A stretch of 64,000 nucleotides of DNA. It comes from Acidobacteriota bacterium (GTDB taxonomy: Bacteria > Acidobacteriota > UBA890 > WLXD01). The position numbers were made by a program, and so were the translations under genes. The stretch lies in contig CAXWPH010000015.1 in NCBI GenBank assembly GCA_963666055.2, positions 864,001 to 928,000 on the forward strand. Direction: 5' to 3'. Positions within the stretch are counted from its first letter, which is position 1, and each line of letters starts with the position of its first letter. Shown piece after piece: positions 1-64,000 of this stretch. Below the pieces are notes generated by a model, which saw nothing but the letters and a program-made list of their open reading frames with translations, was not told the DNA's origin and made no database searches.

Positions 1-1
1 A

Positions 2-640
2 CGGTTCCGGCTGCCCGCCGAGATGATTCGCGACGGCGCGCTGGCGGTGAGCGGGTTGCTGAACGGCGCCATCGGCGGGCCGAGCGTGTTTCCCTACCAA
101 CCAGCCGACTTGTGGAAGCCGCTAGCCTACGGCGCCCATTTCACGGCGCAGTCTTACACGCCGAGCCACGGCGAGGATCTCTACCGTCGCAGCATGTACT
201 CGTTCTGGAAGCGCACCGTGCCGCCGCCGTCACTCAATACGTTCGACGCGCCCGACCGCGAGTCGTGCACGGTGCGCCGGCCACGGACGAACACGCCGCT
301 GCAGGCGCTGGTGCTGTTGAACGACCCGACATTCGTCGAGGCGGCGCGCTTTCTGGCTCAGCGGATGATCGTTGAGGCTGTCGCGAACCCGGCCGACCGG
401 GTTCGTTTCGCCTATCGTCTGACCGCGGCGCGCCAGCCGAGCACGACCGAGCTCGGCGTCCTCGTCGAGGTGGCGCGAGGGCAGCTCGACGAGTACCGCG
501 ACGATCCCGAAGCCGCCAGCCAGCTGCTGACCGTCGGTGAGGGCGGCTACGATCCCGGCCACGACCCGATCGAGCTGGCGGCCTGGGCCAACGTCGCCGG
601 CATCATCATGAACCTCGACGAAACGATTACGCGGGAGTAG
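2..640 (+). CDS. DUF1553 (PSD1, planctomycete cytochrome c-associated) protein, C-terminal part, 5'-truncated by window
   Basis: Frame open from window start ([11 protein letters not shown]); motifs [40 protein letters not shown]; directly upstream of DUF1501. Confidence 0.9.
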
Positions 641-645
641 CAAGG

Positions 646-2109
646 ATGGACCCAATACGCGAGGACGAGCTCCGGGTGACGCGCCGGCAGCTGTTCTCGC
701 GCGCGCGCACCGGCATCGGTGTGGCGGCGCTGACCGCGCTGCTGCCCCCCGAGCTGGTGTGGGCCGCCGGGGAAGGAGGGCAGGCCGGTGCAACGCCAGG
801 AGCACTGCCCCACTTCGCGCCGAAGGCCAAGCGAGCCATCTTCCTGTTTCAGTCGGGCGCACCCTCGCAGATGGATCTCTTCGACTACAAGCCCAGGCTG
901 AGAGAGCTGCATGGCACCGAGCTGCCCGACTCGGTTCGCCAGGGACAGCGGCTGACCGGCATGAGCTCGGGGCAGGATCGGTTCCCGCTCGTGAACCCGA
1001 TCTTCAGCTTCGACCAGTACGGACAATCGGGGACCTGGATCAGCGAGCTGTTGCCGCATACGGCGAAGATCGTCGACGACATCGCCATCATCAAGAGCGT
1101 GCACACCGACGCAATCAATCACGATCCCGCCATCACCTTCATCCAGAGCGGCAGCCAGCAGCCGGGTCGCCCCAGCATGGGTGCGTGGCTCAGCTACGGC
1201 CTCGGCAGCGCCAACCAGGATCTACCGACCTTCATCGCCCTGCTCTCACGCGGCAGCGCCAAGTTCGACCAGCAGCCGCTATTCTCCCGGTTGTGGGGCA
1301 GCGGCTTTCTGCCGTCGAATCATCAGGGCGTCAACTTTCGATCGAGCGGCGACCCGGTGCTGCACCTCTCAGACCCACCCGGCATCAGCCGCACGAATCG
1401 CCGCCGCCTGCTCGACGCGATCCGGACAATCAACCAGGAACGTGCCGCGATGCTCGGTGATCCGGAGATCGAGACGCGCATTGCCCAGTACGAGTTGGCC
1501 TACCGGATGCAAGCGTCGGTGCCCGATCTGATGGACCTGTCGGACGAGCCGGCAAGCACATTCGATCTGTACGGCGAGGACGCGCGCCGTCCAGGCACCT
1601 ACGCGGCCAACTGCTTGCTGGCGCGCCGGCTTGCCGAGAAGGGCGTGCGCTTCGTGCAGCTGTACCATCGCGGCTGGGACCAGCACCTGGATCTACCGCG
1701 CGACCTCGCACTGCAGTGTCAGGACACCGATCAGGCGTCGGCAGGGCTGATCACCGATCTGAAGCGGCGTGGCCTGCTCGACGAGACGCTGGTGATCTGG
1801 GGCGGGGAGTTCGGCCGCACGGTCTACTGCCAGGGCACCCTGAAGGAGGACAACTACGGGCGCGACCACCATCCGCGCTGTTTCACCATGTGGATGGCCG
1901 GTGGGGGTATCAAGCCCGGCGTCTCCCTCGGACGGACCGACGACTTCTCGTACAACATCCTCGAGGACCCGGTGCACGTGCACGACCTCCAGGCGACAAT
2001 CCTCCACTGCCTCGGCATCGACCACAAACGACTGACCTACAGGTATCAGGGGCGCGACCACCGACTCACCGACGTGGCCGGCCGCGTGTTCGAGAAGGTG
2101 TTGCTATAG
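646..2109 (+). CDS. DUF1501 domain protein (Tat-like signal, sulfatase-like fold)
   Basis: TRRQLF leader; [44 protein letters not shown] motifs. Confidence 0.93.
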
Positions 2110-2184
2110 CAGGGTGCTGAAAAACTCTGGTGGGGTCTGGTTATGGCGTCGTGGGGCCAGATGCAAGGTGGCGCGACGCAGGCG
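2106..2184 (+). repeat. Partial MITE-family copy starting at the DUF1501 stop codon
   Basis: tagcagggtgctgaaaaactc end followed by tggtggggtctggttatggcg..ggggccagatgcaagg..caggcga, matching 32601-32657 of the full copy. Confidence 0.65.
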
Positions 2185-2200
2185 AGGACGGAGGCAGGCG

Positions 2201-2941
2201 ATGAGAGCCACGAAGAGGGCACCCGGGAAGGTCCTGCTGCTGCTCCTGTGTGTGCAGATGGCAACGGCAGGCATGGTGCACGCACAGGACCCCGCCATTG
2301 TGCCGACGCCGCGCGCCGACAGAGCATGGTGGATGAGCCGCTTCTATGACAACGTTCGACAGGTCGGGGGCGGCGATGTCGACCTGCTGTTTATCGGCGA
2401 CTCCATAACCCACAGCTGGGAAAACGCCGGCAAGGAAACCTGGGACAAGTACTACGGGCACCGCAAGGCGGTGAATCTCGGCTTCAGCGGCGATCGCACC
2501 CAGCACGTGCTGTGGCGCCTGATCCATGGCCAGCTCGATCGCGTCAGCCCCAAGGTGGCGGTGCTGATGATCGGCACCAACAACTCCCGCAACTACACAC
2601 CGGACGATATCGCTGCGGGGATCGGCGCGATTTGCAACACGCTGCGGGGTCTGCTGCCGGAAACGAAGATCCTCCTGTTGGCCGTGTTTCCACGGGGTAG
2701 AACGGGCGACGACTGGCAGCGTGGCGTCAACGCTGAAGCCAACTCCATCGTCGCCGAGCTCGACGACGGTGAGTGGATCCACTATCTGGACATCGGCGAT
2801 AGCTTTCTGGAGGACGACGGTGTCTTGCCGGAGAGCGTCATGCCCGACGCCCTACACCCTCAAGGCCATGGCTATCAGATCTGGGCCGAGGCCATGGAAC
2901 CGCTGCTGGCGCGGCTGATGGGGGACGAGCCGGTACGGTAA
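2201..2941 (+). CDS. Exported GDSL/SGNH hydrolase (PAF-acetylhydrolase IB-like)
   Basis: FIGDSITH, GFSGDRT, IGTNN, DALHP catalytic blocks; signal peptide; ATG 2201 with GGAGG upstream. Confidence 0.9.
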   Translation: MRATKRAPGKVLLLLLCVQMATAGMVHAQDPAIVPTPRADRAWWMSRFYDNVRQVGGGDVDLLFIGDSITHSWENAGKETWDKYYGHRKAVNLGFSGDRTQHVLWRLIHGQLDRVSPKVAVLMIGTNNSRNYTPDDIAAGIGAICNTLRGLLPETKILLLAVFPRGRTGDDWQRGVNAEANSIVAELDDGEWIHYLDIGDSFLEDDGVLPESVMPDALHPQGHGYQIWAEAMEPLLARLMGDEPVR

Positions 2942-3019
2942 ACACCATGCTCGTCTCAGGTCGTGAGGGTGTCGATGGCGCCCTCACGTCTGCTAACCGA
3001 TTTCAGGAGAGGCTTTCCC

Positions 3020-3832
3020 ATGCGCACACACCTTCGGGCTAGTGCCGTTCGGACCGCTCTCATCGGCGGTCTGCTGATCGCCGGCGGGACCGCCACGCTG
3101 GCAGCAGCCCAGGAGAACCCGCTCACCACCTCGGTCGACCTCTGGATGGGCCGGCGCGTGTTCCTGGCCCAATGCGGTCGCTGCCATGGCCTCGACGGGA
3201 CCGGCGGTGGCGAGACCGGGGCGCCCGACTTGACGAGGGGAACCTTGGCGACGACCAGCACCGACGCCGGGCTCTTCAATGTCATTCGCGAGGGTATCGA
3301 CGGTACCGCCATGATCGGGATCAGCCCGCAGTCGCCGGACCAGACCGTCTGGCAAATCATCACCTACATCCACTCATTGAACCCCGATCCCGCCGACTAC
3401 GACCTGCCGGGTAGCGCCAGCGCCGGGCGACAGGTCTTCGACGGCAAGGGAAACTGCGGAAGCTGTCACATGGTCGGCGGCAAAGGCGGCCGGCTCGGAC
3501 CCGACCTTTCGGTGGTCGCGAACCGCCGCGATCCGGACGAGCTCAAGGCCGACCTGCTCGATCCGGATGAAGAGGTCGCCCCGCGTTGGTGGACCCTGCG
3601 GGTCACGCAGCATGACGGTACCGTCGTCGAGGGTCTGCGGATGAACGAAGATACGTTCACCCTCAGCATGATCGACGAGGACGAGAACCTCTGGCACTTC
3701 TCGAAGAGTCAGATTAGTGGCAGCGAGCGGATCACGACGTCGAGCATGCCGAGCTACGAGAACACGTTGACTGCGGGGGAGGTGGACGACCTGGTTGCCT
3801 ACCTTTTCTCGCTGCGTAAGGAGCGTCGATGA
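3020..3832 (+). CDS. Di-heme c-type cytochrome (putative heme-binding domain)
   Basis: Two CxxCH motifs (CGRCH, CGSCH), GGRLGPDLS, C-terminal SSMP..LVAYL; signal peptide; overlaps next gene. Confidence 0.88.
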   Translation: MRTHLRASAVRTALIGGLLIAGGTATLAAAQENPLTTSVDLWMGRRVFLAQCGRCHGLDGTGGGETGAPDLTRGTLATTSTDAGLFNVIREGIDGTAMIGISPQSPDQTVWQIITYIHSLNPDPADYDLPGSASAGRQVFDGKGNCGSCHMVGGKGGRLGPDLSVVANRRDPDELKADLLDPDEEVAPRWWTLRVTQHDGTVVEGLRMNEDTFTLSMIDEDENLWHFSKSQISGSERITTSSMPSYENTLTAGEVDDLVAYLFSLRKERR

Positions 3833-5466
3833 TGAAACGGCTCCTGTTTGTTATTGCCATCCTCACGTTCGTGCCGCTCGTGCTGGCCCAGGAACCGCCG
3901 AGCGCGAACGCGCCGACGCCAGTGCTTTCGCCGGTGACCTGGGAACGACTGTTGAACGCGGCGAACGAGCCGGAGAACTGGTTGATGTACTCGGGGACCC
4001 TCGACAGCCAGCGTCACAGCCGGCTCGACCGTGTGCACACTCGGAACGTGGCAGATCTCGAGCTCAAGTGGGCCTATCAGATTCCCGCTATCGATCGCGC
4101 CGAGACCACGCCGCTGGTCGTCGACGGTGTGATGTTCGTTACCGAGGCGCCAAGCAACGTCGTGGCGCTCCATGCCGCAACTGGGCGACCGTACTGGCGC
4201 TATGACCACGAGCTGCCGGACGACCTGCGGTTGTGCTGCGGCCGCAACAATCGTGGTGTCGCGATCCTGGGTGAGACCCTCTACATGAGCACGCTGGACG
4301 CGCATCTGGTGGCCATCGACGCGCGCACCGGCAACCTGGTGTGGAATCGGGAGGTCGCGGAGCACAGCTCCGGTTACAGCAAGACCGCGGCGCCGCTGAT
4401 CGTCAAGGACCATGTTGTCACCGGCATCGCCGGTGGGGAGTACGGCATCCGCGGCTTCCTCGATTCCTACAACGCCGAGACCGGCGAGCGGGAATGGCGT
4501 ACCTGGACCATCCCCGGGCCGGAGCACGCCGACAACCGGACCTGGGCGGGTGAATCGTGGCGCACGGGCGGGTCGCCCACCTGGATTACTGGCTCCTACG
4601 ATCCAGGTCTCGACCTCATCTACTGGGGCACGGGGAATCCTGGCCCGGACTGGAACGGCGACGTTCGGTTGGGCGACAACTTGTATTCCGACTCGGCCCT
4701 GGCGCTGGATGCCGACACCGGCGAGTTGGCGTGGTACTTCCAGTTCACCCCGCATGACGTGCACGACTGGGACGCCATCCAGATTCCGATCCTCGGCGAA
4801 ATCGCCTACGAAGGCGAGATGCGCAAGGTGATGATGTGGGCCAACCGCAACGGCTTCTACTACACGCTCGACCGCCAGACCGGCGAGTTCCTGGTGGGCG
4901 AGTCGTTCGCCAGGCAAACCTGGGCAGAAGGCCTGGATGAGAACGGGCGGCCGATCCGCTTCCCGGACACGTCGCCGACGCTGGAGGGCGTCATCGTGTC
5001 GCCGTCGGTGTATGGAGCCACCAACTGGTGGTCACCGGCGTACAGCCCGCTCACCGGCCTGTTCTACGTCAATGCCTTCGATGGCGAGCAGGAGTACTTC
5101 AAGCGTGATCAGGAGTATGTGGAAGGCGAGTATTACTCGGGCGGTGCCGGGCGTAGAGTGCTGCCGGTGGACAACTACCAGAGCGCCATTCGCGCTATCG
5201 ACCCGGCGACCGGCGACGTCCATTGGGAGTTCCCACTGGCGCCGCATTCCACGTCGGGGTTGCTGTCGACTGCTGGAAATCTGGTCTTCGGCGGCACGGT
5301 CGGCGGCTATTTCTTCGCGCTCGACGCCGCCAGTGGCGAGGAGTTATGGCACGTGAACGTAGGCGCCCGGGTGCATTCGGCGCCGATAACCTACGCCGTG
5401 AACGGACAACAGTACATCTCGATCGCCGCGGGAAATGTGATCTTCACCTTCGGCCTGAAGGGATAG
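3829..5466 (+). CDS. PQQ-type quinoprotein dehydrogenase (methanol/ethanol family fold)
   Basis: ETTPLVVDG, vicinal CC (LCCGRNNRG), GGEYGIRG, WGTGNPGP, TPHDVHDWD, Trp-docking repeats. Confidence 0.92.
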   Translation: MMKRLLFVIAILTFVPLVLAQEPPSANAPTPVLSPVTWERLLNAANEPENWLMYSGTLDSQRHSRLDRVHTRNVADLELKWAYQIPAIDRAETTPLVVDGVMFVTEAPSNVVALHAATGRPYWRYDHELPDDLRLCCGRNNRGVAILGETLYMSTLDAHLVAIDARTGNLVWNREVAEHSSGYSKTAAPLIVKDHVVTGIAGGEYGIRGFLDSYNAETGEREWRTWTIPGPEHADNRTWAGESWRTGGSPTWITGSYDPGLDLIYWGTGNPGPDWNGDVRLGDNLYSDSALALDADTGELAWYFQFTPHDVHDWDAIQIPILGEIAYEGEMRKVMMWANRNGFYYTLDRQTGEFLVGESFARQTWAEGLDENGRPIRFPDTSPTLEGVIVSPSVYGATNWWSPAYSPLTGLFYVNAFDGEQEYFKRDQEYVEGEYYSGGAGRRVLPVDNYQSAIRAIDPATGDVHWEFPLAPHSTSGLLSTAGNLVFGGTVGGYFFALDAASGEELWHVNVGARVHSAPITYAVNGQQYISIAAGNVIFTFGLKG

Positions 5467-5472
5467 GCACAG

Positions 5473-5489
5473 CACCACGGCCTGCTAGG
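5473..5489. repeat. Isolated terminal repeat of the MITE family
   Basis: caccacggcctgctagg identical to the right ends at 26306-26322 and 32840-32856. Confidence 0.6.
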
Positions 5490-5545
5490 GACCTTCGATT
5501 TCTGGCGGAGGTAAAGTCGAGACGTCGTCTTCAGGGGGAGCCCTC

Positions 5546-7372
5546 ATGGACACGCCGCCGGACATTTCGGAAGGTCTCAATGCGGGGATGTGGACGATCA
5601 CCGACTACTGCCCTCGCCGGGCACCGGGAAAACTCATGAGCTGCTCGATGCCTATCCAGGCCGGTGCTCGCCTCCGTCTACGGTCGGTTGCCGCCAGTGT
5701 GACAGTCGGCATTTGGGCCTTGTCGGCGTCTTCTCCTGTGGCGACGCAAGAACGGTTGACCGCCGACTTGGTGGTGATCTCAGCGAACATCATCACCGTC
5801 GACGACAGGAATCCGAGGGCCGAGGCACTAGCGGTTCGAGATGGAAAATTCGTGTCGGTGGCAAGCGATGCAGAGATACGTTTGCTGATCGGCTCAGACA
5901 CAGAGATCATTGATGCTGGGGGCAAGACTCTCGTCCCCGGTTTCGTCGACGCCCATATGCACCCGGAGCCAACGTATCCGGTGACGTCGCGCTTGGGCAG
6001 GGTCGACCTGAGTCCGGACAACGTGCAGACGATGCAGGACGTTGTCGCTGCGTTGAGGAAGAAGGCTTCCATCACCCCAGAAGGCGAGTGGGTGATCGGC
6101 ACCCGATACCAGGACACCAAGCTCGGCAGGCACCCGAGTCGCCGCGATCTGGATCAGGTCTCAACGGTTCATCCGATCTTCATCACTCATTCCAGTGGGC
6201 ATGTTTCGGCGGTCAATTCCCTGGCTCTCGAGACGGCCGCCATCGACAGCGCGACGCCAGACCCACCGGGTGGAGGGTTTGAGCGCGACAACGAAGGTCA
6301 CCCAACGGGGGTGGTATGGGAAAACGCCATCGAGCTCATCCTGCACGCCGGCCCTCCGCTGCCCGAGGCCACACGCGACGAACAGACGCAGGGGATTCTG
6401 CAGACCTTCGAGGCCTTCCTGAGCAAGGGCATCACCAGCGTCGTCGATGCAGGGAGCGGTCCAGCGGCCTTCAGGGGTTACCAGGATGCTGCCGAGCAAG
6501 GCCAACCGGTCAGGGTGAGCATCATGTTCGAGTTTCGCCATCTACCGGCATTGCGAGAGCTCGGCCTTCGCACCGGGTTTGGTAGCGACCATCTGAGAAT
6601 CGGCGCGATCAAGAGCTTCCATGGCAACTCGCTCTCGGGGAGGACCTGCTGGTTATACGAGCCCTACGAGATCACCAATCCGGCAACCGGCGAGCGCGAC
6701 TACTACGGCATCCCACCGGGCAGGTCTCAAGAGGATCTCGACGCCATGATCCTGGAGATTCACGAGGCTGGATTCCAGGCTGCCGTACACTCCAACGGCG
6801 ACCGCGAGATCGACATGGTTCTCGATGCGCTCGAGCGAGCGTTGAATCATCGGCCACGCAGGAATCATCGACACCGCATCGAGCACGCGAGCATCGTCAA
6901 TCCCACCATTCTCAGGAGGGTCCAGGAGCTCGGCGTTGTCCTGGCTCTGCACTCCTACGTTTACGAGCACGGCGACAAGATGGAGGCCTACGGCGCGGCA
7001 CGGTGGAAGATGATGCATGCCAATCGATCCGCTTTAGAGCTCGGCATTCCGGTTGCCGGAAACTCTGACTACAGTGTGAGCGCGGCGGATCCGATGCTCA
7101 GAATCCAGAGCATGGTCACGCGCACCAGTGCGCAGGGAAAAGTCTACGGTGCGGAGCAGAAGATCAGCGTCGAAGACGCCATTCGCGTTTGGACTCTTGG
7201 GGGCGCCTACTCGACCTTCGACGAGAGGATCAAAGGATCGATCGAGATCGGAAAGCTGGCAGATTTCGTGATCCTCTCAGGGGATCCGACCAGCGTCCCT
7301 CCGGCGACCATCAAGGAAATCGTTGTCGACATGACCTTTATCGACGGCAAGCTCGAGTACGCGCGGCATTGA
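5546..7372 (+). CDS. Amidohydrolase 3 (YtcJ-like); true start probably ~5636-5648
   Basis: PGFVDAHMH, SGH, HSNGD, RHRIEHA, GSIEIGKLADFVIL. Confidence 0.9.
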   Translation: MDTPPDISEGLNAGMWTITDYCPRRAPGKLMSCSMPIQAGARLRLRSVAASVTVGIWALSASSPVATQERLTADLVVISANIITVDDRNPRAEALAVRDGKFVSVASDAEIRLLIGSDTEIIDAGGKTLVPGFVDAHMHPEPTYPVTSRLGRVDLSPDNVQTMQDVVAALRKKASITPEGEWVIGTRYQDTKLGRHPSRRDLDQVSTVHPIFITHSSGHVSAVNSLALETAAIDSATPDPPGGGFERDNEGHPTGVVWENAIELILHAGPPLPEATRDEQTQGILQTFEAFLSKGITSVVDAGSGPAAFRGYQDAAEQGQPVRVSIMFEFRHLPALRELGLRTGFGSDHLRIGAIKSFHGNSLSGRTCWLYEPYEITNPATGERDYYGIPPGRSQEDLDAMILEIHEAGFQAAVHSNGDREIDMVLDALERALNHRPRRNHRHRIEHASIVNPTILRRVQELGVVLALHSYVYEHGDKMEAYGAARWKMMHANRSALELGIPVAGNSDYSVSAADPMLRIQSMVTRTSAQGKVYGAEQKISVEDAIRVWTLGGAYSTFDERIKGSIEIGKLADFVILSGDPTSVPPATIKEIVVDMTFIDGKLEYARH

Positions 7373-7765
7373 GGGCAGGCGGCGATTCTGAAACGAGGCA
7401 AGGCCTCCTCCAGCTACTCTCAGGCGCCAACGAGCCGAGACGGGAGGCAAGGACACGATGATAATCCGGAACTACGGTCGCAGTCTGAGCGAGGCTCTCG
7501 AGGCCAGAGCCAGCTTCAGCGCGCCCCGGCTCCTGGAGGGCCACGCGGTAACGGCTCTCTCGTCGGTGTTTATGGCGATGACGTCGATGCTCGCCTGGGC
7601 TTGCCATCTCTCGCAGCCACGGGCTACGCGCCACTGGTCGCGGTTGTTCTGGCCGGTGTTCAGCTTTGCGTTCCTGTTTTTTGAGCCGGCAGCGGTCTGC
7701 TCTAGCTCCCCGATGGCATTCTTGAGCGGCCCAGATGGAGCCCTACGGCGCGCGGCACGTGGCAG

Positions 7766-8953
7766 ATGAGGCTACGGGGAACGAGTAGGTGCACCGCGCT
7801 CTTGATAAGCCTCCTGGTGATCCCGGTGGGCCCGGGCGCGGCGGAAGTAGCGCCGGCCGAGCGCCAAGCGCAGAAGGTGATTATCGATGCGGACCCGGGG
7901 ATCGACGACTCGATCGCCATTCTCTTCGCATTGCGCTCGCCAGCGCTCGATGTTCTCGGCATCACGACGGTATTCGGCAACGCCGACATCGAGCGGGCGA
8001 CGCTGAACGCGCTACGCTTGGTCGAGCTCGACGGCCGTTCTGTTCCGGTGGCACGCGGTGCCTCCAAGCCGTGGATCGGCGAGACGCCTTCGCCGCCCGA
8101 CTTTGTCCATGGCTCCGACGGCATCGGCAATATCGATGCCCCGCCACCGACGACCGTACCGATCGATGTGAGCGCTGCCCGCTTTATCGTCGAGACGGTA
8201 CGGAGCCACCCCGGCGAGGTCACGCTCCTTGCCCTGGGACGGCTGACCAACCTCGCCGTCGCCTTGGCGATCGAGCCGGCGCTTCCGAGCCTGGTCAAAC
8301 AGGTCGTGCTGATGGGCGGTGCCGTCGCAGTGCCCGGCAACGTATCCCCGGTTGCCGAGGCGAACATCGCCGGCGACCCGCACGCCGCCGACATTGTGCT
8401 CGCCGCATCGTGGAAGGCCACCATGGTGGGCCTCGACGTGACGACCCAGGTACGGCTTACCGAGAGCGTCCTCGAGCGCCTGGCACACAGCAACGATATC
8501 GGCGCCTTTATCTACCGAATAACCCGCTTCTACAAGCACTTCTACGAGTCGATCGGCCTCACCGGCGGGTTCTACGTGCACGATCCTTCGGCGGTGGCGT
8601 ATCTCATTGAGCCCGACATCTTCTCGACGCAGGATGCGCGCGTGCGCGTGGCGACTGAGGGAATCGCCAAGGGGCAGACGATCACTGCACCGCTCGACGC
8701 TCCCCAGGAGTGGAAGCCCTGGTACGACACGCCGGCCGTCGCCGTAGCCCTCGAGGTCGATGCCGACCGGTTGCTGCGACTACTCGAGTCGACGTTGACT
8801 CGACGCGACGTTGGAAGGCACCCGGACCCGCCAGCGAGATTGTCGGAGTCGACAGACGCCTCATCGATTCTCCCTGCTCCCCGGTGGTCTCTCGAACAGA
8901 GGGATGTCGGTCTGGAGGATCTCTTCGAGCCGGGCGAGACTTCGGGAACATGA
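7766..8953 (+). CDS. Inosine/uridine-preferring nucleoside hydrolase with signal-peptide-like N-terminus
   Basis: DADPGIDD, FGN, HGSDG, LTNLA, AEANIAGDP, VHDP motifs. Confidence 0.92.
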   Translation: MRLRGTSRCTALLISLLVIPVGPGAAEVAPAERQAQKVIIDADPGIDDSIAILFALRSPALDVLGITTVFGNADIERATLNALRLVELDGRSVPVARGASKPWIGETPSPPDFVHGSDGIGNIDAPPPTTVPIDVSAARFIVETVRSHPGEVTLLALGRLTNLAVALAIEPALPSLVKQVVLMGGAVAVPGNVSPVAEANIAGDPHAADIVLAASWKATMVGLDVTTQVRLTESVLERLAHSNDIGAFIYRITRFYKHFYESIGLTGGFYVHDPSAVAYLIEPDIFSTQDARVRVATEGIAKGQTITAPLDAPQEWKPWYDTPAVAVALEVDADRLLRLLESTLTRRDVGRHPDPPARLSESTDASSILPAPRWSLEQRDVGLEDLFEPGETSGT

Positions 8954-8999
8954 AGCGGCGCATGCGGCGGCGCGGTTACCGGAGTTACGCCGGGAGCAG

Positions 9000-11697
9000 A
9001 TGATGCCCAGTCCAGAGGAAGCGGCCGCGACTGCCGGTTGCGCTCCATCAACTAGAGCGGCCTCCTCACCGGACGACGGAAGCGCGTGCCTGTCGAGTCG
9101 AGCGCTCGTACTGGTGCTCTGCACCCAGCTCGCGCTGCTCGTGTTGCTGGCTCACCGGTTCCGAATCGAGGATGCGGGGTTCCGACATCTCCTGCTACTG
9201 ACGCTGGCCGGGTTTCTGCTGCACGCGTTGCTCCCGGAGCGGCTGCGGCTGCCCTTCTTCCTGTTGCTGTCCTTGGCCGGCATCGCAGTGGTGCTCGGTC
9301 CCGTCAACGGCGCATGGGTCGTCGGCATCGGCGTGGTGCTCTTTGGCATTTGTCACTTGCCGTTCGCTTTTTCCGTGCGCGTCGGCACGCTGGTCGTCGT
9401 GGCCGCGCTGCTGGTTGCCGTCAGGTCGGGAGCCGTCGACGTGCCGGTGCCGGGGGCAATCTGGCCGGTCCTCGGTTCGATGTTCATGTTCCGCCTGATC
9501 CTCTACCTGTACAGCTTGCGGCACGGTCTCGGCAGCCGCTCGTGGACGAGAGGGCTGGCGTATTTCTTCCTGTTACCCAACGTCTGCTTCCCGCTGTTCC
9601 CTGTCGTTGACTACACCACCTTCGAGCGCACCTACGTCGACGGCGACCGTCTGCGGATCGCCCAGGGCGGCATCCGCTGGATGGCGCACGGCATCGTCCA
9701 TCTGCTGCTGTACCGCTTCGTCTACCACCACCTCGCTGTGGGCCCGGAGGATGTTGCCAGCGGCCCGCAGCTGGCGAGCTTCATGCTCACCAACTTCCTG
9801 TTGTACTTGCGGGTGTCTGGTCAGTTCCACGTCATCATCGGCATGCTGCAGCTCTTCGGCTTCAACCTGCCGCGCGCCAACCACCACTATCTGCTGGCGT
9901 CGAGCTTCAGCGACTTCTGGCGGCGCATCAACATCTACTGGAAAGACTTCATGCTGAAGGCTGTCTACTACCCGTCGTTCTTCCGCTTCAAACATCTGGG
10001 GGCAGCATCGGCGCTTTCCTGCTCGATCGTGATCGTTTTTGTCGCCACCTGGCTGCTGCACGCTTATCAGTGGTTCTGGCTGCTCGGTTCGTTCCGTCTG
10101 ACCTGGCAGGACGGGACCTATTGGGGGCTGCTCGCGGTGCTGGTGCTGGTCGACTCGAAGTTCGAGCGCCGTCGGGCGGCGGCACCACCAACGAGCTCCG
10201 TCGCCGGGGCGCTGCGCGCCTCCGCTGCGCGCGGCCTGCGAGTATCGGGGACGCTTGCGACCATGTGCGTGCTCTGGTCGTTGTGGACGGCGGAGTCGCT
10301 GGCGCAGTGGGGCGGGATGTGGGTGCGAGCCGCCGGTGATCCGCTCGGGCCGCTGTCCGCGTGGATGGCGGTGTTGGTGGTAGCAGGCGTAGGTTTGCTC
10401 GCGGGCCTGACCGCCGAGATTGCGGCCCACAAAGTTGTGGCGTCTCGGTCTGGCGGGCGATCCGAGTGGCTGACTTGTTTGGCTGCACGGCTCGACCGCC
10501 ACCTGAGCGGTCGCTGGACGGGACGCCTTGCCGGCGTGCGCCGGAGCTATTCCGCACGCGCCTGGTGGGCGCCGTCGACCGGCTGTTCCGCGCTGATCGC
10601 CCTGCTACTGATTCTCAGCACCCCGGCGTTTACGTCGCCGCTCGGCACGCGCACCGCCCAGGTGCTGGAATCGATGCGCGATTCACGTCTCAGCGACCGT
10701 GATCAGGCGCTGCTGGCGAGCGGCTACTACGAGCGCCTGCTGGCGGGGGCACAGGCAAACCCGCAGGTTCGGCAGGTGGTTGCCAGCGCGCAGGGTGGTG
10801 AGATGAATTTCTACGCCACCCGCGTGGGTCGCATGAGCATCGACTTCGTGGGGCGTGAACTGGTTCCATCGAGCCAAGCGAACTTTCGTGGTGCCTTGGT
10901 CGAGGTGAACTCGATGGGGATGCGCGATCGTGAGTACTCGAGGAAGAAGCCGGCCGGCACCGTGCGTATTGCAGTGCTCGGCGCGTCCGTAACCATGGGT
11001 TGGGGCGTGGGCACTGAGGAGAACTTCGAGAGCCAGTTGGAGGAGCGTCTGAACCGGGGCTCCGGCGAGGGCGGTGCACCATCGTACGAAAGTACTCAAC
11101 TTTGCGGTCGCCGCCTACACGGAGCTCGAGCAGGTGTGGGTACTCGACCACCGCGCGCTACGGTTCTCGCCCGACGTGATGCTGATCGTGTCGACGTCGC
11201 GAAGCATCGACCCGGTCCGCCGGTTCGCCGAGAAGATCAACTGGGATCTTCCGCTGATCTACCCCACGCTGATCAACATCCGCGAACAGTTGCAGCTCTC
11301 GGCCGAGGGGGCCGACAGCGAGGAGGCGATCACCACTCGCCTGGAGCCCTACCGCAACAAGCTCACCAGCTGGACGTACCGGAGGATGGCGCAGCGCAGC
11401 AGGACAAAAGGGCTGCTCCCAGTCGCCGTCCTGCTGCCGGGCCCCCGCGAGACGTTCTGGCCCCAAAGGATGATCTTGCGAGCCGAGCAGCTGCGCGAGG
11501 TTGGCTTCGAGGTGCTCGATCTCCTAGGAGTCTACGACAACCAGAATCTCGACGATCTGATCGTCACGGAATACGATATCCACCCCTCAGCGTACGCTCA
11601 CCAGCTGATTGCCGATCGTCTCTTCGAGGCGTTGCGGGGCAATCGGCGAACGGCGTCGGTGATCTGGGGTGACGGTACGAGTGATGGTGGATCCTAG
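9000..11697 (+). CDS. MBOAT O-acyltransferase fused to C-terminal SGNH-like domain; +1 frameshift at 11089-11091
   Basis: FSDFWRRINIYWKDFM and ATWLLHAYQW (MBOAT His); GASVTMGWG then, after removing one A from gAAAgta, YEVLNFAVAAY...YDIHPS. Confidence 0.85.
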
Positions 11698-11950
11698 CGA
11701 CAACGACATTCGTGAAGTGGTCCACGGTTATCTGGTGTCCCAGGTGCTGCCTACTGACGACCCCGCCTCGCTTACCGACGAGACTGCGCTGCTGACCGGG
11801 GGCATCCTCGACTCCATCGCGACGCTCCAACTCGTCGTCCTCCTCGAAGACAAGTTCGATGTCTCGCTGGCGGCCCACGAGGTGAGCGTCGACAACTTCG
11901 ACAGTATCGCCGCCATCGTCAGGCTGGTCGGCACCAAGCTGGGCCGGTGA
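11684..11950 (+). CDS. Acyl carrier protein
   Basis: GILDSIATLQLV phosphopantetheine motif, acidic, NFDSIAAI; overlaps both neighbours. Confidence 0.9.
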   Translation: MVDPSDNDIREVVHGYLVSQVLPTDDPASLTDETALLTGGILDSIATLQLVVLLEDKFDVSLAAHEVSVDNFDSIAAIVRLVGTKLGR

Positions 11951-13641
11951 TGCGAGGACGTACGAGCGCCCCGTGGGCGGATTCGATCCAGGGGCGCATC
12001 GGGGCACGGATCGCCGCGCAGCCAGGGGATGGGGCGCTGGCCTTTGTTGCCGGCGACGGCCACCTGGACCGATGGACGTGGAAAGCACTCGACGCCGAGG
12101 CGCGTCGGCGCGCCGCCCTGTTACGCGACGCTGGTCTGGGTCGCGGCGACGTCTGCGTGCTGGTGCTACCCAGCGACGCCGATTGCGCCCTGACGCTGCT
12201 GGGCGTGCTCGTCCTCGGCGCCGTGCCGTTGCTGATCGCGCCCCCGACCATCCAGGGCTCCAAGGGGCACCTCGCGGAGATCGTCGCGCGTGTGACGCGC
12301 AAGACAGAGGCGCGGCTGGTAATCGAGGAGCCACTCCGCGGTGACCCGGCGCAGGAGGTGGAAGCGTGGCACGAACCGGCGTCGGATGCCGTCGCCGCAC
12401 TGCAGCTCACGTCGGGCACGACGGGGTTCCCGCGGGTCTGCGTCTGGAGCCAGCGCGGCGTGCTCGCCGCCCTCGAGGCCATGCAGCAGGCGATGCGGCT
12501 GGGCGCGCGCGATCGCTGCGTCAACTGGACGCCGCTCTACCACGACATGGGACTGGTCAACAACTTCCTGCTCTGCCTCTGCTGCGGCGTGCCGCTGGCG
12601 CAAATGACGCCGCAGGACTTCATCAAGCGGCCGGCGCTCTGGCTGCGCACCCTGAGCGACACCGGGGCGACCGTCACGTGGTCGCCGAACTTCGGGTTCG
12701 CTATCTGCGTCGCCTCCATCCGCGACGCGGATCTCGAGGGCGTGCGGTTGCACGGAGTGCGCGCTTTCTACAACGCTGCCGAGCGCATCCATCACCCGAC
12801 GATCCGGCGGTTCAGGGAGCGCTTCGCCCCGTTCGGGGTCGGCCCCCACGCCGTGCGCACGAACTTCGGCTGCGCCGAGAACGTTGGCGGAGCAACCTTC
12901 AGTGACCCGGATGGTCCGTACGTCGTCGAGCGCGTCGACGCCGACCGCCTAGAGCACGATCGACTCGCCGTCCTGGCGCCCGGGGGCGCTACCGCACGCC
13001 AAGGACGCACCGTCGAGATCGTCGGGGTCGGCCGCCCGGCGCCCGGCCTGGAGGTCGAGATCTTGGAGCGCAGCGGCGAGCCGCTACCGCAGGGCAGCGT
13101 TGGGGAGATAGCGATACGGACACCGTCGCGGATGCTCCGCTACCTCGGCGACGGCCAAGCTACGCACGAGGCGATCCGCGGCGACCTGTTGCTGACCGGC
13201 GACCTCGGTTACGTGCGCCACGGCGAAGTCTTTTGGATCGGTCGCGTACGGGAGCGCATCGTGCTTAGCGGAAGGAAGTTTGATCCGAGCGATTTCGAGC
13301 AGGCGCTGCTGTCAGTCGACGAGCTCCGCCCCGGTTGCTTCGTGGCGTTCGGCGTCGACGATCCGGCCCGTGGCACGCAAAAATTGGTGATCGCCGCTGA
13401 GGTTCGCGATCCCGTCGGTTTCGTTGGCATCGAGGCCAACGCTAACGAGAGTGCTGCCGAGCTCGAGGCGCTACGCCAACGCGTGCACGCCGCCGTGGTG
13501 CGGGAGGTCGGAGTGCGCATCGACGAACTGTTGCTGGTGCCGCGGGGAAGCCTGACGAAGACGTCGAGCGGCAAGCGTCGCCACCGCCATTGCAAAGGTC
13601 TTTACCTGCGCGGCGAGTTCCCCGCTCCGTTTCCGCGTTGA
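11947..13641 (+). CDS. Fatty acyl-AMP ligase (FAAL)-like adenylation enzyme
   Basis: QLTSGTTGFPR, WTPLYHDMGLV, PNFGF, FGCAE, TGDLG, KTSSGK. Confidence 0.85.
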   Translation: MMRGRTSAPWADSIQGRIGARIAAQPGDGALAFVAGDGHLDRWTWKALDAEARRRAALLRDAGLGRGDVCVLVLPSDADCALTLLGVLVLGAVPLLIAPPTIQGSKGHLAEIVARVTRKTEARLVIEEPLRGDPAQEVEAWHEPASDAVAALQLTSGTTGFPRVCVWSQRGVLAALEAMQQAMRLGARDRCVNWTPLYHDMGLVNNFLLCLCCGVPLAQMTPQDFIKRPALWLRTLSDTGATVTWSPNFGFAICVASIRDADLEGVRLHGVRAFYNAAERIHHPTIRRFRERFAPFGVGPHAVRTNFGCAENVGGATFSDPDGPYVVERVDADRLEHDRLAVLAPGGATARQGRTVEIVGVGRPAPGLEVEILERSGEPLPQGSVGEIAIRTPSRMLRYLGDGQATHEAIRGDLLLTGDLGYVRHGEVFWIGRVRERIVLSGRKFDPSDFEQALLSVDELRPGCFVAFGVDDPARGTQKLVIAAEVRDPVGFVGIEANANESAAELEALRQRVHAAVVREVGVRIDELLLVPRGSLTKTSSGKRRHRHCKGLYLRGEFPAPFPR

Positions 13642-13707
13642 CGCAGGGGCCGAGTCGAGTGCCCGGTTCCATTGAGCCGTCGGCCTGCTACGAGCCCCTA
13701 GGCCAGC

Positions 13708-14292
13708 TCACGCGCTGCCATCCCGCCGGGTCAACGCTGTCAGGACTTCCAGCACGTCCGCCAGCAACGCCCCATCTTCCGTGAGCAAGCGGTTTCGTCG
13801 GCCAAAAAGGACCGGCTGCGACTGCAGCCGCAGAGCCTTGTGCACACCCTCGTCCGCGTGAACTCGAAAATAGGGTCCTGGGCGACACCGATAGGCAACC
13901 CGATAGTCTTTCAGAATCGCGCCAAATGGACGATGCGCACGCTCGATGTCTGCCCGTGCAGCTTTGGGAAGGAGCATGTAATGGACATCGATCGTGCCGT
14001 ACTCAACCGGCCGATCATCGCGATCGAGGCAGAGCACCACCTCGCGCGTATAGACCTTCGAAGTTCGCTGTTGATTCAGCACGCGGAGGTGGATCTCGTC
14101 TCTGAAGAATCCCTGCAACGTCGAGGTCATGTCGTGCTCGTGCACCAAGAGCTGGCGTGCGGGCTGCGGGATGTCGCGAGGGTCTATCTGCTCGAGTCGA
14201 GGTTGGCACCGTGCCGCGTCCCGGCGGGTCTCGGGCTGCTCCTCGGGGCTTTTGGTTTCGTCCATGAGTTCCTGGAGAGTCGTCGAGCCCAT
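13708..14292 (-). CDS. Chorismate pyruvate-lyase/UTRA-fold protein
   Basis: LLVHEHDMTSTL, REVVL..PVEYGTI, PFGAIL, FGRRNRL..LADVLEVL pattern; RBS gaggg before ATG 14292. Confidence 0.65.
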   Translation of the reverse strand: MGSTTLQELMDETKSPEEQPETRRDAARCQPRLEQIDPRDIPQPARQLLVHEHDMTSTLQGFFRDEIHLRVLNQQRTSKVYTREVVLCLDRDDRPVEYGTIDVHYMLLPKAARADIERAHRPFGAILKDYRVAYRCRPGPYFRVHADEGVHKALRLQSQPVLFGRRNRLLTEDGALLADVLEVLTALTRRDGSA

Positions 14293-14344
14293 TGCCGTTT
14301 CCCTCCCAGCGACATCGGGGTCGGCTCGAGTTGCGGGCACCTCA

Positions 14345-14660
14345 GGATAGCCGTAGAGGTGCGGTCGCTGGAAGAGATCCTGGAACTGGATTTCGATAGG
14401 GTTGCTTGCTCACATAACAACAAGCCCGATGCGGCGCGCGGAGGAACGAAGCAAGAAGCGATAGAGAGTCTGCAATTCATTCGGGACTTGCGCGCGGTCA
14501 TTTATGCAGAGTTCCCAAAAGGCACCAATTCGATGATGGTCGCAGGGATCGTACGCCTACCGGAATGCCAGAGCTGGCCATGTATGATCAGTGGCTTGAA
14601 ATGAATGCCTGGCAACTGCTGTCAGACGACTGGATGGGCTCGGTTCCCTGGCGGCCTGAT
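14345..14660 (+). pseudogene. C-terminal remnant resembling an MBL-fold hydrolase
   Basis: RSLEEILELDFDRVACSH...GTKQE..QFIRDLRA then, in a shifted frame, AMYDQWLEMNAW..WMG; no start. Confidence 0.45.
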
Positions 14661-14706
14661 CACTACTAGCGGCTGAAGAGACGACGCTACCCATGTCTGG
14701 CGACAA

Positions 14707-15147
14707 ATGAGACTCGCATCGCTGGTCCTCCTCTGCTTCGTCGCCGGACCCATTGCCGCGCAGGACGCACAGTCGGACCTCTTCCGGGACCGCCTCAAGG
14801 ATGTCCCCCAACTGCCGATGGACCGCATCCAAGTGAAGGTTGGTCCCTCACTGGTTCTCGAGGGGATCTCAGCGGTGTCGGTAGACGAACAAGGCAATGT
14901 CTATGTGCTTCATCGGCCGACCGCTGGAGATCCCGTGGTGGTGCTTGATCCTATGGGGCACTTCCTGCGGTCTTGGGGCGCGGGTATGTTCAATATTCCC
15001 CACGGCATCCGCATCGATCCAGTCGGTAACGTATGGACGGTGGACTCCAACACATCCAAGGTCTACAAGTTCACGCCGGAAGGAGCGCTGCTTCTTGAAA
15101 TACAGATCGAGCTGCCAGAGTCAGGAAGGGGCTTCCACGAGCGCTAG
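14707..15147 (+). pseudogene. Truncated NHL-repeat (PAL-like) beta-propeller
   Basis: Signal peptide, SWGAGMFNIPHGIRIDPVGNVWTVD; ends after about two blades. Confidence 0.7.
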
Positions 15148-15539
15148 TGAGCTAGTGCTGTTGATACGGACGGCTTTTCCCGAGCTCGTTTTCCTGGACC
15201 TGCACACTCGCCGAGACCCTTCTCTCGCAAACCGCCGTGGATTCTGGCGTGCCTGCCGCTGCTCCGGTGGGGCTGGCTCCGAACCGGGATAGGGCCGCGG
15301 TCGAGGCGAGCGACGGCATCGAGATCCTCTATGTCGCCAGCCGGATGGAGGGGACTGAGCTTCCAGGTGATCGGCAAGTTCGACGCCCCGCCAGACATAC
15401 TGTTACGCTAGCGCGCGCCACGACAATAGCGTCTCGATCATCTCGCTCGCCGAAGAACGAGAGGTCGCCGGAACATTGAGCGTGGACCCGCTGACCAACA
15501 GGATCAAAAGGGTCAGTCGGGCCCATTCGGGGTGGTGTC

Positions 15540-17948
15540 GTGATCCGCGAATCTGGGTACGGGGGCGGACCCGGTGCGCGACGTGCGCCGTGGCCAGCGT
15601 GGGTCCTGCACCATCGGCGCGCTATTTTCGCGCTGCTCACGATTGTCAGCGTGACGGCCCTGCCGCTCGCGGTACAGATCCGCTTCGACTTCAACTTCCA
15701 GGACTACTTCCCGGAAAGTGACCCTGTGCGCGACGACTACCGTCGCTTGTTGACCGACTTTCCGGCGGAGGAGTCGGAGTTCGTCGTCCTGATCCAGGAC
15801 GACGACATCTTCACGCGCCAAGGCACACAGGCGCTCATCGCCCTGACCCGTGGGCTCGAGCGGGCGGAATGGTTCTCACAGGTCACAGGGCCGGTGAACC
15901 TGCCGCCAAGTCTCTTCGGCACCTTCCGCGATACCTACCGGCGTATCGTCGCCGGCGAACCCGTTGCCGACACCGACTATGCAGAGCTTCGGGAGCGCGC
16001 GGTGCGCCACCCGCTGCTACGCAAGAACCTCGTCGGCGAGGACGACAACCTCGTGGTGCTGCGCGCCGTCATGAAGCCGGAACACGTCACCGACAGCGGC
16101 CGTGAGGGGGCGCGCCGTTATCTCGTTGGCCTGCTGGCGGAGTACGAGGCTCGGTTCGACGAGGTCGTCTACACCGGCTTTTCGGGAGTTCGCGCCGACT
16201 TCGCGCGCGTCATGCAGCGCGAGCAGCGGCTTCTCTTCCCCGTCGTGCTCGTGGCGCTGCTGCTGGTGCTGATCTTCTTTCTCGGTTGTTCCTGGCTGGT
16301 GATCTTTCCGCTGCTGACCTCGACCGCAGCGCTCACCTGGACCCTGGCGATCATGGTGTTGCGGGACACACCGTTCACGATCCTCTCGACTGGCCTGCCG
16401 GTTCTGCTGGTGATCCTCGGGATCTCCGACTCGCTGCACATCTTTTACCGCTACCGCTGTGCGCGGTCCCATGGGCAGCCGCAACACGATGCTGTTGTCA
16501 ATACCTTCAGCGAGCTCGGTCGCGTCTGCTTCTTCACCAGCATGACCACCGCGGTGGGCTTCGTGGCCTTGACTGCCACCAACCTGCCCGTGCTGCGCGA
16601 TTTCGGCTTCTACACGGGTCTCGGCATCGTGCTGAACTACGTGTTGATGATGACGGCGCTGCCGATCCTGCTGTCGAGTCGGTTGGCACGACGCGTCGAG
16701 ACCGCCCCTTGCAGCGCGGCGATTACCTTCGAGGCGTACCTACCGTCGAGCCTGGTGCGACTGTCACGCCACCCACGCGCATGGGTGCCGATCTTCGCGC
16801 TGGCGGTAGCCATGCCCTCGATCGGTATCGTCAAACTGTACGAGGACACGCGTGTTCACCAGGGACTGGCGCAGCGTAACTGGCTCGACCACAAGATCCG
16901 CCGCGCCGAGGCCATGGTCAGCGGATTGCTCCCCTTCGGTGTTGTCCTCCACTTCGACGACGATGCTGCCCTGACCTCCCGCGAGACTTTGCGGCAAGTG
17001 GAGGCCGTCCAGCGCCACCTCGAGCGGCAGAGCGACGTGGTCGGCTCGGCGGCCTCGGTGTTCGATCTGGCCAAGTTCGTGCACTACGTCGACCTGGAGA
17101 AGCTCAAGGCGAGCCCGATGTTCATCGATATCGGCGATCTCGACGAGGATCCAGCCAACTGGGATGCCGAGTGGCTCGACGTTGTCGGCGGCGGGCTGAG
17201 AACGCGTCTGCTCGCGTTGCGTGACGAGCGGCCGTCGCTCATCGACAGTGTGGTGAACTTCGAGGCTCGCCGGCTGCTGATCCGCTGTCGACTGTACGAT
17301 GTCAGCTCGACGCGGTTGCGATCGTTCTTCCGCGAGCTCGAGGCATTCCTCCAGGATCGCGCGCGCGACGGCGCGTCCTTCGACTGGACCGTGGCGGGGC
17401 TTCCGAATCTCTCGCTCAGCCTGTCGGAGCGCGTCATCCGCTACATGCTCGGTACCTTCGGGCTGTCACTACTGGTGATCCTGGCCGGCTTCACCGTTGC
17501 CTTTCGCTGTCCGCGCATGGCGTCAATCAGCCTGGTGCCGAATGTCATCCCGCTGTTCATCATCCTCGGCGTCCTCGGCTGGCTGGGGATCCCGCTGCAG
17601 CCTTCGATCATCGTTATCTTCAGCATCGTCTACGGCATCGCGGTGAACGACACCATCCACTTCATCTCGCGCTTTGCTTTCGAGCGTCGTGAGCTGCCGA
17701 CAAGCGGTGCTACCGAGGCCGCCCTGCGGGTGACGGCCGCGCCGATGGTGGCCAGCTCCGCTGTATTGGTGGTCGGATTCGCGGTGCTGACGTTCTCCGA
17801 GTTCCTCGGGCTTGCCTACCTCGGCCTGCTGCTCGGTGTTGGCATCCTCGCCGCGCTGGTCGCCGACCTGCTGCTGTTGCCGCTGGCGCTCAAGCGCTGG
17901 GGCCCCACCGACGATACCTCCCACGAGCGTTCGCTCGTAGCGGAGTAG
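15540..17948 (+). CDS. MMPL/RND-family transporter
   Basis: Two membrane repeats, GISDSLH and GIAVNDTIH, TTAVGF. Confidence 0.9.
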   Translation: MIRESGYGGGPGARRAPWPAWVLHHRRAIFALLTIVSVTALPLAVQIRFDFNFQDYFPESDPVRDDYRRLLTDFPAEESEFVVLIQDDDIFTRQGTQALIALTRGLERAEWFSQVTGPVNLPPSLFGTFRDTYRRIVAGEPVADTDYAELRERAVRHPLLRKNLVGEDDNLVVLRAVMKPEHVTDSGREGARRYLVGLLAEYEARFDEVVYTGFSGVRADFARVMQREQRLLFPVVLVALLLVLIFFLGCSWLVIFPLLTSTAALTWTLAIMVLRDTPFTILSTGLPVLLVILGISDSLHIFYRYRCARSHGQPQHDAVVNTFSELGRVCFFTSMTTAVGFVALTATNLPVLRDFGFYTGLGIVLNYVLMMTALPILLSSRLARRVETAPCSAAITFEAYLPSSLVRLSRHPRAWVPIFALAVAMPSIGIVKLYEDTRVHQGLAQRNWLDHKIRRAEAMVSGLLPFGVVLHFDDDAALTSRETLRQVEAVQRHLERQSDVVGSAASVFDLAKFVHYVDLEKLKASPMFIDIGDLDEDPANWDAEWLDVVGGGLRTRLLALRDERPSLIDSVVNFEARRLLIRCRLYDVSSTRLRSFFRELEAFLQDRARDGASFDWTVAGLPNLSLSLSERVIRYMLGTFGLSLLVILAGFTVAFRCPRMASISLVPNVIPLFIILGVLGWLGIPLQPSIIVIFSIVYGIAVNDTIHFISRFAFERRELPTSGATEAALRVTAAPMVASSAVLVVGFAVLTFSEFLGLAYLGLLLGVGILAALVADLLLLPLALKRWGPTDDTSHERSLVAE

Positions 17949-18053
17949 ATCCGAGGTGTGCCTGGGTATCGTGAAGTTCTTGCTCGGAGAAGGTGCGCTT
18001 CTCAGAGCACGCCATGGAGGTACCTTCCGGCCCGGGCCGACCTGCGGCAGCCT

Positions 18054-18338
18054 TCAGTTAGACGGTTGCCGGCTGCGTCTAATCGCTGCCATCCCTACAG
18101 CCAGCCAGCCGCCCGCGGCGACAAGAAGACCCAGTCGCCCGCCGATCGTTTCGCCCCGCTCTCTTGCACCTGCAACTCGCTCGTCCCAGTTCATGCTGGC
18201 TGCCACACCGCCGGCCTGTCGGCCTAGCTCAAACCCTACAGCGAGTGTTCCCGTCACAAGGACCGCGAACGCCGCGCCCCGCAACCAAGCGCTGAGAATC
18301 CAGAGCTGCCTACTTCTGCGATGTCGAGTGTTATCCAT
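18054..18338 (-). CDS. Small hypothetical membrane protein
   Basis: Two hydrophobic segments; start uncertain. Confidence 0.45.
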   Translation of the reverse strand: MDNTRHRRSRQLWILSAWLRGAAFAVLVTGTLAVGFELGRQAGGVAASMNWDERVAGARERGETIGGRLGLLVAAGGWLAVGMAAIRRSRQPSN

Positions 18339-18630
18339 GGGCGTCTGGGTAGGGGGCGAGCCTTGTCCGATGCGCTTCCGACATCCCTTGTCGAGGCCCG
18401 GCGCACGATGACCAAGTCGTGTGACGGCACCACGACGACGAACCGGCCGCGGTTGGGAGTTGCCTCGGTTTGGTGGACGGTCGCACGGCATTCTGACGCT
18501 GTGCTGACAACTTCCTCACGGCAACCACACAGATGTCTTGCGCTGTCGCCACCTCCGGGACCTCCGAAGCCGGTAGTCTCCGGACATTCGCCATAACACC
18601 CGATACTGGCGCACAACTACGGAGGTAGGC

Positions 18631-18768
18631 ATGAGCGTCCGGCGCATTTTTCCGATGATCCTGCTGACCATACTGGCGATAGCGTTGCCGTACATGCGCC
18701 CTGCTGCCGCGGGTGCCAGGATCGCTGTTGTGGCCACGGCGCCGACGGTAGTGGTGCCGTCATGCTGA
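18631..18768 (+). CDS. 45-aa ORF (signal-peptide-like) absent from the ORF track
   Basis: GGAGGT RBS then MSVRRIFPMILLTILAIALPYMRPAAAGARIAVVATAPTVVVPSC*. Confidence 0.4.
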   Translation: MSVRRIFPMILLTILAIALPYMRPAAAGARIAVVATAPTVVVPSC

Positions 18769-18805
18769 GGCGCTCGTGAGGTATCCCTTCCTCAACGGAG
18801 CCAGT

Positions 18806-19096
18806 CTACTTCGACATCATTTCGTACACTCTGATGCTCGAAATGTAGGGATTGGTCTGCGCCATCTTTTCTGCAGCATCAAGGCTCTCGGCGCTCATGC
18901 TTGTGAACCCCGTGATCGAGTCCAGGCCCAGTGGCAAATCTGCAGTGCCGGATTTTGAGATTTCTCGCCCACCACTGAAATGGCCACCCATATCGACAAT
19001 GTTGTCTTTCATCGACTCGAACCATTGGCCCCAGGCTGCCATGATTTCTGGGGTCGGCTTTGCAAATCCGTAGTGCAAGAATAGAAATTTCTTCAC
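18806..19096 (-). CDS. YciI-like protein
   Basis: MKKFLFLH..AWGQWF..ITGF..AESLDAA..NP..SIRVYE; RBS aaggag. Confidence 0.75.
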   Translation of the reverse strand: MKKFLFLHYGFAKPTPEIMAAWGQWFESMKDNIVDMGGHFSGGREISKSGTADLPLGLDSITGFTSMSAESLDAAEKMAQTNPYISSIRVYEMMSK

Positions 19097-19167
19097 GTTT
19101 CTCTCCTTGTTGTTAGTTCTTTCCCACGATCAAGCTCAACGCTCACCTGGTGGCGGTTTCGAGTTTT

Positions 19168-19479
19168 CTATTTGCCTTTCATACGTCTGGCGATCTCAGT
19201 GCCGTAGGCCGACAGCGCGTCGGACCAGAAACTCTCTAGGTACTGGCGCAGGTCCTCGAGCCCGTCGCGTTTGATGAGATACAAGCGACGATTCCCCTGC
19301 GGCTCAACGCTGACTAACTTCGCTGCCTCGAGCACCTTCAGATGTTGCGACACGGCGGGCCGGCTCACTGGCTGGCCTTTCGCCAGCTCCCCCACCGTCT
19401 GCGGCTGCTCGCGCAGCGCCTCGAAAATGTGACGCCGGGTTGGGTCTGCCAGTGCGGAGAAGACTGCAGCGTAAGCCAT
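19168..19479 (-). CDS. ArsR/SmtB transcriptional regulator
   Basis: ALADPTRRHI, SRPAVSQHLKVL. Confidence 0.92.
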   Translation of the reverse strand: MAYAAVFSALADPTRRHIFEALREQPQTVGELAKGQPVSRPAVSQHLKVLEAAKLVSVEPQGNRRLYLIKRDGLEDLRQYLESFWSDALSAYGTEIARRMKGK

Positions 19480-19480
19480 G

Positions 19481-19504
19481 ACTTACCGTAAGTTATAGCT
19501 TACT
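19481..19504 (-). promoter_or_regulatory. Probable ArsR autoregulatory operator
   Basis: Overlapping palindromes GTAAG-N6-CTTAC and ACTTAC-C-GTAAGT abutting the ATG. Confidence 0.45.
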
Positions 19505-19550
19505 AAGATGCAAGCAGCTAGATGTTCTGGACGGGCAACTAGGCCCTGCC

Positions 19551-19844
19551 TTGCAAGCTATCCACGAGCAGCTGGATCACGACTGGACGATCGGCGCCCT
19601 TGCCAGCGTTGCCCAAATGTCACGGACGCAGTTTGCGCGCCGATTCAAAGACGTGTTGCAGCAAACGCCTATTCAGTATCTGATCAACTGGCGACTCCAA
19701 TCGGCCCGGCAGCTGCTGCGGGAGAGCGACCTCAACGTGGAAGCGATTGCATTTCGCGTAGGATATCAATCGCTGCCGTCGTTTAGTCGTAGCTTCAAGG
19801 AACGGTTCGGTGTGCCGCCGGCTGCCTATCGCCGCTCTCAGTGA
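19551..19844 (+). pseudogene. AraC-family HTH domain only (N-terminal sensor missing)
   Basis: WTIGALA..MSRTQFARRF..VGYQSLPSFSRSFK..GVPP. Confidence 0.75.
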
Positions 19845-20096
19845 TCTTGAGCGGAGAAACCGTCGCTCCCTCAAATGAAACTCCCGGTCGGATGGTTAGG
19901 TGGCGACTTCATGGGTGGCCACTCCAGATCAAGGACCTTGCCACGATGATGCTCTGAGATCAGGAGCCAGGCACGAACGCATGAATGAGGCTGTTTGTGT
20001 GGAGTATCGTGGTCGGGGAGCTCAGCCAACGGCTCGGGGGCCGAGCCAGGATCACCCGCAACCGGGAAACGGGACAACTTGTATCGACAGCCAGGA

Positions 20097-22093
20097 GTGA
20101 GAGCGGCGGGCGGGTCGTTTCTCTTGTTTGCGCTGGCGGCGGCCTGGGTGGTGACATCGGGCCACTCACTCGCCGAGCAGGAGGAGGTCGAGGTGCGTCA
20201 TCCGCTCGACCCACTCACGGAGCGCGAGTACACCACCGTCAAGCGCGGGCTGAGACGCAGCGAGCATGTCGGCCCGATGGCGCGCTATCCATTGGTCACT
20301 CTCCACGAGCCAGCGAAGGCGGACGTACTGCGCTGGCAATCCGGCGAGACCATCGACCGCAAGGCGTTCGTGATCGTCAAGCAACGCCGGCGGGTCGCCG
20401 AGGCCATCGTCGATGCGCTGAGCGGAGAGGTGGTCTCGTGGACAGAGGTCGAAGGGGTGCAGCCAGGCGTGCTCATGACCGAGGAGTGGGCGATCGCCGT
20501 GGCGCTAGTCCGGCGCAACCCCGACTGGCAGGCAGCGGTCCGGGCGCGAGGGATTACCGACCTGTGGCGGGTAGTGTGCACGCCGCTGACGGTTGGCTAC
20601 TTCGGTCGCGCCGAGCGTGCTCGAAACCGACTGGCAAAGGTAATCTGCTTCGACGCGCAGGGAACGAGCAACTACTGGGGACGGCCGATTGAAGGGCTAG
20701 TTGCCACGGTCGACCTGGTCAAGCGCACCGTCGAACTGGTTGATACGGGGCCGTCCCGACGCCGCAATCGCCCGTAGACTTCGCCGGCGAGTTCGTCGGC
20801 GAGCTCCGAACGCCACCGAATCCGTTCGAGGCAACGCAGCCTCCGGGGCCGAGCTTCGAGCTCGATGGGCAGAGTGTGAGCTGGGAGAGGTGGCGTTTCC
20901 ACTTCCGCATCGATCCACGCCTGGGTCCGGTAATCTCGCTGGTGCGATACCAGGACGGCGGCAAGCTGCGGTCGATTCTGTATCAGGGCTCGCTATCGGA
21001 GCTGTTCGTTCCGTACATGGCGCCGGATGAGGGCTGGTACTTCAGAACCTACATGGACGCCGGCGAGTACGGCGTCGGCAAGCTGGCATCGCCCCTGCAA
21101 CCGAATCTGGACTGTCCGCCCGGGGCGGTCTTCTTCAATGCGGTGTTTGCCGACGACTGGGGTGACCCGTACACGACGCCACGAGCCGCTTGTCTGTTCG
21201 AGCGCAACGCCGGCGACATCGCCTGGCGGCACTACGAGTCGCTCACCGGGCGCACCGAGGTGCGCAGACGCACCGACCTGGTCTTGCGCTTTATCCCCGC
21301 GGTCGGCAACTACGACTACGTTCTCGACTGGGTGTTCCGACAGGACGGAACCCTGCAGGTGGACCTGGGGGCGACGGGGATCGCCCAGGTCAAGGCGGTG
21401 GCGAGCCGCACCATCGCCGACGACGGAGAGGGTCCAGACACCGACTACGGGCGCATGGTCGCCGCGCGCACGGTGGCGATCAACCACGACCATTTCTTCT
21501 CCTTCCGGCTCGATCTGGATGTAGACGGTACGCACAACAGCTTTCAGGTGGACCGCCTGCGTACCCAACGGCTCGAGGGTGACAGCCCACGCAAGAGCCT
21601 CTGGGTGGTGGAGCCGTCGATCGCCGCATCCGAGCAGGCCGCCAGGATGCGAATCGATCTCGAACAACCGGCACTGTGGCGGGTTATCAACCCCAACGTC
21701 CAGGGCCCAGTGGGCTACCCGGTGAGCTACGAGCTGAAGCCGCAGGCGAACGCCGTGTCGCTGCTGAAGCCGAACGATCCTCCGCAACAACGCGCCGGCT
21801 TCACCGACTTCCACCTATGGGTAACCCCTCACGACCCCGACGAGCGCTACGCGGCGGGGCTCTACCCGAACCAGAGTCCGGGTGGCCACGGGCTTCCCGA
21901 GTGGACCAGTGAGGATCGGTCGATCCTCAACACCGATCTGGTGCTCTGGTACACCCTCGGGGTGCATCATGTGGTGCGCGCCGAAGATTGGCCGGTGTTG
22001 CCGACCACGCGGAGTGGCTTCGAGCTGCGACCCTTCGACTTCTTCCCCAGGAATCCGGCTCTCGACATTTCCGAACAGGCCGAACAGGACTGA
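20097..22093 (+). CDS. tynA: Copper/TPQ primary amine oxidase, exported; frameshift at GGGG 20747-20750
   Basis: HPLDPLT, YMDAGEYG, VGNYDY (TPQ site), HDH and HH..EDWP Cu ligands; adding one G joins the two ORFs. Confidence 0.9.
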
Positions 22094-22120
22094 CCCGGCC
22101 CACCCATCGAGGCACGAGCA

Positions 22121-23027
22121 ATGCATGATGAAAACAAGCGGCGGGCGAATCTGACGAGACAGCTACCGTATGCGCCGATCGCGGTAGTGTTTCTTCTGCT
22201 TGTCCTCACGGCGGGCGTGGCCCACTCGCACGACATCTGGCTTCACGCCGACAGGTTCCGACTCGATGTCGGCGACACACTGATCATCCGGCAGCTGCTC
22301 GGCGCCGAGCTCGACAGCGACCTGTCGCGACCCGAGGCGACGCAGGAACTACCGCTCATGCGGTCCGTAACCTCGCGGCTGACGATGATCACCGACCAGG
22401 GGGCGGTCGACCTGCTGGCGCAGATGCAGGATCGGCCCACTCTCATGCCGGTGATCGAGCACCGGGTCGACTTTGAGGGCCTGGCCCTGGTGACCATGGA
22501 GCACTACCCGATCTATACCGAATTCACCAACGAGGAGTTCGTCGAGTATCTGGAGCACGAAGGGGTCTACAGCGAGGAGTTCCGTACGGCCATGGGATCG
22601 AGATCGGCGCAGGCCGAGTCCTACGTCCGGACGCTCAAGTGTCTGGTGCAGGTCGGAGATGACGACGCGGACGCCATCCCGAGCGAGCTACACAAGCAGG
22701 TTCTGGGTCAGAGGATCGAGATCGTGCTGCTCCAGAACCCGTACAGGCTAGATCCTGGCGACGAGCTCGCGGTCCAGGTGCTGGCGGATGGTGTCCCGGT
22801 TCAAGGTCAGCTTGTGAACGCGTACAACGCCGGCCGGGACCTGCCGGTCTCTAGGCAGCAGGCGCACACCGACGCCGAAGGCATCGCGCGCTTCACCCTC
22901 GACGGTGCGGGGCACTGGCTGGTTCGCCTGGTCAACCTGACCTCGTGCGCCGGGCGTACCGACGGCGAAGTGCGAAGACGCCGACTGGGACAGCGCCTGG
23001 GCCGCTTACAGCTTCGAACTGGACTAG
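22121..23027 (+). CDS. DUF4198 periplasmic protein; frameshift near 22964
   Basis: Signal peptide then HDIWL; IEIVLLQNPY, TDAEG, GHWLVR; shifted frame gives the C-terminus ADWDSAWAAYSFELD*. Confidence 0.8.
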
Positions 23028-23055
23028 GCGACGCCGCGGATAGGCCTACGCCTAC

Positions 23056-23481
23056 TCAGTACGCGGGAGTGCACGCGGCCGTTACCCCGAGCGCGCTCAG
23101 CTCGTCGGGAACCTCGCTCGGAGATCCCGTAGCATCGCAAAAGCCGTCGGCGTTGGCGTCCGTAGGATCGCAGTCGCCGCCCGGCAGGAAGACGTACTGC
23201 GTGATCACATCGCCGTCATCGTCAACGTCGTTGAACGCGCATGCGGTCAACCGGCAGGCGCTCCGGCCCAACAACTTGGCTAGGCTATTCTCGGACACAT
23301 TCCTGACTTTACCGTTGCTCCTGCAAACCTGGACCATGCCCAGGGGCACATGCGCCTTGCCTACACCTAGGGCCACATGCGCCTCGCCAACACCCAGGGC
23401 AACAGGCGCGTTGCCCACGAGGGTGCCTGGAACCACCAGCAACAGTGTGCCGACGAAAGACAACGTCAAGAATCGTCGCAT
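23056..23481 (-). CDS. Secreted Cys-rich hypothetical protein with 9-aa tandem repeats
   Basis: Signal peptide, VALGVGEAH/VALGVGKAH repeats, six Cys, acidic DxDxDG-like loops. Confidence 0.65.
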   Translation of the reverse strand: MRRFLTLSFVGTLLLVVPGTLVGNAPVALGVGEAHVALGVGKAHVPLGMVQVCRSNGKVRNVSENSLAKLLGRSACRLTACAFNDVDDDGDVITQYVFLPGGDCDPTDANADGFCDATGSPSEVPDELSALGVTAACTPAY

Positions 23482-23562
23482 GCGCTTTCTACTCCCGAGT
23501 TAAGTGCGCTGGCCGAAGGCGCGCCTGAAGTCCAAATAAGAGGATTGACCGTACCACGCCAG

Positions 23563-23608
23563 CTCCGGCATCTGGAGGGGTCGTCCTCCGGCATCTGGAG
23601 GGGTCGTC
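23563..23608. repeat. Perfect 23-bp tandem duplication
   Basis: ctccggcatctggaggggtcgtc x2. Confidence 0.9.
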
Positions 23609-23687
23609 GTTTGGCGGCCACACAATCACACGCAATTGGCCGATGAGTATGGATAGTAGTTCGGCCAGCCGGTAAGATGCACGAGTT

Positions 23688-23712
23688 GATATTGAGACGC
23701 TGTCTCGATTAC
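23688..23712 (+). promoter_or_regulatory. Fur-like inverted-repeat operator upstream of TonB receptor
   Basis: ATTGAGAC-gct-GTCTCGAT (7/8 arm match) about 60 bp before the ATG. Confidence 0.5.
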
Positions 23713-23767
23713 CGTCGCCAGCATCGATAGGCGCTTCTCGTCTCACGCCCGCGCTGTTCGTGCCCTC

Positions 23768-26044
23768 ATGAGCACCATGTTCTGCCGTCGCCCCGGTTCG
23801 CTAGTACGCGCTGCCATGCCGGCGCTCGTACTTGTCCTTGTAACGCTGCTCGCCATACCGGTGGATGCCCAGCAGTCGGGCGACGAGGGGGCGAAGCCGG
23901 CGGCGCACAAGCAGGAGGAGCGCAAGCCGCGGATCGACGAACGCATCATGGTGGTGGGCAGTGTCGAGAACCTCGAGATCATCCCGGGATCGGCGAGCCG
24001 GATCGAGGGCGCCGAACTGCTCCGCACTCAGGCGGCGTTCGGGGATATCCACCGGATGCTGAGGTCGGTTCCCGGGGTCAACCTCCAGGAAGAAGAGGGC
24101 TTCGGCCTGCGGCCCAACATCGGCCTGCGTGGCTCGGGCTCGGAGCGTTCCTCCCGCATCACCCTCATGGAGGACGGGGTTCTGATCGCTCCCGCACCCT
24201 ATACGGCACCCTCCGCCTATTACTTCCCCACCGCGGGCAGGATGGAAGCGATCGAGGTGCGCAAGGGCTCGAGCCAGATCAAGTTCGGGCCGCGGACGAA
24301 CGGCGGAGCCTTGAACCTGGTGTCCACGCGGGTGCCCGATGCGTTCACCGTGCGCGCCGAGCTGGGCGGCGGCAGCCACGCGACCGCCAAGGGCCGCCTG
24401 TCGGTCGGTAACAGCTCGCGCAACTGGGGCTGGATGCTCGAGACCTACCAGCTGCGCAGCGAAGGCTTCAAGCAGATCGATGGCGGCGGCGACGCGGGCT
24501 TCCACCTGGGTGACTATCTGGGGAAGCTGCGGTACCGGACAACCGGTAGCGCCGACTCCTTCCACGAGATCGAGGTCAAGCTCGGATACGTGGGGCAGCG
24601 CGGCAACCAGACCTACCTCGGCCTGACCGACGTTGACTTTCAGGCGAATCCGATGCGTCGTTACGCCGGCTCGCAGCACGACCGGATCGAGACCGAGCAT
24701 CGGCAGCTCCAGCTCCGCCACTACGGGATGTTCAGCCCGGCCATCGACCTGACCACGGTCGCCTACCGCAATGAGTTCCAGCGCAACTGGTACAAGCTGC
24801 AGAGCGTTCAGGGTGCGGGGCTCTCAAGCGTGTTCGAGAGCCCGCTGATCTACGCCGAGGAACTCGCCATCCTACGCGGCGCCGACAGCGCCCGCGACGC
24901 ACTGAAACAGCGCCACAACAACCGCCAATACTACGGGCAGGGGATCCAAAGCGTCCTGGGCCTGCGCCTCGGCAACGGCGCCACCCGCCAGCAGCTCGAG
25001 GTTGGCGTGCGCTACCACGCCGACCAAGAGGACCGGTTCCAGAGCGAGGATGGCTACCAGATGATCAGTGGGCACAAGACGCTCAGCAGCGTCGGCGCCC
25101 CTGGCAGTCAGGCGAATCGGATCGGGGACTCCAGAGCCTGGGCCGTGTTCGTGCAGGATCAGATCTCGACGGGACACTGGACGATCACTCCGGGCCTACG
25201 CTTCGAGTCCATCGACATGACGCGAACCGACTACTCGAGAACCGACCCGAATCGTACGGCGCCGACCTGGATTCGACACTCGCAGATCGACGTGCTGCTT
25301 CCCGGCGCAGGTGTCGACTACCGCATCGGACACGGCAGCAATGTATTCCTCGGTGTCCATCGAGGTTTCGCGCCCCCGGGTCCCGGGGCCGCCGACGGGG
25401 TCCGGCCCGAGACCAGCATCAACTACGAGCTCGGCTACCGGCTGCGCGGCACCCGGGCGACGGCGGGCGTGACCGGCTTCTTCAACGACTACGACAACCT
25501 GCTGGGGTCGGACACGCTCTCGAGCGGCGGCCAGGGGACCGGCGACCAGTTCAACGGTGGCGCCGCACGCGTCTGGGGTCTCGAGGCATCGGCCTCCTAC
25601 CACCTTGCGGCCGCCGGCTCGGCACTGCGAGTGCCCTTCGCACTCTCCTATACCTGGACCCGGGGGGAGTTCCGCACCAGCTTCGAGAGCGACTACGAGC
25701 CCTGGGGAAATATCGCCGCCGGTGACGAGCTCCCCTACTTGCCCGAGCATCAGCTCAACGTCTCGCTCGGGCTCCAGGGAACACGCTGGGATGCGTTCGC
25801 GTCGGTGACCTCGGGCAGCGCTATGCGGACCGAGGCGGGCCATGGGCCGATCCCGCCGCGGCGCGGGACCGACGCCTTCGCCGTCGTCGATCTGACCGCG
25901 GGGTATCGATTGAGCAGCGACGTATGGCTGCAGGCGGCGCTGCAGAACGCCCTTGCCGCCACCTACATCGTGACGCGCCGGCCGGCCGGTGTGCGGCCCG
26001 GCCTGACACGGACCTTCGTGCTCGGGCTGACCTTGTCGCGCTAA
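23768..26044 (+). CDS. TonB-dependent receptor (FecA-like)
   Basis: Plug GLRPNIGLRG..ITLMEDG..APY..YYFP, IEVRKG; barrel; RPAGVRPG C-terminus. Confidence 0.93.
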   Translation: MSTMFCRRPGSLVRAAMPALVLVLVTLLAIPVDAQQSGDEGAKPAAHKQEERKPRIDERIMVVGSVENLEIIPGSASRIEGAELLRTQAAFGDIHRMLRSVPGVNLQEEEGFGLRPNIGLRGSGSERSSRITLMEDGVLIAPAPYTAPSAYYFPTAGRMEAIEVRKGSSQIKFGPRTNGGALNLVSTRVPDAFTVRAELGGGSHATAKGRLSVGNSSRNWGWMLETYQLRSEGFKQIDGGGDAGFHLGDYLGKLRYRTTGSADSFHEIEVKLGYVGQRGNQTYLGLTDVDFQANPMRRYAGSQHDRIETEHRQLQLRHYGMFSPAIDLTTVAYRNEFQRNWYKLQSVQGAGLSSVFESPLIYAEELAILRGADSARDALKQRHNNRQYYGQGIQSVLGLRLGNGATRQQLEVGVRYHADQEDRFQSEDGYQMISGHKTLSSVGAPGSQANRIGDSRAWAVFVQDQISTGHWTITPGLRFESIDMTRTDYSRTDPNRTAPTWIRHSQIDVLLPGAGVDYRIGHGSNVFLGVHRGFAPPGPGAADGVRPETSINYELGYRLRGTRATAGVTGFFNDYDNLLGSDTLSSGGQGTGDQFNGGAARVWGLEASASYHLAAAGSALRVPFALSYTWTRGEFRTSFESDYEPWGNIAAGDELPYLPEHQLNVSLGLQGTRWDAFASVTSGSAMRTEAGHGPIPPRRGTDAFAVVDLTAGYRLSSDVWLQAALQNALAATYIVTRRPAGVRPGLTRTFVLGLTLSR

Positions 26045-26096
26045 CCGGGTCGGTGCACGACGCTGCAGCACCGGATCATCCGTCCTCGCTGAGGTC

Positions 26097-26146
26097 GATC
26101 TCCGTTGAAACAGGGAGCCTGAAGATGCTACCGACTACTCGCTTCA
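26097..26146 (+). repeat. 50-bp direct repeat copy 1 (RBS + first codons of the cupin-like gene)
   Basis: 49/50 identical to 32114-32163. Confidence 0.9.
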
Positions 26147-26322
26147 CCTAGCAGGCCGTGGTGGAAGTGTGGCGGGCCTGGCGACAGGGTCTTGCGAGGT
26201 GGAGGCAAGGAGAGAGGAGGAGGCGATGGTTACCCCATCGTTGACGAGGAACGACGCAGCATACGCGCGCAACCCCCTATCGCCCGGAGGGTTACGCCAC
26301 ACTTTCACCACGGCCTGCTAGG
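26147..26322 (+). mobile_element. MITE-like element, short form (176 bp)
   Basis: TIR cctagcaggccgtggtg(g/a)aagtgtgg...ccacactttcaccacggcctgctagg; internal hairpins; no transposase. Confidence 0.8.
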
Positions 26323-26536
26323 TTTGATGGGGCGGGAGACGGCTGGGTATACCGCGTCCCCGTGGGTGGTGGTCCCAGAGGGACGCTGCCCAGAGGCGGG
26401 AACAAACAAGCAGGGTATCGTCACCTTCTTGGAGTACCTGTCACGCCACGGCGTTACTTCACTCTGGGACGCTGGTAGCTTCAACTACCACGATCTCACG
26501 TACTCGCTGCTGGACGCGAGGCGAGCCTGTGCGTAG
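26323..26536 (+). pseudogene. Amidohydrolase internal fragment
   Basis: FLEYLSRHGVTSLWDAG resembles the GITSVVDAG segment of the gene at 5546. Confidence 0.45.
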
Positions 26537-28096
26537 TCACTCCTTCTTCTGTTCTTCTTCCTTCTCTTCCTCTGCCTTTGTCGCGTCCAGGTGCTGTTGC
26601 TGGTCGCCATAGTGGTCGTCTATGGCGTGCTCGGATGACAACGGGCTCAGGTAATGCTTCTCAGTCAGCTCTTCCTTGTTCATCGCGAGTCCCGTCAGGC
26701 ACGCTTTGATGATATGCACGCTGTTGAGCGTAGTCCTGTAGGTCGGATCCAGTGCAGGATGCAATTCGACCAGGTCGAAACCCACCACATTGGACTCCGC
26801 ACACAGGCGGCGCACGATGGTAATCGCTTCGCGCATGGTGAGCCCGCCTGGAACCGGTGTGCCGGTAGCCACTGCGAATGCGGGATCGAGAACATCAATG
26901 TCAAAAGAGATGTGCAGCTTGCGCCCCTCTTCACTGGCCTCGGCGACAACCCGGTCAAGCACGGCATCCCAGCCCCGCCGCTCAATCTCGGCCATGGTGT
27001 GATAACGCATGCCCTGTTCCCGCATCCAATTGAAACCCGACTTGTCGGGTCCGCTCGAGCGCAGCCCGACCTGGATGTAATCCGCAGCCCGCACATGGCC
27101 TTCATTAATCAGGCGGTACACCGGGTATCCATGATTGATCAGGTGGGCGCTTTCGCCCCACCACGCATCGTAATGCGAGTCGAAGTGAATAACCGATACC
27201 TTTTCCTTGCCATAAACGTCCGCCAAGGCCGCAACATTGGGGTATTCCAATGAGTGGTCGCCGCCGACAATCATGGGTACGGCTCCCGTCTCCGCGATCT
27301 CGCGCACGATCTCGCGTACGTGGCGCATGGACCGTTCGGTGCTGTCGTTGTCTACCGCAACGTCGCCGTAGTCCACGACGGTCAGTACCTCAGATGCATT
27401 AATTTGCACATACTGGTCCTCTCCGCCCATGGCCCGGCCGCGCAGGCGAAGGTCGACGGTGGCGCGCTCACCCGAGTCGCGCCATCCCGAGCCCATGTTC
27501 AGGGGCGCGCCCAGGATGGCGACATCAACCTCACCCGCGACGAGGTCTTCCTTCGACAGCGCCAGGGGGAAACCGCCAAATGTTGGCGGACCGCGCCTGC
27601 CGCGATAGCGACCGAGCGCGACCGGTCCCGCCTCCCGCTCTGGATCCATGGATCGGGGACGCAGTAATCGCCATGCATTGAAATCGGGCGATTCGGTATT
27701 GAAGGGAATGTTGGGCAAGTCTCGTCCTTCGGTGTAGCGGCTTTGTTCCACTACCTGTTGCATGGCCTCGACCCACGCCTTTACTTCCTCCGGTGTGCGT
27801 TTCTCGAGCGCTTCAACGGCTTTTTCGGCTGGCCCGGTAAAGGCACGCGCATCGGCGCTCTTCAGAAACTCGATTTGCTCCGGCGTCAGCAATTCGAGCT
27901 TTGCCGCCACGCTGTCGGGCAGTTCAATAGGCGGCTGTTCCTCCTCCCGTGCGTCGACGGTGTCAAACGGATACGCCCGCGCACCGACGACGTGCTCCTG
28001 GGTGCCAGGCCTTTCATCCTGGGCCCAGGCGACCGGTGCAGCCGCCGTCACAAGCAAGAGCAGTGCGGCACGAATGCTGATCGAACCGAATGTCAT
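26537..28096 (-). CDS. Exported ureohydrolase (agmatinase family), intact metal site
   Basis: GGDHS, FDSHYD, FDIDVLDP, TGTPVPGG, DLVE; signal peptide; RBS ggag. Confidence 0.9.
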   Translation of the reverse strand: MTFGSISIRAALLLLVTAAAPVAWAQDERPGTQEHVVGARAYPFDTVDAREEEQPPIELPDSVAAKLELLTPEQIEFLKSADARAFTGPAEKAVEALEKRTPEEVKAWVEAMQQVVEQSRYTEGRDLPNIPFNTESPDFNAWRLLRPRSMDPEREAGPVALGRYRGRRGPPTFGGFPLALSKEDLVAGEVDVAILGAPLNMGSGWRDSGERATVDLRLRGRAMGGEDQYVQINASEVLTVVDYGDVAVDNDSTERSMRHVREIVREIAETGAVPMIVGGDHSLEYPNVAALADVYGKEKVSVIHFDSHYDAWWGESAHLINHGYPVYRLINEGHVRAADYIQVGLRSSGPDKSGFNWMREQGMRYHTMAEIERRGWDAVLDRVVAEASEEGRKLHISFDIDVLDPAFAVATGTPVPGGLTMREAITIVRRLCAESNVVGFDLVELHPALDPTYRTTLNSVHIIKACLTGLAMNKEELTEKHYLSPLSSEHAIDDHYGDQQQHLDATKAEEEKEEEQKKE

Positions 28097-28130
28097 AGCA
28101 ATGCTCCAATACGTGTGGGCCGGGCGCATA

Positions 28131-29522
28131 CTATCGCTGGCCATGATCGAGCGCCAAGGGATGAACGTAGTCCGGGTCGAGGCCCGCCTTGCGCACCGCG
28201 ATGCCAACCAGGCAGGCATTCAGCGCAGCATTCGCATGCATTATCGACAGTCGAGAGGAATCCAGCATCGGGGCCATGTCCGTGATTTCAAAACCGACGA
28301 TCTCTTTCGCCGCGCACACATGGCGGACTGCCTGGGTCACTTCCTCAAGACCCAAGCCATTGTGCGTTGCACGCCCAGCCGCAACCATCTCGGCAGGGTT
28401 AACGACGCTGACATCGATCGAGACGAAATAGGCGTCGGGGCCTCTGGCGACTTCCTGCAGTACCCGTTGCATAACTCTCTCGGATCCGCGTTGCCGGAAT
28501 TCAGCCATCGTGTGGTAGCGGACACCCTGGTCACGCAGCCATTGCAGTGTGTCCGCATCTACCGCGGGTCCGCGTAAGCCAACCTGGACGGTTTCGCTGC
28601 CTTCCACGATGCCCTCGTCCAACAGCAGGAAAAGCGCCTGACGGTCAGAAATCGTATGGTCACCGTTGCGCTCGGCATCTGGGTGGGCGCTGAAGTGCAG
28701 CAATCCAAAGCTCCCATTTCCGTGTACCCGGGCGACGCCACTGACGGCAGGATAGAGCAAGGACGTATCACCGCCGACCAGCATCGGGATGGCGCCGGTG
28801 CGCGCGGTTTCGGCAACCATGGCGGCAACGTGGTTGACGGTTCTTTCTGTGCTCATCTGGTCGACAGCAAAATCACCGTAGTCGACCACGGAGAGTGTTT
28901 CGAACGGCTTCACCAGGGATTGCACGTCTGGCATGGCAATGGTGTTCAGGCCACGCATTTCGCTCGGGCCGTTTTTAGCGTCGCGCCGGCCGCTGCTCGC
29001 ATTCCCTGGCACGCCGACGATCGCCACGTCCACATTGCCTGCGACGAGATCTTCCGGCCAGATGGCGACATCGGCGCCACCAAACGTAGGTACACCGGTT
29101 TTCGGAAACAGGTAACGGTGCACGCTGAACGGGCCCGGCTCACGTTCGAAATCGCGCAACAATGCCGGTGTAGGCATGGCCCCACCGAAACTCTTGGTAG
29201 TGAGGTTGAGGGGTGCCGCGCCCATGTCTCGCTCCGGGTCATAACCCATTTTGTCGGCGAGCGACATCAGGTCGTCCAGCAGAGATCGCAGGCTGTTTGC
29301 ATCACGCGTGGCGAGTTCGTGTTCGAGCTGCCGCTCCGGAATATATTTGAGTATCGCGCCTGATGTAATGAACTCGATCTGTTCATCATTCAGCACGCTC
29401 GCTTGCGCCTGCAGCTCGCCCGGTATGGACCGTTGCCCAAGCGCGGTTTCAACGGAGAGCAGCAGCAATGCCGAACAAATTGTGAGCAGAGCACGATGCG
29501 TCAACAATCGTCGAGAGATCAT
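28131..29522 (-). CDS. Exported ureohydrolase paralog with degenerate metal ligands
   Basis: Same fold but GGDTS, FSAHPD, IDVSVVNP, EITD; signal peptide. Confidence 0.85.
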   Translation of the reverse strand: MISRRLLTHRALLTICSALLLLSVETALGQRSIPGELQAQASVLNDEQIEFITSGAILKYIPERQLEHELATRDANSLRSLLDDLMSLADKMGYDPERDMGAAPLNLTTKSFGGAMPTPALLRDFEREPGPFSVHRYLFPKTGVPTFGGADVAIWPEDLVAGNVDVAIVGVPGNASSGRRDAKNGPSEMRGLNTIAMPDVQSLVKPFETLSVVDYGDFAVDQMSTERTVNHVAAMVAETARTGAIPMLVGGDTSLLYPAVSGVARVHGNGSFGLLHFSAHPDAERNGDHTISDRQALFLLLDEGIVEGSETVQVGLRGPAVDADTLQWLRDQGVRYHTMAEFRQRGSERVMQRVLQEVARGPDAYFVSIDVSVVNPAEMVAAGRATHNGLGLEEVTQAVRHVCAAKEIVGFEITDMAPMLDSSRLSIMHANAALNACLVGIAVRKAGLDPDYVHPLALDHGQR

Positions 29523-29561
29523 ATTGTCCGCCTGACTCCAATTGATGGAATTCGAATCTTC

Positions 29562-30602
29562 TTATCGCCAGAACACCATGATGCGTTCCACGGTCCAGAT
29601 AATCGTAGTGCCACCGACGGTATAAGCCAGCGGCTGTTCAATTCTTCGCAGCCAGTCGAGCGGCTTGAGTTCCTTAACCTGTCTCGAGTTGGTACTTTCA
29701 ATAAAGCTCAGCTGTCCTATAAGCGACGTTATGATCCAGACAGTCGCGATGATGACGCCGACAAACAGAAGCTGACCAATTTCTACGCCGACATTAAACG
29801 CCAGCAGCGCGGCTGGCACTTCCGTCTGGGGGAGACCGATCTCACTCAACGCCGAGGCAAAACCAAAACCGTGTAGCAAACCAAATGATGCCGACACCAC
29901 GATGGGATAACGCCAGGTCAGCGTGTCGCGGCGCTGCAGTGCGATCTCTCGCGCCAGGAACACAATGGACAGTGCAATAACCGCCTCGATCGGAGGTATC
30001 GGCAATCGCACCAGGTCCAGGGCGGCCAGGGTCAGGGTAATGGAATGAGCGAGAGTAAAGCCGGTGATGGTGATCAGGATGCGGTGTCCGGTGCCTGCGA
30101 TCAGCACCAGGCAGGCGATAAACAACAAATGATCAATCCCACCCAGGATGTGTTCGATCCCAAATACCGTGTAGGTCCTTGCCACCTCCAAGCGCGATAG
30201 GGACTCGCCCACTACGAAGGAAGGATTGGCCGCCAGCAGTCGGGCAACGATGGTGGTGCCGTCCAGCCGCTCGATGCGCACCAGTACCTCGGTAGACGCC
30301 GTAGACAAGCCTTCGATGACAATTTCTGAGCCGGCCAGACCACCACTACTACTTATAGAATAACGTTCGATGTAGGCGCCACCGATCATAGAACCGCGGA
30401 CCGTACTGATCCTGTCAACGTCGGCCGGGAATCTAACATAGAGGCCGAGGCGTCGATCACCCAGGGCCGGCACCTTCCACAACACCTCGAAGACTTCATC
30501 ACTGGACTGTCGCAGCTGCAGAAATGCCGGGCGGTACTCGTCTGCCTGTACAGTTCCAACCGACAGGAGCATAAGAAGGGCGATGAGCAAGAATCTATTC
30601 AT
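29562..30602 (-). CDS. HupE/UreJ-family membrane protein
   Basis: HILGGIDHLLF, FTLAHSITL, FGLLHGFGFA, FNVGVEIGQL. Confidence 0.92.
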   Translation of the reverse strand: MNRFLLIALLMLLSVGTVQADEYRPAFLQLRQSSDEVFEVLWKVPALGDRRLGLYVRFPADVDRISTVRGSMIGGAYIERYSISSSGGLAGSEIVIEGLSTASTEVLVRIERLDGTTIVARLLAANPSFVVGESLSRLEVARTYTVFGIEHILGGIDHLLFIACLVLIAGTGHRILITITGFTLAHSITLTLAALDLVRLPIPPIEAVIALSIVFLAREIALQRRDTLTWRYPIVVSASFGLLHGFGFASALSEIGLPQTEVPAALLAFNVGVEIGQLLFVGVIIATVWIITSLIGQLSFIESTNSRQVKELKPLDWLRRIEQPLAYTVGGTTIIWTVERIMVFWR

Positions 30603-30615
30603 CGTCGGCCACTTC

Positions 30616-31527
30616 CTAATCCTCGCGGGAACTTGCAGCGACAGCGCTCAGGTCGGACGCAGTCGGTTCAGCAAGCGTCACAATATAACGCTCACGCAAG
30701 GCGCTATAAGAAGCTTCGTTGGTCTCTTCGCGTTTCGCAGACGTCCAATCCCGTGACACGAGATCTCGAATATCATCAAGCGGAGGAACGATGCCTTCAA
30801 CCCGTTCAGTAAGCTTGACCAGGTGTAATCCAAAGTCGGATTCAATGGGTCCCTGCCAGCTGCCGACTGGCAACGATTGTAGTCCCGCTAAAAACTGGCT
30901 TCCCATGGCACGCAGTATCTGGCGCTCATAGGCCTTGTTGAACTGCGACAGCAATAATCGATCGCCCAGCAGAGCCGTATCGATGCTGGCATTGGAGTCG
31001 TCGCCAGGCCCCGTCGTATCAGGCTGTCGCAGTTCAGCTAACAGAAAGTCTGCGTCTGCCTCAGCCGAGCTACCACGCTCGCTGACATTGAAATAGACCT
31101 GCTCAAAACTGAAACGAGTTTGCTCACGGAATCGTTCCTGATGTGTTGCCAGAAAAGCCTCCAGTTCGGCCTCAGTGGGTTCCCCCAGTCTGGCGACATC
31201 TTCGGTAAGAAATGCCAGCTTCTGTTGCAAACGCTGCCGGATGATGGGGTCGTCACGATCGAGACCCATAGCCAGCGCCTCGCGGTACATGACCTCTCCA
31301 CGAATGTGGGCCTGTAGCAGACCATCCAGTTCCTGTTCTGTGGGCGGGCGTTGCCAGTCTCTCTCGAATCCCACAATCAGCGCATCGATGTGGCCCTCGG
31401 TGATGACTATTTCTTCCAGAGGCTGGTTGCCGGAGAATCCAGCATCGGAGACCAATTGGTAAGTACCGAACATCGCCGCACCTAGCAGCAGGAAATACAA
31501 TAGGGGTTCTCGTAGAATGTTTCTCAT
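30616..31527 (-). CDS. PpiC/rotamase-like peptidyl-prolyl isomerase
   Basis: LREPLLYFLLLG, REALAMGLDRDD.IIR.RL.QK, WQGPIES.FGLHLV. Confidence 0.88.
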   Translation of the reverse strand: MRNILREPLLYFLLLGAAMFGTYQLVSDAGFSGNQPLEEIVITEGHIDALIVGFERDWQRPPTEQELDGLLQAHIRGEVMYREALAMGLDRDDPIIRQRLQQKLAFLTEDVARLGEPTEAELEAFLATHQERFREQTRFSFEQVYFNVSERGSSAEADADFLLAELRQPDTTGPGDDSNASIDTALLGDRLLLSQFNKAYERQILRAMGSQFLAGLQSLPVGSWQGPIESDFGLHLVKLTERVEGIVPPLDDIRDLVSRDWTSAKREETNEASYSALRERYIVTLAEPTASDLSAVAASSRED

Positions 31528-31553
31528 AGTGTACTGCTTCTCAATTTGCTGAG

Positions 31554-31640
31554 TTATGCGCAGAACCTGTACCAGATCGGTGAAGTACAGGCACGCTCCT
31601 GACCACTCATGTACATCGTGTCGGACATCGGGATTATTAA
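31554..31640 (-). pseudogene. DUF3604 C-terminal remnant
   Basis: Reads IPMSDTMYMSGQERACTSPIWYRFCA*, matching the QERAxTSPIWY end of DUF3604, at its usual position upstream of PPIase-HupE/UreJ. Confidence 0.7.
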
Positions 31641-31904
31641 GACTCGAACTCGAAATTATCCAGGTAGGAAAGCAACTCGTTCAGCTTGGATGGCCGGGTA
31701 TAGGCAGAATAAAGACTGTCGCCATTCAAGTCTACGCATTCTTTGTCAGGAAATATTATCCTGTCTTGCTCCAAAACCTTCAGAAATCTCCCTAAAGTGC
31801 CACGACATTAACCAAGATTGCGATTCATTAGCCTTCCGATTAGCGACGCTCGAATTAGTTGCTATCTCAGGCCGAAGCTCGCTGCCTCCGTGCTAACCTG
31901 CTTC

Positions 31905-32029
31905 ATGGCGTAACCTCCTGCCGCTCGTGGCGGCGTTGTGTGTTCCTACTCGGAGGTTACGCCATCTCTATTTCCACAGGACGCGGGCCGGATCCAGCGG
32001 AAGGCTGGGGCGGTTAAGTTGACAGTGCC
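31905..32029. mobile_element. IS6-like element end remnant
   Basis: 14-bp perfect IR atggcgtaacctcc/ggaggttacgccat, then aagttgacagtgcc (rc GGCACTGTCAACTT). Confidence 0.4.
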
Positions 32030-32113
32030 TAATCGAGGCCGTTGCGACGATGCTCTCGAAGAAGAAATAGGAAAAACAATCACAAGACTTAGTCGCTTAT
32101 GTAAGCTGAGACA

Positions 32114-32163
32114 GATCTCCGTTGAAACAGGGAGCCTGAAGATGCCACCGACTACTCGCTTCA
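32114..32163 (+). repeat. 50-bp direct repeat copy 2
   Basis: 49/50 identical to 26097-26146. Confidence 0.9.
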
Positions 32164-32492
32164 AGAAAAGGCACAGTCGTCACGCTCGGCGCCGAGGGTG
32201 GGCCCACGCGGCCGCGGCAGTCCTCTGTGCAATGTATGCGACCCTGGTCGTGGGGATACCCGCGATCGGTACCGCCGCGCAGCAGTCGGGCGTGTTCTAC
32301 CCCGACATCCCCGGTGAGCTGTTGCTCGAGAACGACTACGTCGTCGTGCAGAGGTTCCTCATCGAGCCCGGGCAGTGGGAGGGGATTCACCCCCATCCGG
32401 GAAGCCAGATCGCGGTGCGCATCAAAGGTGGCCTTTGGGCCGGACGCCGCGGTGGCCACGAGGTGTACAGGATGACCGGCGCCGCCCCGTAG
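32142..32492 (+). pseudogene. Truncated exported cupin-like protein
   Basis: Signal peptide, LLLENDYVVVQRFLIEPGQWEGIHPHPG; stops before the second cupin motif. Confidence 0.6.
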
Positions 32493-32577
32493 CTTCCGAG
32501 CTTGTCGGTGATCAACCATCGCGGTCCTCATCAGGAGGCGGTCGAAGCGGGGGTGTTGGAAGCGACCCTACAGTTGA

Positions 32578-32856
32578 CCTAGCAGGCCGTGGTGAAAGTG
32601 TGGTGGGTCTGGTTACGGCGAGTTGGGGCCAGATGGAAGGCGGCCTGACACAGGCGATGCCCTAGCCATCGTCCAGGAAGGCAACGCCGCAAATGGCCCC
32701 AAATCGCCGTAATCCTTCGGGCGAAAGGGGGTTGCGCGCGTATCCTGCGTCGTTCCTCGTCAACGATGGGTAACCATCGCCTCCTCCTCTCTCCTTGCCT
32801 CCACTTCGCAACACCCTGTCGCCAGACCCACCACACTTTCACCACGGCCTGCTAGG
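32578..32856 (-). mobile_element. MITE-like element, long form (279 bp), inverted relative to the 26147 copy
   Basis: Perfect TIR cctagcaggccgtggtgaaagtgtgg; contains the whole short form plus a ~100-bp extra module. Confidence 0.82.
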
Positions 32857-32947
32857 TGACTGGAGGCAGCTTCTATAAGAACATGTGGTTGCTCGCGCCA
32901 TGGGGCCACCGTGAACGCTCCTCCTGCTGCCAGCGTTAGCTAGAGAA

Positions 32948-34150
32948 ATGTCACTGAAAGTCCGACGAGTCGCCCTGACCGCCACGATTTTCCTGGCGCT
33001 GTCAGCACTGTGCACCGTCGAACTGCGTGCGCAGTCGGTCGGTGAGCCGTTGCCACCCTGGACACCCGGGACTCTCGACATTCACCAGATCAGCACCGGA
33101 CAAGGCAACGCAGCGTTGCTGATCTTCCCAGATGGCACCTCGATGCTGGTGGATTCAGGAGACGGAAACCCGGAGCCCCCGCGTGGTGCCGCACCTGTAC
33201 CCGACGGGTCCCGCACCGCCGGCGAATGGATCGCTCGCTACGCCCGGCGGATGCTCGCCCACGACCCCGATCCGGCCATCGACTACGCCCTGATCACCCA
33301 TTTCCACGGTGATCATATGGGCGGGTTCACCGAGGTGGCGGAGTACATCCCGATCCGTACGATGCTTGATCGGGGGTGGCCCGACTACGACTACCCGCGG
33401 CCGCTCTCGCTGAACGACTACCGAGCCTTTCTCGAGAACCAGCGCCTGAACGAAGGCATGGAGGTGGAGCGGTTGCAGCCTGGCCGCCACGACCAGATCG
33501 TCCTTCAGCGCCAGCCGGGGCTCTATCCGAGTTTCGTGGTCAACAACGTGGCCGCGAACGGCGAGGTGTGGACCGGTCTCGATACCGATACCGAGGAGCA
33601 TTTTCCGGACCTGTCCCGGATACCGAGGGAGGACTGGCCCACCGAGAACCAATGCAGCCTGGCGATTCGGGTAAGCTACGGTCAGTTTAACTACTATACG
33701 GGGGGCGACATGCCGGGGGAGACCGCCCCGGGGTATCCGGACTGGCAAGGCGTTGAGACCCCGGTCGCCAAGGCGGTGGGACCGGTGGACGCAGCCGTGC
33801 TCAACCACCATGGCCTCGGCAACGGGACGACAGAGTTCTTCGTGCGCACGCTGCAAGCTCGCGTGTGGGTCATTCCGTCGAGATCAGCCGATCACCCGGG
33901 CCGTTACGTCGTCGACCGGGTGACTTCCCCGCGGCTGTACGACGGCCCCCGGGATGTCTTCGCCGTCACCGTGGTCGAAGCCACCGAGCATACCCTCGGC
34001 CCACAACGATTCGCTCAACTGGCGAGCGATCAGGGCCACATCGTCATTCGCGTAGACGAGGGCGGCGAGTCGTACCGTGTCATTATTCTGGACGACTCAG
34101 CCGAAGCGTACATCGTCAAGGCTGTGCACGGACCCTACCAGGCCAAATGA
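32948..34150 (+). CDS. Exported MBL-fold (ComEC/Rec2-like) hydrolase
   Basis: GQGNAAL, THFHGDH, TGGD, NHHG. Confidence 0.88.
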   Translation: MSLKVRRVALTATIFLALSALCTVELRAQSVGEPLPPWTPGTLDIHQISTGQGNAALLIFPDGTSMLVDSGDGNPEPPRGAAPVPDGSRTAGEWIARYARRMLAHDPDPAIDYALITHFHGDHMGGFTEVAEYIPIRTMLDRGWPDYDYPRPLSLNDYRAFLENQRLNEGMEVERLQPGRHDQIVLQRQPGLYPSFVVNNVAANGEVWTGLDTDTEEHFPDLSRIPREDWPTENQCSLAIRVSYGQFNYYTGGDMPGETAPGYPDWQGVETPVAKAVGPVDAAVLNHHGLGNGTTEFFVRTLQARVWVIPSRSADHPGRYVVDRVTSPRLYDGPRDVFAVTVVEATEHTLGPQRFAQLASDQGHIVIRVDEGGESYRVIILDDSAEAYIVKAVHGPYQAK

Positions 34151-34208
34151 ACAGCCCCCCCGGTGACGAGCACGGGAATAAATCGCTGCGCCACCGAGGC
34201 TTTCCTGA

Positions 34209-34251
34209 GTAGCGGGGGCAGGATTTGAACCTGCGACCTTCGGGTTATGAG
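34209..34251 (-). other. 3' half of tRNA-Met(CAT), att-like remnant
   Basis: rc ctcataacccgaaggtcgcaggttcaaatcctgcccccgctac: anticodon loop to acceptor end; 5' half absent. Confidence 0.85.
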
Positions 34252-34337
34252 TTTTATTAGTGCCTCTCGAATTCTTCGATCACTGCGTCAGCGGCGCTGT
34301 CTCACTGCCCCCACCTTGACGCTCGAGGAGACATGAA

Positions 34338-36323
34338 ATGAAGAAGAGCGATCGTGAGCTGGGCATGAACCGGGAGATCACCCGTCGCGACCTCCTGAGC
34401 GGAACGAGCATCGCGATCGCGGGAGCGGCCCTTGCGCCGGGGGAAGTGGGGGCGCAGGGACGCGATGCCCGGCTGGCTCCGGCCGCATCTCCAGTTGTCG
34501 ATCAATCTGCGATCCAGGAGACGTACTATCCGCCAACCCGTACGGGGATGCGGGGCAGCCATCCGGGGTCGTTCGAGGTGGCTCATCGCATGCGGTTCGG
34601 CGAGACGTGGGACGACCCGCAGGAAACAGGGGAAGAGTACGACCTGATCGTGGTGGGTGGCGGGTTGAGCGGTCTCGGGGCGGCCTACTACTTCCGCAAG
34701 GCGATGCCTGAGGCTCGGGTCCTGATTCTGGAGAACCACGACGACTTCGGAGGGCACGCGAAGCGGAACGAGGCCATGGTCGACGGGCGCCAGGTCATCG
34801 GCTGGGGAGGCACGACGTACATCACCGGAGCCTATACGTACGAAGGCCTGGAGTTGCTGCACGACATCGGCCTGGATGCGGAGGTGTACAGGCGTGCGAA
34901 CGTGGGACGAAGCTTACGGGCGCGAGAGCCGGATTTGGGAAGCGCGGTCTTGTTCGACGAGGAGACGTTCGGTGAGGATCGCCTGGTGGTAGGAGAACCC
35001 GGATCGGACGAGCCGGAGGCCTGGACGAAATGGCTTCGAAAGACGCCGCTCTCGGACCGGGTGCAGAAGGACATCGCGAAGCTGTACCAGACGCAGGAGG
35101 ATTACTTCCCCGGATTGTCGGTGGAGGAGAAGATCGCTCGGCTCCGCAAGATGAGCTATCAGGACTATCTGCTGAACGTCGTCGGCGTCGACCCGGACGT
35201 GATCCCCTTCTTCATGCGCCGCGGCCCGGATGCCAATGGCACGGCCGGTATCGATACGTTGAGCGGATGGGCTGCGTTCCGGTACAGCGGTTTACCCGGG
35301 CTGCAGGGCCTCGGGCTCGGGGAGCCGCCGCCGAGAGACGGATTCCCCGGGCTGGAGAATCCGTTCGATGGCATGCACTTCCCCGACGGAAATGCTGGCA
35401 TCGCCCGCCTGCTCGTGCGCTGGCTGATTCCGGGTTCGCTACCGGGCGAGACGATGAACGATTCGGTGCCGACGCGGGTCCGGTATTCGACCCTCGACCG
35501 GACGGAAAACGACGTGCGTATCCGTCTCAACAGCACGGTGGTGAACGCCCACCACGTGGGCGATCGGGCGAAGGCGAACGCGGTGGATGTCACGTACGTA
35601 CGGGACGGCCAGGCGCATCGCGTGCGCGCAGGCACCTGCGTGATGGCGTGCTACAACTCGGTGATCCCGTATCTGTGTCCCGAGCTGCCGGAGGACCAGA
35701 AAGAACACCTGCATATGGCGGTGCGCAGACCCTTCGTTGCGGCCAACGTCATGGTTCGCGACTGGCGAGCGTTCGAGCGGCTCGGTGTGGCGCGCATCCA
35801 TTGCCCGGGCGCGTACTTCGAAAGTGTCAGTCTTGACGGTTACAGCAACAGCTTCGGGGAATACCAGACCGCCCAGTTGCCCGACGAACCGGTCGTCGTA
35901 GGGCTCTGGGCATCTCCGATCGCTCCGGGGCTCCCCGTACGGGACCAGTGGCGGGCCGCACGGGAGGAGCTTCTGGCCATGTCGTTCGAAACGTTCGAGC
36001 GTGGCATCAGGGATCAGCTTGCTCGTGCCCTGGGGGAGGGAGGCTTCGATCCCGCCCGGGACATCGAGGCCATCTTCGTCAACCGCTGGCCCCACGGGTA
36101 CGCGGGCGCAGGCAATGACCTCTTCGACCCCGACTGGGGGTACGACGAGGCTCCCTGGGTATTGGGCCGTAAGCGGTTCGGGCGGATCGCCATCGCCAAC
36201 TCCGACGCGGCCGCGTCTTGTCTTACACAGGCGGCGTTCGACCAGGCACATCGAGCGGTCCAAGAGCTGATCATCGACGTCATTCGACCCGAATTCCAGT
36301 ATCCGTGGGCGGAGAGGACCTAG
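34338..36323 (+). CDS. Spermidine dehydrogenase (SpdH)-like FAD oxidoreductase, Tat-exported
   Basis: ITRRDLL, YYPPTRTGMRGSH, VVGGGLSG, GGHAKRNE, HFPDGNA, NRWPHGY, IANSDA. Confidence 0.88.
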   Translation: MKKSDRELGMNREITRRDLLSGTSIAIAGAALAPGEVGAQGRDARLAPAASPVVDQSAIQETYYPPTRTGMRGSHPGSFEVAHRMRFGETWDDPQETGEEYDLIVVGGGLSGLGAAYYFRKAMPEARVLILENHDDFGGHAKRNEAMVDGRQVIGWGGTTYITGAYTYEGLELLHDIGLDAEVYRRANVGRSLRAREPDLGSAVLFDEETFGEDRLVVGEPGSDEPEAWTKWLRKTPLSDRVQKDIAKLYQTQEDYFPGLSVEEKIARLRKMSYQDYLLNVVGVDPDVIPFFMRRGPDANGTAGIDTLSGWAAFRYSGLPGLQGLGLGEPPPRDGFPGLENPFDGMHFPDGNAGIARLLVRWLIPGSLPGETMNDSVPTRVRYSTLDRTENDVRIRLNSTVVNAHHVGDRAKANAVDVTYVRDGQAHRVRAGTCVMACYNSVIPYLCPELPEDQKEHLHMAVRRPFVAANVMVRDWRAFERLGVARIHCPGAYFESVSLDGYSNSFGEYQTAQLPDEPVVVGLWASPIAPGLPVRDQWRAAREELLAMSFETFERGIRDQLARALGEGGFDPARDIEAIFVNRWPHGYAGAGNDLFDPDWGYDEAPWVLGRKRFGRIAIANSDAAASCLTQAAFDQAHRAVQELIIDVIRPEFQYPWAERT

Positions 36324-36524
36324 GTCACGACCGCCTCATGAAGGAGCCCTGGGGCTGCTTGCGGAGAACCGCATGAGCAACCAGGACGATAGAACCAGGA
36401 AGTCGAACCGGCGGTGAGCGGGGCCACGGCGGGGGCTGCCTATGGGACAGGAGAGCATCACCGGTCTTCCGGCCAACGGAAGCCGGGGCACGGTAGATTG
36501 TCCGTTCCCAGGCAGGACCCTCCC

Positions 36525-38021
36525 ATGACCAGACGAATCCGTCCGAAACGCCACTTTCTCGGCGCCTGCGCAGCCCTGTCGGTGATTTTCCTGCTCGGAT
36601 CGTGCGGGCCGGAGACAACCGTGGAGGAGCCGTTCGCAGCGTCGTCTCTGCGATCGCCCAACATCATCCTCATCCTGGCCGACGACATGGGCTACGGGGA
36701 TCCGCGCAGCTACAACCCAGATTCCAAGATTCCGACGCCGCACATGGACCGCCTGGCTGCCGAGGGAATGCGGTTTACCGATGCGCATTCGCCCTCCGGC
36801 GTTTGCACGCCTACGCGTTATGGGCTCCTGACCGGGCAGTATTCCTGGCGGACCCAGCTAAAAAAGGGCGTTCTCCTAGGCTATTCGCCCAGCCTGATTG
36901 ACACGAACCGGACGACGGTGGCGTCGTTGCTGAAGCAGCACGGCTATGCCACCGGCGGCGTAGGAAAATGGCACCTGGGCCTCGGCGATGAAGCGAGGAC
37001 CGACTACAGCAAGCCGCTGCGCCCAGGCCCCGCGTCGCTGGGGTTTGACTATTACTACGGGATCCCCGCATCGCTGGACTTTGAGCCGTATCTCTACTTC
37101 GAGAACGACCGCGTCGTCGAGGCGCCCACCGCCCGCACCGAAGGCAACCTCGAATGTTGTTTCGGCGCGTTCTGGCGGGAGGGGGCGATATCGCCGAGCT
37201 TCGAGCACGATCAGGTGTTGCCGATCACTGCCGAGAAGGCCGTCGCGTTCATCGAAGACCGGGCCGCGACGGAGCAGCCCTTCTTTTTGTACGTTCCCCT
37301 GTCGGCGCCCCACACGCCATGGTTGCCGCTGCCGCCGTACGTGGGCACGACCGAGGTCGGCGAATACGGCGACTTTACCGCGCAGGTAGACAGCGTCGTC
37401 GGTCAGATCCTCGACGCGGTGGACCGGCTGGCAATTACGGACAACACGCTGGGTATCCTCACCAGCGACAACGGCGCTATCTGGCCGCAGAGCAAGATCG
37501 ACGAGTTCGGTCACCGGGCCAACCTGAACCTGCGCGGGCAGAAGGCCGACATCTGGGAGGGGGGCAACCGGGTTCCGTTCATCATCCGTTGGCCCGGCCA
37601 CATCGCGCCGGCTTCGCAGAGCGACGCCCTGGTCTCGCTGACGGACATGTTGGCTACCTTTGCTGCCATCGTCGGAGCGGAACTGCCTCGTGACGCCGGG
37701 GAGGACAGCTACAGCCTGCTGCCCGTCCTGCTGGGTGAGAATCCGGAGACGCCCTTGCGCGACGCCGCTATCCATCATTCGGCGGACGGCATGTTCGCCA
37801 TCCGGCAGGGACCGTGGAAGCTGATCGAAGGGCGCGGCTCCGGCGGCTTTACCGAGCCGATCCGCATCGAACCGGGGCCGGGTGAGCCCGCCGGGCAACT
37901 TTACAACCTGTCGGAAGACCTCGGCGAGACGAACAACCTCTACCGGCAACACCCCGATGTGGTGGCACGCCTGACAGCGCTGCTGGATCAGTACCGGCAA
38001 CAAGGCCACAGTCGCCCGTGA
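36525..38021 (+). CDS. Arylsulfatase (lipoprotein)
   Basis: PNIILILADDMGYGD, CTPTRYGLLTG, GKWHLG; lipobox LLGSC. Confidence 0.93.
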   Translation: MTRRIRPKRHFLGACAALSVIFLLGSCGPETTVEEPFAASSLRSPNIILILADDMGYGDPRSYNPDSKIPTPHMDRLAAEGMRFTDAHSPSGVCTPTRYGLLTGQYSWRTQLKKGVLLGYSPSLIDTNRTTVASLLKQHGYATGGVGKWHLGLGDEARTDYSKPLRPGPASLGFDYYYGIPASLDFEPYLYFENDRVVEAPTARTEGNLECCFGAFWREGAISPSFEHDQVLPITAEKAVAFIEDRAATEQPFFLYVPLSAPHTPWLPLPPYVGTTEVGEYGDFTAQVDSVVGQILDAVDRLAITDNTLGILTSDNGAIWPQSKIDEFGHRANLNLRGQKADIWEGGNRVPFIIRWPGHIAPASQSDALVSLTDMLATFAAIVGAELPRDAGEDSYSLLPVLLGENPETPLRDAAIHHSADGMFAIRQGPWKLIEGRGSGGFTEPIRIEPGPGEPAGQLYNLSEDLGETNNLYRQHPDVVARLTALLDQYRQQGHSRP

Positions 38022-38124
38022 TGGAGAGAGTTGGAGCTACATGGACCTCGCGATCTACGCCGCACGATGATCTGTGCACACACCTGCCACGAGAGCCGAG
38101 GGACGAGCGGCGGAAGGAGAGAGG

Positions 38125-38619
38125 ATGATCGAGGAAAGGGATGGCTGGTTTGTGAAGAACGTCAAGGACGCGCCGTGGGAGCAAACCGAGGCGTTCGGAA
38201 AGGTCTGTTGGTTCGATACGGAGGATCCGTTCCCGCAAATCGGGATACATATCTTCTTGCTCGAGCCTGGCAAGCCGAACTCTCGCTACCACCGGGAAGA
38301 GGCGCAGGAGGACTTCCTCGTCCTGGCCGGGCGCTGCAAGCTGCTGGTTAACGGCGAGGAACGCTCGCTGGAAACCTGGGATTTTGTCCATTGCCCGGCC
38401 GGAGTGTCCCATGTCTTCGTCGGTGTCGACGGGCTATGTGCTCTCTTGGCGATCGGGCACCGACCCGACAGGGAAAAGGAGCAGCTGTTCTACCCGGCCA
38501 GCGAGCTGGCCCGCCGATACAACGCTGAGACTCCCGAACCCACGGGCGATCCGGAAGTCGCATACTCGGACATCAGGCAGCGGGTCAGGATCGATCCGCC
38601 GAAGTGGCCGATAGTGTAG
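38125..38619 (+). CDS. Cupin domain protein
   Basis: LEPGKPNSRYHREEAQEDFLVL, HCPAGVSHVF. Confidence 0.88.
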   Translation: MIEERDGWFVKNVKDAPWEQTEAFGKVCWFDTEDPFPQIGIHIFLLEPGKPNSRYHREEAQEDFLVLAGRCKLLVNGEERSLETWDFVHCPAGVSHVFVGVDGLCALLAIGHRPDREKEQLFYPASELARRYNAETPEPTGDPEVAYSDIRQRVRIDPPKWPIV

Positions 38620-38657
38620 GGCGCACCGGGATTCGAACCTGGGACTTCCACCGTGTG
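38619..38657 (-). other. 3' half of tRNA-Val(CAC), att-like remnant 1
   Basis: gggcgcaccgggattcgaacctgggacttccaccgtgtg, identical to 40959-40997 and homologous to the tRNA at 55425. Confidence 0.9.
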
Positions 38658-38830
38658 TTCAAGCGACACACTTGACGATGGTTGCTATCCCTTGACGTGG
38701 CTTGAACTTACGGGCTGGTGGTTTTGACGTCAGTTGGGTCTGTTTGACGCTGTTTGCACCCGAAATGTCAAAGGAATTGTCACAGGCTCGATGAGGAGCT
38801 TTCGAGTCGAGTGAGCTCAACAGGGCCGCG

Positions 38831-40795
38831 CTAGCGCACGAGCGTGCCGAGCAACCTATTGACCGCCGCTATCGTGCCTTCCGGACCGGAGAGCCCCTGG
38901 CATTCGCTACAGTCCCATACCTTGGCCATGCGAATCGAGATCAGACCCTGCGGGTACATGATTACCTGGTTGGAGCCGGCGCCGAAGGCGCCCGGCAAGT
39001 AAACGACCGCGCCGCCATCGAGATCGACATGCGGCGTGAGATGGAAACCCATCTTGTAGAGTCCCTCGCCGGCTGCCAGCGGCACTGGCGCGCGTCGGCC
39101 GAATGCGGCAGCGACGGAGAGATCCGTTTCCTTGGTGATCGCGCCCTCGGTGCTGAAGATCTGGGCGGCCAGCCCCCGGTGCAGGAGTTGCTCGCCGTCG
39201 TGTTGGCCGAGGTTCTGGTACAGGGTGAAAATCTTGGCCACGTCGTCGAGGGTCACGTAGATGCCGGCATGAAACCAGGGCAGACCTAACTCTCCATCGG
39301 CCTCGCGCGTCCTTACGATCGGCGCGTGATGGATGCCGATGGGTGCGAGGACCTCCTCCTCGAGCATCTCCCAGATGTCGGCGTCCGGGCCCCTGACCGA
39401 CCTCAGGAACCCGTCGGTCGCAGCGCCGAGCAGGTGAAAGTCGCGATCGCGATAGCGCATGACGATCCCCGCTCCCCAGGGATACGGCGAGCCGTTCTCG
39501 GTGATGCTGGCGATCTTCTCGGCGTTCGAAAACGCGCCGTTGTACCAATCGTCATAGGTGTCGTCGACGTAGCCATCGCCGGTGCTGTTAGGACTGGTAA
39601 CTGAGCTTCCATGGCCACCCATGCCAGTGGCCATGTTGGCGGCGTCGATGAAGCGCACGTCGTCGTACTCGGGATCCAGCCCGGCGACGTAGTCGCCGAT
39701 CTTCAGGTCGAGCACGTAGGGACCGTAGACTTGCGCCAGACGACCGAGCGCCAGGGGCACCGTAACCGACTTGGCCACCGATCGCGGCCCGAACCGCATC
39801 TCCTGCGGATACGGATAGGGCCCGTAGGGGGTCTGCGATCCCTGGTGGTAGACAACGCCGTCGCGGACCAGGGCCTTGGCGACCACATAGTTGTCCGGAA
39901 GCGGGCCGCCAAAACCCTCGAGCGTTGCTTCTGGCAAACCCTCGTCCGCCAACGCCGTCACCAACTCGCCCCAGGGTCGCAGCGGCAACCTCGCCGCCAA
40001 CTCTGAATCGACCCGGGCTCGCCGGGCCTCGAGATTGCCGAATGCCCCCGCTTCGAACGACGCTTTCGCCGCGCCCCAGGCGACGAAGTGCACCGGAATG
40101 TTAAATGGCGCCGTCTGCTGGACAAACTGAAACCGCAGATCGGTGACCTCGCCACCGGCGTATAGAAAACTCGCGAGGCCTTGATGGGCGTGATTCTCCA
40201 TGTCATGTACCAGCATCAGGGCGAAGGCGGCGCGCGACCAGTCGCCATCGCCGGGCTGTCGCCACACACGCCCGTACTGCGGGATCACGTGCCAGTAGCT
40301 CCGGCTACCACCGGTGCGTTCGTCTCCAAGCATTTCGCCGATCTGAATCGCGGCGAGAACTTCGCCGGCGGTGAACAAGTCCAGAGTGAACGCGGGCAAC
40401 AGGCGCTTGTCGTGGCCACCCCGGCACGACCCGCCCAGCTCGACCGCCGAGCCATCGCACACCGGCTGCGGGATCTCGGGTTCAAACAGCATCCGCGTCT
40501 GCTCGATGGCAAGCCGCACAGCAAGCGCCGGAGCCGGTGTGGCGTCGCTGGGGGGATAGAAGCCGGCGTTGTCGACCGGAGCTGCCAGATCGCTGCCGGA
40601 GAGCATCATGTCGAGCGGCAACGGCGTCGAATCAGAAGAGATTTGCACGGTGCTCGATGACGGCTCGTCTACCCCAGCATCGGTCACCGCCCGCACACCG
40701 GGTCCGTCTGCCGGGCCACACGCACCGACAACGGCGACGGCCAGTAGCCAGCGCAGCCTCGCGAAGTCTCTGGCGTCGGCCGCGGGGTTCTTCAT
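38831..40795 (-). CDS. Serine hydrolase (beta-lactamase/AmpC-like), lipoprotein
   Basis: SVAK (SxxK), NMATG, YRDRD; lipobox VVGAC. Confidence 0.82.
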   Translation of the reverse strand: MKNPAADARDFARLRWLLAVAVVGACGPADGPGVRAVTDAGVDEPSSSTVQISSDSTPLPLDMMLSGSDLAAPVDNAGFYPPSDATPAPALAVRLAIEQTRMLFEPEIPQPVCDGSAVELGGSCRGGHDKRLLPAFTLDLFTAGEVLAAIQIGEMLGDERTGGSRSYWHVIPQYGRVWRQPGDGDWSRAAFALMLVHDMENHAHQGLASFLYAGGEVTDLRFQFVQQTAPFNIPVHFVAWGAAKASFEAGAFGNLEARRARVDSELAARLPLRPWGELVTALADEGLPEATLEGFGGPLPDNYVVAKALVRDGVVYHQGSQTPYGPYPYPQEMRFGPRSVAKSVTVPLALGRLAQVYGPYVLDLKIGDYVAGLDPEYDDVRFIDAANMATGMGGHGSSVTSPNSTGDGYVDDTYDDWYNGAFSNAEKIASITENGSPYPWGAGIVMRYRDRDFHLLGAATDGFLRSVRGPDADIWEMLEEEVLAPIGIHHAPIVRTREADGELGLPWFHAGIYVTLDDVAKIFTLYQNLGQHDGEQLLHRGLAAQIFSTEGAITKETDLSVAAAFGRRAPVPLAAGEGLYKMGFHLTPHVDLDGGAVVYLPGAFGAGSNQVIMYPQGLISIRMAKVWDCSECQGLSGPEGTIAAVNRLLGTLVR

Positions 40796-40956
40796 GGATG
40801 CCCTCTCACCTATGTTCGAACTTCTTGATGCTGCCGTAGCAGTCTGATGCAAATCAGATTGGAGCGACAGGGGCATGATCAGCCCGCCGCCCCGAGGAAT
40901 CGGAGGGGGAACCTGACGTAGGCGAGAAGTCCTTTGACCACAGGAGGTTGGAGAGA

Positions 40957-40997
40957 GTGGGCGCACCGGGATTCGAACCTGGGACTTCCACCGTGTG
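40957..40997 (-). other. 3' half of tRNA-Val(CAC), att-like remnant 2
   Basis: Same 39-bp block as 38619; followed by palindrome ctatctctaatgattagaggtag and repeats ttatccac/ttacccac. Confidence 0.9.
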
Positions 40998-41162
40998 GGA
41001 CAAGGACGTGTTTGCCGTCGATAGCTATCTCTAATGATTAGAGGTAGTTACGTCATCGGTCATTAGCGGTTGTTGGCCGCAATTAGCCCCTTTTCACAGC
41101 CAATTATCCACGGATTACCCACAAGATCGGGCGTTCGGTTGTGCGCCGGCCAGGTCAGGCGG

Positions 41163-41228
41163 CTACGGGTCCATCGGCACGAGCCGCTTCAGCTCGTCGA
41201 ACCAGTTGAGAGCGACGTGGATCTGCGT
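41163..41228 (-). pseudogene. C-terminal remnant of Ser/Thr kinase-TolB-type protein
   Basis: TQIHVALNWFDELKRLVPMDP*. Confidence 0.7.
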
Positions 41229-41380
41229 TACATGGTCCAGAACTGCACGTTACGCAGCATCTCGGCATCACCACCATGCGGGGTGCGGCCTCAGCGCTCG
41301 GCCTGGACATAGTGGCGACGCTGTGCTTGCATCGAGCGCTATCTACAAGGGCGTGTTTGCCAACATCGGATAGGTGTGTC

Positions 41381-43456
41381 ATGAACAAGAAGAAGCGTGA
41401 TCGCGCACTCGGCATGGATGCAGAAATCTCACGGCGGGATTTCCTGGACGGCGTGGCCGTGACCGTCGGGGGGACGATGGTGGTCTCCACTCTGGCAGGC
41501 GGCACCCCCGTACAGGCGCAGACGGCATCCCCGCCACCGCCGATGTCCGCTCCGCAAGCCGCACCTTCGGATTACCCACCCATGATCCAAGGGCTCCGCG
41601 GGCAAACTGACGCGGCCATGAATGCGGGGCATGCCGTCCGCGACGGGACAGCGTTCAGCGCCCCGGTCGATACCGGCGAGTTCTACGACCTGGTTGTCGT
41701 GGGTGCCGGCATGGCCGGACTTGGCGCCGCCTATTTCTATCGGAAGCAGATCCCGCATTCGAAGGTCTTGCTGATCGATGGGTGCGAAGATTTCGGGGGC
41801 CACGCCGTGCGCAACGAATTCATGGTGGACGGCACGCGCCTGATTGCGGGCGGCGGCACCGCCGCCCTCTGGCGTCCGAATACGTTTACGCCCGAGGCGC
41901 AGGAGCTGATGCGCGATATCGGGATCGACCGCGCGCACCATGATAGAGAAGTGGCCAACAACCCGAACGCGCCGCGAGAGTTGGGTCTCCGGCGAGCGGT
42001 GTTCTTCGACAAGGAGTCCTCTGGTGAGGACCGGCTCGTTATGGACCCACCGCCCGAATTGGGCCTCCGGGGCCGCAGGGGCGAGGAAGGGACGACGAGT
42101 GCTCAGTTCGCCGAATTCTTTGCCCAGACGCCGTATTCAGCCGGCACCCGAGAGGGCTTGTTGAAGCTGTTCACCGAGCACCGTGATTGGATGCCCGGGG
42201 TCCCGACCGCGGAGAAAGTCGAGCAACTCAAGAAGATGAGCTACATCGACTTTGTGAGCAACGTCGTCAAGATCCATCCCGACGCGGTAGCCCATGTCCT
42301 CTCGGTGGGCGGCACGGGCGGGACCAACCAGACCGCCGGTCCGGACACCTATAGCGCCTGGTATGCCTGGCGGAAGGGCGCACCCGGCTTCAACGCGATG
42401 GCTCTCCCGCCCGCCTCGCAGTTGTCCAACCTGGTCAAAGACCCGGGGCGGAACATCGCCTGGCCCGACGACGCGACCACCGCGGCGCGGCTCTTGGTCC
42501 GGTGGCTGATACCGGACGCCTTGCCAGGCCGCACGGCGGATGATTCGGTCTTGCAGCATATCGATTACGCCGCCTTGGACCGTCCGACGAGCGATGTGCG
42601 CATCCGCCTTTCAAGCATGGTCATCCGCGCCAAGCACCTGGGCGACCCGCTGACCGCGAAGGAAGTCGAGGTGACCTATCTGCGTGACGGCCAACCCCAC
42701 ACCGTCCGTGCGCGCGGCGTCGTGATGGCCTGCTTCAACGCCATCATTCCCTACCTGGTGCCGGACCTGCCGGAGTCCCAGAAGGCTGCGCTACATATGG
42801 CGGTGCGGAAGCCGCTCGTCGCGACCAATGTGGCCATCCGTAACTGGCGTGCGTTCCAGAAGCTGGGCGTCTCTTCGATCAACTGCCCAGGCATGTTCTG
42901 GGCGTCGATCGGGCTCGCCGTCCCAGCGGCCATCGGCGGGTATCAGAACGCGTCCACGCCGGACGAGCCGATTGTCGTCCGGATGTCCCTCACCGCTCGC
43001 ATCCTGGAGAAGGCGGGCTCCGGGCTCTCGCCGCGCGAACAATGGAAGGCCAGCCGTACCGAGCTGCAGGAGATCACCTTCGAAACATTCGAGCGCAACA
43101 TCCGCGAACAGCTCGATCGCGTCCTGGGACCTGGCGGCTTTGACGCAAAGCGTGATGTCGCGGGTATCATCATCAACCGCTGGAGTCATGCCTACGCCCC
43201 CGGGTCGAATGAGCTGTACGATCCCGACTGGTCACACCGGATGGATGCTCCATGGGTGGTCGGGCGTCAGCAATTCGGTCGGATTACGATCTCGAACTCG
43301 GATGCCGCGTGGGTTTCGCTCACGAACGCGGCGTGGCAGCAAAGCCACCGCGCCGTGAACGAGCTCATCTGCAACGTGGTTCGGCCGGTGTTCGATTGGC
43401 AGTGGTCCGAAAGTATGCACGCCGGCGAACCCGGCGACTATCCGAACAACTTCTAG
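41381..43456 (+). CDS. Second SpdH-like FAD oxidoreductase, Tat-exported
   Basis: ISRRDFL, VVGAGMAG, GGHAVRNE, NRWSHAY, ISNSDA; paralog of 34338. Confidence 0.88.
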   Translation: MNKKKRDRALGMDAEISRRDFLDGVAVTVGGTMVVSTLAGGTPVQAQTASPPPPMSAPQAAPSDYPPMIQGLRGQTDAAMNAGHAVRDGTAFSAPVDTGEFYDLVVVGAGMAGLGAAYFYRKQIPHSKVLLIDGCEDFGGHAVRNEFMVDGTRLIAGGGTAALWRPNTFTPEAQELMRDIGIDRAHHDREVANNPNAPRELGLRRAVFFDKESSGEDRLVMDPPPELGLRGRRGEEGTTSAQFAEFFAQTPYSAGTREGLLKLFTEHRDWMPGVPTAEKVEQLKKMSYIDFVSNVVKIHPDAVAHVLSVGGTGGTNQTAGPDTYSAWYAWRKGAPGFNAMALPPASQLSNLVKDPGRNIAWPDDATTAARLLVRWLIPDALPGRTADDSVLQHIDYAALDRPTSDVRIRLSSMVIRAKHLGDPLTAKEVEVTYLRDGQPHTVRARGVVMACFNAIIPYLVPDLPESQKAALHMAVRKPLVATNVAIRNWRAFQKLGVSSINCPGMFWASIGLAVPAAIGGYQNASTPDEPIVVRMSLTARILEKAGSGLSPREQWKASRTELQEITFETFERNIREQLDRVLGPGGFDAKRDVAGIIINRWSHAYAPGSNELYDPDWSHRMDAPWVVGRQQFGRITISNSDAAWVSLTNAAWQQSHRAVNELICNVVRPVFDWQWSESMHAGEPGDYPNNF

Positions 43457-43469
43457 GGCTCACGGCGAG

Positions 43470-43580
43470 CTTGAGGTCATCGGCCAGGTAGGCCGTTGCC
43501 ATGCCGCCCTCGCCCAGCTCACGCTCAATGGCGTAGCGGCCTTCGAGGGCTGCGTTGAGGCGGGTGACGGGATCGGACAT
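43470..43580 (-). pseudogene. N-terminal remnant of Ser/Thr protein kinase
   Basis: MSDPVTRLNAALEGRYAIERELGEGGMATAYLADDLK (Gly loop) then breaks; RBS ggag. Confidence 0.85.
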
Positions 43581-43791
43581 ATGCGCACTCCAGGATCAGA
43601 CTGCGCTCAACATCCGAGAGCGGGCCGGTAGGCGCAAGCAGAAGCCCGTCAGACGCTGAGAAGCTCGCCTGTTACGAGTTGCTCGTGCCTTTCTAGGCCG
43701 TCCTCAAAATTTGGTGCGTACGCCTGAGCAGGAGTCACACGCGTATATACAGGCCCCTCTTGGGGGGAACCCGCCTTTCGAGGAGAGCGGG

Positions 43792-44988
43792 TCATAATCT
43801 ACCCAAGCCAAATTGGTCACCTGCCTTGGTTACTTTGCCGTCTTGCATATGTATCTCAATCATCTTTTCGCTGCAAACGGTGTTGTAATTTTCATCTTTC
43901 AACAAGTACAAAATTCTCCGTGTCTTGGTATGAATCACTTCGCCACTAGATGCATAGGCATACTGACCATCTATACTAAAAGTGACCCAACCCGGCATAT
44001 CACGTAGTGCAATGGTGGTGAGCTGTTGATAAGGGGCTTCTCCGCTAAAGACATGCATTCGCATATTATGGCCATCGCTAATCCATATCTCTTTTTCATC
44101 TGGGGTCAAAGCTATACCGTGACTTGGATTTTCATGTCGTTGTACGGGACCTTTGTCCCAACCCTGGACCTGAACACTCGCTACCTTTTCTCCTGTTTTC
44201 AAATCACCCACTTCAAATCCCAGTAAATCATCAACGTTCACAAACACAAGCGACTCGTCGCTCTTGATGGTAAACGGTCGCACAGGCCCACTAAAAAGGC
44301 CTATTTTCTGTACGACTGTGTGCGTTTTGGTATCTGCAACGTACAACCAGGGAGATTTATAATCCGCCATATATGCTCGATTTCCTGAAGGACCGTAAAT
44401 CGTGTTGTGTGCACTGGTATCTACTACGATCTTGGCAATGACATCACCGGTTTCGGTATTCACGACATTCCAAAACTCTTTTTCTAAGGATGGCAAATAC
44501 ATGGTCATCCCATCAGGTGAAATTGACATACGGTCACAGCCGCCCTCAAAAGCGATGTCCCACAGCACCTCTTCCGTACTCAGATCTATTCGCTGCATAC
44601 CTTCCAAGGTGGTGATATAGACACTGTTGAGCGGCACACTGACATCAATGCCCTTGACATTTGACGGGCTGCCATCTTCATGGAACCCCCTAGTGCTAAT
44701 TCGTTTTACAAAGTTGTGATTGTTGTCTATATCAAAAACCAGCAATCCGTGACCCCCATAGCCCAAATAATCTCTGATACCAGGAGTCGCTACATACAGG
44801 TAGTGGCCGGTACCCCCTGTTGCCACAGGTTCATCTATGGGTGGAGGACTTGGTATCATCGAAGCGGTGCTAGCGGCCGCGGCTCCCGGCGCGAGGACCG
44901 TTCCCGCGATCGCGATGCTCGCCCCGTTCAGCAAGTCGCGACGGTTGATCTCCCGGTCCATGCCCAGCTCGCGGTCGCTCTTCTTCAT
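43792..44988 (-). CDS. YncE/YVTN-like beta-propeller with SpdH-type Tat leader (chimeric)
   Basis: LYVATPGIR..GGHGLLVFD, GCDRM, PSHGIALTPDE; AT-rich body, GC-rich leader. Confidence 0.82.
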   Translation of the reverse strand: MKKSDRELGMDREINRRDLLNGASIAIAGTVLAPGAAAASTASMIPSPPPIDEPVATGGTGHYLYVATPGIRDYLGYGGHGLLVFDIDNNHNFVKRISTRGFHEDGSPSNVKGIDVSVPLNSVYITTLEGMQRIDLSTEEVLWDIAFEGGCDRMSISPDGMTMYLPSLEKEFWNVVNTETGDVIAKIVVDTSAHNTIYGPSGNRAYMADYKSPWLYVADTKTHTVVQKIGLFSGPVRPFTIKSDESLVFVNVDDLLGFEVGDLKTGEKVASVQVQGWDKGPVQRHENPSHGIALTPDEKEIWISDGHNMRMHVFSGEAPYQQLTTIALRDMPGWVTFSIDGQYAYASSGEVIHTKTRRILYLLKDENYNTVCSEKMIEIHMQDGKVTKAGDQFGLGRL

Positions 44989-45162
44989 TCTCAGGTCTCC
45001 TCGAGGATCGAAGTGTAGGCCCCGGAATCCAGTTCCATTTCTTCAAGCTCTGATGATAGATGGCACGCGTCCTAAGCACCATCACCCAAACAATGTTCAC
45101 TGATCACTAAATCCAACCCCCAAAACACTCGCGTGCCAGAGCCAACAGCGGCGGTCCAACGC

Positions 45163-45381
45163 TCACCGCGGTCTCCTCATTCGCCGCACCTTGCCACGCT
45201 TGATGCCGAGCGACGGCACTGTTCGCTGCACCTGCTCCGACCTCCATCGTGCGACCAAGTGCTTGTAGTTCTCCTCGATCATCTTGGTATCGGAATGACC
45301 GAGCTGTTCGGCCAAGTCCGTCGGCGATCCGCGGTTCATGAGGTAGGCGCTCGCATAGTGGCTTCGGAACTGATGGACCAG
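45163..45381 (-). pseudogene. Tyrosine integrase C-terminal remnant
   Basis: HQFRSHYASAYL..LAEQLGHSDTKMIEENYKHL (HxxR, LGH, catalytic Y); not in ORF track. Confidence 0.75.
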
Positions 45382-45465
45382 GCCTTCCTGCTGATCTGGT
45401 TATTTTTTTCCGCGGCCATCATCGCCCACGGCGCCTGGGGCCTGCTCAAGGACTAGTCGAGCGCG

Positions 45466-47130
45466 TCACCGAACCGTTACCGCCTCGCTTGGCGCGTAGC
45501 CCAGACGATGTGCCACGGCGTGCAGCTGGTGCCCGGCCGGCAGCGTTACCGGTTCCGTGTAGACGTGCCACTGCGTCCCCGGCATGCCGCCCTCGGCCAC
45601 CACCTGGTATCCGATGGAGGCGCCTTCAGTAGCGGAGTGGATCGTGATCTCATTGCCGTCGCGTTGGATTCTCGGAGCCATCGTCGGGGGCTGTTGTCGG
45701 CCCGGCCAGAACTGCTCCAGCAAGTCGGCTTCGGGGATGAGGCCCTTGTCGTCGGTGGCTTCCATCCAGCGGTCGAGCTCGGCCCGGAGGTCGGCGAGCT
45801 TGGGGGCGTAGGTCGGGTCAGCGGCAAGGTTACGGAGCTCGTGAGGGTCGGCGGCAGTATCGAACAGCTCTTCGCGCGGCTTGGACGGGCGGAACCACTG
45901 CGCCTGGTATTCATCGAGGCCGCCGGCATCGCGCAGTCGTAGCAGCTCCTGCATCGTCGCCATCTGCTCGCGGTAGGTCACCGCCAGGTAGTAGCCGCGC
46001 TCGGGCTGGAAGTTACGCAAGTACTTGAACTGGCTGTCGCGCACGGCGCGGATCGTGTCGTATTCGGTGTCGAGGCGATCGGCGGCGGCGTGGACGTAGC
46101 GGCGGGGCTCGGCGGCGCGCGCGGCACCGAGGAACGCTCTGCCCTCGACGTAGCCGGGCACCTCGATGCCGGCCAGGGAGAACGTGGTCGGGGCGAAGTC
46201 GACGAAGCTGACCAGCTGATCGTCGACAGCGCCGCCGTACTGGGCATCGGGAAAGCGGATGATCATCGGAACATGTAGGCCCGAGTCGTAGAGCAGGCGC
46301 TTCTGACGCGGCAATGGGCCACCATGGTCGGCGTACCAGACCACGATGGTGCGCTCGAGCAAACCGTCGGATTCCAGCTCGGCGAGGATCTGCCCGACCT
46401 GTTCGTCCATCTCGACGACGTTCGAGTACATCCGCAGCACATCACCGCGGACAGCGTCGGTGCGGGGCAGGTAGGGCGGGATGGGCACGTCCAGGTCGGC
46501 GTCCACCCGTAACGGATCGTCAGCCTTGGCCCAGATCTGCGACTCGTGCGTGACGCCGAAGTTGAAAACCGAGAAGAACGGAGCTCCCGACGGGCGATCG
46601 CGCCAGTGGGCCTCGCCGCTGCTCGCGTCCCAGGCGGTCACCGGCGCGGTGAGCTGGTAATCGTGCTTGGCGTTGTTGGAGGTGTAGTAGCCGTTGCGCC
46701 GCAGCACCTCGCTCATCATCCGGACCTGCGGAGGCGGCACGGTCTCATAGGGGAGGAGGCCGATGGCGTCCATGTACGCCTGCCGCGAGCTCGTACGCAT
46801 GTTGTGGGCGCCAGCGCTGGTGGTGTAGACGCCCGTCGCCAGTGAAAACCGGCTAGGTGCGCAGACACCAGAGACCGAGAACACATTCCTGTAACGCACC
46901 CCTTCGCGTGCCAGCCGATCCAGGTGGGGCGTCTTCACGGTGGAATCGCCGAAGGCGGCAAGGTAGGGGCTCATGTCCTCGGCCACGAGCCATAAGAAGT
47001 TGGGGCGGGACGCCTGGTCGAGGCTTGGATAGCCCACCGGCGGGTCGGACAGCGGGGGCTCTGACCGCTGCGTGTCACACCCGGCGCCGACGAGCAGCAG
47101 GGTCAGGATGACGGCGGCGAGGTTCTTCAT
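45466..47130 (-). CDS. Sulfatase (lipoprotein)
   Basis: PNFLWLVAED, CAPSR, DHG, KRLLYDSG; lipobox GAGC. Confidence 0.92.
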   Translation of the reverse strand: MKNLAAVILTLLLVGAGCDTQRSEPPLSDPPVGYPSLDQASRPNFLWLVAEDMSPYLAAFGDSTVKTPHLDRLAREGVRYRNVFSVSGVCAPSRFSLATGVYTTSAGAHNMRTSSRQAYMDAIGLLPYETVPPPQVRMMSEVLRRNGYYTSNNAKHDYQLTAPVTAWDASSGEAHWRDRPSGAPFFSVFNFGVTHESQIWAKADDPLRVDADLDVPIPPYLPRTDAVRGDVLRMYSNVVEMDEQVGQILAELESDGLLERTIVVWYADHGGPLPRQKRLLYDSGLHVPMIIRFPDAQYGGAVDDQLVSFVDFAPTTFSLAGIEVPGYVEGRAFLGAARAAEPRRYVHAAADRLDTEYDTIRAVRDSQFKYLRNFQPERGYYLAVTYREQMATMQELLRLRDAGGLDEYQAQWFRPSKPREELFDTAADPHELRNLAADPTYAPKLADLRAELDRWMEATDDKGLIPEADLLEQFWPGRQQPPTMAPRIQRDGNEITIHSATEGASIGYQVVAEGGMPGTQWHVYTEPVTLPAGHQLHAVAHRLGYAPSEAVTVR

Positions 47131-47177
47131 CGCGCTCCCGTATGACGGTGTGTAGCCCCGTGCTGATTTCGAGTTAA

Positions 47178-48346
47178 GGAAGGTCTGATCAATTGGCCGT
47201 CAGTCAGGATGGAGCCTGATTGGAGGAACTGGTCGGCATAAGGGTGGGAATGCAGTCGCCCTCCGAGCTGCTGCCGACGGGTTCAACCGCGACGGCGGCC
47301 TCTCAGGGTGCCTGTTTCAGGTGTGCGCGAGCAGCACCTTGCGTGCCATGAATAGGTTGGCCAACGCGCAGGTCACGAAGAGCCGGTGCGCGTTCTTGTG
47401 GAGCCCTCGGTATCGGACCTTTCTGAAGCCGAAGATGCGCTTGATCACCAGCATCGGGTGCTCGACTTTGGCCCGCACCTTCGACTTGGTGCGGTTTCGA
47501 GCTCGGTCTCGCTCGGTCAGTGGCCGGTGACGGTGCCCTTTCTTGTTGGTGAAGTCCTTGGCACCGGGAGCACACCGGACAATGACCTCCCGTCGGCCCG
47601 TATAAGCGCTGTCTCCCCACACCCGCGTCTCCTGCCCATGCAGCAGATCCTCTAGCACCTGGCTGTCATGGACATTGGCGGCGGTGGCCACGACCGAGTG
47701 AATGAGCTTGGATTTGCTGTCCACACCGAAGTGTCCCTTCATCCCGAAGTACCATTGGTTGCCCTTCTTGGTCGAGCGCATCTCCGGATCCCGCTGCTTG
47801 GCCTTGTTCTTGGTCGATGACGGGGCGGTGATGATCGTCGCGTCGACGATGGTGCCCGTGCTGACCTTCAGCCCCCGCCCCTGCAGGTGCTCGGCAACGA
47901 TGTGGAACACCTGCACGCCCAGCTCGTGGGTCTCCAGAAGGTGCCGGAACTTGCACACCGTCGTCTCGTCCGGCGCCGGCTCCCGTCCCAGATCGATCCC
48001 CACGAAGGCACGCATCGCCCGCGAGTCGTACAGCGCCTCCTCCACCCCCGGGTCCGACAGGTTGAACCACTGCTGCATGAAGTAGATGCGCAGCATCCTC
48101 TCCAGCCCGACTGGGCGCCGTCCCGCTCCCTTCGGCTTCGGATACACCGGCTCGATCAAAGCGCACAGCTGGGCCCACGGCACCACCTGATCCATCTCTG
48201 CCAGGAACCGCTCCCGGCGGGTCACCTTCCGGTACTGCTCAAAGGACCCTTCGGCAAGCGTCTGCTGGCGCATTCCCTTCTCCCTCTGGCGGCGTGATCG
48301 GATCCGCGTGCATTATCCCATCGAACCCGAATTGATCAGAGGTTCC
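47178..48346 (-). mobile_element. IS5-family insertion sequence, complete
   Basis: TIRs ggaaggtctgatcaatt / aattgatcagaggttcc (15/17); TTAA duplicated on both sides. Confidence 0.93.
47317..48273 (-). CDS. IS5-family transposase
   Basis: PDETT..FRH, IVDAT, KKGNQWYFGMK, GDSAY, RAKVEHP. Confidence 0.95.
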   Translation of the reverse strand: MRQQTLAEGSFEQYRKVTRRERFLAEMDQVVPWAQLCALIEPVYPKPKGAGRRPVGLERMLRIYFMQQWFNLSDPGVEEALYDSRAMRAFVGIDLGREPAPDETTVCKFRHLLETHELGVQVFHIVAEHLQGRGLKVSTGTIVDATIITAPSSTKNKAKQRDPEMRSTKKGNQWYFGMKGHFGVDSKSKLIHSVVATAANVHDSQVLEDLLHGQETRVWGDSAYTGRREVIVRCAPGAKDFTNKKGHRHRPLTERDRARNRTKSKVRAKVEHPMLVIKRIFGFRKVRYRGLHKNAHRLFVTCALANLFMARKVLLAHT

Positions 48347-48425
48347 TTAACTTGACAGTACCCCCCCCGGCTCATCGCGCCGAGGGACTTGCTCCATCTC
48401 CCGTTCAGTTTCATGTCCGGAACGC

Positions 48426-49553
48426 CTAGTTCGTGAGAACCAATCCTCGGCCGACGAGCTTTATGGGATCGGCTCCGGGCTTCGGAACGAACTTGCTCAA
48501 CCATCCGCCGTCCCAGCTGGCGACATAGACGTTGCCGTCCTGGTCCACGTCCATCTGGTGTGGACGCGCGAGGCCACCAGGAAAGCCACCCCTCGTCCCG
48601 CCGAACGCACCCCAGTGGTACTGGAGGACCCCGTCCAGGTTGTACCTGAGGATCCGGTTCAGTGCCGCAGAAACCACCCAGACCGCGTCATTCTCGTCGA
48701 TAAAGATTCCGACGGGATCGGTGACGTCGGGCCACTCCTCGATGAACTCGCCGTCTTCCGTAAAGACTTGGATGCGGTCGTTGTTCCGGTCGCCGACGTA
48801 GATGCGGTGATCGCGGTCCACGGCGACGCCGTGGATGAGGTCGAACTGTCCGGGGCCGCTCCCGACCGAGCCGAACTCCGACACGAGCTCGCCGGCCGCG
48901 TTGTACCTGGCGATACGACCGTTCTGGTAACCGTCCCCGAGCAGAAAGTCGCCGTCCGGGAGGAAGGTCATCACCGAGGCCTGGCCGAAGTCGAGTGGTC
49001 CCGGGTTCTTGTTCGCCCGTGCCTCCTCCCCGCTCTGGCGCGGGTTGGGGTCGATGAGCCGCATCACGATCTGTTTGCCGTCGTTGGAGAACTTGATGAC
49101 CTGCTCGTGGATGTCTCTGGTTCCTCCGCCGCGCTCGACGAGCCAGATGTGGCGCTCCGGGTCGTAGGGGCTGATGTAGACCTGGTGGGGAGTGTTGAGC
49201 ATGGTGTCCCACTGGGTCCAGCGCTCGACGATGTCCCCGTTCCCATCGACGACCACCATGTAGTTGGAGCTGTCCGGCCGCTCTTCGCCTTCGGCGTTCC
49301 GGTCGCCCCACACTGCAACGATAATCCGGTTCGGATTGTCAGCCGCCACACCAGAGACCTGACCCCAGGTCCACTCCTCGTCGTGGTCTGGCGCCGGCTT
49401 CCACCAGTCTGCCACCGGATCGTATCCTCCGGTACGGTCGTCCCCGCCCTTCATGGCCGCCTCCTGTGCGGCCTGGTCCTCACCAGCGCAGGCTGGGAGT
49501 ATCGCCAGCCCAACGGCGAGGAAGAGGGCCACGCCCATGCGCTCTAGTCTCAT
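48426..49553 (-). CDS. NHL-repeat beta-propeller lipoprotein (PAL-like)
   Basis: Lipobox LPAC; DGYQNGRI, GSGPGQFDLIHGVAVD, DRNNDRIQVF. Confidence 0.88.
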   Translation of the reverse strand: MRLERMGVALFLAVGLAILPACAGEDQAAQEAAMKGGDDRTGGYDPVADWWKPAPDHDEEWTWGQVSGVAADNPNRIIVAVWGDRNAEGEERPDSSNYMVVVDGNGDIVERWTQWDTMLNTPHQVYISPYDPERHIWLVERGGGTRDIHEQVIKFSNDGKQIVMRLIDPNPRQSGEEARANKNPGPLDFGQASVMTFLPDGDFLLGDGYQNGRIARYNAAGELVSEFGSVGSGPGQFDLIHGVAVDRDHRIYVGDRNNDRIQVFTEDGEFIEEWPDVTDPVGIFIDENDAVWVVSAALNRILRYNLDGVLQYHWGAFGGTRGGFPGGLARPHQMDVDQDGNVYVASWDGGWLSKFVPKPGADPIKLVGRGLVLTN

Positions 49554-49647
49554 CGTCAAATCCTCTCGCGGAAAGGCTTTCATAGAAGCCGATAGAAAGG
49601 GCCGCCGTTCACATGCGGTTCAATTCAGCGGCTCGAGACAGGCCGCG

Positions 49648-49900
49648 GACACTGTCAACTTTACCTGGGCGACGCACGGATTTGGGCGAGTTCTGGCCCT
49701 GAAGCTGGGTTCCTTCAGACGGTGACTACCTCACTCCAGGTCCCAAAAGCGCTCGTCCGAAGTACCCGGTAGTCCGCGGATCGTAGTCGGTGCCGGCTCA
49801 GGTTGAAGAGATTCCGGACGACAGCGTGCACCGACAGAAACCGTTGAGCTTGAGCCGCAGACTTGAACCTCCGTATCTGTCGCTCGCGCTGCCGTGTCTA
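49648..49900 (+). mobile_element. IS6-like element start remnant
   Basis: gacactgtcaactt end, related to ends at 32016-32029 and 48349-48362; no transposase follows. Confidence 0.4.
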
Positions 49901-50640
49901 TTACCAGAGCTTGTCCACCTCATCGGTGAGACCCGTCAGCTCCCAGTGGGCGAGCGCGAACGGGATGAGGCCGGCGGCGAGAATCTCGTCGATCACGTCG
50001 GGCATGTTGAAGTCGTCGCCGAGCTGGTGGGCGCGGTCGGCGATGATCTTCTCGAACTGGCTTCTTCCCACCGGATACGCCACCTGATATCCGGGCGCCC
50101 TTACGGCGTCGCGCTTGTGGTTCCACATCGAGCTGCTGTCGGCAATCGCCCAGCCGTAGGGAGTCATATCGGCCTCGAACTGGTTCCACCCGGCGTAGTC
50201 CACGGCGTTGGCAATGAACTGCAGTTCCCCCATCGCCCGGGCGCCTTCGTAGGCGTACTCGATAACCTGGAGCTCTCGGGCTCGGCGCCCCGGTCGCTCG
50301 TCGTAGACGCCGGCGTGCATGAGCACCTCTTCCAATCCGCCGGCGAACCCCTCCCAACGGGGATGGGTCAACTCGTAGAGTCGCCGGGCGGCGCGTATCG
50401 GCGACTGAGTACCCGTCTGCCGGATGGAATCGAGCCCGTGACCGATGTCCTCGTGGATGATGTTCATCTTGGGGTTGCGGGCGATCAGGTTGGTGAAGAA
50501 CGACATCGGCCGGCCCATCCATTCCGTCGACGCCGGTATCGCAACGTCACCGATACGGGCGTAGGCCTCGGCGATGTCGACGAATCCTCGTTCCCGGAGG
50601 AATTGCAACAGCTCATCCTCCGCCTCGGCATAGGCTCTGG
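49901..50640 (-). pseudogene. DUF885-like protein, C-terminal fragment
   Basis: HEDIGH, EGFA..LEE, PGYQVAYPVG, GDDFNM..ILAAG.IP; no N-terminus. Confidence 0.6.
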
Positions 50641-51170
50641 TGCAACCGACCACGGCCGCGGGTGTGTTTTGCATCCCTTCGGGGGCCATGCTGCACGCTG
50701 ACGAGATCGTCACAAGGCACCTTCAGGCCGCTGTCGCGGCGCTGAACGCCCGCCGATGGCGCTACCTATTGATTGACACCCCGCCGTCGCTGGGGCCGGT
50801 TACGATCGCGGCGATGGCCGCTTCTGCTGGGGTGATCGTGCCCGTGTCGGCGACACCGATGGCGCTTGATCGCGTGGCAGCCACAGTGGCTCAGGTTGAG
50901 GCCGTGCGCGCCGGGCTCAACAAGGCGCTACGAATTGTCGGCCTGGTCGTCTGCCAGGCGAAGGTGCGGACGCTGGTCTACCGCGACGTGCGGGGGATGC
51001 TCGAGGAGCAATACGGCGCGCTGGTGTTCGACACGGCGGTACGGGACACCGTGCGGATGGCAGAGGCACCCTACTACCGCGAGTCGATCATTACCTACGA
51101 CAACACCGGCACCGGAGCCGAAGACTACCGGTCACTGGCAATCGAGTTTGAACGGAGGGCAATGAGATGA
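50640..51170 (+). pseudogene. ParA-family ATPase, 5'-truncated
   Basis: IDTPPSLG, VIVPV, VRMAEAP, GAEDYRSLA; Walker A missing. Confidence 0.8.
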
Positions 51171-51544
51171 CGCCGCGACGTGTCGGGCTTCAACCACACG
51201 CTGTCGACGAAGCTGAGTTGAGGGCCGCGGAGAGAGTGATCGCCGACACCAAGCAGACGGGCGAGAAGAAGAGCAAGGAGAAGGCGCCGCCCCCGTGGGC
51301 AGTCAGGATCGACCCGGCGGTAGTTGAGGACGTGCGGAACGCCGATGTCTACCTCACGATGCTAGCGAACGCTGCTGCGTCTGGGCTGACCGACAAGCCG
51401 GCGCCAACGACAGTGTTGGGCATGAGTGGGCTCGTTGAGGCGGCGCTGAAGCGCGAGTTGGCGCGGCTGTCAAAACGCTACAACGACGGCAAGCCGTTTC
51501 CTCGTCGAGTCACCGAACCTCGGCGCGGCCGTCGGGTCGGCTAA
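51167..51544 (+). CDS. Small ParA-partner-like (putative RHH centromere-binding) protein
   Basis: Overlaps parA stop; SGLVEAALKRELARL..YNDGKPFP; inferred from position. Confidence 0.55.
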   Translation: MTPRRVGLQPHAVDEAELRAAERVIADTKQTGEKKSKEKAPPPWAVRIDPAVVEDVRNADVYLTMLANAAASGLTDKPAPTTVLGMSGLVEAALKRELARLSKRYNDGKPFPRRVTEPRRGRRVG

Positions 51545-51691
51545 AGGAGCGACCACGACATTCGAGGCAATCGCAGACTGCCGGTCGCCGGCAGTGCCGT
51601 CGTGGCGGTGCTGCCGGCTATTGGGCTGGTGGATGCGGTGATGCCGCAGGAGATTCCCGAAGTAATAGATGCGTAGTCGAGGACTAGTCCT

Positions 51692-52138
51692 CTACGGTTC
51701 CGCTTCGTATGGAAGGCCCCCCGAGTCCAGGATGACGATCATCGCCGTGGGGCATTCCAGTCGCACGCCAGGGGCCATCCCCATATTCGCGGGGTCCATC
51801 GTGACGATGTCGTCGCCGAAGAAGATCGTGTCGGCCTGCGGCCCCGAGTCGCCCCCGGGTATATTGGGCCGGTCGTTGACGACCATCGGGAACGGGTCTC
51901 CCTCGAAAGTGCGTGTGCAGGAGCGTTGGTCTCCGTCGAAGCGGACGGTGAGCATTCCATCGCCGGTCGTGCCGCCTGCCTCGACCACGCGGAATGCGGT
52001 CGCGTTCGATTGGCCGCCCGTAGCGACATCGTCACCACCCTGGTTGACAGACGTCGGCCAGAGCAGCAGAACGACGAACCCGATGACCGCGAGCGCGATC
52101 ACTATGTGTCGGATCGACCACTTCTTCGACTCGGCCAT
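51692..52138 (-). CDS. Hypothetical membrane-anchored protein
   Basis: RBS gggagg, N-terminal TM, two Cys. Confidence 0.6.
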   Translation of the reverse strand: MAESKKWSIRHIVIALAVIGFVVLLLWPTSVNQGGDDVATGGQSNATAFRVVEAGGTTGDGMLTVRFDGDQRSCTRTFEGDPFPMVVNDRPNIPGGDSGPQADTIFFGDDIVTMDPANMGMAPGVRLECPTAMIVILDSGGLPYEAEP

Positions 52139-52579
52139 TGGACCCCTCCCGGTTATTCGTCGTGCTGGTAGATGCTGGTAGATGCCGATACCTTCGCCGC
52201 ACCCGGCGACATCCCGGACGCGAGCTCATCCCAGTACGACCTCAGCGGATCTTCGATCATCGGCATGTCGATCAGGATAAACGGTGATCACCGGCTCGAT
52301 GGTGGTATTCGCCGATCGTGTACCCCACTGGCGCCGGAAGGGTTGTGTTCTAAAAGTCTCCTTATCGAACACAAAAGTGACTGCGGGCCGACGTAGCAAA
52401 GCGAGCTCGGCGCTACAACCGACGGCAAGTCGTTCCCGGCTCGCGTCACCGAGCCGCAACGCGGTCGACGCGCCAGCTAGTTCCACACCGCGATCGAGAA
52501 AGACCGATGATGTGTATAGGGGTCTCGCCGACGGACGCATGCGAAAGGTGCGGACTGGCCCACCGAAGAGGGGGAAGAC

Positions 52580-52936
52580 ATGAGGTTGATCGTGGCCATG
52601 ATCCCCGTTGTCTGGTTGTGGGTCTTTTTCATCCGGTGGATTGTGATGAGCCGCAAGGATGGTGCCGGACGGTACGCCGCGTATATGGAGAAGCACGTGT
52701 GGGAATACTGGGTCGCCTGGGCGTTACTTCACGTGATGAGTCTTTACGCATTCCCCGAGGCGCTCGGTGCAGCCTTTGCGCGGTCCCTGCCGGGGCTCGT
52801 GGCCGTCCTGATTTACATGGCGTACTGGAGGGGTCGACTGAACTTCGGGCATCGCCGAGTAGGCCAAGTGTTCTTCCACTGGACCTATTGGTTCAATACC
52901 TTGTTCGCCGTGGTGCGGGGAGCACAAGCTGGCTGA
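52580..52936 (+). CDS. Hypothetical membrane protein
   Basis: RBS gagggg; 3-4 Trp-rich hydrophobic segments. Confidence 0.6.
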   Translation: MRLIVAMIPVVWLWVFFIRWIVMSRKDGAGRYAAYMEKHVWEYWVAWALLHVMSLYAFPEALGAAFARSLPGLVAVLIYMAYWRGRLNFGHRRVGQVFFHWTYWFNTLFAVVRGAQAG

Positions 52937-52963
52937 GACACTCGGCTGCTTGATAGAAAAGCT

Positions 52964-53236
52964 ATGAGCGAGACGACAGCGTACCGAGAAAATCTCGCGT
53001 CCTGGATTCGCATCTACGGCCAGCCGTGCCCCGCCTGCGGATCCTCGAGGGTTGCGGTCATTCAATACGGCTATCCGCCGCAATACCTGTTTTCAGAATC
53101 CACAGAGGTCGAGGGTGGCGGCAGGATGCTTGCCGGCAAGCTCTTCAAGCTCGGCGGCTGCTGCGTGACCGTAGGGGAGTCTCCGGAGTTCGAGTGCCTC
53201 AGCTGCGGGGAAGGGTATCGGCGTCTACCGCGATGA
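52964..53236 (+). CDS. Small Cys-rich (Zn-ribbon-like) protein
   Basis: CPACGS..IQYGYP..LGGCC..CLSCG. Confidence 0.7.
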   Translation: MSETTAYRENLASWIRIYGQPCPACGSSRVAVIQYGYPPQYLFSESTEVEGGGRMLAGKLFKLGGCCVTVGESPEFECLSCGEGYRRLPR

Positions 53237-53270
53237 TGATGACGATGGTGATGATGATGGTGATGATGAT
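53232..53270. repeat. Imperfect (GAT)13 microsatellite
   Basis: gatgatgatgacgatggtgatgatgatggtgatgatgat. Confidence 0.85.
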
Positions 53271-53344
53271 CGGCACCCTTGACCCCATGGAGCAGCCTGA
53301 CCCCATGGAGCTCCAGCAGCGGGAACCCTAACTGGGAACCGCAT

Positions 53345-53381
53345 ATATAGGCTTGACATTATAAAGGCTCCGATCTATATT
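53345..53381 (+). promoter_or_regulatory. Sigma70 promoter/operator of the TA operon (near-leaderless)
   Basis: TTGACA-17bp-TATATT ending 10 bp before the ATG; ATATAG...CTATAT inverted arms. Confidence 0.75.
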
Positions 53382-53391
53382 TAGTCCTGTC

Positions 53392-53742
53392 ATGACGAAT
53401 TGGAACGTCGAATACACGGACGAGTTCGGAGCCTGGTTCGAAGGTCTGGACGAGGACGACCAGGACGCTGTTGGCGCCAAGGTCGACCTTGGCGAGATGA
53501 TCGGTTCGGCGCTTGGCCGCCCGCACGCCGATACGGTGAAGGGGTCTAGCCATCCGAACATGAAGGAGCTTCGCGTGAAGCGCCATCAGATCCGTGTGTT
53601 CTACGCCTTCGATCCGCGCCGTTCGGCGATACTGCTGATTGGCGGGGCGAAAGAAGGTGACGACCGATTCTATGACCGGATGATCCCGATCGCGGATGCG
53701 CTGTATGACGAACACCTGTCCGAGATCACCCGGAGGCACTGA
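53392..53742 (+). CDS. RelE/HigB-type (Gp49-like) toxin
   Basis: LGRPHADTVKGS.HPNMKELR, RVFYAFDPRRSAILLIGG.K. Confidence 0.92.
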   Translation: MTNWNVEYTDEFGAWFEGLDEDDQDAVGAKVDLGEMIGSALGRPHADTVKGSSHPNMKELRVKRHQIRVFYAFDPRRSAILLIGGAKEGDDRFYDRMIPIADALYDEHLSEITRRH

Positions 53743-53801
53743 AGGGGGTAAGCGCCGCGAGGCGACAAGCCCCGGTAGCACACGACCGGAGGCTCAAGAC
53801 G

Positions 53802-54113
53802 ATGGCTAAGACGTGGCAGGAGCTCAAGGACCGCACGATGAGTCCAGAGCGACAGAAGAAGGCGAGGGAGCTGGCCCTGCAGATGCTGGCGGAGTTGCCG
53901 CTGGCCGAGCTGCGGAAGGCACGCGAGCTTACGCAAGAGACGATGGCTGAGACGCTCAATCGTTCACAGGCGTCCGTCTCCGAGCTGGAACGACGGACCG
54001 ACGTTTACGTCGGCACGCTGCGCCGCTACATCGAGGCAATGGGCGGTGAGCTCGAGATCGTCGCGCGGTTCCCTGACGGGGACGTGCGGATCACGCAGTT
54101 CGCGGAGGCATAG
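53802..54113 (+). CDS. HigA-type XRE antitoxin
   Basis: LAELRKARELTQ..SQASVSELE..TLRRYIEAMGGELEI; toxin-first order. Confidence 0.92.
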   Translation: MAKTWQELKDRTMSPERQKKARELALQMLAELPLAELRKARELTQETMAETLNRSQASVSELERRTDVYVGTLRRYIEAMGGELEIVARFPDGDVRITQFAEA

Positions 54114-54116
54114 AGA

Positions 54117-54575
54117 ATGTGGAAAATGGTGGCCGTCGGTGACGGCATAGAAGTTGACGTCGGCCAGGGGTTCCAGGCTCACTCAGTGAGCCTCGTTGAG
54201 CCGGGAAGGATCTGTGTGCATCCGATCGCGGCGAACGCGTCGGGCGCGGCGGTGCCTTCGTATCGGTTCCCGCCGATCGGCCAGACGGTGCGGATTCGGA
54301 TCGGCGACCAGGTGCGCACGGCGGCGATCAGCGAGGAGCACGACTCTCTGATGACGCTCACGCCAGCCTACATGCGGCACGGTGGCGACGGGGCCGATTG
54401 CCCGTTCTGTTGGCAGGAACGCGTACCGGGATCGCCGACGGGGTTCGCGGTCGGAACCGGCTTCGGTCCGCACCACAACGCTCAGGCGGTCCCGACGACG
54501 CAGCACGACTGCCCAGGTTGCAAAGAATCGTTCAACAGCCTCGAGTGGTACTCGCTCGCGCGCGAGCAACTGTAG
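54117..54575 (+). CDS. Hypothetical protein with two CxxC motifs
   Basis: CPFC and CPGC; follows antitoxin. Confidence 0.5.
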   Translation: MWKMVAVGDGIEVDVGQGFQAHSVSLVEPGRICVHPIAANASGAAVPSYRFPPIGQTVRIRIGDQVRTAAISEEHDSLMTLTPAYMRHGGDGADCPFCWQERVPGSPTGFAVGTGFGPHHNAQAVPTTQHDCPGCKESFNSLEWYSLAREQL

Positions 54576-55424
54576 CTGAGGCTGATGACATCGACGAGGA
54601 TGATTGGGTGCGGCTCGAGATGCCGAACCTGAAGCCATCGACCAAGCAGATCGAAAAGCAGGACCCTGATGATGGCGATCCTGATCGACCTGATCGCGGT
54701 GATGTGTAAGCAAAGCACCCTCTTTCGAGGCGTTCCATGAGCGGAGTTCTCATAGCCATCGTCGTAATCGTGATCGCGGTCTATCTCGTCCGTGTTCGGG
54801 GGATCGGCGTCTATCGCGACGATGATGAGTAACCCGGCAAACGGTGGAAGTGCGCCGCGCGAATCTTCTAGGGGCTCGCTGGTGAAAGGCTCCCCGGCCC
54901 ACCGTCCGTAGCTTCCGGTACGACTGGTACCGAGACGGTGCCCACGGTGACCTCATGGAAGGCGGTGACCCCATGGAGCTCCACCCTGCAGAATCCTGAT
55001 CGACCCTGATCAACGTAGGGGACTCCGGAGTTCGAGTGCCCTGGGCAGGTAAATGCCGCCGCACGGTTCGGAAGAGCCCGTCGCCGGCAATCGCAGCTGC
55101 GAGATCCTCGGGGTTGGGATCGATATCGGGCGACCGAGACCCTGGCGGCCGGCTATATAGAACTGCTCCATGCAGGACGTCTACCTTGCCGAGATTTCCA
55201 GCGCCGCGGCGATGGTGACCCCATGGCGCAGACTCCATGGAGCACCCCGGCCCCCTGCTCCCAAAGCAGCGGTGGCCCTACGACAGGCTACGAATCCGGG
55301 CTCATGCAGAGGCGGTTCGAGGGCCGGAACATACCGAAGAAGTACCGACGGACGTACCTCTGGTGCGATCAACAAGGTACCGGTAACGGCTATAAAGCCA
55401 ATGTCTTCAGTGAGTTGAAAGGAG

Positions 55425-55497
55425 TGGGCGCAGCAGGATTTGAACCTGCGACTTCCACCGTGTGAGGATGGCACTCTAGCCGCTGAGTTATGCGCCC
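55425..55497 (-). tRNA. tRNA-Val(CAC)
   Basis: GGGCGCA acceptor, stem ccatc/ggtgg with loop CT-CAC-AC, gcagg-TTCAAAT-cctgc T arm; CCA not encoded. Confidence 0.95.
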
Positions 55498-55702
55498 ACC
55501 TGGGGTGGTCTGGCTCGAGTGAGCCGGCCGAGGTGGAGTGCCCAATCACACGGACTCAGCAGGCGTCCATGATAGCGGCCACGCTTGGGCTCGCCAAGAG
55601 CTTGCGTGTTGCTGTGGACAGCCGAGGGTGAGCCGTTAGTATGGCTGCTTCCATAGCCAGTGAAGTTTGTTCTCGATCTTGGTCCTCTAGGCAGGCAGAC
55701 GT

Positions 55703-56029
55703 ATGGATAACCCGGAAGACATCGCTCCTACTTCGGAGGGGCACGTTCAGATCTCCGCAACCGATGATGACCTCAAGGGTCGGTACGCCAACCTGATGTC
55801 CGTGAGCCACACCGCGGAGGAGTTCGTTTGCGATTTCTTCTCGGTTACACCAGCGGGTGAGGGGCCGCGAGGGCATCTGGTTTCGCGGGTGATCGTGTCA
55901 CCGTCGCACTTCAAGCGCATCGTCAGCGCGCTGAGCGACAACCTGCGCAAGTACGAGGAGCAGTTCGGTGAGATTCAGGATCCGCAGGGCAACCTGCCGA
56001 ATCCGGATGACATCGGGTTCGTTCACTAG
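55703..56029 (+). CDS. DUF3467 domain protein
   Basis: GRYANL..VSHTAEEFVCDF, SRVIVSPSHFKR..AL.DNL.KYE..FGEI. Confidence 0.88.
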   Translation: MDNPEDIAPTSEGHVQISATDDDLKGRYANLMSVSHTAEEFVCDFFSVTPAGEGPRGHLVSRVIVSPSHFKRIVSALSDNLRKYEEQFGEIQDPQGNLPNPDDIGFVH

Positions 56030-56058
56030 CTGTTGTTGAGCATGGCAGGAGGCGGCAT

Positions 56059-57369
56059 TTGAAACGACGTGACCTGATCCGGGCCGGTGTCGGCGCCGTA
56101 GGCGCGGGCCTGGTTACTGGGCCCTCCGGGCTTGCGTCGGCGTCTACGCCCCGGCAGTTCGGGTTCGCGCGCGGTGCCCCGGGCCGTCGCTTCGACGCCT
56201 GGGTGAGCGTCAACGTCGCCAATCTGAACGCCAATCTGGCGCTCGTTCGCGAGCGCGCCAACGGCTTGCCGGTGATGGCCGTGGTGAAGGCCGACGCATA
56301 CGGACACGGTCTTGTTCCCGTTGCCCAGACGCTCGCCGAGGCCGGGGTCGACGCCTTCATGGTGGCCAATACTCAGGAAGCAGTGGCGCTGCGCGAGGCC
56401 GAGATCGAGACACCGATCCTGCACTTCGGACGCGTGTTCGGCCCGGCGGCCGAGCTGATTATCGAGCATCGCCTCGAGCAGATGGTCGATTCACGCGACG
56501 CGGTTTCCGACCTGGTGGCGGGCGCCGCCATGCAGCAGTCGGAGGCGGTGGTTCATGTGCATATCGACACCGGCCTCGGTCGGGTCGGGGTGCCCTGGCG
56601 TGAGGCTTCCGAGCTGCTCAGATACATCGACGGCCGATCGCGTGTGCGCATCGCCGGGGTGAGCACCGCCTTCGCCGAGGATGTCGACTTCGATCGCGTC
56701 CAACTGGGGCGTCTCAACGAGATCTGCGAGCGTGCCGTGGCCGAGGGAATCGACATCGGACGGCGCCATGCGGCGAGCAGCGCAGCGCTCCTGGCGATGC
56801 CCGATGCGCACCTCGATATGGTGCGACCCGGGATTCTTTTGTACGGTCACTACCCGTCGCGCGCGGCGCGCGACCGCGAGCCCGATCTGGGGCTCAAGCC
56901 GGTGCTTGGGTTGCGCGCCCGAGTGGTGGGCGTGAAGACGCTTCGGCAGGGCGAGTCGGTGGGATACCACCGCGTGTACGTGGCCGATACGCCGCAGATC
57001 ATCGCCTTGCTGCCGATCGGCTACTCCGACGGCTATCCGCCGGAAGCCGTAGTGGGCGGCGGACACGTGTGGATTCGCGGCACGCGGTGTCCCTTCGTCG
57101 GCGAGATGAGCGCCAATCACTGCATGGTAAGGATCCCCGAAGGGCTGGACGCGCAGCCAGGCGAGCTGGCGGTGCTGATTGCCACGGGCGACGAGGCGGC
57201 CGCGTTCGGCGCCGAACCAGTACCAGAAGCGCGGAATCCGAGCATGGGAATGCCGATGGCGGAGATGGTGGCGGACTGGGCCCAGATGTCCGACTATCGC
57301 GTCCACATCCAGCTGAGCTCGGAACTGCCGCGTAGCCTGGAAGGTCGCCGCCGGCGTCGGAGGTTCTAA
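56059..57369 (+). CDS. alr: Alanine-racemase-family PLP enzyme with Tat signal
   Basis: AVVKADAYGHG (PLP Lys), DTGLGRVG, VRPGILLYG, SVGY, IGYSDG; KRRDLIR leader. Confidence 0.88.
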   Translation: MKRRDLIRAGVGAVGAGLVTGPSGLASASTPRQFGFARGAPGRRFDAWVSVNVANLNANLALVRERANGLPVMAVVKADAYGHGLVPVAQTLAEAGVDAFMVANTQEAVALREAEIETPILHFGRVFGPAAELIIEHRLEQMVDSRDAVSDLVAGAAMQQSEAVVHVHIDTGLGRVGVPWREASELLRYIDGRSRVRIAGVSTAFAEDVDFDRVQLGRLNEICERAVAEGIDIGRRHAASSAALLAMPDAHLDMVRPGILLYGHYPSRAARDREPDLGLKPVLGLRARVVGVKTLRQGESVGYHRVYVADTPQIIALLPIGYSDGYPPEAVVGGGHVWIRGTRCPFVGEMSANHCMVRIPEGLDAQPGELAVLIATGDEAAAFGAEPVPEARNPSMGMPMAEMVADWAQMSDYRVHIQLSSELPRSLEGRRRRRRF

Positions 57370-57372
57370 GCG

Positions 57373-57921
57373 CTATTGCTGCTGGCGGGGCACCGGGTTG
57401 GTGAGGGTTCCGCCGCCCGTCGGGCCCCGCAGCGTTGGCATCATCTGCAGCGCCTGCATCATCCGGTAAGTCACCGGGTTCATGCCCCACAGACGAGTGC
57501 TTTGGTCCGGATCCTCGAACCACGACAGCGCCGCCAGCTCCTCCGCCGTTCGAGTTGGCTGCCCGGCCGCCGAGACACCGGCAAGGAAGTTCTCCGCCGC
57601 GTCCACACGGGCACGCCAGCGCTGCGTCCAGCTACGGAACGTATCGCCGCTGCCGGCGACCATCGAGATATCCCGCACCGAGAAGCCGCTATCCGCGGCG
57701 GCAGCGAGGCGAACGTCGATGAGCGTTCCATCACGCAGCTGCAATAGGGCGCTGCCGCCGACATCGGTTGCCAGGGTGGAGCGCACCTGCAGACTGTCGA
57801 GCGTCAGGCTTACGTCCTGGAGCGCGTACAGCACCTCTTCCGTGGTCGGTGAGTTCTGCGCGTACAACGGAGCTGCTGCCAGGATCACGGCGAACAGCGC
57901 GAGGGCGCGGGAACGAATCAC
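57373..57921 (-). CDS. Exported hypothetical protein
   Basis: Signal peptide ending LYAQ. Confidence 0.6.
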   Translation of the reverse strand: MIRSRALALFAVILAAAPLYAQNSPTTEEVLYALQDVSLTLDSLQVRSTLATDVGGSALLQLRDGTLIDVRLAAAADSGFSVRDISMVAGSGDTFRSWTQRWRARVDAAENFLAGVSAAGQPTRTAEELAALSWFEDPDQSTRLWGMNPVTYRMMQALQMMPTLRGPTGGGTLTNPVPRQQQ

Positions 57922-58052
57922 GGCTGTGGTCCTGGGGACGGTGTGGCAGGTGGTAGCGGCAGCGTAGAATCCAGATTAGCACAGCCGGCGGGCGGGGTCT
58001 TGGACCGATCTGGACCACATCCTGCCGGCTGGGGTCTCCAGTGCGTCGGGGG

Positions 58053-58370
58053 TCAGTCCCAAATACCGAGCATCATTTTGACGTCCTCGGTTGCCATTGC
58101 ACGAGGGTCCCAAGGCGGCGTCCAAACCAGCTGGATATCGACGTCCTCGACGTCTTCCATCTGCAAGCAAGCAGTGTGCACCGCTCCCATGATCTGTGGG
58201 CCGACCGGGCACATCGGCGACGTGAGGGTCATTTTGACGCGCAGCCGGCTGTCTTCCTCCTCGGCCTCGACGTCGTAAATGAGCCCGAGGTCGACGATCG
58301 AGACGTTCATCTCGGGATCGACGATTGGCCTCAGCGCCTCGAAAACCTCTTCCTTGTTCGGTAGTGACAT
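58053..58370 (-). CDS. SufT/DUF59 Fe-S assembly factor
   Basis: DPEMNVSIVDLGLIY, MTLTSPMCP, PPW. Confidence 0.92.
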   Translation of the reverse strand: MSLPNKEEVFEALRPIVDPEMNVSIVDLGLIYDVEAEEEDSRLRVKMTLTSPMCPVGPQIMGAVHTACLQMEDVEDVDIQLVWTPPWDPRAMATEDVKMMLGIWD

Positions 58371-58435
58371 GCAGCGCTCCGTTGGTGTGGTTTCGGGCCA
58401 CAGCTCGACGCCGGTTGCTTGGTCCTGCGCCGTGC

Positions 58436-58918
58436 CTAGTAGGCCCTGACTTCGATGTCCTTGTCGGCCTCCACCTGCGAGACGAGCTCCGGGTCGTGCT
58501 GCGCCAGCGCCTGCTCGAGCGTCATCCAGGCGAGCAACGCACACTTGATGCGGACGGGGAATCTCTTCACTCCCTCGAGTGCCTCGAGATCACCGGGGTC
58601 GGTTCCGGACGGCCAGTCGCCGCCGCGCATCACCGCCTTGAAACTCTCCTTGAGCTGGACCGCCTCTTGCACGGTCTTACCCTCGAGTTGTTGCGCCAGC
58701 ATTGAAGCCGAAGCCACCGATATCGAGCACCCGGACGGCTTTATGTGCAGCCCGCGGATGCGGCCATCGTCGATGTCGAGGGTCATCACCAGCTCGTCGC
58801 CGCACAGCGGATTGAAGCCCTCGACCCGCACCGACGGGGCGTCGATCTCTTCGGCGCCGTGCGGGGTCCGATAGTGGTCGAGAATGACCTCCCGGTAAAG
58901 ATCGTCGAGTCCTTGCAT
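58436..58918 (-). CDS. sufU: SUF NifU-family protein SufU
   Basis: LYREVILDHY, NPLCGD, GCSIS.ASAS, RIKCALLAW. Confidence 0.93.
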   Translation of the reverse strand: MQGLDDLYREVILDHYRTPHGAEEIDAPSVRVEGFNPLCGDELVMTLDIDDGRIRGLHIKPSGCSISVASASMLAQQLEGKTVQEAVQLKESFKAVMRGGDWPSGTDPGDLEALEGVKRFPVRIKCALLAWMTLEQALAQHDPELVSQVEADKDIEVRAY

Positions 58919-58935
58919 CTGTTTGGATCCAGGCG

Positions 58936-60204
58936 TCAGGTCGAGAGGCCGAACACTTCGCGTGCTGCAAGCAGCGCGTTGATCAGCACATCGACCTCGC
59001 TCCTGTCGTTGTATACGTAGAACGAGGCGCGGGCACTGGCCATCACCCCCAGCCGTCGCATGAGCGGCTTGGCGCAGTGATGCCCGGCGCGAATCGCCAC
59101 GCCGTGCTGATCGAGGACGGTACCGAGGTCGTGCGGGTGAATCTGGTTGTCGTTGAAGGTCACCAGACCACAGCGATCGTTGGGGTCCTTGGGCCCGAAG
59201 ATCGTCAGCCACGGCAGCTCCTGCAGCCGCTCGAGCAGGTATTCGTTGATGCTCACCTCATGGTGGCGGATGTTCTGCATGCCGAGCGTCTCGAGGTAAT
59301 CGATGCTGGCGTCCAGCCCCACGGCGTCGGCTACCGACGGCGTGCCCGCTTCGAATTTGTGCGGCGCTGCTGCCCAGGTGCTGCGCTCGAGTGTTACGTC
59401 GCGAATCATCTCGCCGCCGCCAAGGAAGGGGTCCATCTCCTCCATCAGGTCGCGGTCGACCAACAGCACGCCGATGCCGAGCGGGCCGAGCGCCTTGTGC
59501 GGCGAGTAGGCGTAGAAATCACAGTCCAGCGCGCTGAAGTCTACCGGCCCGTGCGGCACGCCTTGGGCGCCGTCGACGAGCACCTTGGCGCCAACCGACC
59601 GTGCGGCACAGGCGATGGTCGGGATCGGGTTGATGGTACCGAGCACGTTGGATACGTGGCTGATAGCCACCAACCGGGTGTGCTCGTTGAGCACCTCATC
59701 GAGCTGGTCGATGCGCAGGTGCCCCTCATCGTCGATGTCGAGGAAGCGCAGCTTGCAGCCGATCTCCTGAGAGAGGATCTGCCAGGGGACGAGGTTGCTG
59801 TGGTGCTCGGTGACGCTGAGCATGATCTCGTCACCGGTGCGCAGGTGACGGCGCGCCCAGGAGTGCGCTACGAGGTTGATCGACTCCGTCGTGTTGCGGG
59901 TGAAGATGACGCTGTCCGGCGTCTCGACATTCAGAAAGCTCGCGACCCTGGCTCGGGCGCCCTCGTAGGCATCGGTAGCTTCCTCCGACAGGGCGTGCAC
60001 GCCGCGGTGCACGTTGGCGTTACTCGTCCGGTAGAAGCTGGCAATGGCCTCGATCACCGCCTCTGGCCGTTGCGTGGTTGCCGAGTTGTCGAGGTAGACG
60101 AGGGGCTTGCCGTGCACCTCCCGACTCAGAATGGGGAAGTCGGCGCGTACCCGCGCGACGTCGATCGCCTGCGGCTCGGTGGCTTGCGCTGTTGACGTGG
60201 ACAC
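58936..60204 (-). CDS. sufS: Cysteine desulfurase
   Basis: YLDNSAT, SPHK, RAGHHCA. Confidence 0.95.
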   Translation of the reverse strand: MSTSTAQATEPQAIDVARVRADFPILSREVHGKPLVYLDNSATTQRPEAVIEAIASFYRTSNANVHRGVHALSEEATDAYEGARARVASFLNVETPDSVIFTRNTTESINLVAHSWARRHLRTGDEIMLSVTEHHSNLVPWQILSQEIGCKLRFLDIDDEGHLRIDQLDEVLNEHTRLVAISHVSNVLGTINPIPTIACAARSVGAKVLVDGAQGVPHGPVDFSALDCDFYAYSPHKALGPLGIGVLLVDRDLMEEMDPFLGGGEMIRDVTLERSTWAAAPHKFEAGTPSVADAVGLDASIDYLETLGMQNIRHHEVSINEYLLERLQELPWLTIFGPKDPNDRCGLVTFNDNQIHPHDLGTVLDQHGVAIRAGHHCAKPLMRRLGVMASARASFYVYNDRSEVDVLINALLAAREVFGLST

Positions 60205-60216
60205 CTTCGCCCTCGC

Positions 60217-60579
60217 CTACCAGTCGTCGCCGGAATCGGCTGCGGCGCGGGCCGCTTCAGGTACGCTGACCTGTACCTTGCCGTCCTGCTCCTGCACTGG
60301 GAAAGTGTCGATGGGCACGAGCGCGGGCATCAACAGCACCTCGCCGGTGCGGATGTCGAACTGCGCGCCGTGGCGCGGGCACTGGATGGCGTGTCCCTGA
60401 AGCTGTCCCTCACCCAGCGGCCCGTCGTCGTGGGTGCACAGGTCTTGGACCGCGAACAGCTCGCCCTCGACGCGTGCCACGGCGATACGGACCCCACCCA
60501 CCGTGAAGGTGCGCGCCTCGCCGTCGGGAATCGCATCCGACGCTGCCACCTCGACCCAGGTCTGTGTCGTCGTGCTCAT
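60217..60579 (-). CDS. Rieske-type ferredoxin
   Basis: CTH...CPRH. Confidence 0.92.
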   Translation of the reverse strand: MSTTTQTWVEVAASDAIPDGEARTFTVGGVRIAVARVEGELFAVQDLCTHDDGPLGEGQLQGHAIQCPRHGAQFDIRTGEVLLMPALVPIDTFPVQEQDGKVQVSVPEAARAAADSGDDW

Positions 60580-61889
60580 CGGCGGGTTCTGCCGGCGAGC
60601 TTGGCGTCGATGTAGCCCCACAACAGGTCGCGGATCTCGTCGTCCGCGATGCGGTCCATGGCGGGTCCGAAGAACCCCTCCACGATCAGTCGCTCGGCCT
60701 CGGATTCTCGCAGCCCGCGCGTGCGCAAGTAGTAGATCTGCTCTTCGTCGATCGGGCCCACGGTGGCGCCATGGGTACAGCGCACCTCCTCGTTGAGGAT
60801 CTCGAGCTCGGGGATCGACTCGGCGCGACAGGTCGGGTCGAGCATCAGGTTGCGGTTCTCCTGATAGGCCTCGCAGTTGGGCGCCGACCGGTCGATACGG
60901 ATGAGCCCGGTGTAGACCGAGCGTGCCTGGTCCTCGAGCACTACCTTGAAGTCCATGTCGGAGAAGCTGTTGCCGGCCTCGTGGACGTGTTCTGTGTGGT
61001 TGTCGAAGTGCTGACGATTGCCACCGAAGATCACGCCGATCATCTCGGCCTGGGCGTTGCCACCCTGTTGAACATTGCCCAGGTCCGCCTTGTTGTACTG
61101 GCCACCGAGCCCGATGTTGACTGTCGTTACCGAGGCATCGCGTTGTAACAGGAACCGCTGTCGCGCATGGCTCCGGGTTCGATCCCCCCAGCGCTGGACG
61201 TTGAAGTAGGAGAGCCGCGAGTTGGGCAGCAGCGCTCCCTCGACTACCGAGTTTGCCAGCACGCGTGGGTCCTCACCGTCGTTGCTGTATTCGTCGAACA
61301 GGGTCACCTCGGCGCCTTCGTCGACCACTATCAGCAGCCGCGCGAACAGGCCAGCCAGATCGGCGCGGGTACGCTGGAACAGGTGGATGGGCTTGTCCAC
61401 TTTCACGTTGCGAGGTACGTAGAGAAACAGGCCGCCCGCAAAGAGGGCGGCGTTGAGCGCCTCGAACTTGCCCGAGTCGGCGCCGGCGGCGGTGCCGAGG
61501 TGGGCGCGTACCAGGTCTTCGTGTTGGCGCGCCGCGGTCCCCAGGTCCATGAGCACGACGCCGGCGTCGCGGCACGTAGGATCGACCCAGCAAGACTGCA
61601 GCACTGCGTCTTCAACCACCGCCACCGCGGCCGGATCGCCGGGCAGGTCGTCCGGGGCGGCCCCCTCCGGAGCCGTGCCGTTGGGAACCAGCGGGGTGAT
61701 GCGGTCAGGGAGGAACTTCTCGGGCTTCGAGTAACGCCATAGGTGGGCAACGCGATCGGGCAGGGGAGCGGCGGAGTAGATATCCCAGGCGGCGTGACGC
61801 CACTGCGCCAGCCACTCGGGCTCACCGGCTGCCTGCACGATCGCACGCACGTGGTCGGAGCTCACGGAGGATTGAGCGGTCGCTTGCAT
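60576..61889 (-). CDS. sufD: Fe-S assembly protein SufD
   Basis: PELEILNEEVRCTHGATVG, YLRTRGL. Confidence 0.93.
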   Translation of the reverse strand: MQATAQSSVSSDHVRAIVQAAGEPEWLAQWRHAAWDIYSAAPLPDRVAHLWRYSKPEKFLPDRITPLVPNGTAPEGAAPDDLPGDPAAVAVVEDAVLQSCWVDPTCRDAGVVLMDLGTAARQHEDLVRAHLGTAAGADSGKFEALNAALFAGGLFLYVPRNVKVDKPIHLFQRTRADLAGLFARLLIVVDEGAEVTLFDEYSNDGEDPRVLANSVVEGALLPNSRLSYFNVQRWGDRTRSHARQRFLLQRDASVTTVNIGLGGQYNKADLGNVQQGGNAQAEMIGVIFGGNRQHFDNHTEHVHEAGNSFSDMDFKVVLEDQARSVYTGLIRIDRSAPNCEAYQENRNLMLDPTCRAESIPELEILNEEVRCTHGATVGPIDEEQIYYLRTRGLRESEAERLIVEGFFGPAMDRIADDEIRDLLWGYIDAKLAGRTRR

Positions 61890-61928
61890 CGAAATGTCGT
61901 CCTTAGGGTCGTCTGGGCGCCTCGGCGG

Positions 61929-63341
61929 CTAGCCGACCGAACCTTCCATCTCGAGCTGGATGAGCCGGTTGAGCTCGACGGCGTACTCCATCGGCAGCTC
62001 CTTGACGAACGGCTCGATGAATCCGTTGACCACCATCACCAGCGCTTCCTCCTCGGTGAGCCCACGGCTCATCAGATAGAAGAGCTGCTCGTCGCCGACC
62101 TTCGAGACGCGCGCCTCGTGCTCGACTTGTACCTGCTCCTCGGCGACTTCCATCGTCGGATAGGTATCGGAGCGTGACCCGGTGCCCATGAGGAGCGCAT
62201 CGCACTCCACGTGCACCTTCGAGCCCACCGCGCCGGGGTAGACCTTCACCATGCCGCGGTATGAAGACCGCCCACCGTCCTTGGAGATCGACTTCGAGGT
62301 GATGCGCGAGGTCGTGCGCGGCGCGGCGTGATAGATCTTGGCGCCGGCGTCCTGATGCTGGCCCTCGTTGGAGAACGCCACCGAGAGGATCTCGCCGTGA
62401 GCGCCCTCGCCCACCAGGTTTACGCACGGGAACTTCATCGTGAGCTTGGAGCCGAGGTTGCCGTCGACCCACTCCACGGTGGCGTTCTCGTGCGCGACGG
62501 CGCGCTTGGTCACCAGGTTGTAGACGTTCTTCGACCAGTTCTGAATGGTCGTGTAGCGTAGGTGCGCGCCCGGTAGCGCCACCAGCTCGACCACCGCCGA
62601 GTGCAACGCGTCGCTTACGTACGTCGGCGCCGTGCACCCTTCGATGTAGTGCACGCGCGAGCCCTCGTCGGCGATGATCAACGTGCGTTCGAACTGGCCC
62701 ATGTTCTCGGTGTTGATGCGGAAGTAGGCCTGCAGTGGCATCGTCACCTCGACACCCGGGGGCACGTAGACGAACGAGCCGCCCGACCACACCGCCGAGT
62801 TGAGTGCCGCGAACTTGTTGTCCTCCGGCGGGATCAGCTTGGCGAAGTACTTCTTGACCAGTTCCTCGTGCTCGCGCAGGCCCGTGTCCATGTCGGTGAA
62901 GATCACACCCTGCTCTTCGATCTCCTTCTGCAGCGAGTGGTACACGACTTCGGATTCGTACTGCGCCGACACGCCGGCGAGGAACTTGCGCTCCGCCTGG
63001 GGGATGCCGAGCTTTTCAAAGGTGTTCTTGATGTATTCCGGAACGTCGTCCCAGCTCGTGCCCTGTTGCTCGGTCGGCTTCAGGTAGTAGTAGATCTCGT
63101 CGAAGTCGATCGAGTTCAGCAACTCCTGGTTGCCCCACCGCGGCATCGGCTTGGACTCGAAGATGTCAAACGAGCGCAGCCGGAAGTCGGTCATCCACTT
63201 GGGCTCTTTTTTCATCGCCGAGATGTCGCGCACGACGTCGACGCTGAGGCCACGCTCGGCCTTGTATACCGAGACCTCGGGATCGTGGAAGCCGTACTTG
63301 TATTCGTCGTTGATGTTCAGGTCGTTGGGTTGTGTCGACAT
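61929..63341 (-). CDS. sufB: Fe-S assembly protein SufB
   Basis: [39 protein letters not shown]. Confidence 0.96.
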
Positions 63342-63344
63342 GGT

Positions 63345-64000
<656 letters not shown>

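Follow-up and report, generated by a model that had tools for sequence, protein, structure and literature searches.

Do two adjacent arginase-family proteins, one with an intact and one with a broken metal site, act together outside the cytoplasm, and on what? The question is raised by genes A and B in the window, i.e. the whole analysed stretch of 64,000 nucleotides from an Acidobacteriota bacterium. A and B likely form an exported, hitherto undescribed pair that would cleave urea from environmental guanidine compounds outside the cytoplasm. The complete best explanation, a periplasmic A:B hetero-oligomer hydrolysing an N-substituted guanidine with B as structural partner, is considered fairly probable. 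The features are as follows.

26537..28096, minus strand: gene A, 519 aa (Arginase, PF00491, E 2.7e-70)
28131..29522, minus strand: gene B, 463 aa (Arginase, PF00491, E 2e-46)
29562..30602, minus strand: HupE/UreJ-2 gene (PF13795, E 2.1e-42)
30616..31527, minus strand: parvulin-type PPIase-like gene (Rotamase_2, E 6.8e-12)
26144..26323, no strand: palindromic repeat, MITE/REP-like, just 3' of gene A
26088..26146, plus strand: first copy of a 59-nt direct repeat (second copy 32105-32163, 93%)

The four minus-strand reading frames are co-directional and close-set in the order PPIase, HupE/UreJ, B and A, as originally predicted. Intergenic gaps measure 13 nt (PPIase/HupE), 39 nt (HupE/B) and 1-34 nt (B/A). 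A 560-aa reading frame of gene A starting at 28219 overlaps B by 89 nt; further alternative starts lie at 28129 and 28144, and translation probably begins at 28096 or 28129 rather than at 28219. Contigs of a public run, which may be the source sample, are identical to window positions 26810-32143 (0 differing letters), so the A and B motifs are not assembly errors. RNA data yielded contigs with small shares only, and no expression was evident in them. The palindromic repeat, with a related copy at 32574-32859, occurs genome-wide (118 places, each 120 nt or longer) and is not cassette-specific, for which reason the palindromes beside the cassette were rejected as ends of a mobile element. Copies of the 59-nt direct repeat flank the cassette on both sides, with one more copy elsewhere in the genome, and the flanking pair is possibly an insertion scar. 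Promoter and terminator scans gave chance-level results (2 vs 2.3 and 6 vs 4.3). Rfam models at gathering score had no match between 18000 and 42000, hence no guanidine riboswitch was found there. Frameshifted genes occur near the cassette in this genome.

Gene A encodes a signal peptide (~25 aa), an N-terminal extension (~140 aa), an arginase-fold domain and an acidic tail. The motifs are GGDHS, DSHYD and DID. All six di-metal ligands predicted from GGDHS, DxHxD and DxD are present (H281, D306, H308, D310, D399 and D401), and the catalytic residues H322, T413 and E444 are kept as well; the eight tallied sites are invariant in 120 of 120 matches. PF00491 scores are 237.5 bits for A and 159.1 bits for B (cut-off 22), and Foldseek matches to the arginase fold reached TM(target) 0.74-0.88. 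Against the agmatinase models TIGR01230 and NF002564, A scores 141.2 (cut-off 174.3) and 184.9 (cut-off 302), respectively, and B lower; both proteins fall below every NCBIfam cut-off. The public name of these proteins is 'agmatinase'. Matches to A in the PDB begin at residue 169 or beyond, leaving the extension without a solved counterpart, and the ESM Atlas returned for the extension only scores <0.8, from clusters in part labelled Arginase. The AlphaFold2 monomer of A (pLDDT 70) contains loops of low confidence, so that pocket analysis was not feasible.

The N-termini of A and B resemble cleavable signal peptides according to a hydrophobicity heuristic. A hydrophobic N-terminal stretch was found in 119 of 120 A matches and 112 of 119 B matches, vs 2 of 15 short reference proteins; by this heuristic the signal peptides predicted for both proteins are conserved. 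A and B would be exported by Sec and fold in the periplasm. The motif RR-x-[FL]-[LIM] occurs twice among 120 A matches and once among 119 B matches. Since any RR within the first 20 residues is found in 41 of 119 B matches, export may instead proceed by Tat.

For the metal of A, Mn2+ by family default is estimated to be somewhat likelier than Ni2+, with the remaining probability left to other metals. The original prediction raised nickel as a possibility. In that version, A:B would be a nickel enzyme that receives its metal from the neighbouring HupE/UreJ and is folded with the help of the neighbouring PPIase, in the manner of MfmAB or GdmH; this is judged rather unlikely. The HupE/UreJ-2 protein has an anglerase-like architecture, comprising a signal peptide, a periplasmic beta-sandwich and a PF13795 membrane domain. 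The PPIase-like protein has an N-terminal hydrophobic anchor and a Rotamase_2 domain with putative isomerase activity; we take it to resemble a PpiD/SurA-like chaperone. Distant PPIase plus HupE-2 modules (only 24-27% and 36-51% identity to those of the window) adjoin the family in several separate lineages, at L026, L027, L063 (twice), L102 and L117, and the link is therefore recurrent. Five picked sphingomonad-order genomes carry only 1-2 PF13795 genes each, one of these lying within 17 kb. The module travels in a 5.1-kb cassette in a host genome without a urease to serve, and RbAng-1a binds Ni2+ (Kd 220 nM) and Cu2+ (available text of PMC12537917).

Several observations argue against nickel loading by a dedicated helper. 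None of 46 pair loci has HypA or HypB, and neither was found in the window's genome. HypA occurred in one of five genomes searched (G404), within a NiFe hydrogenase cluster; its position near other exported paralogs there was discounted as part of that cluster. His1, the anglerase Ni/Cu ligand, is replaced by Asp as mature residue 1 of the window protein and in 86 of 88 pattern-readable HupE-2 matches, while 2 have His; the remaining 32 of the 120 best matches lie outside the pattern (30 Asp by eye, 2 truncated). Of 37 genome loci, only 7 have a PPIase and/or HupE gene close to the pair. The module is absent from the other 30, at least 2.5 kb upstream being available in 28 of the 37. Among same-genus genomes, HupE is cleanly deleted in one and frameshifted in another, so the HupE/UreJ linkage assumed for the pair is conserved only in part. 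In islands, the module may serve urease. A has the His/Thr/Glu of Mn-type enzymes, whereas MfmA has Asn/Ala. PPIase plus HupE-2 modules elsewhere accompany DUF3604, YHYH and TonB-receptor genes; a literature search on PPIase/HupE/DUF3604 retrieved only unrelated papers. From the predicted folding and metal helpers there remains a recurrent link, but not a constant one, and in the preferred reading PPIase plus Asp1 HupE-2 form a general, optional envelope module that may aid folding or metal supply.

Gene B carries GGDTS, SAHPD and DVS. T253, S278 and S372 replace three metal ligands, while H280, D282 and D370 are retained; D293 replaces the catalytic His, and R384 and D415 are invariant. Beyond the changes listed in the original prediction, B thus shows catalytic His to Asp, Thr to Arg in GT(G)TP, and Asp at the Glu277-equivalent. 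B is 36% identical to A, extension included. The same breakage runs through all 119 B matches: the His101-equivalent is T or S (117/2), the Asp124-equivalent S or N (107/12), the His141-equivalent D (119), the Asp234-equivalent S (118) and the Glu277-equivalent D (119). The claim of a full-length B without three ligands was therefore confirmed. In 10 pairwise comparisons, dN/dS was 0.13-0.34 for B vs 0.13-0.24 for A. Neutral evolution of B, foreseen as an objection, was not borne out; by these ratios, B is under purifying selection. There is also a further degenerate subtype, B', which comes after an intact paralog at all 4 of the loci where it was seen (L029, L063, L104 and L112). Cultured strains with the A'/B' type are Novosphingobium sp. 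RL4 and Sphingobium algorifonticola TLA-22.

A and B are members of a clade of signal-peptide ureohydrolases with N-terminal extension. The expected conservation of the pairing was observed: 37 of 38 GTDB genome loci with B have A immediately downstream, and among metagenomic loci of the A clade B stands immediately upstream in 7 of 7. The pair is present in its own genome and in 4 of 4 same-genus genomes. A single long gene occurs in 15 of 19 family-bearing genomes of the order of G401, so the fold can work without B.

Multimer modelling agreed with the heteromer proposed originally. The co-folded A:B model reached an ipSAE of 0.78 (best of 3 controls 0.00), a mark that 116 of 157 solved pairs and 2 of 215 mismatched ones attain. 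Separate runs share at least 95% of contacts, with partner pLDDT of at least 90. This pass can reflect likeness inside a homo-oligomer family, as close cousins also pass in the calibration. Within the interface of the 1:1 model, 42 of 67 residues of A and 35 of 55 of B belong to the extensions. Of 57 interface positions of A that can be aligned, 45 map onto interface positions of B. The interface is not more conserved than the remainder (A 0.78 vs 0.85, B 0.76 vs 0.81). The predicted contact, built mostly by the N-terminal extensions, packs against A loops 200-207, 314-321 and 448-451. Being packed on active-site loops, B would order or gate the pocket of A.

Alternatively, A may be a self-sufficient homo-oligomer and B a distinct periplasmic protein for binding, sensing or inhibition, the remodelled acidic pocket of which (D282, D293, D370, D415, R384) holds a guanidinium ligand or a single metal ion. 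The invariance of the replacement residues exceeds the needs of a pure scaffold, the family has single-gene members, and B' subtypes retain differing ligand subsets. However, B or B' always stands beside an intact paralog wherever the contig permitted a look, the predicted interface comprises ~220 contacts, and MefH-beta is a precedent for an obligate scaffold (available text of PMC11399263). A separate role of B is considered quite unlikely. That B is a decaying duplicate, the signal peptides mis-called starts and the locus an ordinary cytoplasmic agmatinase has practically no probability despite the public names and the frameshifted genes nearby, being refuted by fixed substitutions in full-length matches, dN/dS far below 1 and conserved N-terminal hydrophobicity, besides agmatinase scores far below cut-off; in addition, the genome has a canonical SpeB-like gene at another site, scoring 435 bits (cut-off 302).

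In the preferred reading, A/B is likely a periplasmic hetero-oligomer of paralogous arginase-fold proteins. The intact two-metal site of A would split an N-substituted guanidine by hydrolysis into urea and a primary amine, and B, its site broken, is likely a structural partner. Urea would be taken up by UrtABCDE and cleaved by urease, and the amine oxidised by periplasmic amine dehydrogenases, where the genes exist. The candidate substrate is an alkyl or aralkyl guanidine with an uncharged or amine-bearing side chain, e.g. methylguanidine, agmatine-like or aralkyl guanidines. Periplasmic conversion of alkylguanidine to urea and amine is suggested by urea-uptake, urease and TTQ genes beside the family in several other genomes. 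UrtA occurs in 16 of 39 searched genomes, within 20 kb of the family in 6 of those 16, and also near the family at plasmid locus L063. Urease adjoins the family in L023, L035 and L103 and lies 8 kb off in G403. The TTQ amine dehydrogenase heavy chain is found in 25 of 39 family-bearing genomes, a phylogenetically non-independent figure, vs 14 of 151 genomes in a comparison set sampled across a single order; in four genomes it lies at most 23 kb from the family. In G404, a gene cluster for guanidine/urea carboxylase lies at 17-25 kb from the pair. In the genome of the window, which is 95.7% complete, UrtA, urease, urea carboxylase and TTQ dehydrogenase were not found, and neighbours are unrelated at most pair loci; the pathway context thus comes from a minority of genomes.

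Several neighbours were rejected as partners. A spermidine dehydrogenase homolog (34338-36323, SpdH E 6e-135) is one of 32 such matches in the genome, and only 3 of 46 pair loci have one. A copper amine oxidase (19995-22093) and a DUF4198 gene (22121-23503) are absent from all 46 pair loci and seem to be frameshifted. The argG gene near single-gene members at ~11 sphingomonad-order loci represents one synteny block and was left uncounted.

A broader reading is given a low probability. An unrecognised branch of periplasmic ureohydrolases would use a new N-terminal helical module to build obligate enzyme/pseudo-enzyme heterodimers. These would catalyse the first reaction of a pathway fed through TonB in marine, sponge-associated and soil bacteria, converting alkylguanidines to urea (Urt import) and amines (TTQ oxidation); the anglerase-HupE permease in its Asp1 variant, plus a chaperone, would load the metal outside the cytoplasm. 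Many marine and soil bacteria carry the family under the generic label 'agmatinase'. If periplasmic, it exposes a bacterial route of urea production from guanidino compounds and offers a case for loading a weakly bound metal site outside the cytoplasm (MncA/CucA problem, PMC4192464). A/B may also supply the gene for an old activity, e.g. methylguanidine amidinohydrolase (putative link; cited in the available text of PMC12623156).

Characterised bacterial ureohydrolases found in the literature are cytoplasmic. The best sequence and fold matches of A are GbuA, GpuA, SpeB and proclavaminate amidinohydrolase (3NIO, 3NIP, 7LOL, 1GQ6), which share the arginase fold, full ligands and His/Thr/Glu. Identity is ~30% over the core domain only, and these enzymes are short, encoded by single genes, and have neither signal peptide nor 140-aa extension. 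A pocket with Thr for the catalytic His and Trp in the GTGxP loop defines GdmH. The group of guanidine hydrolase GdmH and Nitrospira guanidinase (7ESR, 9FEK) gives the top phmmer match of A (E 8.8e-39), but alignment to 7ESR sets MHTCPW and GTGWP of GdmH against NHGYPV and ATGTP of A, which lacks this Thr and Trp. The N-terminal loops of GdmH lie at subunit interfaces (available text of PMC10927577); the extension of A is unmatched there. Candida Agt1 and Gbu1 are fungal ureohydrolases with predicted secretion and guanidino scavenging (available text of PMC7439472), set beside A/B by description; they are eukaryotic single active enzymes, unlike the pair.

Anglerase Ang-1-HupE/UreJ-2 (9GCE) and the window HupE-2 have signal peptide, beta-sandwich and PF13795 domain in common. 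Fold matches are weak (9GCE E 0.025, ZrgA/PA4063 E 0.0016), and no PDB chain matched by sequence at E up to 1. His1 is reported as 100% conserved in Ang-1 (available text of PMC12537917), unlike Asp in the window protein.

The closest parallel is MfmAB (MefH/DmgH; 8RYI, 8SNF, 8X3G), the one heteromeric ureohydrolase case, called unprecedented in 2024 (available text of PMC11399263). No published description of A/B was found, in keeping with the predicted novelty, on which a Limnocylindrales tandem mentioned in the available text of PMC11399263 could bear. In both systems, two paralogs in tandem have about one third identity; one has six metal ligands, the other is degenerate, a HupE/UreJ-type gene lies nearby, and some operons include urea genes (available text of PMC11399263, PMC10927577). 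MfmA and MfmB have no signal peptide, unlike A and B. MfmB has lost four ligands, B three in another pattern, and A has the catalytic His that MfmA lacks. The pseudo-enzyme comes first in the A/B locus, unlike mfmAB. The mfmAB operon contains hypA/hypB and a short HupE, whereas the window HupE is a two-domain PF13795 protein (31% over 100 aa). In quick trees from which GdmH was absent, A/B and MfmA/MfmB formed separate clades, and an AU test rejected a grouping of B with MfmB (p=3.5e-15). The predicted analogy to MfmAB thus holds for the tandem of active and degenerate paralogs and fails for common descent. On these trees B arose independently of MfmB, the likeness being convergent and not inherited. 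A/B is a second, independently evolved enzyme/pseudo-enzyme ureohydrolase pair, and the graded ligand loss from B' to B shows how such pairs arise.

The cassette comprises four tightly spaced genes, all present as claimed in the original prediction, with spacings of 13, 39 and 1-34 nt:
30616..31527, minus strand, Rotamase_2 protein (PPIase)
29562..30602, minus strand, PF13795 HupE/UreJ-2 protein (HupE-2)
28131..29522, minus strand, degenerate ureohydrolase paralog (B)
26537..28096, minus strand, intact ureohydrolase (A)
Pfam assigned one Rotamase_2 domain, two Arginase domains and HupE_UreJ_2, the last accompanied by a weak HupE_UreJ match. A and B score below every NCBIfam cut-off and share 36% identity over 434 residues, N-terminal extension included. 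The start of gene A is uncertain: starting at 28096 yields a standard signal peptide, a start at 28129 couples to the stop of B, and a longer reading frame runs into B. Positions 26810-32143 have zero differing letters against contigs of public run X1, possibly the source sample. The entire cassette also occurs on contig 13 of run X15 (marine sediment, 5548 nt); identity is ~93-94%, and positions 29565/31696 are joined oddly. A palindromic MITE/REP-like repeat is located at 26144-26323 and 32574-32859; it occupies at least 118 places of at least 120 nt in the genome.

B is a selected pseudo-enzyme and no pseudogene. Active sites were tallied by alignment of the best 120 of 2628 A matches and the best 119 of 804 B matches (E<=1e-30). 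None of the eight tallied sites varies in these A matches. In the B matches, T/S replaces His101, S/N replaces Asp124 and S replaces Asp234, in arginase numbering, used also for Glu277; Asp occupies the catalytic His and the Glu277 position in 119/119. An Arg invariant in a 79-row B alignment stands where A has T413. By arginase geometry, B has presumably lost two of four protein ligands at each of two metal sites. Neutral evolution of B, which would have spoken against the predicted pair, was not observed: in 10 comparisons against the window, dN/dS values spanned 0.13-0.34 in B and 0.13-0.24 in A.

The pairing is conserved, as anticipated. A GTDB scan with B identified 38 loci; in 37 of them an A-clade gene follows B (five end at contig edges); the remaining one (L035) holds two intact paralogs without B. 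A metagenome scan with A retrieved 10 loci, with B upstream in 7/7 A-clade ones; the other three encode distant short proteins. By record titles, most carriers are Gammaproteobacteria from marine, sediment, soda-lake and soil sources, with a few Acidobacteriota. Within the window's phylum, the pair was found only in its own genus (the own genome and 4/4 others), and any match occurs in 6/401 genomes. Cassette DNA is ~90% identical across three same-genus genomes with differing flanks. HupE is cleanly missing in one same-genus genome (G275) and frameshifted in another (G069). Horizontal acquisition, in either direction, is likely because the four genes have a GC3 of 0.56-0.70 versus 0.77-0.86 in five neighbours, and a gammaproteobacterial locus (L002) carries all four at 86-93% identity. 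The window's genome encodes three more exported ureohydrolases of the long type, all paralogs whose sites are intact (G000:C15:1258674, C3:11534, C3:10202; L039, L040); one is frameshifted, and one has a Rieske oxygenase on one side and an amidohydrolase on the other.

A search with 50% representatives revealed many long, signal-bearing relatives. In a quick ML tree on the catalytic core (104/108 rows; a wrong-frame row, own_C14b, P0299 and one L103 row left out), the long forms are one clade (SH-aLRT 94; 98 in a 45-row tree), A-like and B-like forms a subclade (100 in both) and all 23 degenerate proteins a single clade (99 in both); all support values are SH-aLRT, and GdmH is absent from the trees. 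Degenerate paralogs elsewhere (B') keep His101 and Asp124 and share the Asp/Ser/Arg/Asp signature with B; judged by sequence, ligand loss from B' to B is graded. MfmA and MfmB from plasmid pKHPS2 cluster together, far from A/B, and grouping MfmB with the B clade was rejected (AU p=3.5e-15, test run after the first tree was seen). In the order of G401, 19/301 genomes carry the long family, 15 with a single gene; in that of G402, 3/301. A second long clade (L119; P0275, P0277, P0279, P0282, P0283, P0288, P0295, P0297, P0307, P0332, P0367) retains six of six metal ligands, and most members have signal-peptide-like N-termini. Varied residues at its catalytic His suggest other substrates.

A and B probably form a periplasmic hetero-oligomer, in which A would hydrolyse an N-substituted guanidine to urea and an amine, with B a likely structural partner. 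The proposed multimer modelling predicted an A:B contact with co-fold scores of 0.78, 0.76 and 0.78 (best control 0.00), past a mark reached by 116/157 solved and 2/215 mismatched pairs; close cousins of this homo-oligomeric family also pass, and the score is from A:B only, at one stoichiometry. The runs share at least 95% of contacts, with partner pLDDT of at least 90. The contact is pseudo-two-fold, and ~63% of its residues lie in the N-terminal extensions; PDB matches are confined to the core domain. Loops with pLDDT <50 in the AlphaFold2 monomer of A (126-168, 204-208, 313-320) coincide in part with the interface, with the caveat that the two methods differ. Conservation at the interface does not exceed that of the remaining residues. 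Export by Sec is the better reading of the N-termini: an 11-residue hydrophobic stretch occurs in 119/120 best A and 112/119 best B matches versus 2/15 short references. Some RR lies within the first 20 residues in 41/119 B matches, and the canonical twin-arginine pattern is rare (two A matches, one B match).

The original prediction further held that the pair is a nickel enzyme, loaded by the adjacent HupE/UreJ and folded by the adjacent PPIase. This is unlikely. The linkage recurs in several lineages, but PPIase and/or HupE-2 is near the pair in only 7/37 genome and 2/7 metagenome loci. The window's HupE differs from the short mfmAB protein and has the architecture of anglerases, for which His1 is reported invariant (PMC12537917), yet carries Asp there. 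Its nickel specificity is not supported. Its weak fold matches are ZrgA/PA4063 and 9GCE. Asp1 also occurs in most of the best 120 HupE matches; six sphingomonad copies close to the family share it, and L026, L027 and L117 copies keep His1. These Asp1 proteins constitute a large subfamily (window 29562-30602; P0392-P0511; L141, L143, L144, L145, L063, L163, L166). PPIase and HupE-2 are a recurrent, optional envelope module: elsewhere it adjoins DUF3604, YHYH and TonB-receptor genes, and in G402 a close HupE-2 ortholog is far from the pair. The window's genome has a second module with a His1 HupE-2, without ureohydrolase (L041:8161-9749; G000:C15:254184), whose PPIase looks truncated or frameshifted. 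Sec export would leave cytoplasmic HypAB unable to load the metal site and would expose a weakly binding metal to competition as described for MncA/CucA (PMC4192464). Metal choice is an open question in the family (PMC11399263), so sequence cannot decide the metal of A. The genome's only DUF4198 gene, of a secreted Ni-binding family (PMC12537917), lies at 22121-23503 with an apparent frameshift near 22950; it precedes a TonB-dependent receptor (23768-26044) that converges on gene A.

The predicted urea- and amine-releasing pair has variable neighbours at most loci, with islands in several genomes. In G404, B-A follows Urt and urease genes. A cluster for TTQ amine dehydrogenase is 13 kb away, and at 17-32 kb there are genes for allophanate hydrolase, a carboxylase, HupE-2, a TonB receptor and two DUF1989 proteins; the ~35-kb nitrogen island (G404:C1:5044762-5082000; L023, L187, L188) includes a Rieske oxygenase. 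The G403 island comprises B, A, intact and degenerate paralogs A' and B', Urt, urease, a sensor kinase, TonB receptor, PPIase, HupE-2 and TTQ dehydrogenase. In Novosphingobium RL4, A' and B' are flanked by two PPIase and HupE-2 modules, then Urt. Sphingomonad-order islands (L063, L035+L180, L103+L178, L104+L179) combine a ureohydrolase pair with PPIase, Asp1 HupE-2, TonB receptor and Urt; a TPR-sulfotransferase is also common to them. UrtA was present in 16/39 family-bearing genomes, within 20 kb of the family in 6/16 (one partial, at a contig end), and the TTQ heavy chain in 25/39 versus 14/151 in an order-wide sample, within 23 kb in four genomes, plus probably one more where a contig break intervenes; no p-value is attached, since the 39 genomes are related and five were chosen after their loci were seen. 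UrtA, urease, UreG, HypA, HypB, TTQ dehydrogenase and full urea carboxylase were not found in the window's genome; the gain there would have to be the amine, or urea cross-feeding. An apparent frameshift near 20750 interrupts a copper amine oxidase gene (19995-22093); a public contig matches without differences, and the gene is possibly a real pseudogene. At 34338-36323 lies a homolog of SpdH (spermidine dehydrogenase), unusually expanded in the genome (32 tblastn hits), as are Amidohydro_3 proteins (29 hits).

A literature search for periplasmic, secreted or extracellular agmatinase, arginase or guanidinobutyrase found none, most subscription papers and supplements lying outside its coverage; a broader one (titles and abstract openings, same coverage) found no paper on the A/B clade. 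Published sources describe predicted secreted fungal ureohydrolases (PMC7439472), the hydrolytic cleavage of methylguanidine into urea and methylamine (PMC12623156, PMC12508155), a Limnocylindrales tandem outside the present comparison (PMC11399263) and the heteromeric precedents MefH/DmgH and MfmAB (PMC11399263; PMC10927577; bioRxiv 2025.04.28.651035). A resembles SpeB/GbuA in its catalytic residues, and A/B resemble MefH/DmgH in architecture, but they are members of neither group.

Follow-up and report, generated by a model that had tools for sequence, protein, structure and literature searches.

Conserved ends of kinase-propeller genes as probable crossover points for an SpdH-like gene in an Acidobacteriota genomic island

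Integron gene cassettes occur in same-strand attC arrays, in which a conserved short sequence separates pieces of gene-sized cargo. The PeSL promoter/stem-loop repeats of T4-like phages are short repeats located between unrelated variable genes, where they serve as points of homologous exchange within plastic regions (PMC4122927). In the lpl cluster of Staphylococcus aureus, island paralogs recombine at a conserved mid-gene stretch, by which paralog halves are shuffled, and a 3' end, the spacer and the next 5' end are kept as a unit (PMC2568036). In homology-facilitated illegitimate recombination, and in the orphan Rhs/CDI/T6SS arrays, foreign DNA is added through one homologous anchor and one non-homologous junction, and orphan fragments are left behind by such anchor-assisted integration (PMC5361080).

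The swapping at kinase ends proposed here is a variant of repeat-anchored module shuffling in which the coding ends of a signalling gene family would serve as repeats for cargo that has no relation to that family. Like the PeSL repeats, the kinase ends are short conserved repeats between unrelated variable genes; they differ in being the coding ends of a kinase family in bacterial islands, in being of two kinds (head and tail), in tolerating inverted cargo and in accounting for a minority of module ends. Relatives that differ by an exchange at the repeat, as in PeSL-type shuffling, were seen for the cassette studied here and for a second one (L069), with a genome-wide excess that is marginal or absent. 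Integron cassettes differ in that no stable hairpin and no fixed border were found here and that the cargo lies in both orientations. With the lpl cluster the kinase ends share the retention of tail, spacer and head as a unit (20 tail-head junctions of one family), whereas the conserved sites are here the two gene ends, synonymous identity is lowest in the propeller and unrelated genes replace the middle. The combination of conserved ends with scattered inner junctions resembles homology-facilitated illegitimate recombination in pattern only, and differs from the anchor model of PMC5361080 in that a metabolic cargo with no relation to the anchor gene is carried and that the anchors are short and dispersed over many islands. 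No description of kinase gene ends as exchange points was listed in a full-text literature search.

The window, by which we mean the whole analysed stretch of 64,000 nucleotides, was originally predicted to carry an SpdH-like gene, inverted, between the first and the last codons of a Ser/Thr kinase gene. Both stumps, the inverted enzyme gene between them and the attachment arm that adjoins the tail were all recovered (Table 1). The head stump falls one codon short of the DLKH motif that is present in the copies of relatives. Its upstream leader has one copy in the genome, yet is very deep in public runs (the summed contig depth was 1336-8672 over 43483-43724 versus 2-64 over the enzyme gene), and the leader is for this reason likely part of the foreign multicopy unit of the head.

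Table 1. Coordinates of the features at the cassette and at the borders of the island (positions in the window)
Feature	Position	Strand	Remarks
Kinase head stump	43470..43580	-	37 codons, MSDPVTRLNAALEGRYAIERELGEGGMATAYLADDLK; assigned to a foreign (Gemmatimonadota-type) lineage
Upstream leader of the head	43581..43724	-	GGAG at 43591-43588, 7 bases 5' of the ATG; outer limit approximate
SpdH-like FAD/heme flavoprotein gene (predicted)	41381..43456	+	691-aa ORF between the stumps, inverted relative to them
Kinase tail stump	41163..41228	-	TQIHVALNWFDELKRLVPMDP plus stop, 21 codons; host RLVPTDP type
Conserved tail core	41208-41162	-	Common to about 97 genome copies
Arm-like stretch, 62 bp	41098..41159	-	Begins within 4 bases of the tail stop
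tRNA-Val 3' end copy	40947..40997	-	About 165 bases beyond the tail stop; right attachment site of the island
tRNA-Val(CAC)	55424..55497	-	Left end of the island
Second tRNA-Val 3' end copy, 39 bp	38619..38657	-	Bounds an adjacent 2.3-kb segment, also held by G002
Low-GC beta-propeller gene	43792..44988	-	Neighbour; SpdH-family leader at 45005-44885

The cassette lies at the end of a 14.4-kb tRNA-Val-targeted insertion (40998-55413). This insertion is missing from the relative G002, where an empty allele joins tRNA-Val straight to 40997-38789 at 99%. No PF00589 match was found inside the island (C15:905000-919400), though the genome has 29 tyrosine-integrase matches, and an Rfam search of 36000-56000 returned the tRNA alone. 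A tRNA-Arg called by ARAGORN at 38604-38680 was discarded; it was unconfirmed by Rfam and overlaps the second att copy. The 62-bp arm-like stretch recurs on contig C14 (95%), again immediately after a tail, and there the DNA upstream is a kinase propeller fragment.

The 691-aa ORF aligned with the solved SpdH (PDB 7d9f) over residues 16-662 with an E-value of 5e-115. In the alignment, His84 and His603 of the ORF coincide with His54 and His562, the heme ligands of Pseudomonas aeruginosa SpdH, and the ORF has an FAD-binding motif and a twin-arginine-like leader, features that are common to both proteins. With full-length similarity, the FAD motif and the two heme histidines, the encoded protein is assigned to the SpdH family, as a distant homolog in a family with 30 members in this genome. 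The substrates of distant SpdH homologs are not known, according to PMC12564564. Within the genome the closest paralog has 47% identity to the ORF, versus 70-94% for the best 37 outside homologs. The nearest atlas clusters to the enzyme gene are from Pseudomonadota and Acidobacteriota, which point to no single donor phylum.

The two stumps are assigned to the ends of two different kinase lineages, a foreign head and a host-type tail, and the term 'shell' therefore overstates the arrangement. The head matches a full-length kinase at 36 of 37 residues (97%) and the members of a large kinase-propeller family at 92-97%, and its nearest clusters are mostly from Gemmatimonadota, the commonest phylum among the few members with a record. 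Host kinases begin with MEPGTKLG or MIGKTLG, unlike the head. No second DNA copy of the head was found in this genome by blastn, nor any copy by DNA search in the 10 other genomes of the family, and two of the 15 genomes of a sister family gave DNA matches of 73-76%. All five full-length proteins with the head of the window that were retrieved end in NWFEELKERVGN-like tails and none ends in RLVPTDP. A blastn search of the genome with the tail returned 99 hits, 98 of them at other places, and 97 of the hits were analysed; one false tail hit was removed before the analysis of upstream and downstream flanks.

The SpdH-like gene recurs in relatives at unrelated sites. Four congeneric genomes carry close copies (83-95% identical DNA) at a total of 6 loci, and 9 metagenome contigs carry one each; among these 15 copies two are one and the same sequence, and L016 and L052, which are identical downstream, were counted once. 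On the tail side 13 distinct copies, including that of the window, could be scored, of which 7 have a host-type tail, one (L054) has a foreign-type fragment and 5 have none. Each of the 7 copies with a host-type tail switches to a downstream flank of its own right at the stop codon. Four of the 7 flanks are met again in this genome (G000), where they follow tails whose upstream DNA is unrelated (95%, 96%, 79% and 74%). On the head side 11 copies could be scored: 7 with a clear remnant, 2 with a trace and 2 without. In 3 of the 11 (L011, L015 and L057) a host head or promoter is fused in register with the foreign codons. The low-GC propeller neighbour of the window accompanies the cassette in L051 and L052 and occurs without it in L077 and L137; in L051 and L052 the head is largely deleted, which suggests that the full foreign head of the window may be the older state. 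G002 shares the second cassette, L069, at 96%, both of its borders lying in kinase ends. Together, the switches behind the stop codon and the hybrid heads indicate that this cassette was likely moved by crossovers inside the kinase ends, in line with the predicted role of these ends as recombination anchors, here for head and tail alike.

We consider it probable, at roughly 60%, that the enzyme gene moves among islands of related bacteria through homologous crossovers in short conserved kinase ends. In such a course of events, illegitimate recombination would have joined the enzyme gene to a Gemmatimonadota-type head and to a host-type tail in separate events. With kinase ends as handles, the resulting module would be able to enter, by recombination, every island of the genus that bears kinase genes. 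The downstream DNA of the recipient would come in through a crossover in the tail, and a host head or promoter through one in the GGM codons. The recipient in this genome may well have been an island whose kinase tail adjoined the attachment arm. Repeated rounds would keep the ends alike and leave orphan ends as the middles disappear. Among the observations that run against this explanation, the tail core measures about 47 bp only, and 5 of the 13 scorable copies lack a tail, so the gene also moves without one. With regard to possible DNA uptake, a ComEC-family gene was found once in each of four genomes (4/4), and the family is present in 10 of 14 control genomes too.

Kinase-propeller genes had been put forward as multicopy in these phyla, which was borne out, and in this genome most copies are stumps and most tails are orphaned. 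The fragment census of the genome counted 58 heads and 57 tails. It further comprised 26 long pieces from the 5' side and 6 from the 3' side, 27 internal pieces and 21 fragments across the whole gene (to these genome totals, an inverted duplication on C8 contributes two times). In a profile of loci per kinase part, from which one of two identical C8 kinase copies was left out, the first 20 codons were found at 102 loci, the catalytic region at 48-49, the propeller at 17-30 and the last bins at 81-83; the catalytic region is as conserved as the first 20 codons. Outside intact family genes, 82 orphan loci were found for the head end, 0-2 for mid-gene and 68 for the tail end. The corresponding orphan profile of the 30-member SpdH family was 7, 0 and 5-6 loci, and the end peak was absent in six other multicopy families of 7-16 members.

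At the DNA level, the five genomes of the genus contain 57, 29, 15, 11 and 1 occurrences of a 32-base tail core. Elsewhere in the order it was seen in 5 of 21 genomes, never more than twice in each, and it was absent from 35 genomes of other families. Identical copies number 25 in G000 and 5-9 in each of three congeners. Rare-codon positions in the tail are nearly fixed (CGG in 63 of 66, in a set selected by DNA, at a genome frequency of 0.23). Synonymous identity between two kinase subfamilies, as determined from 13 intact genes picked by protein motifs, was 0.65 for the tail and 0.47 for the head, versus 0.38 for the kinase interior and 0.32 for the propeller. These raised values at the ends would fit repeated exchange, and DNA-level selection would look alike. 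Both the excess of the ends among orphans and their greater similarity at synonymous sites, compared with the interior of the gene, speak for the original prediction.

The surroundings of the tails are mosaic: 12 downstream families are found behind the 15 tails of a single upstream family, and the 13 tails of a single downstream family are preceded by 10 upstream families. Directly behind 20 tails a head follows, and 16 of these have the same upstream family. Homology up- and downstream of tails fades at varied distances, and the inner junctions are scattered, heads stopping anywhere from codon 15 to 166. Among the best 120 head hits, a ranking that favours short proteins and includes some short contigs, 22 lose the kinase sequence just past the DLK motif. 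A tRNA/att copy is found no more than 500 bp from 8 of the 97 tails, versus 1.4% of random sites, an enrichment that makes integrative islands the likely vehicle. A conserved stretch was found upstream of host heads, and a consensus scan for promoters and terminators found none at either stump. Promoter donation as the reason that heads persist was rejected: the genes beside heads are co-oriented in 37 of 56 cases, which equals the local baseline (64%).

With respect to the genome-wide role of the kinase ends, the proposal of general cargo swapping turned out to be too strong. The suggested search for pairs of stumps within 10 kb, with a catalogue of what lies between, did return 14 head-cargo-tail shells, but of the 6 other shells tested in four congeners only one is a clean cassette, 3 sharing their cargo without the stumps and 2 having no close copy. 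The 14 shells exceed the number expected with random strands (6.7 +/- 2.1; 0 of 2000 as high) and not that expected with shuffled head and tail labels (10.6 +/- 2.6; 257 of 2000 as high). The excess of shells therefore reflects same-strand clustering (103 of 115 neighbouring kinase fragments are on the same strand) and not head-tail pairing. Stumps from unrelated lineages that pair no more often than chance had been named as an outcome that would speak against the swapping; the lineages indeed differ, and head-then-tail pairing did not rise above the label shuffle, which comes to about half of the named refutation.

Shared blocks were defined by an identity of at least 88% to G000 in 42 kinase-rich regions of G002, G003 and G004 that were chosen for holding stumps. 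Three unselected 20-kb stretches of G004 are mostly 76-85% identical to G000, and the shared island blocks that were kept are 88-99% identical. Among 278 block ends, 15 are located at tails, 6 at heads and 7 at internal pieces, the other 250 (~90%) lying elsewhere. One insertion-sequence family gives 24 multicopy block ends, and tails give 9. Thirteen blocks of insertion-sequence size were dropped before the tests with a non-coding null and those based on reach. A null of uniform positions (p 2e-6 for tails) was rejected as too lenient, since block ends are mostly non-coding (223 of 252). Against the non-coding null no enrichment was found for tails (14/223 versus 4.6%, p 0.15) or heads (6/223, p 0.94), and a test per feature, with block ends at 15 of 52 tails versus 125 of 536 other 3' ends, gave p 0.23. 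Blocks that reach the feature end there for 14 of 17 tails versus 116 of 199 other gene 3' ends, an odds ratio of 3.3 with a one-sided p of 0.04 that is uncorrected, comes from one of several tests and concerns non-independent blocks; heads gave no excess at block ends in these tests. Kinase ends are thus one class of crossover point among several, and neither the main route nor a dedicated cassette system.

Several other explanations of the locus have to be weighed against crossovers in the kinase ends. The main rival holds that abundant island kinase genes decay, that deletions and insertions remove their middles and that the enzyme gene landed between unrelated remnants; ends would survive next to promoters, terminators or attachment arms on which neighbours depend, and the flank switches at tails would follow from a general tendency of modules to break past gene ends. 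It accounts for the null tests, namely the lack of tail or head enrichment against the non-coding null, the largely non-coding block ends and the head-tail pairing at chance, and it agrees with the conserved stretch upstream of heads and with the proximity of tails to tRNA/att copies. The in-register hybrid heads, the flanks that recur behind other tails, the higher synonymous identity that intact genes show at their ends and the strong end peaks, which are missing in seven other families, are nevertheless left unexplained. Co-orientation beside heads stays at the local baseline, with no excess of promoter donation, and the cargo is inverted here; we regard this reading as unlikely. That the tail core is instead the site of a dedicated recombinase (integron-like or an island tyrosine integrase), with true cassettes as cargo, would suit the identical core in many copies and in congeners, the nearly fixed rare codons, the same-strand neighbours, the 29 tyrosine-integrase matches and the clustering of tails at att sites. 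A site-specific enzyme is disfavoured, and in our estimate improbable, because the inner junctions are scattered, with flank homology that fades at varied distances, because the repeat forms no stable structure as a single strand (z -1.1 to +0.6 in 6/6 folds) and because an intact integron integrase is lacking: the best match in G000 reaches 149 bits versus a cut-off of 265 and contains a stop, one above the cut-off being present in one of four genomes (G002). The island itself has no integrase match either. The integron reading was dropped, with no hairpin at the repeat, no intact integrase in G000 and no fixed crossover point or precise borders.

The original prediction took the arrangement for a single kinase gene that was emptied by one replacement, both stumps being its own ends. 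The stumps are indeed on the same strand and in the correct order, with a head-to-tail span of 2.4 kb versus 2.7 kb for the full gene, and in L054 (89.5% over 1 kb) the corresponding place is taken by a fragment of a foreign-type tail. The spacer to this tail is, however, unlike that in the window, and the lineage of the head ends in other tails (5/5) whereas the tail of the window is of the host type, so that a single emptied gene is largely refuted and very improbable. An assembler chimera formed at multicopy repeats might be suspected, since public runs show very high depth at the two stumps, which are repeats, and none of the listed public-run pieces covers the whole stretch. In run X1, which may be the source sample, one contig covers 41182-43362 and another 43420-43556, and both junctions are bridged; the tail junction is bridged in X2 and X5 as well. 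The same junctions are moreover present in four other genomes and on separate metagenome contigs, and a chimera is hardly credible.

Expansions of kinase-propeller genes in Acidobacteriota and Gemmatimonadota are usually taken as signalling capacity. If the ends of these genes are crossover points, the protein family doubles as a dispersed recombination scaffold, and species that are ~80% identical in core DNA would trade island genes at 88-99%, perhaps also across phyla. A wider and rather doubtful extension, which we offer tentatively, is a cross-phylum address system: Gemmatimonadota and Acidobacteriota would keep kinase ends alike at the DNA level, any gene gaining a head or a tail would become portable, kinase expansions would persist partly as recombination scaffolds and the SpdH-like gene would be an import wearing the head of its donor. 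Stumps inflate the kinase counts of such genomes, given 21 whole-gene fragments versus 58 heads and 57 tails. Short-read assemblies break at the stumps, with one tail match in the 240-contig G001 versus 11-57 in four well-assembled congeners.

An inverted SpdH-like gene within a kinase shell (cargo between the conserved 5' end, or head, and 3' end, or tail, of kinase-propeller genes) was found at another position in G000, the genome holding the window (contig C15, 1039781-1042737). The SpdH-like family, comprising relatives of spermidine dehydrogenase, is the biggest paralog cluster found in G000, with 30 members when those of at least 300 aa are counted. Other arrangements included an 852-aa ORF (C15:414845-417403) that represents an in-frame fusion of a kinase head and unrelated cargo, and a protein from a different genome (P0240) in which a sulfatase is fused in frame to a foreign, Gemmatimonadota-type head. 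In mini-kinases, found for both the foreign and the host lineage, the head almost directly abuts the tail (G000, C2:361859-362013, and retrieved protein P0185).

Tandem kinase pairs with the stop/start overlap TGATG occur at 20 sites in G000 (e.g. C6:270600 and C8:31318), where an A-type kinase gene with a PTGGS end is followed by a B-type start; the overlap likely reflects translational coupling. On C8 a kinase-rich segment is duplicated in inverted orientation (28279-40880 and 55619-66941), either genuinely or as an effect of assembly.

The leader of the beta-propeller gene in the window (45005-44885) shows 78-88% identity to the starts of SpdH-family paralogs, and the fusion is retained at 89-96% in four outside loci (L051, L052, L077 and L137). 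It looks like the capture of an export signal via the start of another multicopy gene.

Features of the beta-propeller gene, the tRNA-Val island and the adjoining segment
Feature	Window position	Strand	Context
Low-GC beta-propeller gene	44988-43792	(-)	In-frame fusion to SpdH-family leader
DDE transposase	47317-48273		Within 14.4-kb island
ParA-like fragment	50640-51544		Within 14.4-kb island
HipB-like helix-turn-helix gene	53802-54113		Within 14.4-kb island
654-aa ORF	38831-40795	(-)	Between two tRNA-Val att copies

No integrase was found in the 14.4-kb tRNA-Val island. The 654-aa ORF between the two att copies (duplicated tRNA-Val 3' ends) gave no match in Pfam or NCBIfam and is conserved at 99% in the congeneric genome G002. 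A tRNA-Arg called by ARAGORN (window 38604-38680) is likely spurious, since it overlaps the second att copy on the opposite strand and was not confirmed by Rfam. Orphan copies of tRNA 3' ends, chiefly of Met, Leu and Thr, are present at 36 sites in G000, several in clusters, which points to nested and scrambled integrative elements. The best integron-integrase match in G000 is broken (C10:50422); G002 carries an integron integrase above the family cut-off (C8:1214363-1215181), with a kinase cluster some 17 kb away.

What the first reader, a model, noticed from the sequence alone, without database searches (positions are those of the whole stretch)
43792..45005. Native-style RBS and Tat leader grafted in frame onto a foreign AT-rich gene
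Seen: the first 35 codons match the SpdH-like gene at 34338 (92/105 nt, 29/35 aa by hand count) with a shared upstream ctcgaggagac; composition then switches abruptly near 44870 to an AT-rich beta-propeller. Inference: a horizontally acquired gene gained expression and export by leader capture, echoing the duplicated leader at 26097 and the kinase shell.
Basis: partly seen in the sequence, partly recalled or inferred. Interest (0 to 1): 0.7.

Follow-up and report, generated by a model that had tools for sequence, protein, structure and literature searches.

The report
Imported propeller on borrowed Tat leader
A beta-propeller gene that came from Bacteroidota has had its own start and signal peptide replaced, at the cleavage site, by the ribosome-binding site and twin-arginine signal of a resident acidobacterial flavoprotein family, which likely lets the new host translate it and would reroute its export; it is an unusually clean natural record of how a transferred gene gets fitted to a new host.

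Summary
In detail: 92/105 nt and 29/35 aa match the SpdH-like gene at 34338, and GC3 falls from about 0.9 to 0.45. The graft is real: the same chimera is in 4 of 5 genomes of the host genus and in an Acidobacteriota genome outside the order. The body is a seven-bladed propeller nested among Bacteroidota homologs. An ungrafted sister matches at 93% starting exactly at 44874; one SpdH relative (P0182) shares 39/39 signal residues with a hybrid and nothing after. The join therefore falls at the predicted cleavage site. Corrections: donors already had a Sec-type signal, so export was swapped, not gained; the clearer gain is a Shine-Dalgarno site (6/6 distinct hybrids, 1/61 Bacteroidota); 34338 is a cousin, not the parent; the cassette moved after fusion; the 26097 repeat and the kinase stub carry no body. 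After fusion the propeller's rim changed fast (stem dN/dS 0.63 against 0.07) around an invariant core. A second body on the same leader exists (P0185, P0293). Known kind of process (terminal reassortment); export and expression are untested.

The parts
43792..44988 (-). Chimeric ORF, 398 aa: SpdH-type signal peptide + Bacteroidota-derived beta-propeller
44989..45136 (-). About 150 bp upstream region that travels with the chimera (shared with G002, L123 and, to -126, G003; cut to -46 in L021 and -17 in G004); origin not found, no sigma-70-type promoter called
44995..45005 (-). Shine-Dalgarno-containing 11-nt motif shared with the 661-aa SpdH paralogs; GAGGAG at 45002-44997, 8 nt before the ATG
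44872..44988 (-). Codons 1-39: complete SpdH-type signal peptide, twin arginine at codons 16-17 (44943-44938), predicted cleavage after Ala39
   Evidence: cleavage site inferred from the A-x-A rule (own knowledge)
44872..44874 (-). Junction codon 39: the match to the ungrafted sister begins at 44874; its first two bases (GC) are shared with the SpdH paralogs
44809..44874 (-). Codons 39-60: tail of the donor's own signal peptide (A-S-T-A) and Pro-rich linker
43795..44808 (-). Residues 61-398: seven-bladed YVTN/lactonase-like propeller, GC 0.45, GC3 0.46; this copy lacks the last five codons of other hybrids because flanking DNA changes at about 43796
34322..36323 (+). SpdH-like flavoprotein gene (661 aa) with the same ribosome-binding motif and leader; a close paralog of the leader's parent
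45163..45399 (-). C-terminal remnant of a tyrosine recombinase just upstream (context; below Pfam cut-off)
   Evidence: PF00589, E 3.5e-4, 20.9 bits against 27.1

Best explanation
This is a real chimeric gene in which the ribosome-binding site and 39-residue twin-arginine signal of a resident SpdH-like flavoprotein are joined in frame to a Bacteroidota-derived propeller, likely by one illegitimate recombination, which would give the imported gene host-style translation and switch its predicted export from Sec to Tat. Shown: the two parents, the junction codon, spread over several genomes, an intact frame under purifying selection. Inferred: the crossover used only a 2-base overlap, and it sits at the cleavage site because selection keeps joins that leave a whole signal and a whole mature protein; the host genus offers about 30 SpdH-type leaders per genome as raw material. 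After fusion the cassette moved between marine Acidobacteriota and the propeller's rim residues and charge were remodelled around an unchanged core, so it probably works as a periplasmic small-molecule hydrolase or binding protein of the lactonase/YVTN fold with an altered ligand.
For: Parents: hybrid P0001 and SpdH P0182 are 39/39 identical, then unrelated; ungrafted sisters L114/L151 match at 93%/90% nt from 44874 on; identity to SpdH paralogs 0.77-0.93 for codons 1-35 and 0.00-0.29 from codon 40, to the sister 0.23-0.40 then 0.89-1.00. Tree of 62 bodies: 9 hybrids one clade (100/100), sister to P0007/P0008 type (98/93), inside Bacteroidota rows. Distribution: 4 of 26 genomes of the order, all in the genus; G061 has the hybrid but no SpdH body with this query. 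Later movement: four-fold-site divergence 0.126 to L021 against 0.70 for its ClpB neighbour; 0.17-0.18 to G003/G004 against up to 0.52 for other genes; no shared neighbours, inverted IS copies on both sides in G004. SD motif in 7 of 7 hybrid rows (6 distinct; L022 repeats L004), 1 of 61 Bacteroidota; Bacteroidia ribosomes ignore SD (abstract starts of PMC13000453, PMC9976891). Twin arginine kept in 38 of 38 leader-bearing sequences; TatC present. dN/dS among hybrids 0.23 (0.16-0.31), stem 0.63 (0.33-1.68), donors 0.07. Fourteen polar/aromatic positions, among them K112, R153, H194, R237, H285, H290, invariant in 62 of 62, while R192S, R283Q, I210Y/W, N242K are fixed in 9 of 9 hybrids.
Against: No expression or export data; none of the 32 listed RNA pieces bridges the junction (542 more not shown). 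This copy's leader scores 16.3 and 15.8 bits on TIGR01409, just under the 16.7 cut-off (L021 22.0, L123 23.7 pass). pN/pS in the leader among hybrids is 1.38, so that test shows no purifying selection on it. The stem dN/dS interval includes values below 1 (16% of bootstraps above 1). The acid shift (-5..-7 to -14..-22) matches native host propellers (-11 to -25 per 335 aa), so it may be general adaptation to the host. DNA of the P0182 gene was not available, so the crossover is inferred from its protein and from cousin paralogs. Only 358 of 807 host long ORFs showed an SD motif in a crude count (internal-ATG control 306 of 2135), so an SD is common but not obligatory in this host. The function of the propeller family is not established by any hit (best identities 13-19%).
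Confidence: 0.8

Rival explanations
1. The graft is real but its value is translation only: the Shine-Dalgarno site and 5' end rescued expression, and the twin-arginine signal came along; the protein may go by Sec, by both routes, or stay partly inside.
For: Donors export without a Tat signal, so the fold does not need Tat; SD contrast is strong; this copy falls just under the Tat model's cut-off; dual or switched routes after transfer are documented for BKC-1 and BlaC (PMC8262980, Discussion).
Against: RR plus F/L-L/V kept in 38 of 38, even in the P0005 group whose leader has drifted elsewhere; the join keeps the whole signal to its cleavage site rather than a few codons.
Confidence: 0.3
2. 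The rim changes are relaxed selection and drift toward the host's acidic exported proteins, not a new ligand; the protein does the donor's job, or little.
For: Stem dN/dS not significantly above 1; native host propellers are equally acidic; crown dN/dS 0.23 is three times the donors'; 7 of the base changes at the 19 stem codons go toward GC and 4 toward AT.
Against: 11 of 19 stem changes fall in loops I assigned to the top face (30% of sites; p 0.011; against donor variation Fisher p 0.007); several are at positions nearly invariant in 53 other homologs and then fixed in 9 of 9 hybrids; 13 of 24 base changes are GC-neutral. The face assignment comes from the strand list of the model, not from coordinates.
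Confidence: 0.4
3. A dedicated mechanism (mobile element or recombination hot spot) repeatedly mounts this leader on new genes.
For: The same leader subtype with its linker also heads a PD40/TolB-like body in P0185 and P0293, with a remnant in G002, and heads SpdH bodies of two kinds (P0182, P0183).
Against: In G000 only 1 non-SpdH body among 33 motif hits (confirmed by profile); the two chimeras break at different places (codon 39 against about 25 residues further on); no repeat or element at the junction; 20 odd-length leader frames in relatives were SpdH or fragments except that one remnant; among 150 best representatives 76 SpdH, 45 too short, 2 amidohydrolase-type, 1 propeller.
Confidence: 0.06
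4. Assembly chimera, or a native family that always had this leader.
For: The leader is a multi-copy repeat in the genome, which can mislead assemblers; some singleton leader fusions in the representative set look like such artefacts (P0313, P0341, P0406).
Against: The same join with independent substitutions in five genomes and a metagenome contig; bridging contigs in two studies; 114 of the 120 best homologs lack the leader; native host relatives are 25-33% identical with GC3 0.76-0.88.
Confidence: 0.01

Closest known systems
Terminal reassortment of secreted effectors (Stavrinides, Ma, Guttman 2006, seen only as cited and paraphrased in PMC5675462; passages read; the original was not held)
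   Same: A secretion signal is fused to an unrelated functional stretch, making a new exported protein in one step.
   Different: Described for type III/IV effectors of pathogens; here a general Tat leader of a metabolic flavoprotein, a cross-phylum body, an environmental host, and replacement of an existing Sec signal.
Signal peptide gain and loss by whole-segment insertion in Enterobacterales (PMC5952966; passages and section 19 read)
   Same: Whole N-terminal segments are gained or lost among homologs (34 gains of that type reported).
   Different: That study removed Tat-containing groups, did not name the source of gained signals and did not treat transfer; here both parents and the junction codon are identified.
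BKC-1 carbapenemase signal peptide (PMC8262980; abstract and Discussion read)
   Same: A laterally acquired periplasmic protein whose signal peptide was altered and which uses Tat in the new host.
   Different: BKC-1 duplicated part of its own signal; here the signal comes from an unrelated host gene, and export is untested.
Pseudomonas aeruginosa spermidine dehydrogenase SpdH (PDB 7d9j; role from passages of PMC9397018)
   Same: The leader's parent family is homologous over 590 residues.
   Different: The chimera has none of the catalytic domain; substrates of the host's about 30 paralogs are untested.
YVTN / 6-phosphogluconolactonase-like / YncE-like seven-bladed propellers (1l0q Z 32.9, rmsd 2.2, 290 aligned; 6nau Z 31.6, rmsd 2.5, 299 aligned; 3vgz Z 28.2, rmsd 2.4, 268 aligned)
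   Same: Fold; one YVTN repeat model passes its cut-off (TIGR02276, 28.8 against 27.85).
   Different: 13-19% identity; far below the YncE equivalog cut-off (20 against 400 bits); no function can be transferred.

Membership tests
Chimeric gene by leader capture (terminal reassortment type) | N-terminal signal and start region traceable to one parent gene family | tested here: met
   39/39 aa P0001 against P0182, 92/105 nt against 34338
Chimeric gene by leader capture (terminal reassortment type) | Body traceable to an unrelated parent that lacks this leader | tested here: met
   93% nt to L114 from 44874; 114 of 120 best homologs without leader; tree
Chimeric gene by leader capture (terminal reassortment type) | Sharp in-frame junction present in independent data | tested here: met
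Chimeric gene by leader capture (terminal reassortment type) | The fusion is expressed and exported through the captured signal | not testable with these tools
   only RNA contigs were available; none listed bridges the junction
Tat substrate | Twin-arginine motif, weakly hydrophobic h-region, A-x-A type end | tested here: met
   N-R-R-D-L-L; best 12-residue hydropathy 1.83 against 2.37-2.49 for three donor-type signals; motif rules from own knowledge
Tat substrate | Score above the curated TIGR01409 cut-off (16.7) | tested here: inconclusive
   this copy 16.3/15.8, L002 16.6, L021 22.0, L123 23.7
Tat substrate | Host encodes Tat machinery | tested here: met
   TatC over cut-off in G000; TatA/B not searched
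Tat substrate | tatC-dependent export | not testable with these tools
   needs an experiment
YncE (NF052280 equivalog) | Score above 400 bits | tested here: not met
   20.3 bits; the 'YncE' names on homologs are automatic fold-level labels
6-phosphogluconolactonase / cycloisomerase propellers | Seven-bladed fold | tested here: met
   Z 31.6, rmsd 2.5, 299 aligned to 6nau
6-phosphogluconolactonase / cycloisomerase propellers | Equivalent catalytic residues and activity | not tested
   invariant His/Arg/Asp residues exist but were not superposed on a solved active site; no lactonase Pfam hit
Dedicated gene-capture system (integron-like) | Many different bodies joined at one fixed site, with a recombinase or site sequence | tested here: not met
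   two body families with different breakpoints; one non-SpdH body in G000

The most novel reading that the evidence does not exclude
The roughly 30-copy SpdH family of this acidobacterial genus acts as a recurring donor of ready-made 'translate and export' heads (seen on two unrelated propeller-type bodies), and for this Bacteroidota propeller the swap from Sec to Tat was followed by positive selection that turned a basic pocket rim acidic, giving a new periplasmic protein for cationic substrates such as the polyamines its leader's family degrades, which then spread as a cassette across Acidobacteriota.
Probability: 0.15. Interest if true: 0.75.

Novelty: new variant of a known kind. Interest (0 to 1): 0.5.

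Why it matters
Bacteroidota genes mostly lack Shine-Dalgarno sites, so how they become useful after crossing phyla is a real question. Here both parents, a 93%-identical ungrafted sister, the junction codon and the later substitutions are all in hand. That makes a direct test possible: sister against hybrid start for expression, Sec against Tat for export, and old against new rim for ligand. Natural Sec-to-Tat exchange by leader capture was not found in my literature searches, though those were narrow phrase searches of an open-access library.

Tried and rejected
Viral contigs: no relative found (6 pattern matches, none confirmed). Promoter scan 43600-45500: 0 sigma-70-type sites, 1.7 expected; 2 terminator-like sites, 1.2 expected. 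tRNA scan of five hybrid loci: one tRNA-Val about 5.7 kb away in L101, none adjacent. RNA runs X15-X17, X20: scattered pieces of relatives, no bridge listed; shares under 0.1, so no evidence on expression or habitat. Gene neighbourhoods of 15 donor-side loci: no shared neighbour seen by reading ORF starts, no family scan run. Host of the ungrafted sister: not identified; the upstream oxidoreductase of L151 has only unnamed close hits and named ones at 61% or less, none Bacteroidota. G001 (92% complete, 240 contigs) has no match with this query; absence not shown. Atlas search gave only automatic 'YncE family' clusters. PDB sequence search with the family profile: three weak propeller hits. P0377, first sorted as a hybrid by my pattern, is not one. 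P0313, P0341, P0406 (leader on inner pieces of cytoplasmic proteins) were set aside as probable assembly chimeras, untested. Literature searches with no or no relevant hit; no paper tying SpdH to Tat was found. Supplements were not read. No complex prediction was run.

Full report
Observation. The ORF 44988..43792 (-) encodes 398 aa. Its first 35 codons match the gene at 34338 in 92/105 nt and 29/35 aa, and GC3 drops from 0.8-1.0 (codons 1-40) to about 0.45. The shared upstream motif is at 45005-44995. The gene at 34338 is a homolog of P. aeruginosa SpdH (E 6e-135). The genome (5.73 Mb, about 64% GC) has 33 matches to the leader pattern; 28 head SpdH bodies, 4 are fragments or frameshifted copies and 1 is this gene; a profile search gave 37 leader hits on SpdH-body frames and no further strong hit on another body. 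One genome of the same genus is titled Acidobacteriota (L022, identical in place to G003), from which I take the host's phylum.

Is the fusion real? Of the 120 best homologs, 6 carry the leader. The chimera is in G000, G002, G003 and G004, 4 of the 5 genomes of the genus and 4 of 26 of the order, in L021 (genome G061, not among the 26) and in metagenome contig L123. Each has its own substitutions on both sides of the same join. Contigs bridge the join in X1 (44793-44962, no difference; possibly the source sample) and X11 (44558-44938, 24 differences; another study); the X9 piece has too little on one side to count. An assembly artefact is excluded.

The two parents. Named homologs of the body are mostly Bacteroidota, with some Verrucomicrobiota. 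In a tree of 62 bodies (45 of the 74 full loci and 17 proteins, chosen by hand) the 9 hybrids form one clade (100/100) on a stem of 0.11, sister (98/93) to four leaderless proteins of the P0007/P0008 type, inside Bacteroidota rows; the branches joining this pair to particular Bacteroidota are weak and the root is a midpoint, so the exact donor is open. DNA of the sister (L114, L151) matches at 93% and 90%, beginning exactly at 44874. Codon by codon, identity to ten 661-aa SpdH paralogs is 0.77-0.93 up to codon 35, 0.43 at 36-38 and 0.00-0.29 from 40; identity to the sister is 0.23-0.40 up to 38 and 0.89-1.00 from 39. The gap at 36-38 is closed by P0182, an SpdH protein whose first 39 residues are identical to hybrid P0001 and which continues as SpdH. 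So the whole signal, ending A-S-G-A, was taken up to its predicted cleavage site (A-x-A rule, own knowledge), and the donor takes over in the tail of its own signal (A-S-T-A-W). Only two bases are shared at the join, judged from cousin paralogs. The gene at 34338 is a cousin (30/39).

What was gained. Donor homologs begin with short, strongly hydrophobic signals without twin arginine and three tested give no Tat model hit; among 124 leaderless sequences one had RR, in an over-long start call. Export was thus exchanged, not gained. All 38 leader-bearing propeller sequences keep N-R-R-D-(F/L)-(L/V), TatC is present, and TIGR01409 scores are 15.8-23.7 around a cut-off of 16.7. An SD motif precedes 7 of 7 hybrid rows (6 distinct) but 1 of 61 Bacteroidota, 1 of 8 Verrucomicrobiota and 2 of 69 unassigned starts, by my start rule, in line with Bacteroidia ribosomes ignoring SD (abstract starts of PMC13000453, PMC9976891, PMC8710568). 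The host's 16S ends in the usual anti-SD. Against: leader pN/pS among hybrids is 1.38, and no listed RNA contig spans the join.

After the fusion. Pairwise dN/dS among six hybrids is 0.15-0.44. Least-squares branch fits give 0.23 for hybrid branches, 0.63 (0.33-1.68) for the stem and 0.07 for donor branches. A strict count finds 19 amino-acid and 4 silent stem changes. Eleven of the 19 lie in loops I assigned to the top face from the model's strand list (30% of sites; p 0.011; model pLDDT 79.7). Fourteen of the 30 positions I picked are invariant in all 62 rows, while R192S, R283Q, I210Y/W, N242K, G235P/A, H190D/A and S372C mark all 9 hybrids. Net charge moves from -5..-7 to -14..-22, but native host propellers are as acidic, so a changed ligand is suggested, not shown. 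The fold is closest to YVTN and lactonase-type propellers at 13-19% identity; it fails the YncE cut-off.

Mobility. The chimera has different neighbours in each genome, with inverted IS copies on both sides in G004 and a recombinase remnant upstream here. About 150 bp upstream travel with it, trimmed in some copies. Its silent divergence is far below that of ClpB beside it in L021 (0.126 against 0.70; ClpB may be a paralog) and at the low end for G003/G004 (0.17-0.18 against about 0.11-0.53 for other genes read in their true frames); G061 (2.4 Mb, probably incomplete) has no SpdH body with this query. I infer transfer of the finished cassette.

Other bodies. The same leader subtype with the SpdH linker heads a PD40/TolB-like N-terminus in P0185 and P0293, both partial, and a short remnant in G002; native relatives of that body have ordinary signals. 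Its break lies about 25 residues later. This makes two captures, not a system.

Comparison and verdict. It works like terminal reassortment (PMC5675462 passages) and belongs with whole-segment signal changes (PMC5952966, which excluded Tat groups) and host adaptation of signals as in BKC-1 (PMC8262980). It differs in being a Sec-to-Tat exchange on a cross-phylum gene with both parents known. An earlier AI note of this scan (e1-7899380) seems to describe the same family; it is not independent support, and my data qualify its 'one-off' wording. Verdict: real, well-resolved new variant of a known kind; interest 0.5.

Noticed in passing
window 26148-26322 and 32708-32859: A repeat of about 150-175 bp (up to about 280 bp elsewhere) with terminal inverted repeats, present in dozens of copies across the genome; looks like a MITE.
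   Followed up: no
G000-G004, e.g. window 34338-36323 and 41276-43456: About 23-37 SpdH-type leaders per genome in this genus, against 0-4 hits of any kind in other relatives: a large flavoprotein expansion; not found in one literature search.
   Followed up: partly
P0185, P0293, L206 (G002:C8:497205-497285): Second chimera: the same SpdH-type leader and linker on a PD40/TolB-like N-terminus of a native family of about 1100-1200-residue proteins.
   Followed up: partly
L114:126-204, L151:1330-1408, P0008/P0181: The ungrafted sisters have N-termini unlike Bacteroidota ones upstream of the last part of the h-region, and L151 lies in 59% GC DNA: the same imported gene may have had its start replaced separately in another non-Bacteroidota host.
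   Followed up: partly
window 43368-43580 (-): Single-copy stub resembling the start of a Ser/Thr kinase (label recalled, no Pfam hit); 43500-43657 draws summed contig depth above 10,000 in three metagenome runs, so it belongs to a very abundant family in other organisms.
   Followed up: partly
P0183: An SpdH body of another subgroup under a nearly identical leader, suggesting leader exchange among SpdH paralogs.
   Followed up: no
G000:C6:224442-226472, C11:32322-33926, C12:436589-438415: Other long low-GC ORFs (44-51% GC), candidates for recent imports; N-termini not examined.
   Followed up: no
window 26537-29522 and 20876-22093: Two adjacent agmatinase/arginase-like ORFs and an amine-oxidase-like ORF near the SpdH genes (labels recalled from the translations), suggesting an amine/polyamine catabolism region.
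   Followed up: no
G000:C14:129035-129665: A second tatC appears split over two frames, and two further tatC fragments exist.
   Followed up: no
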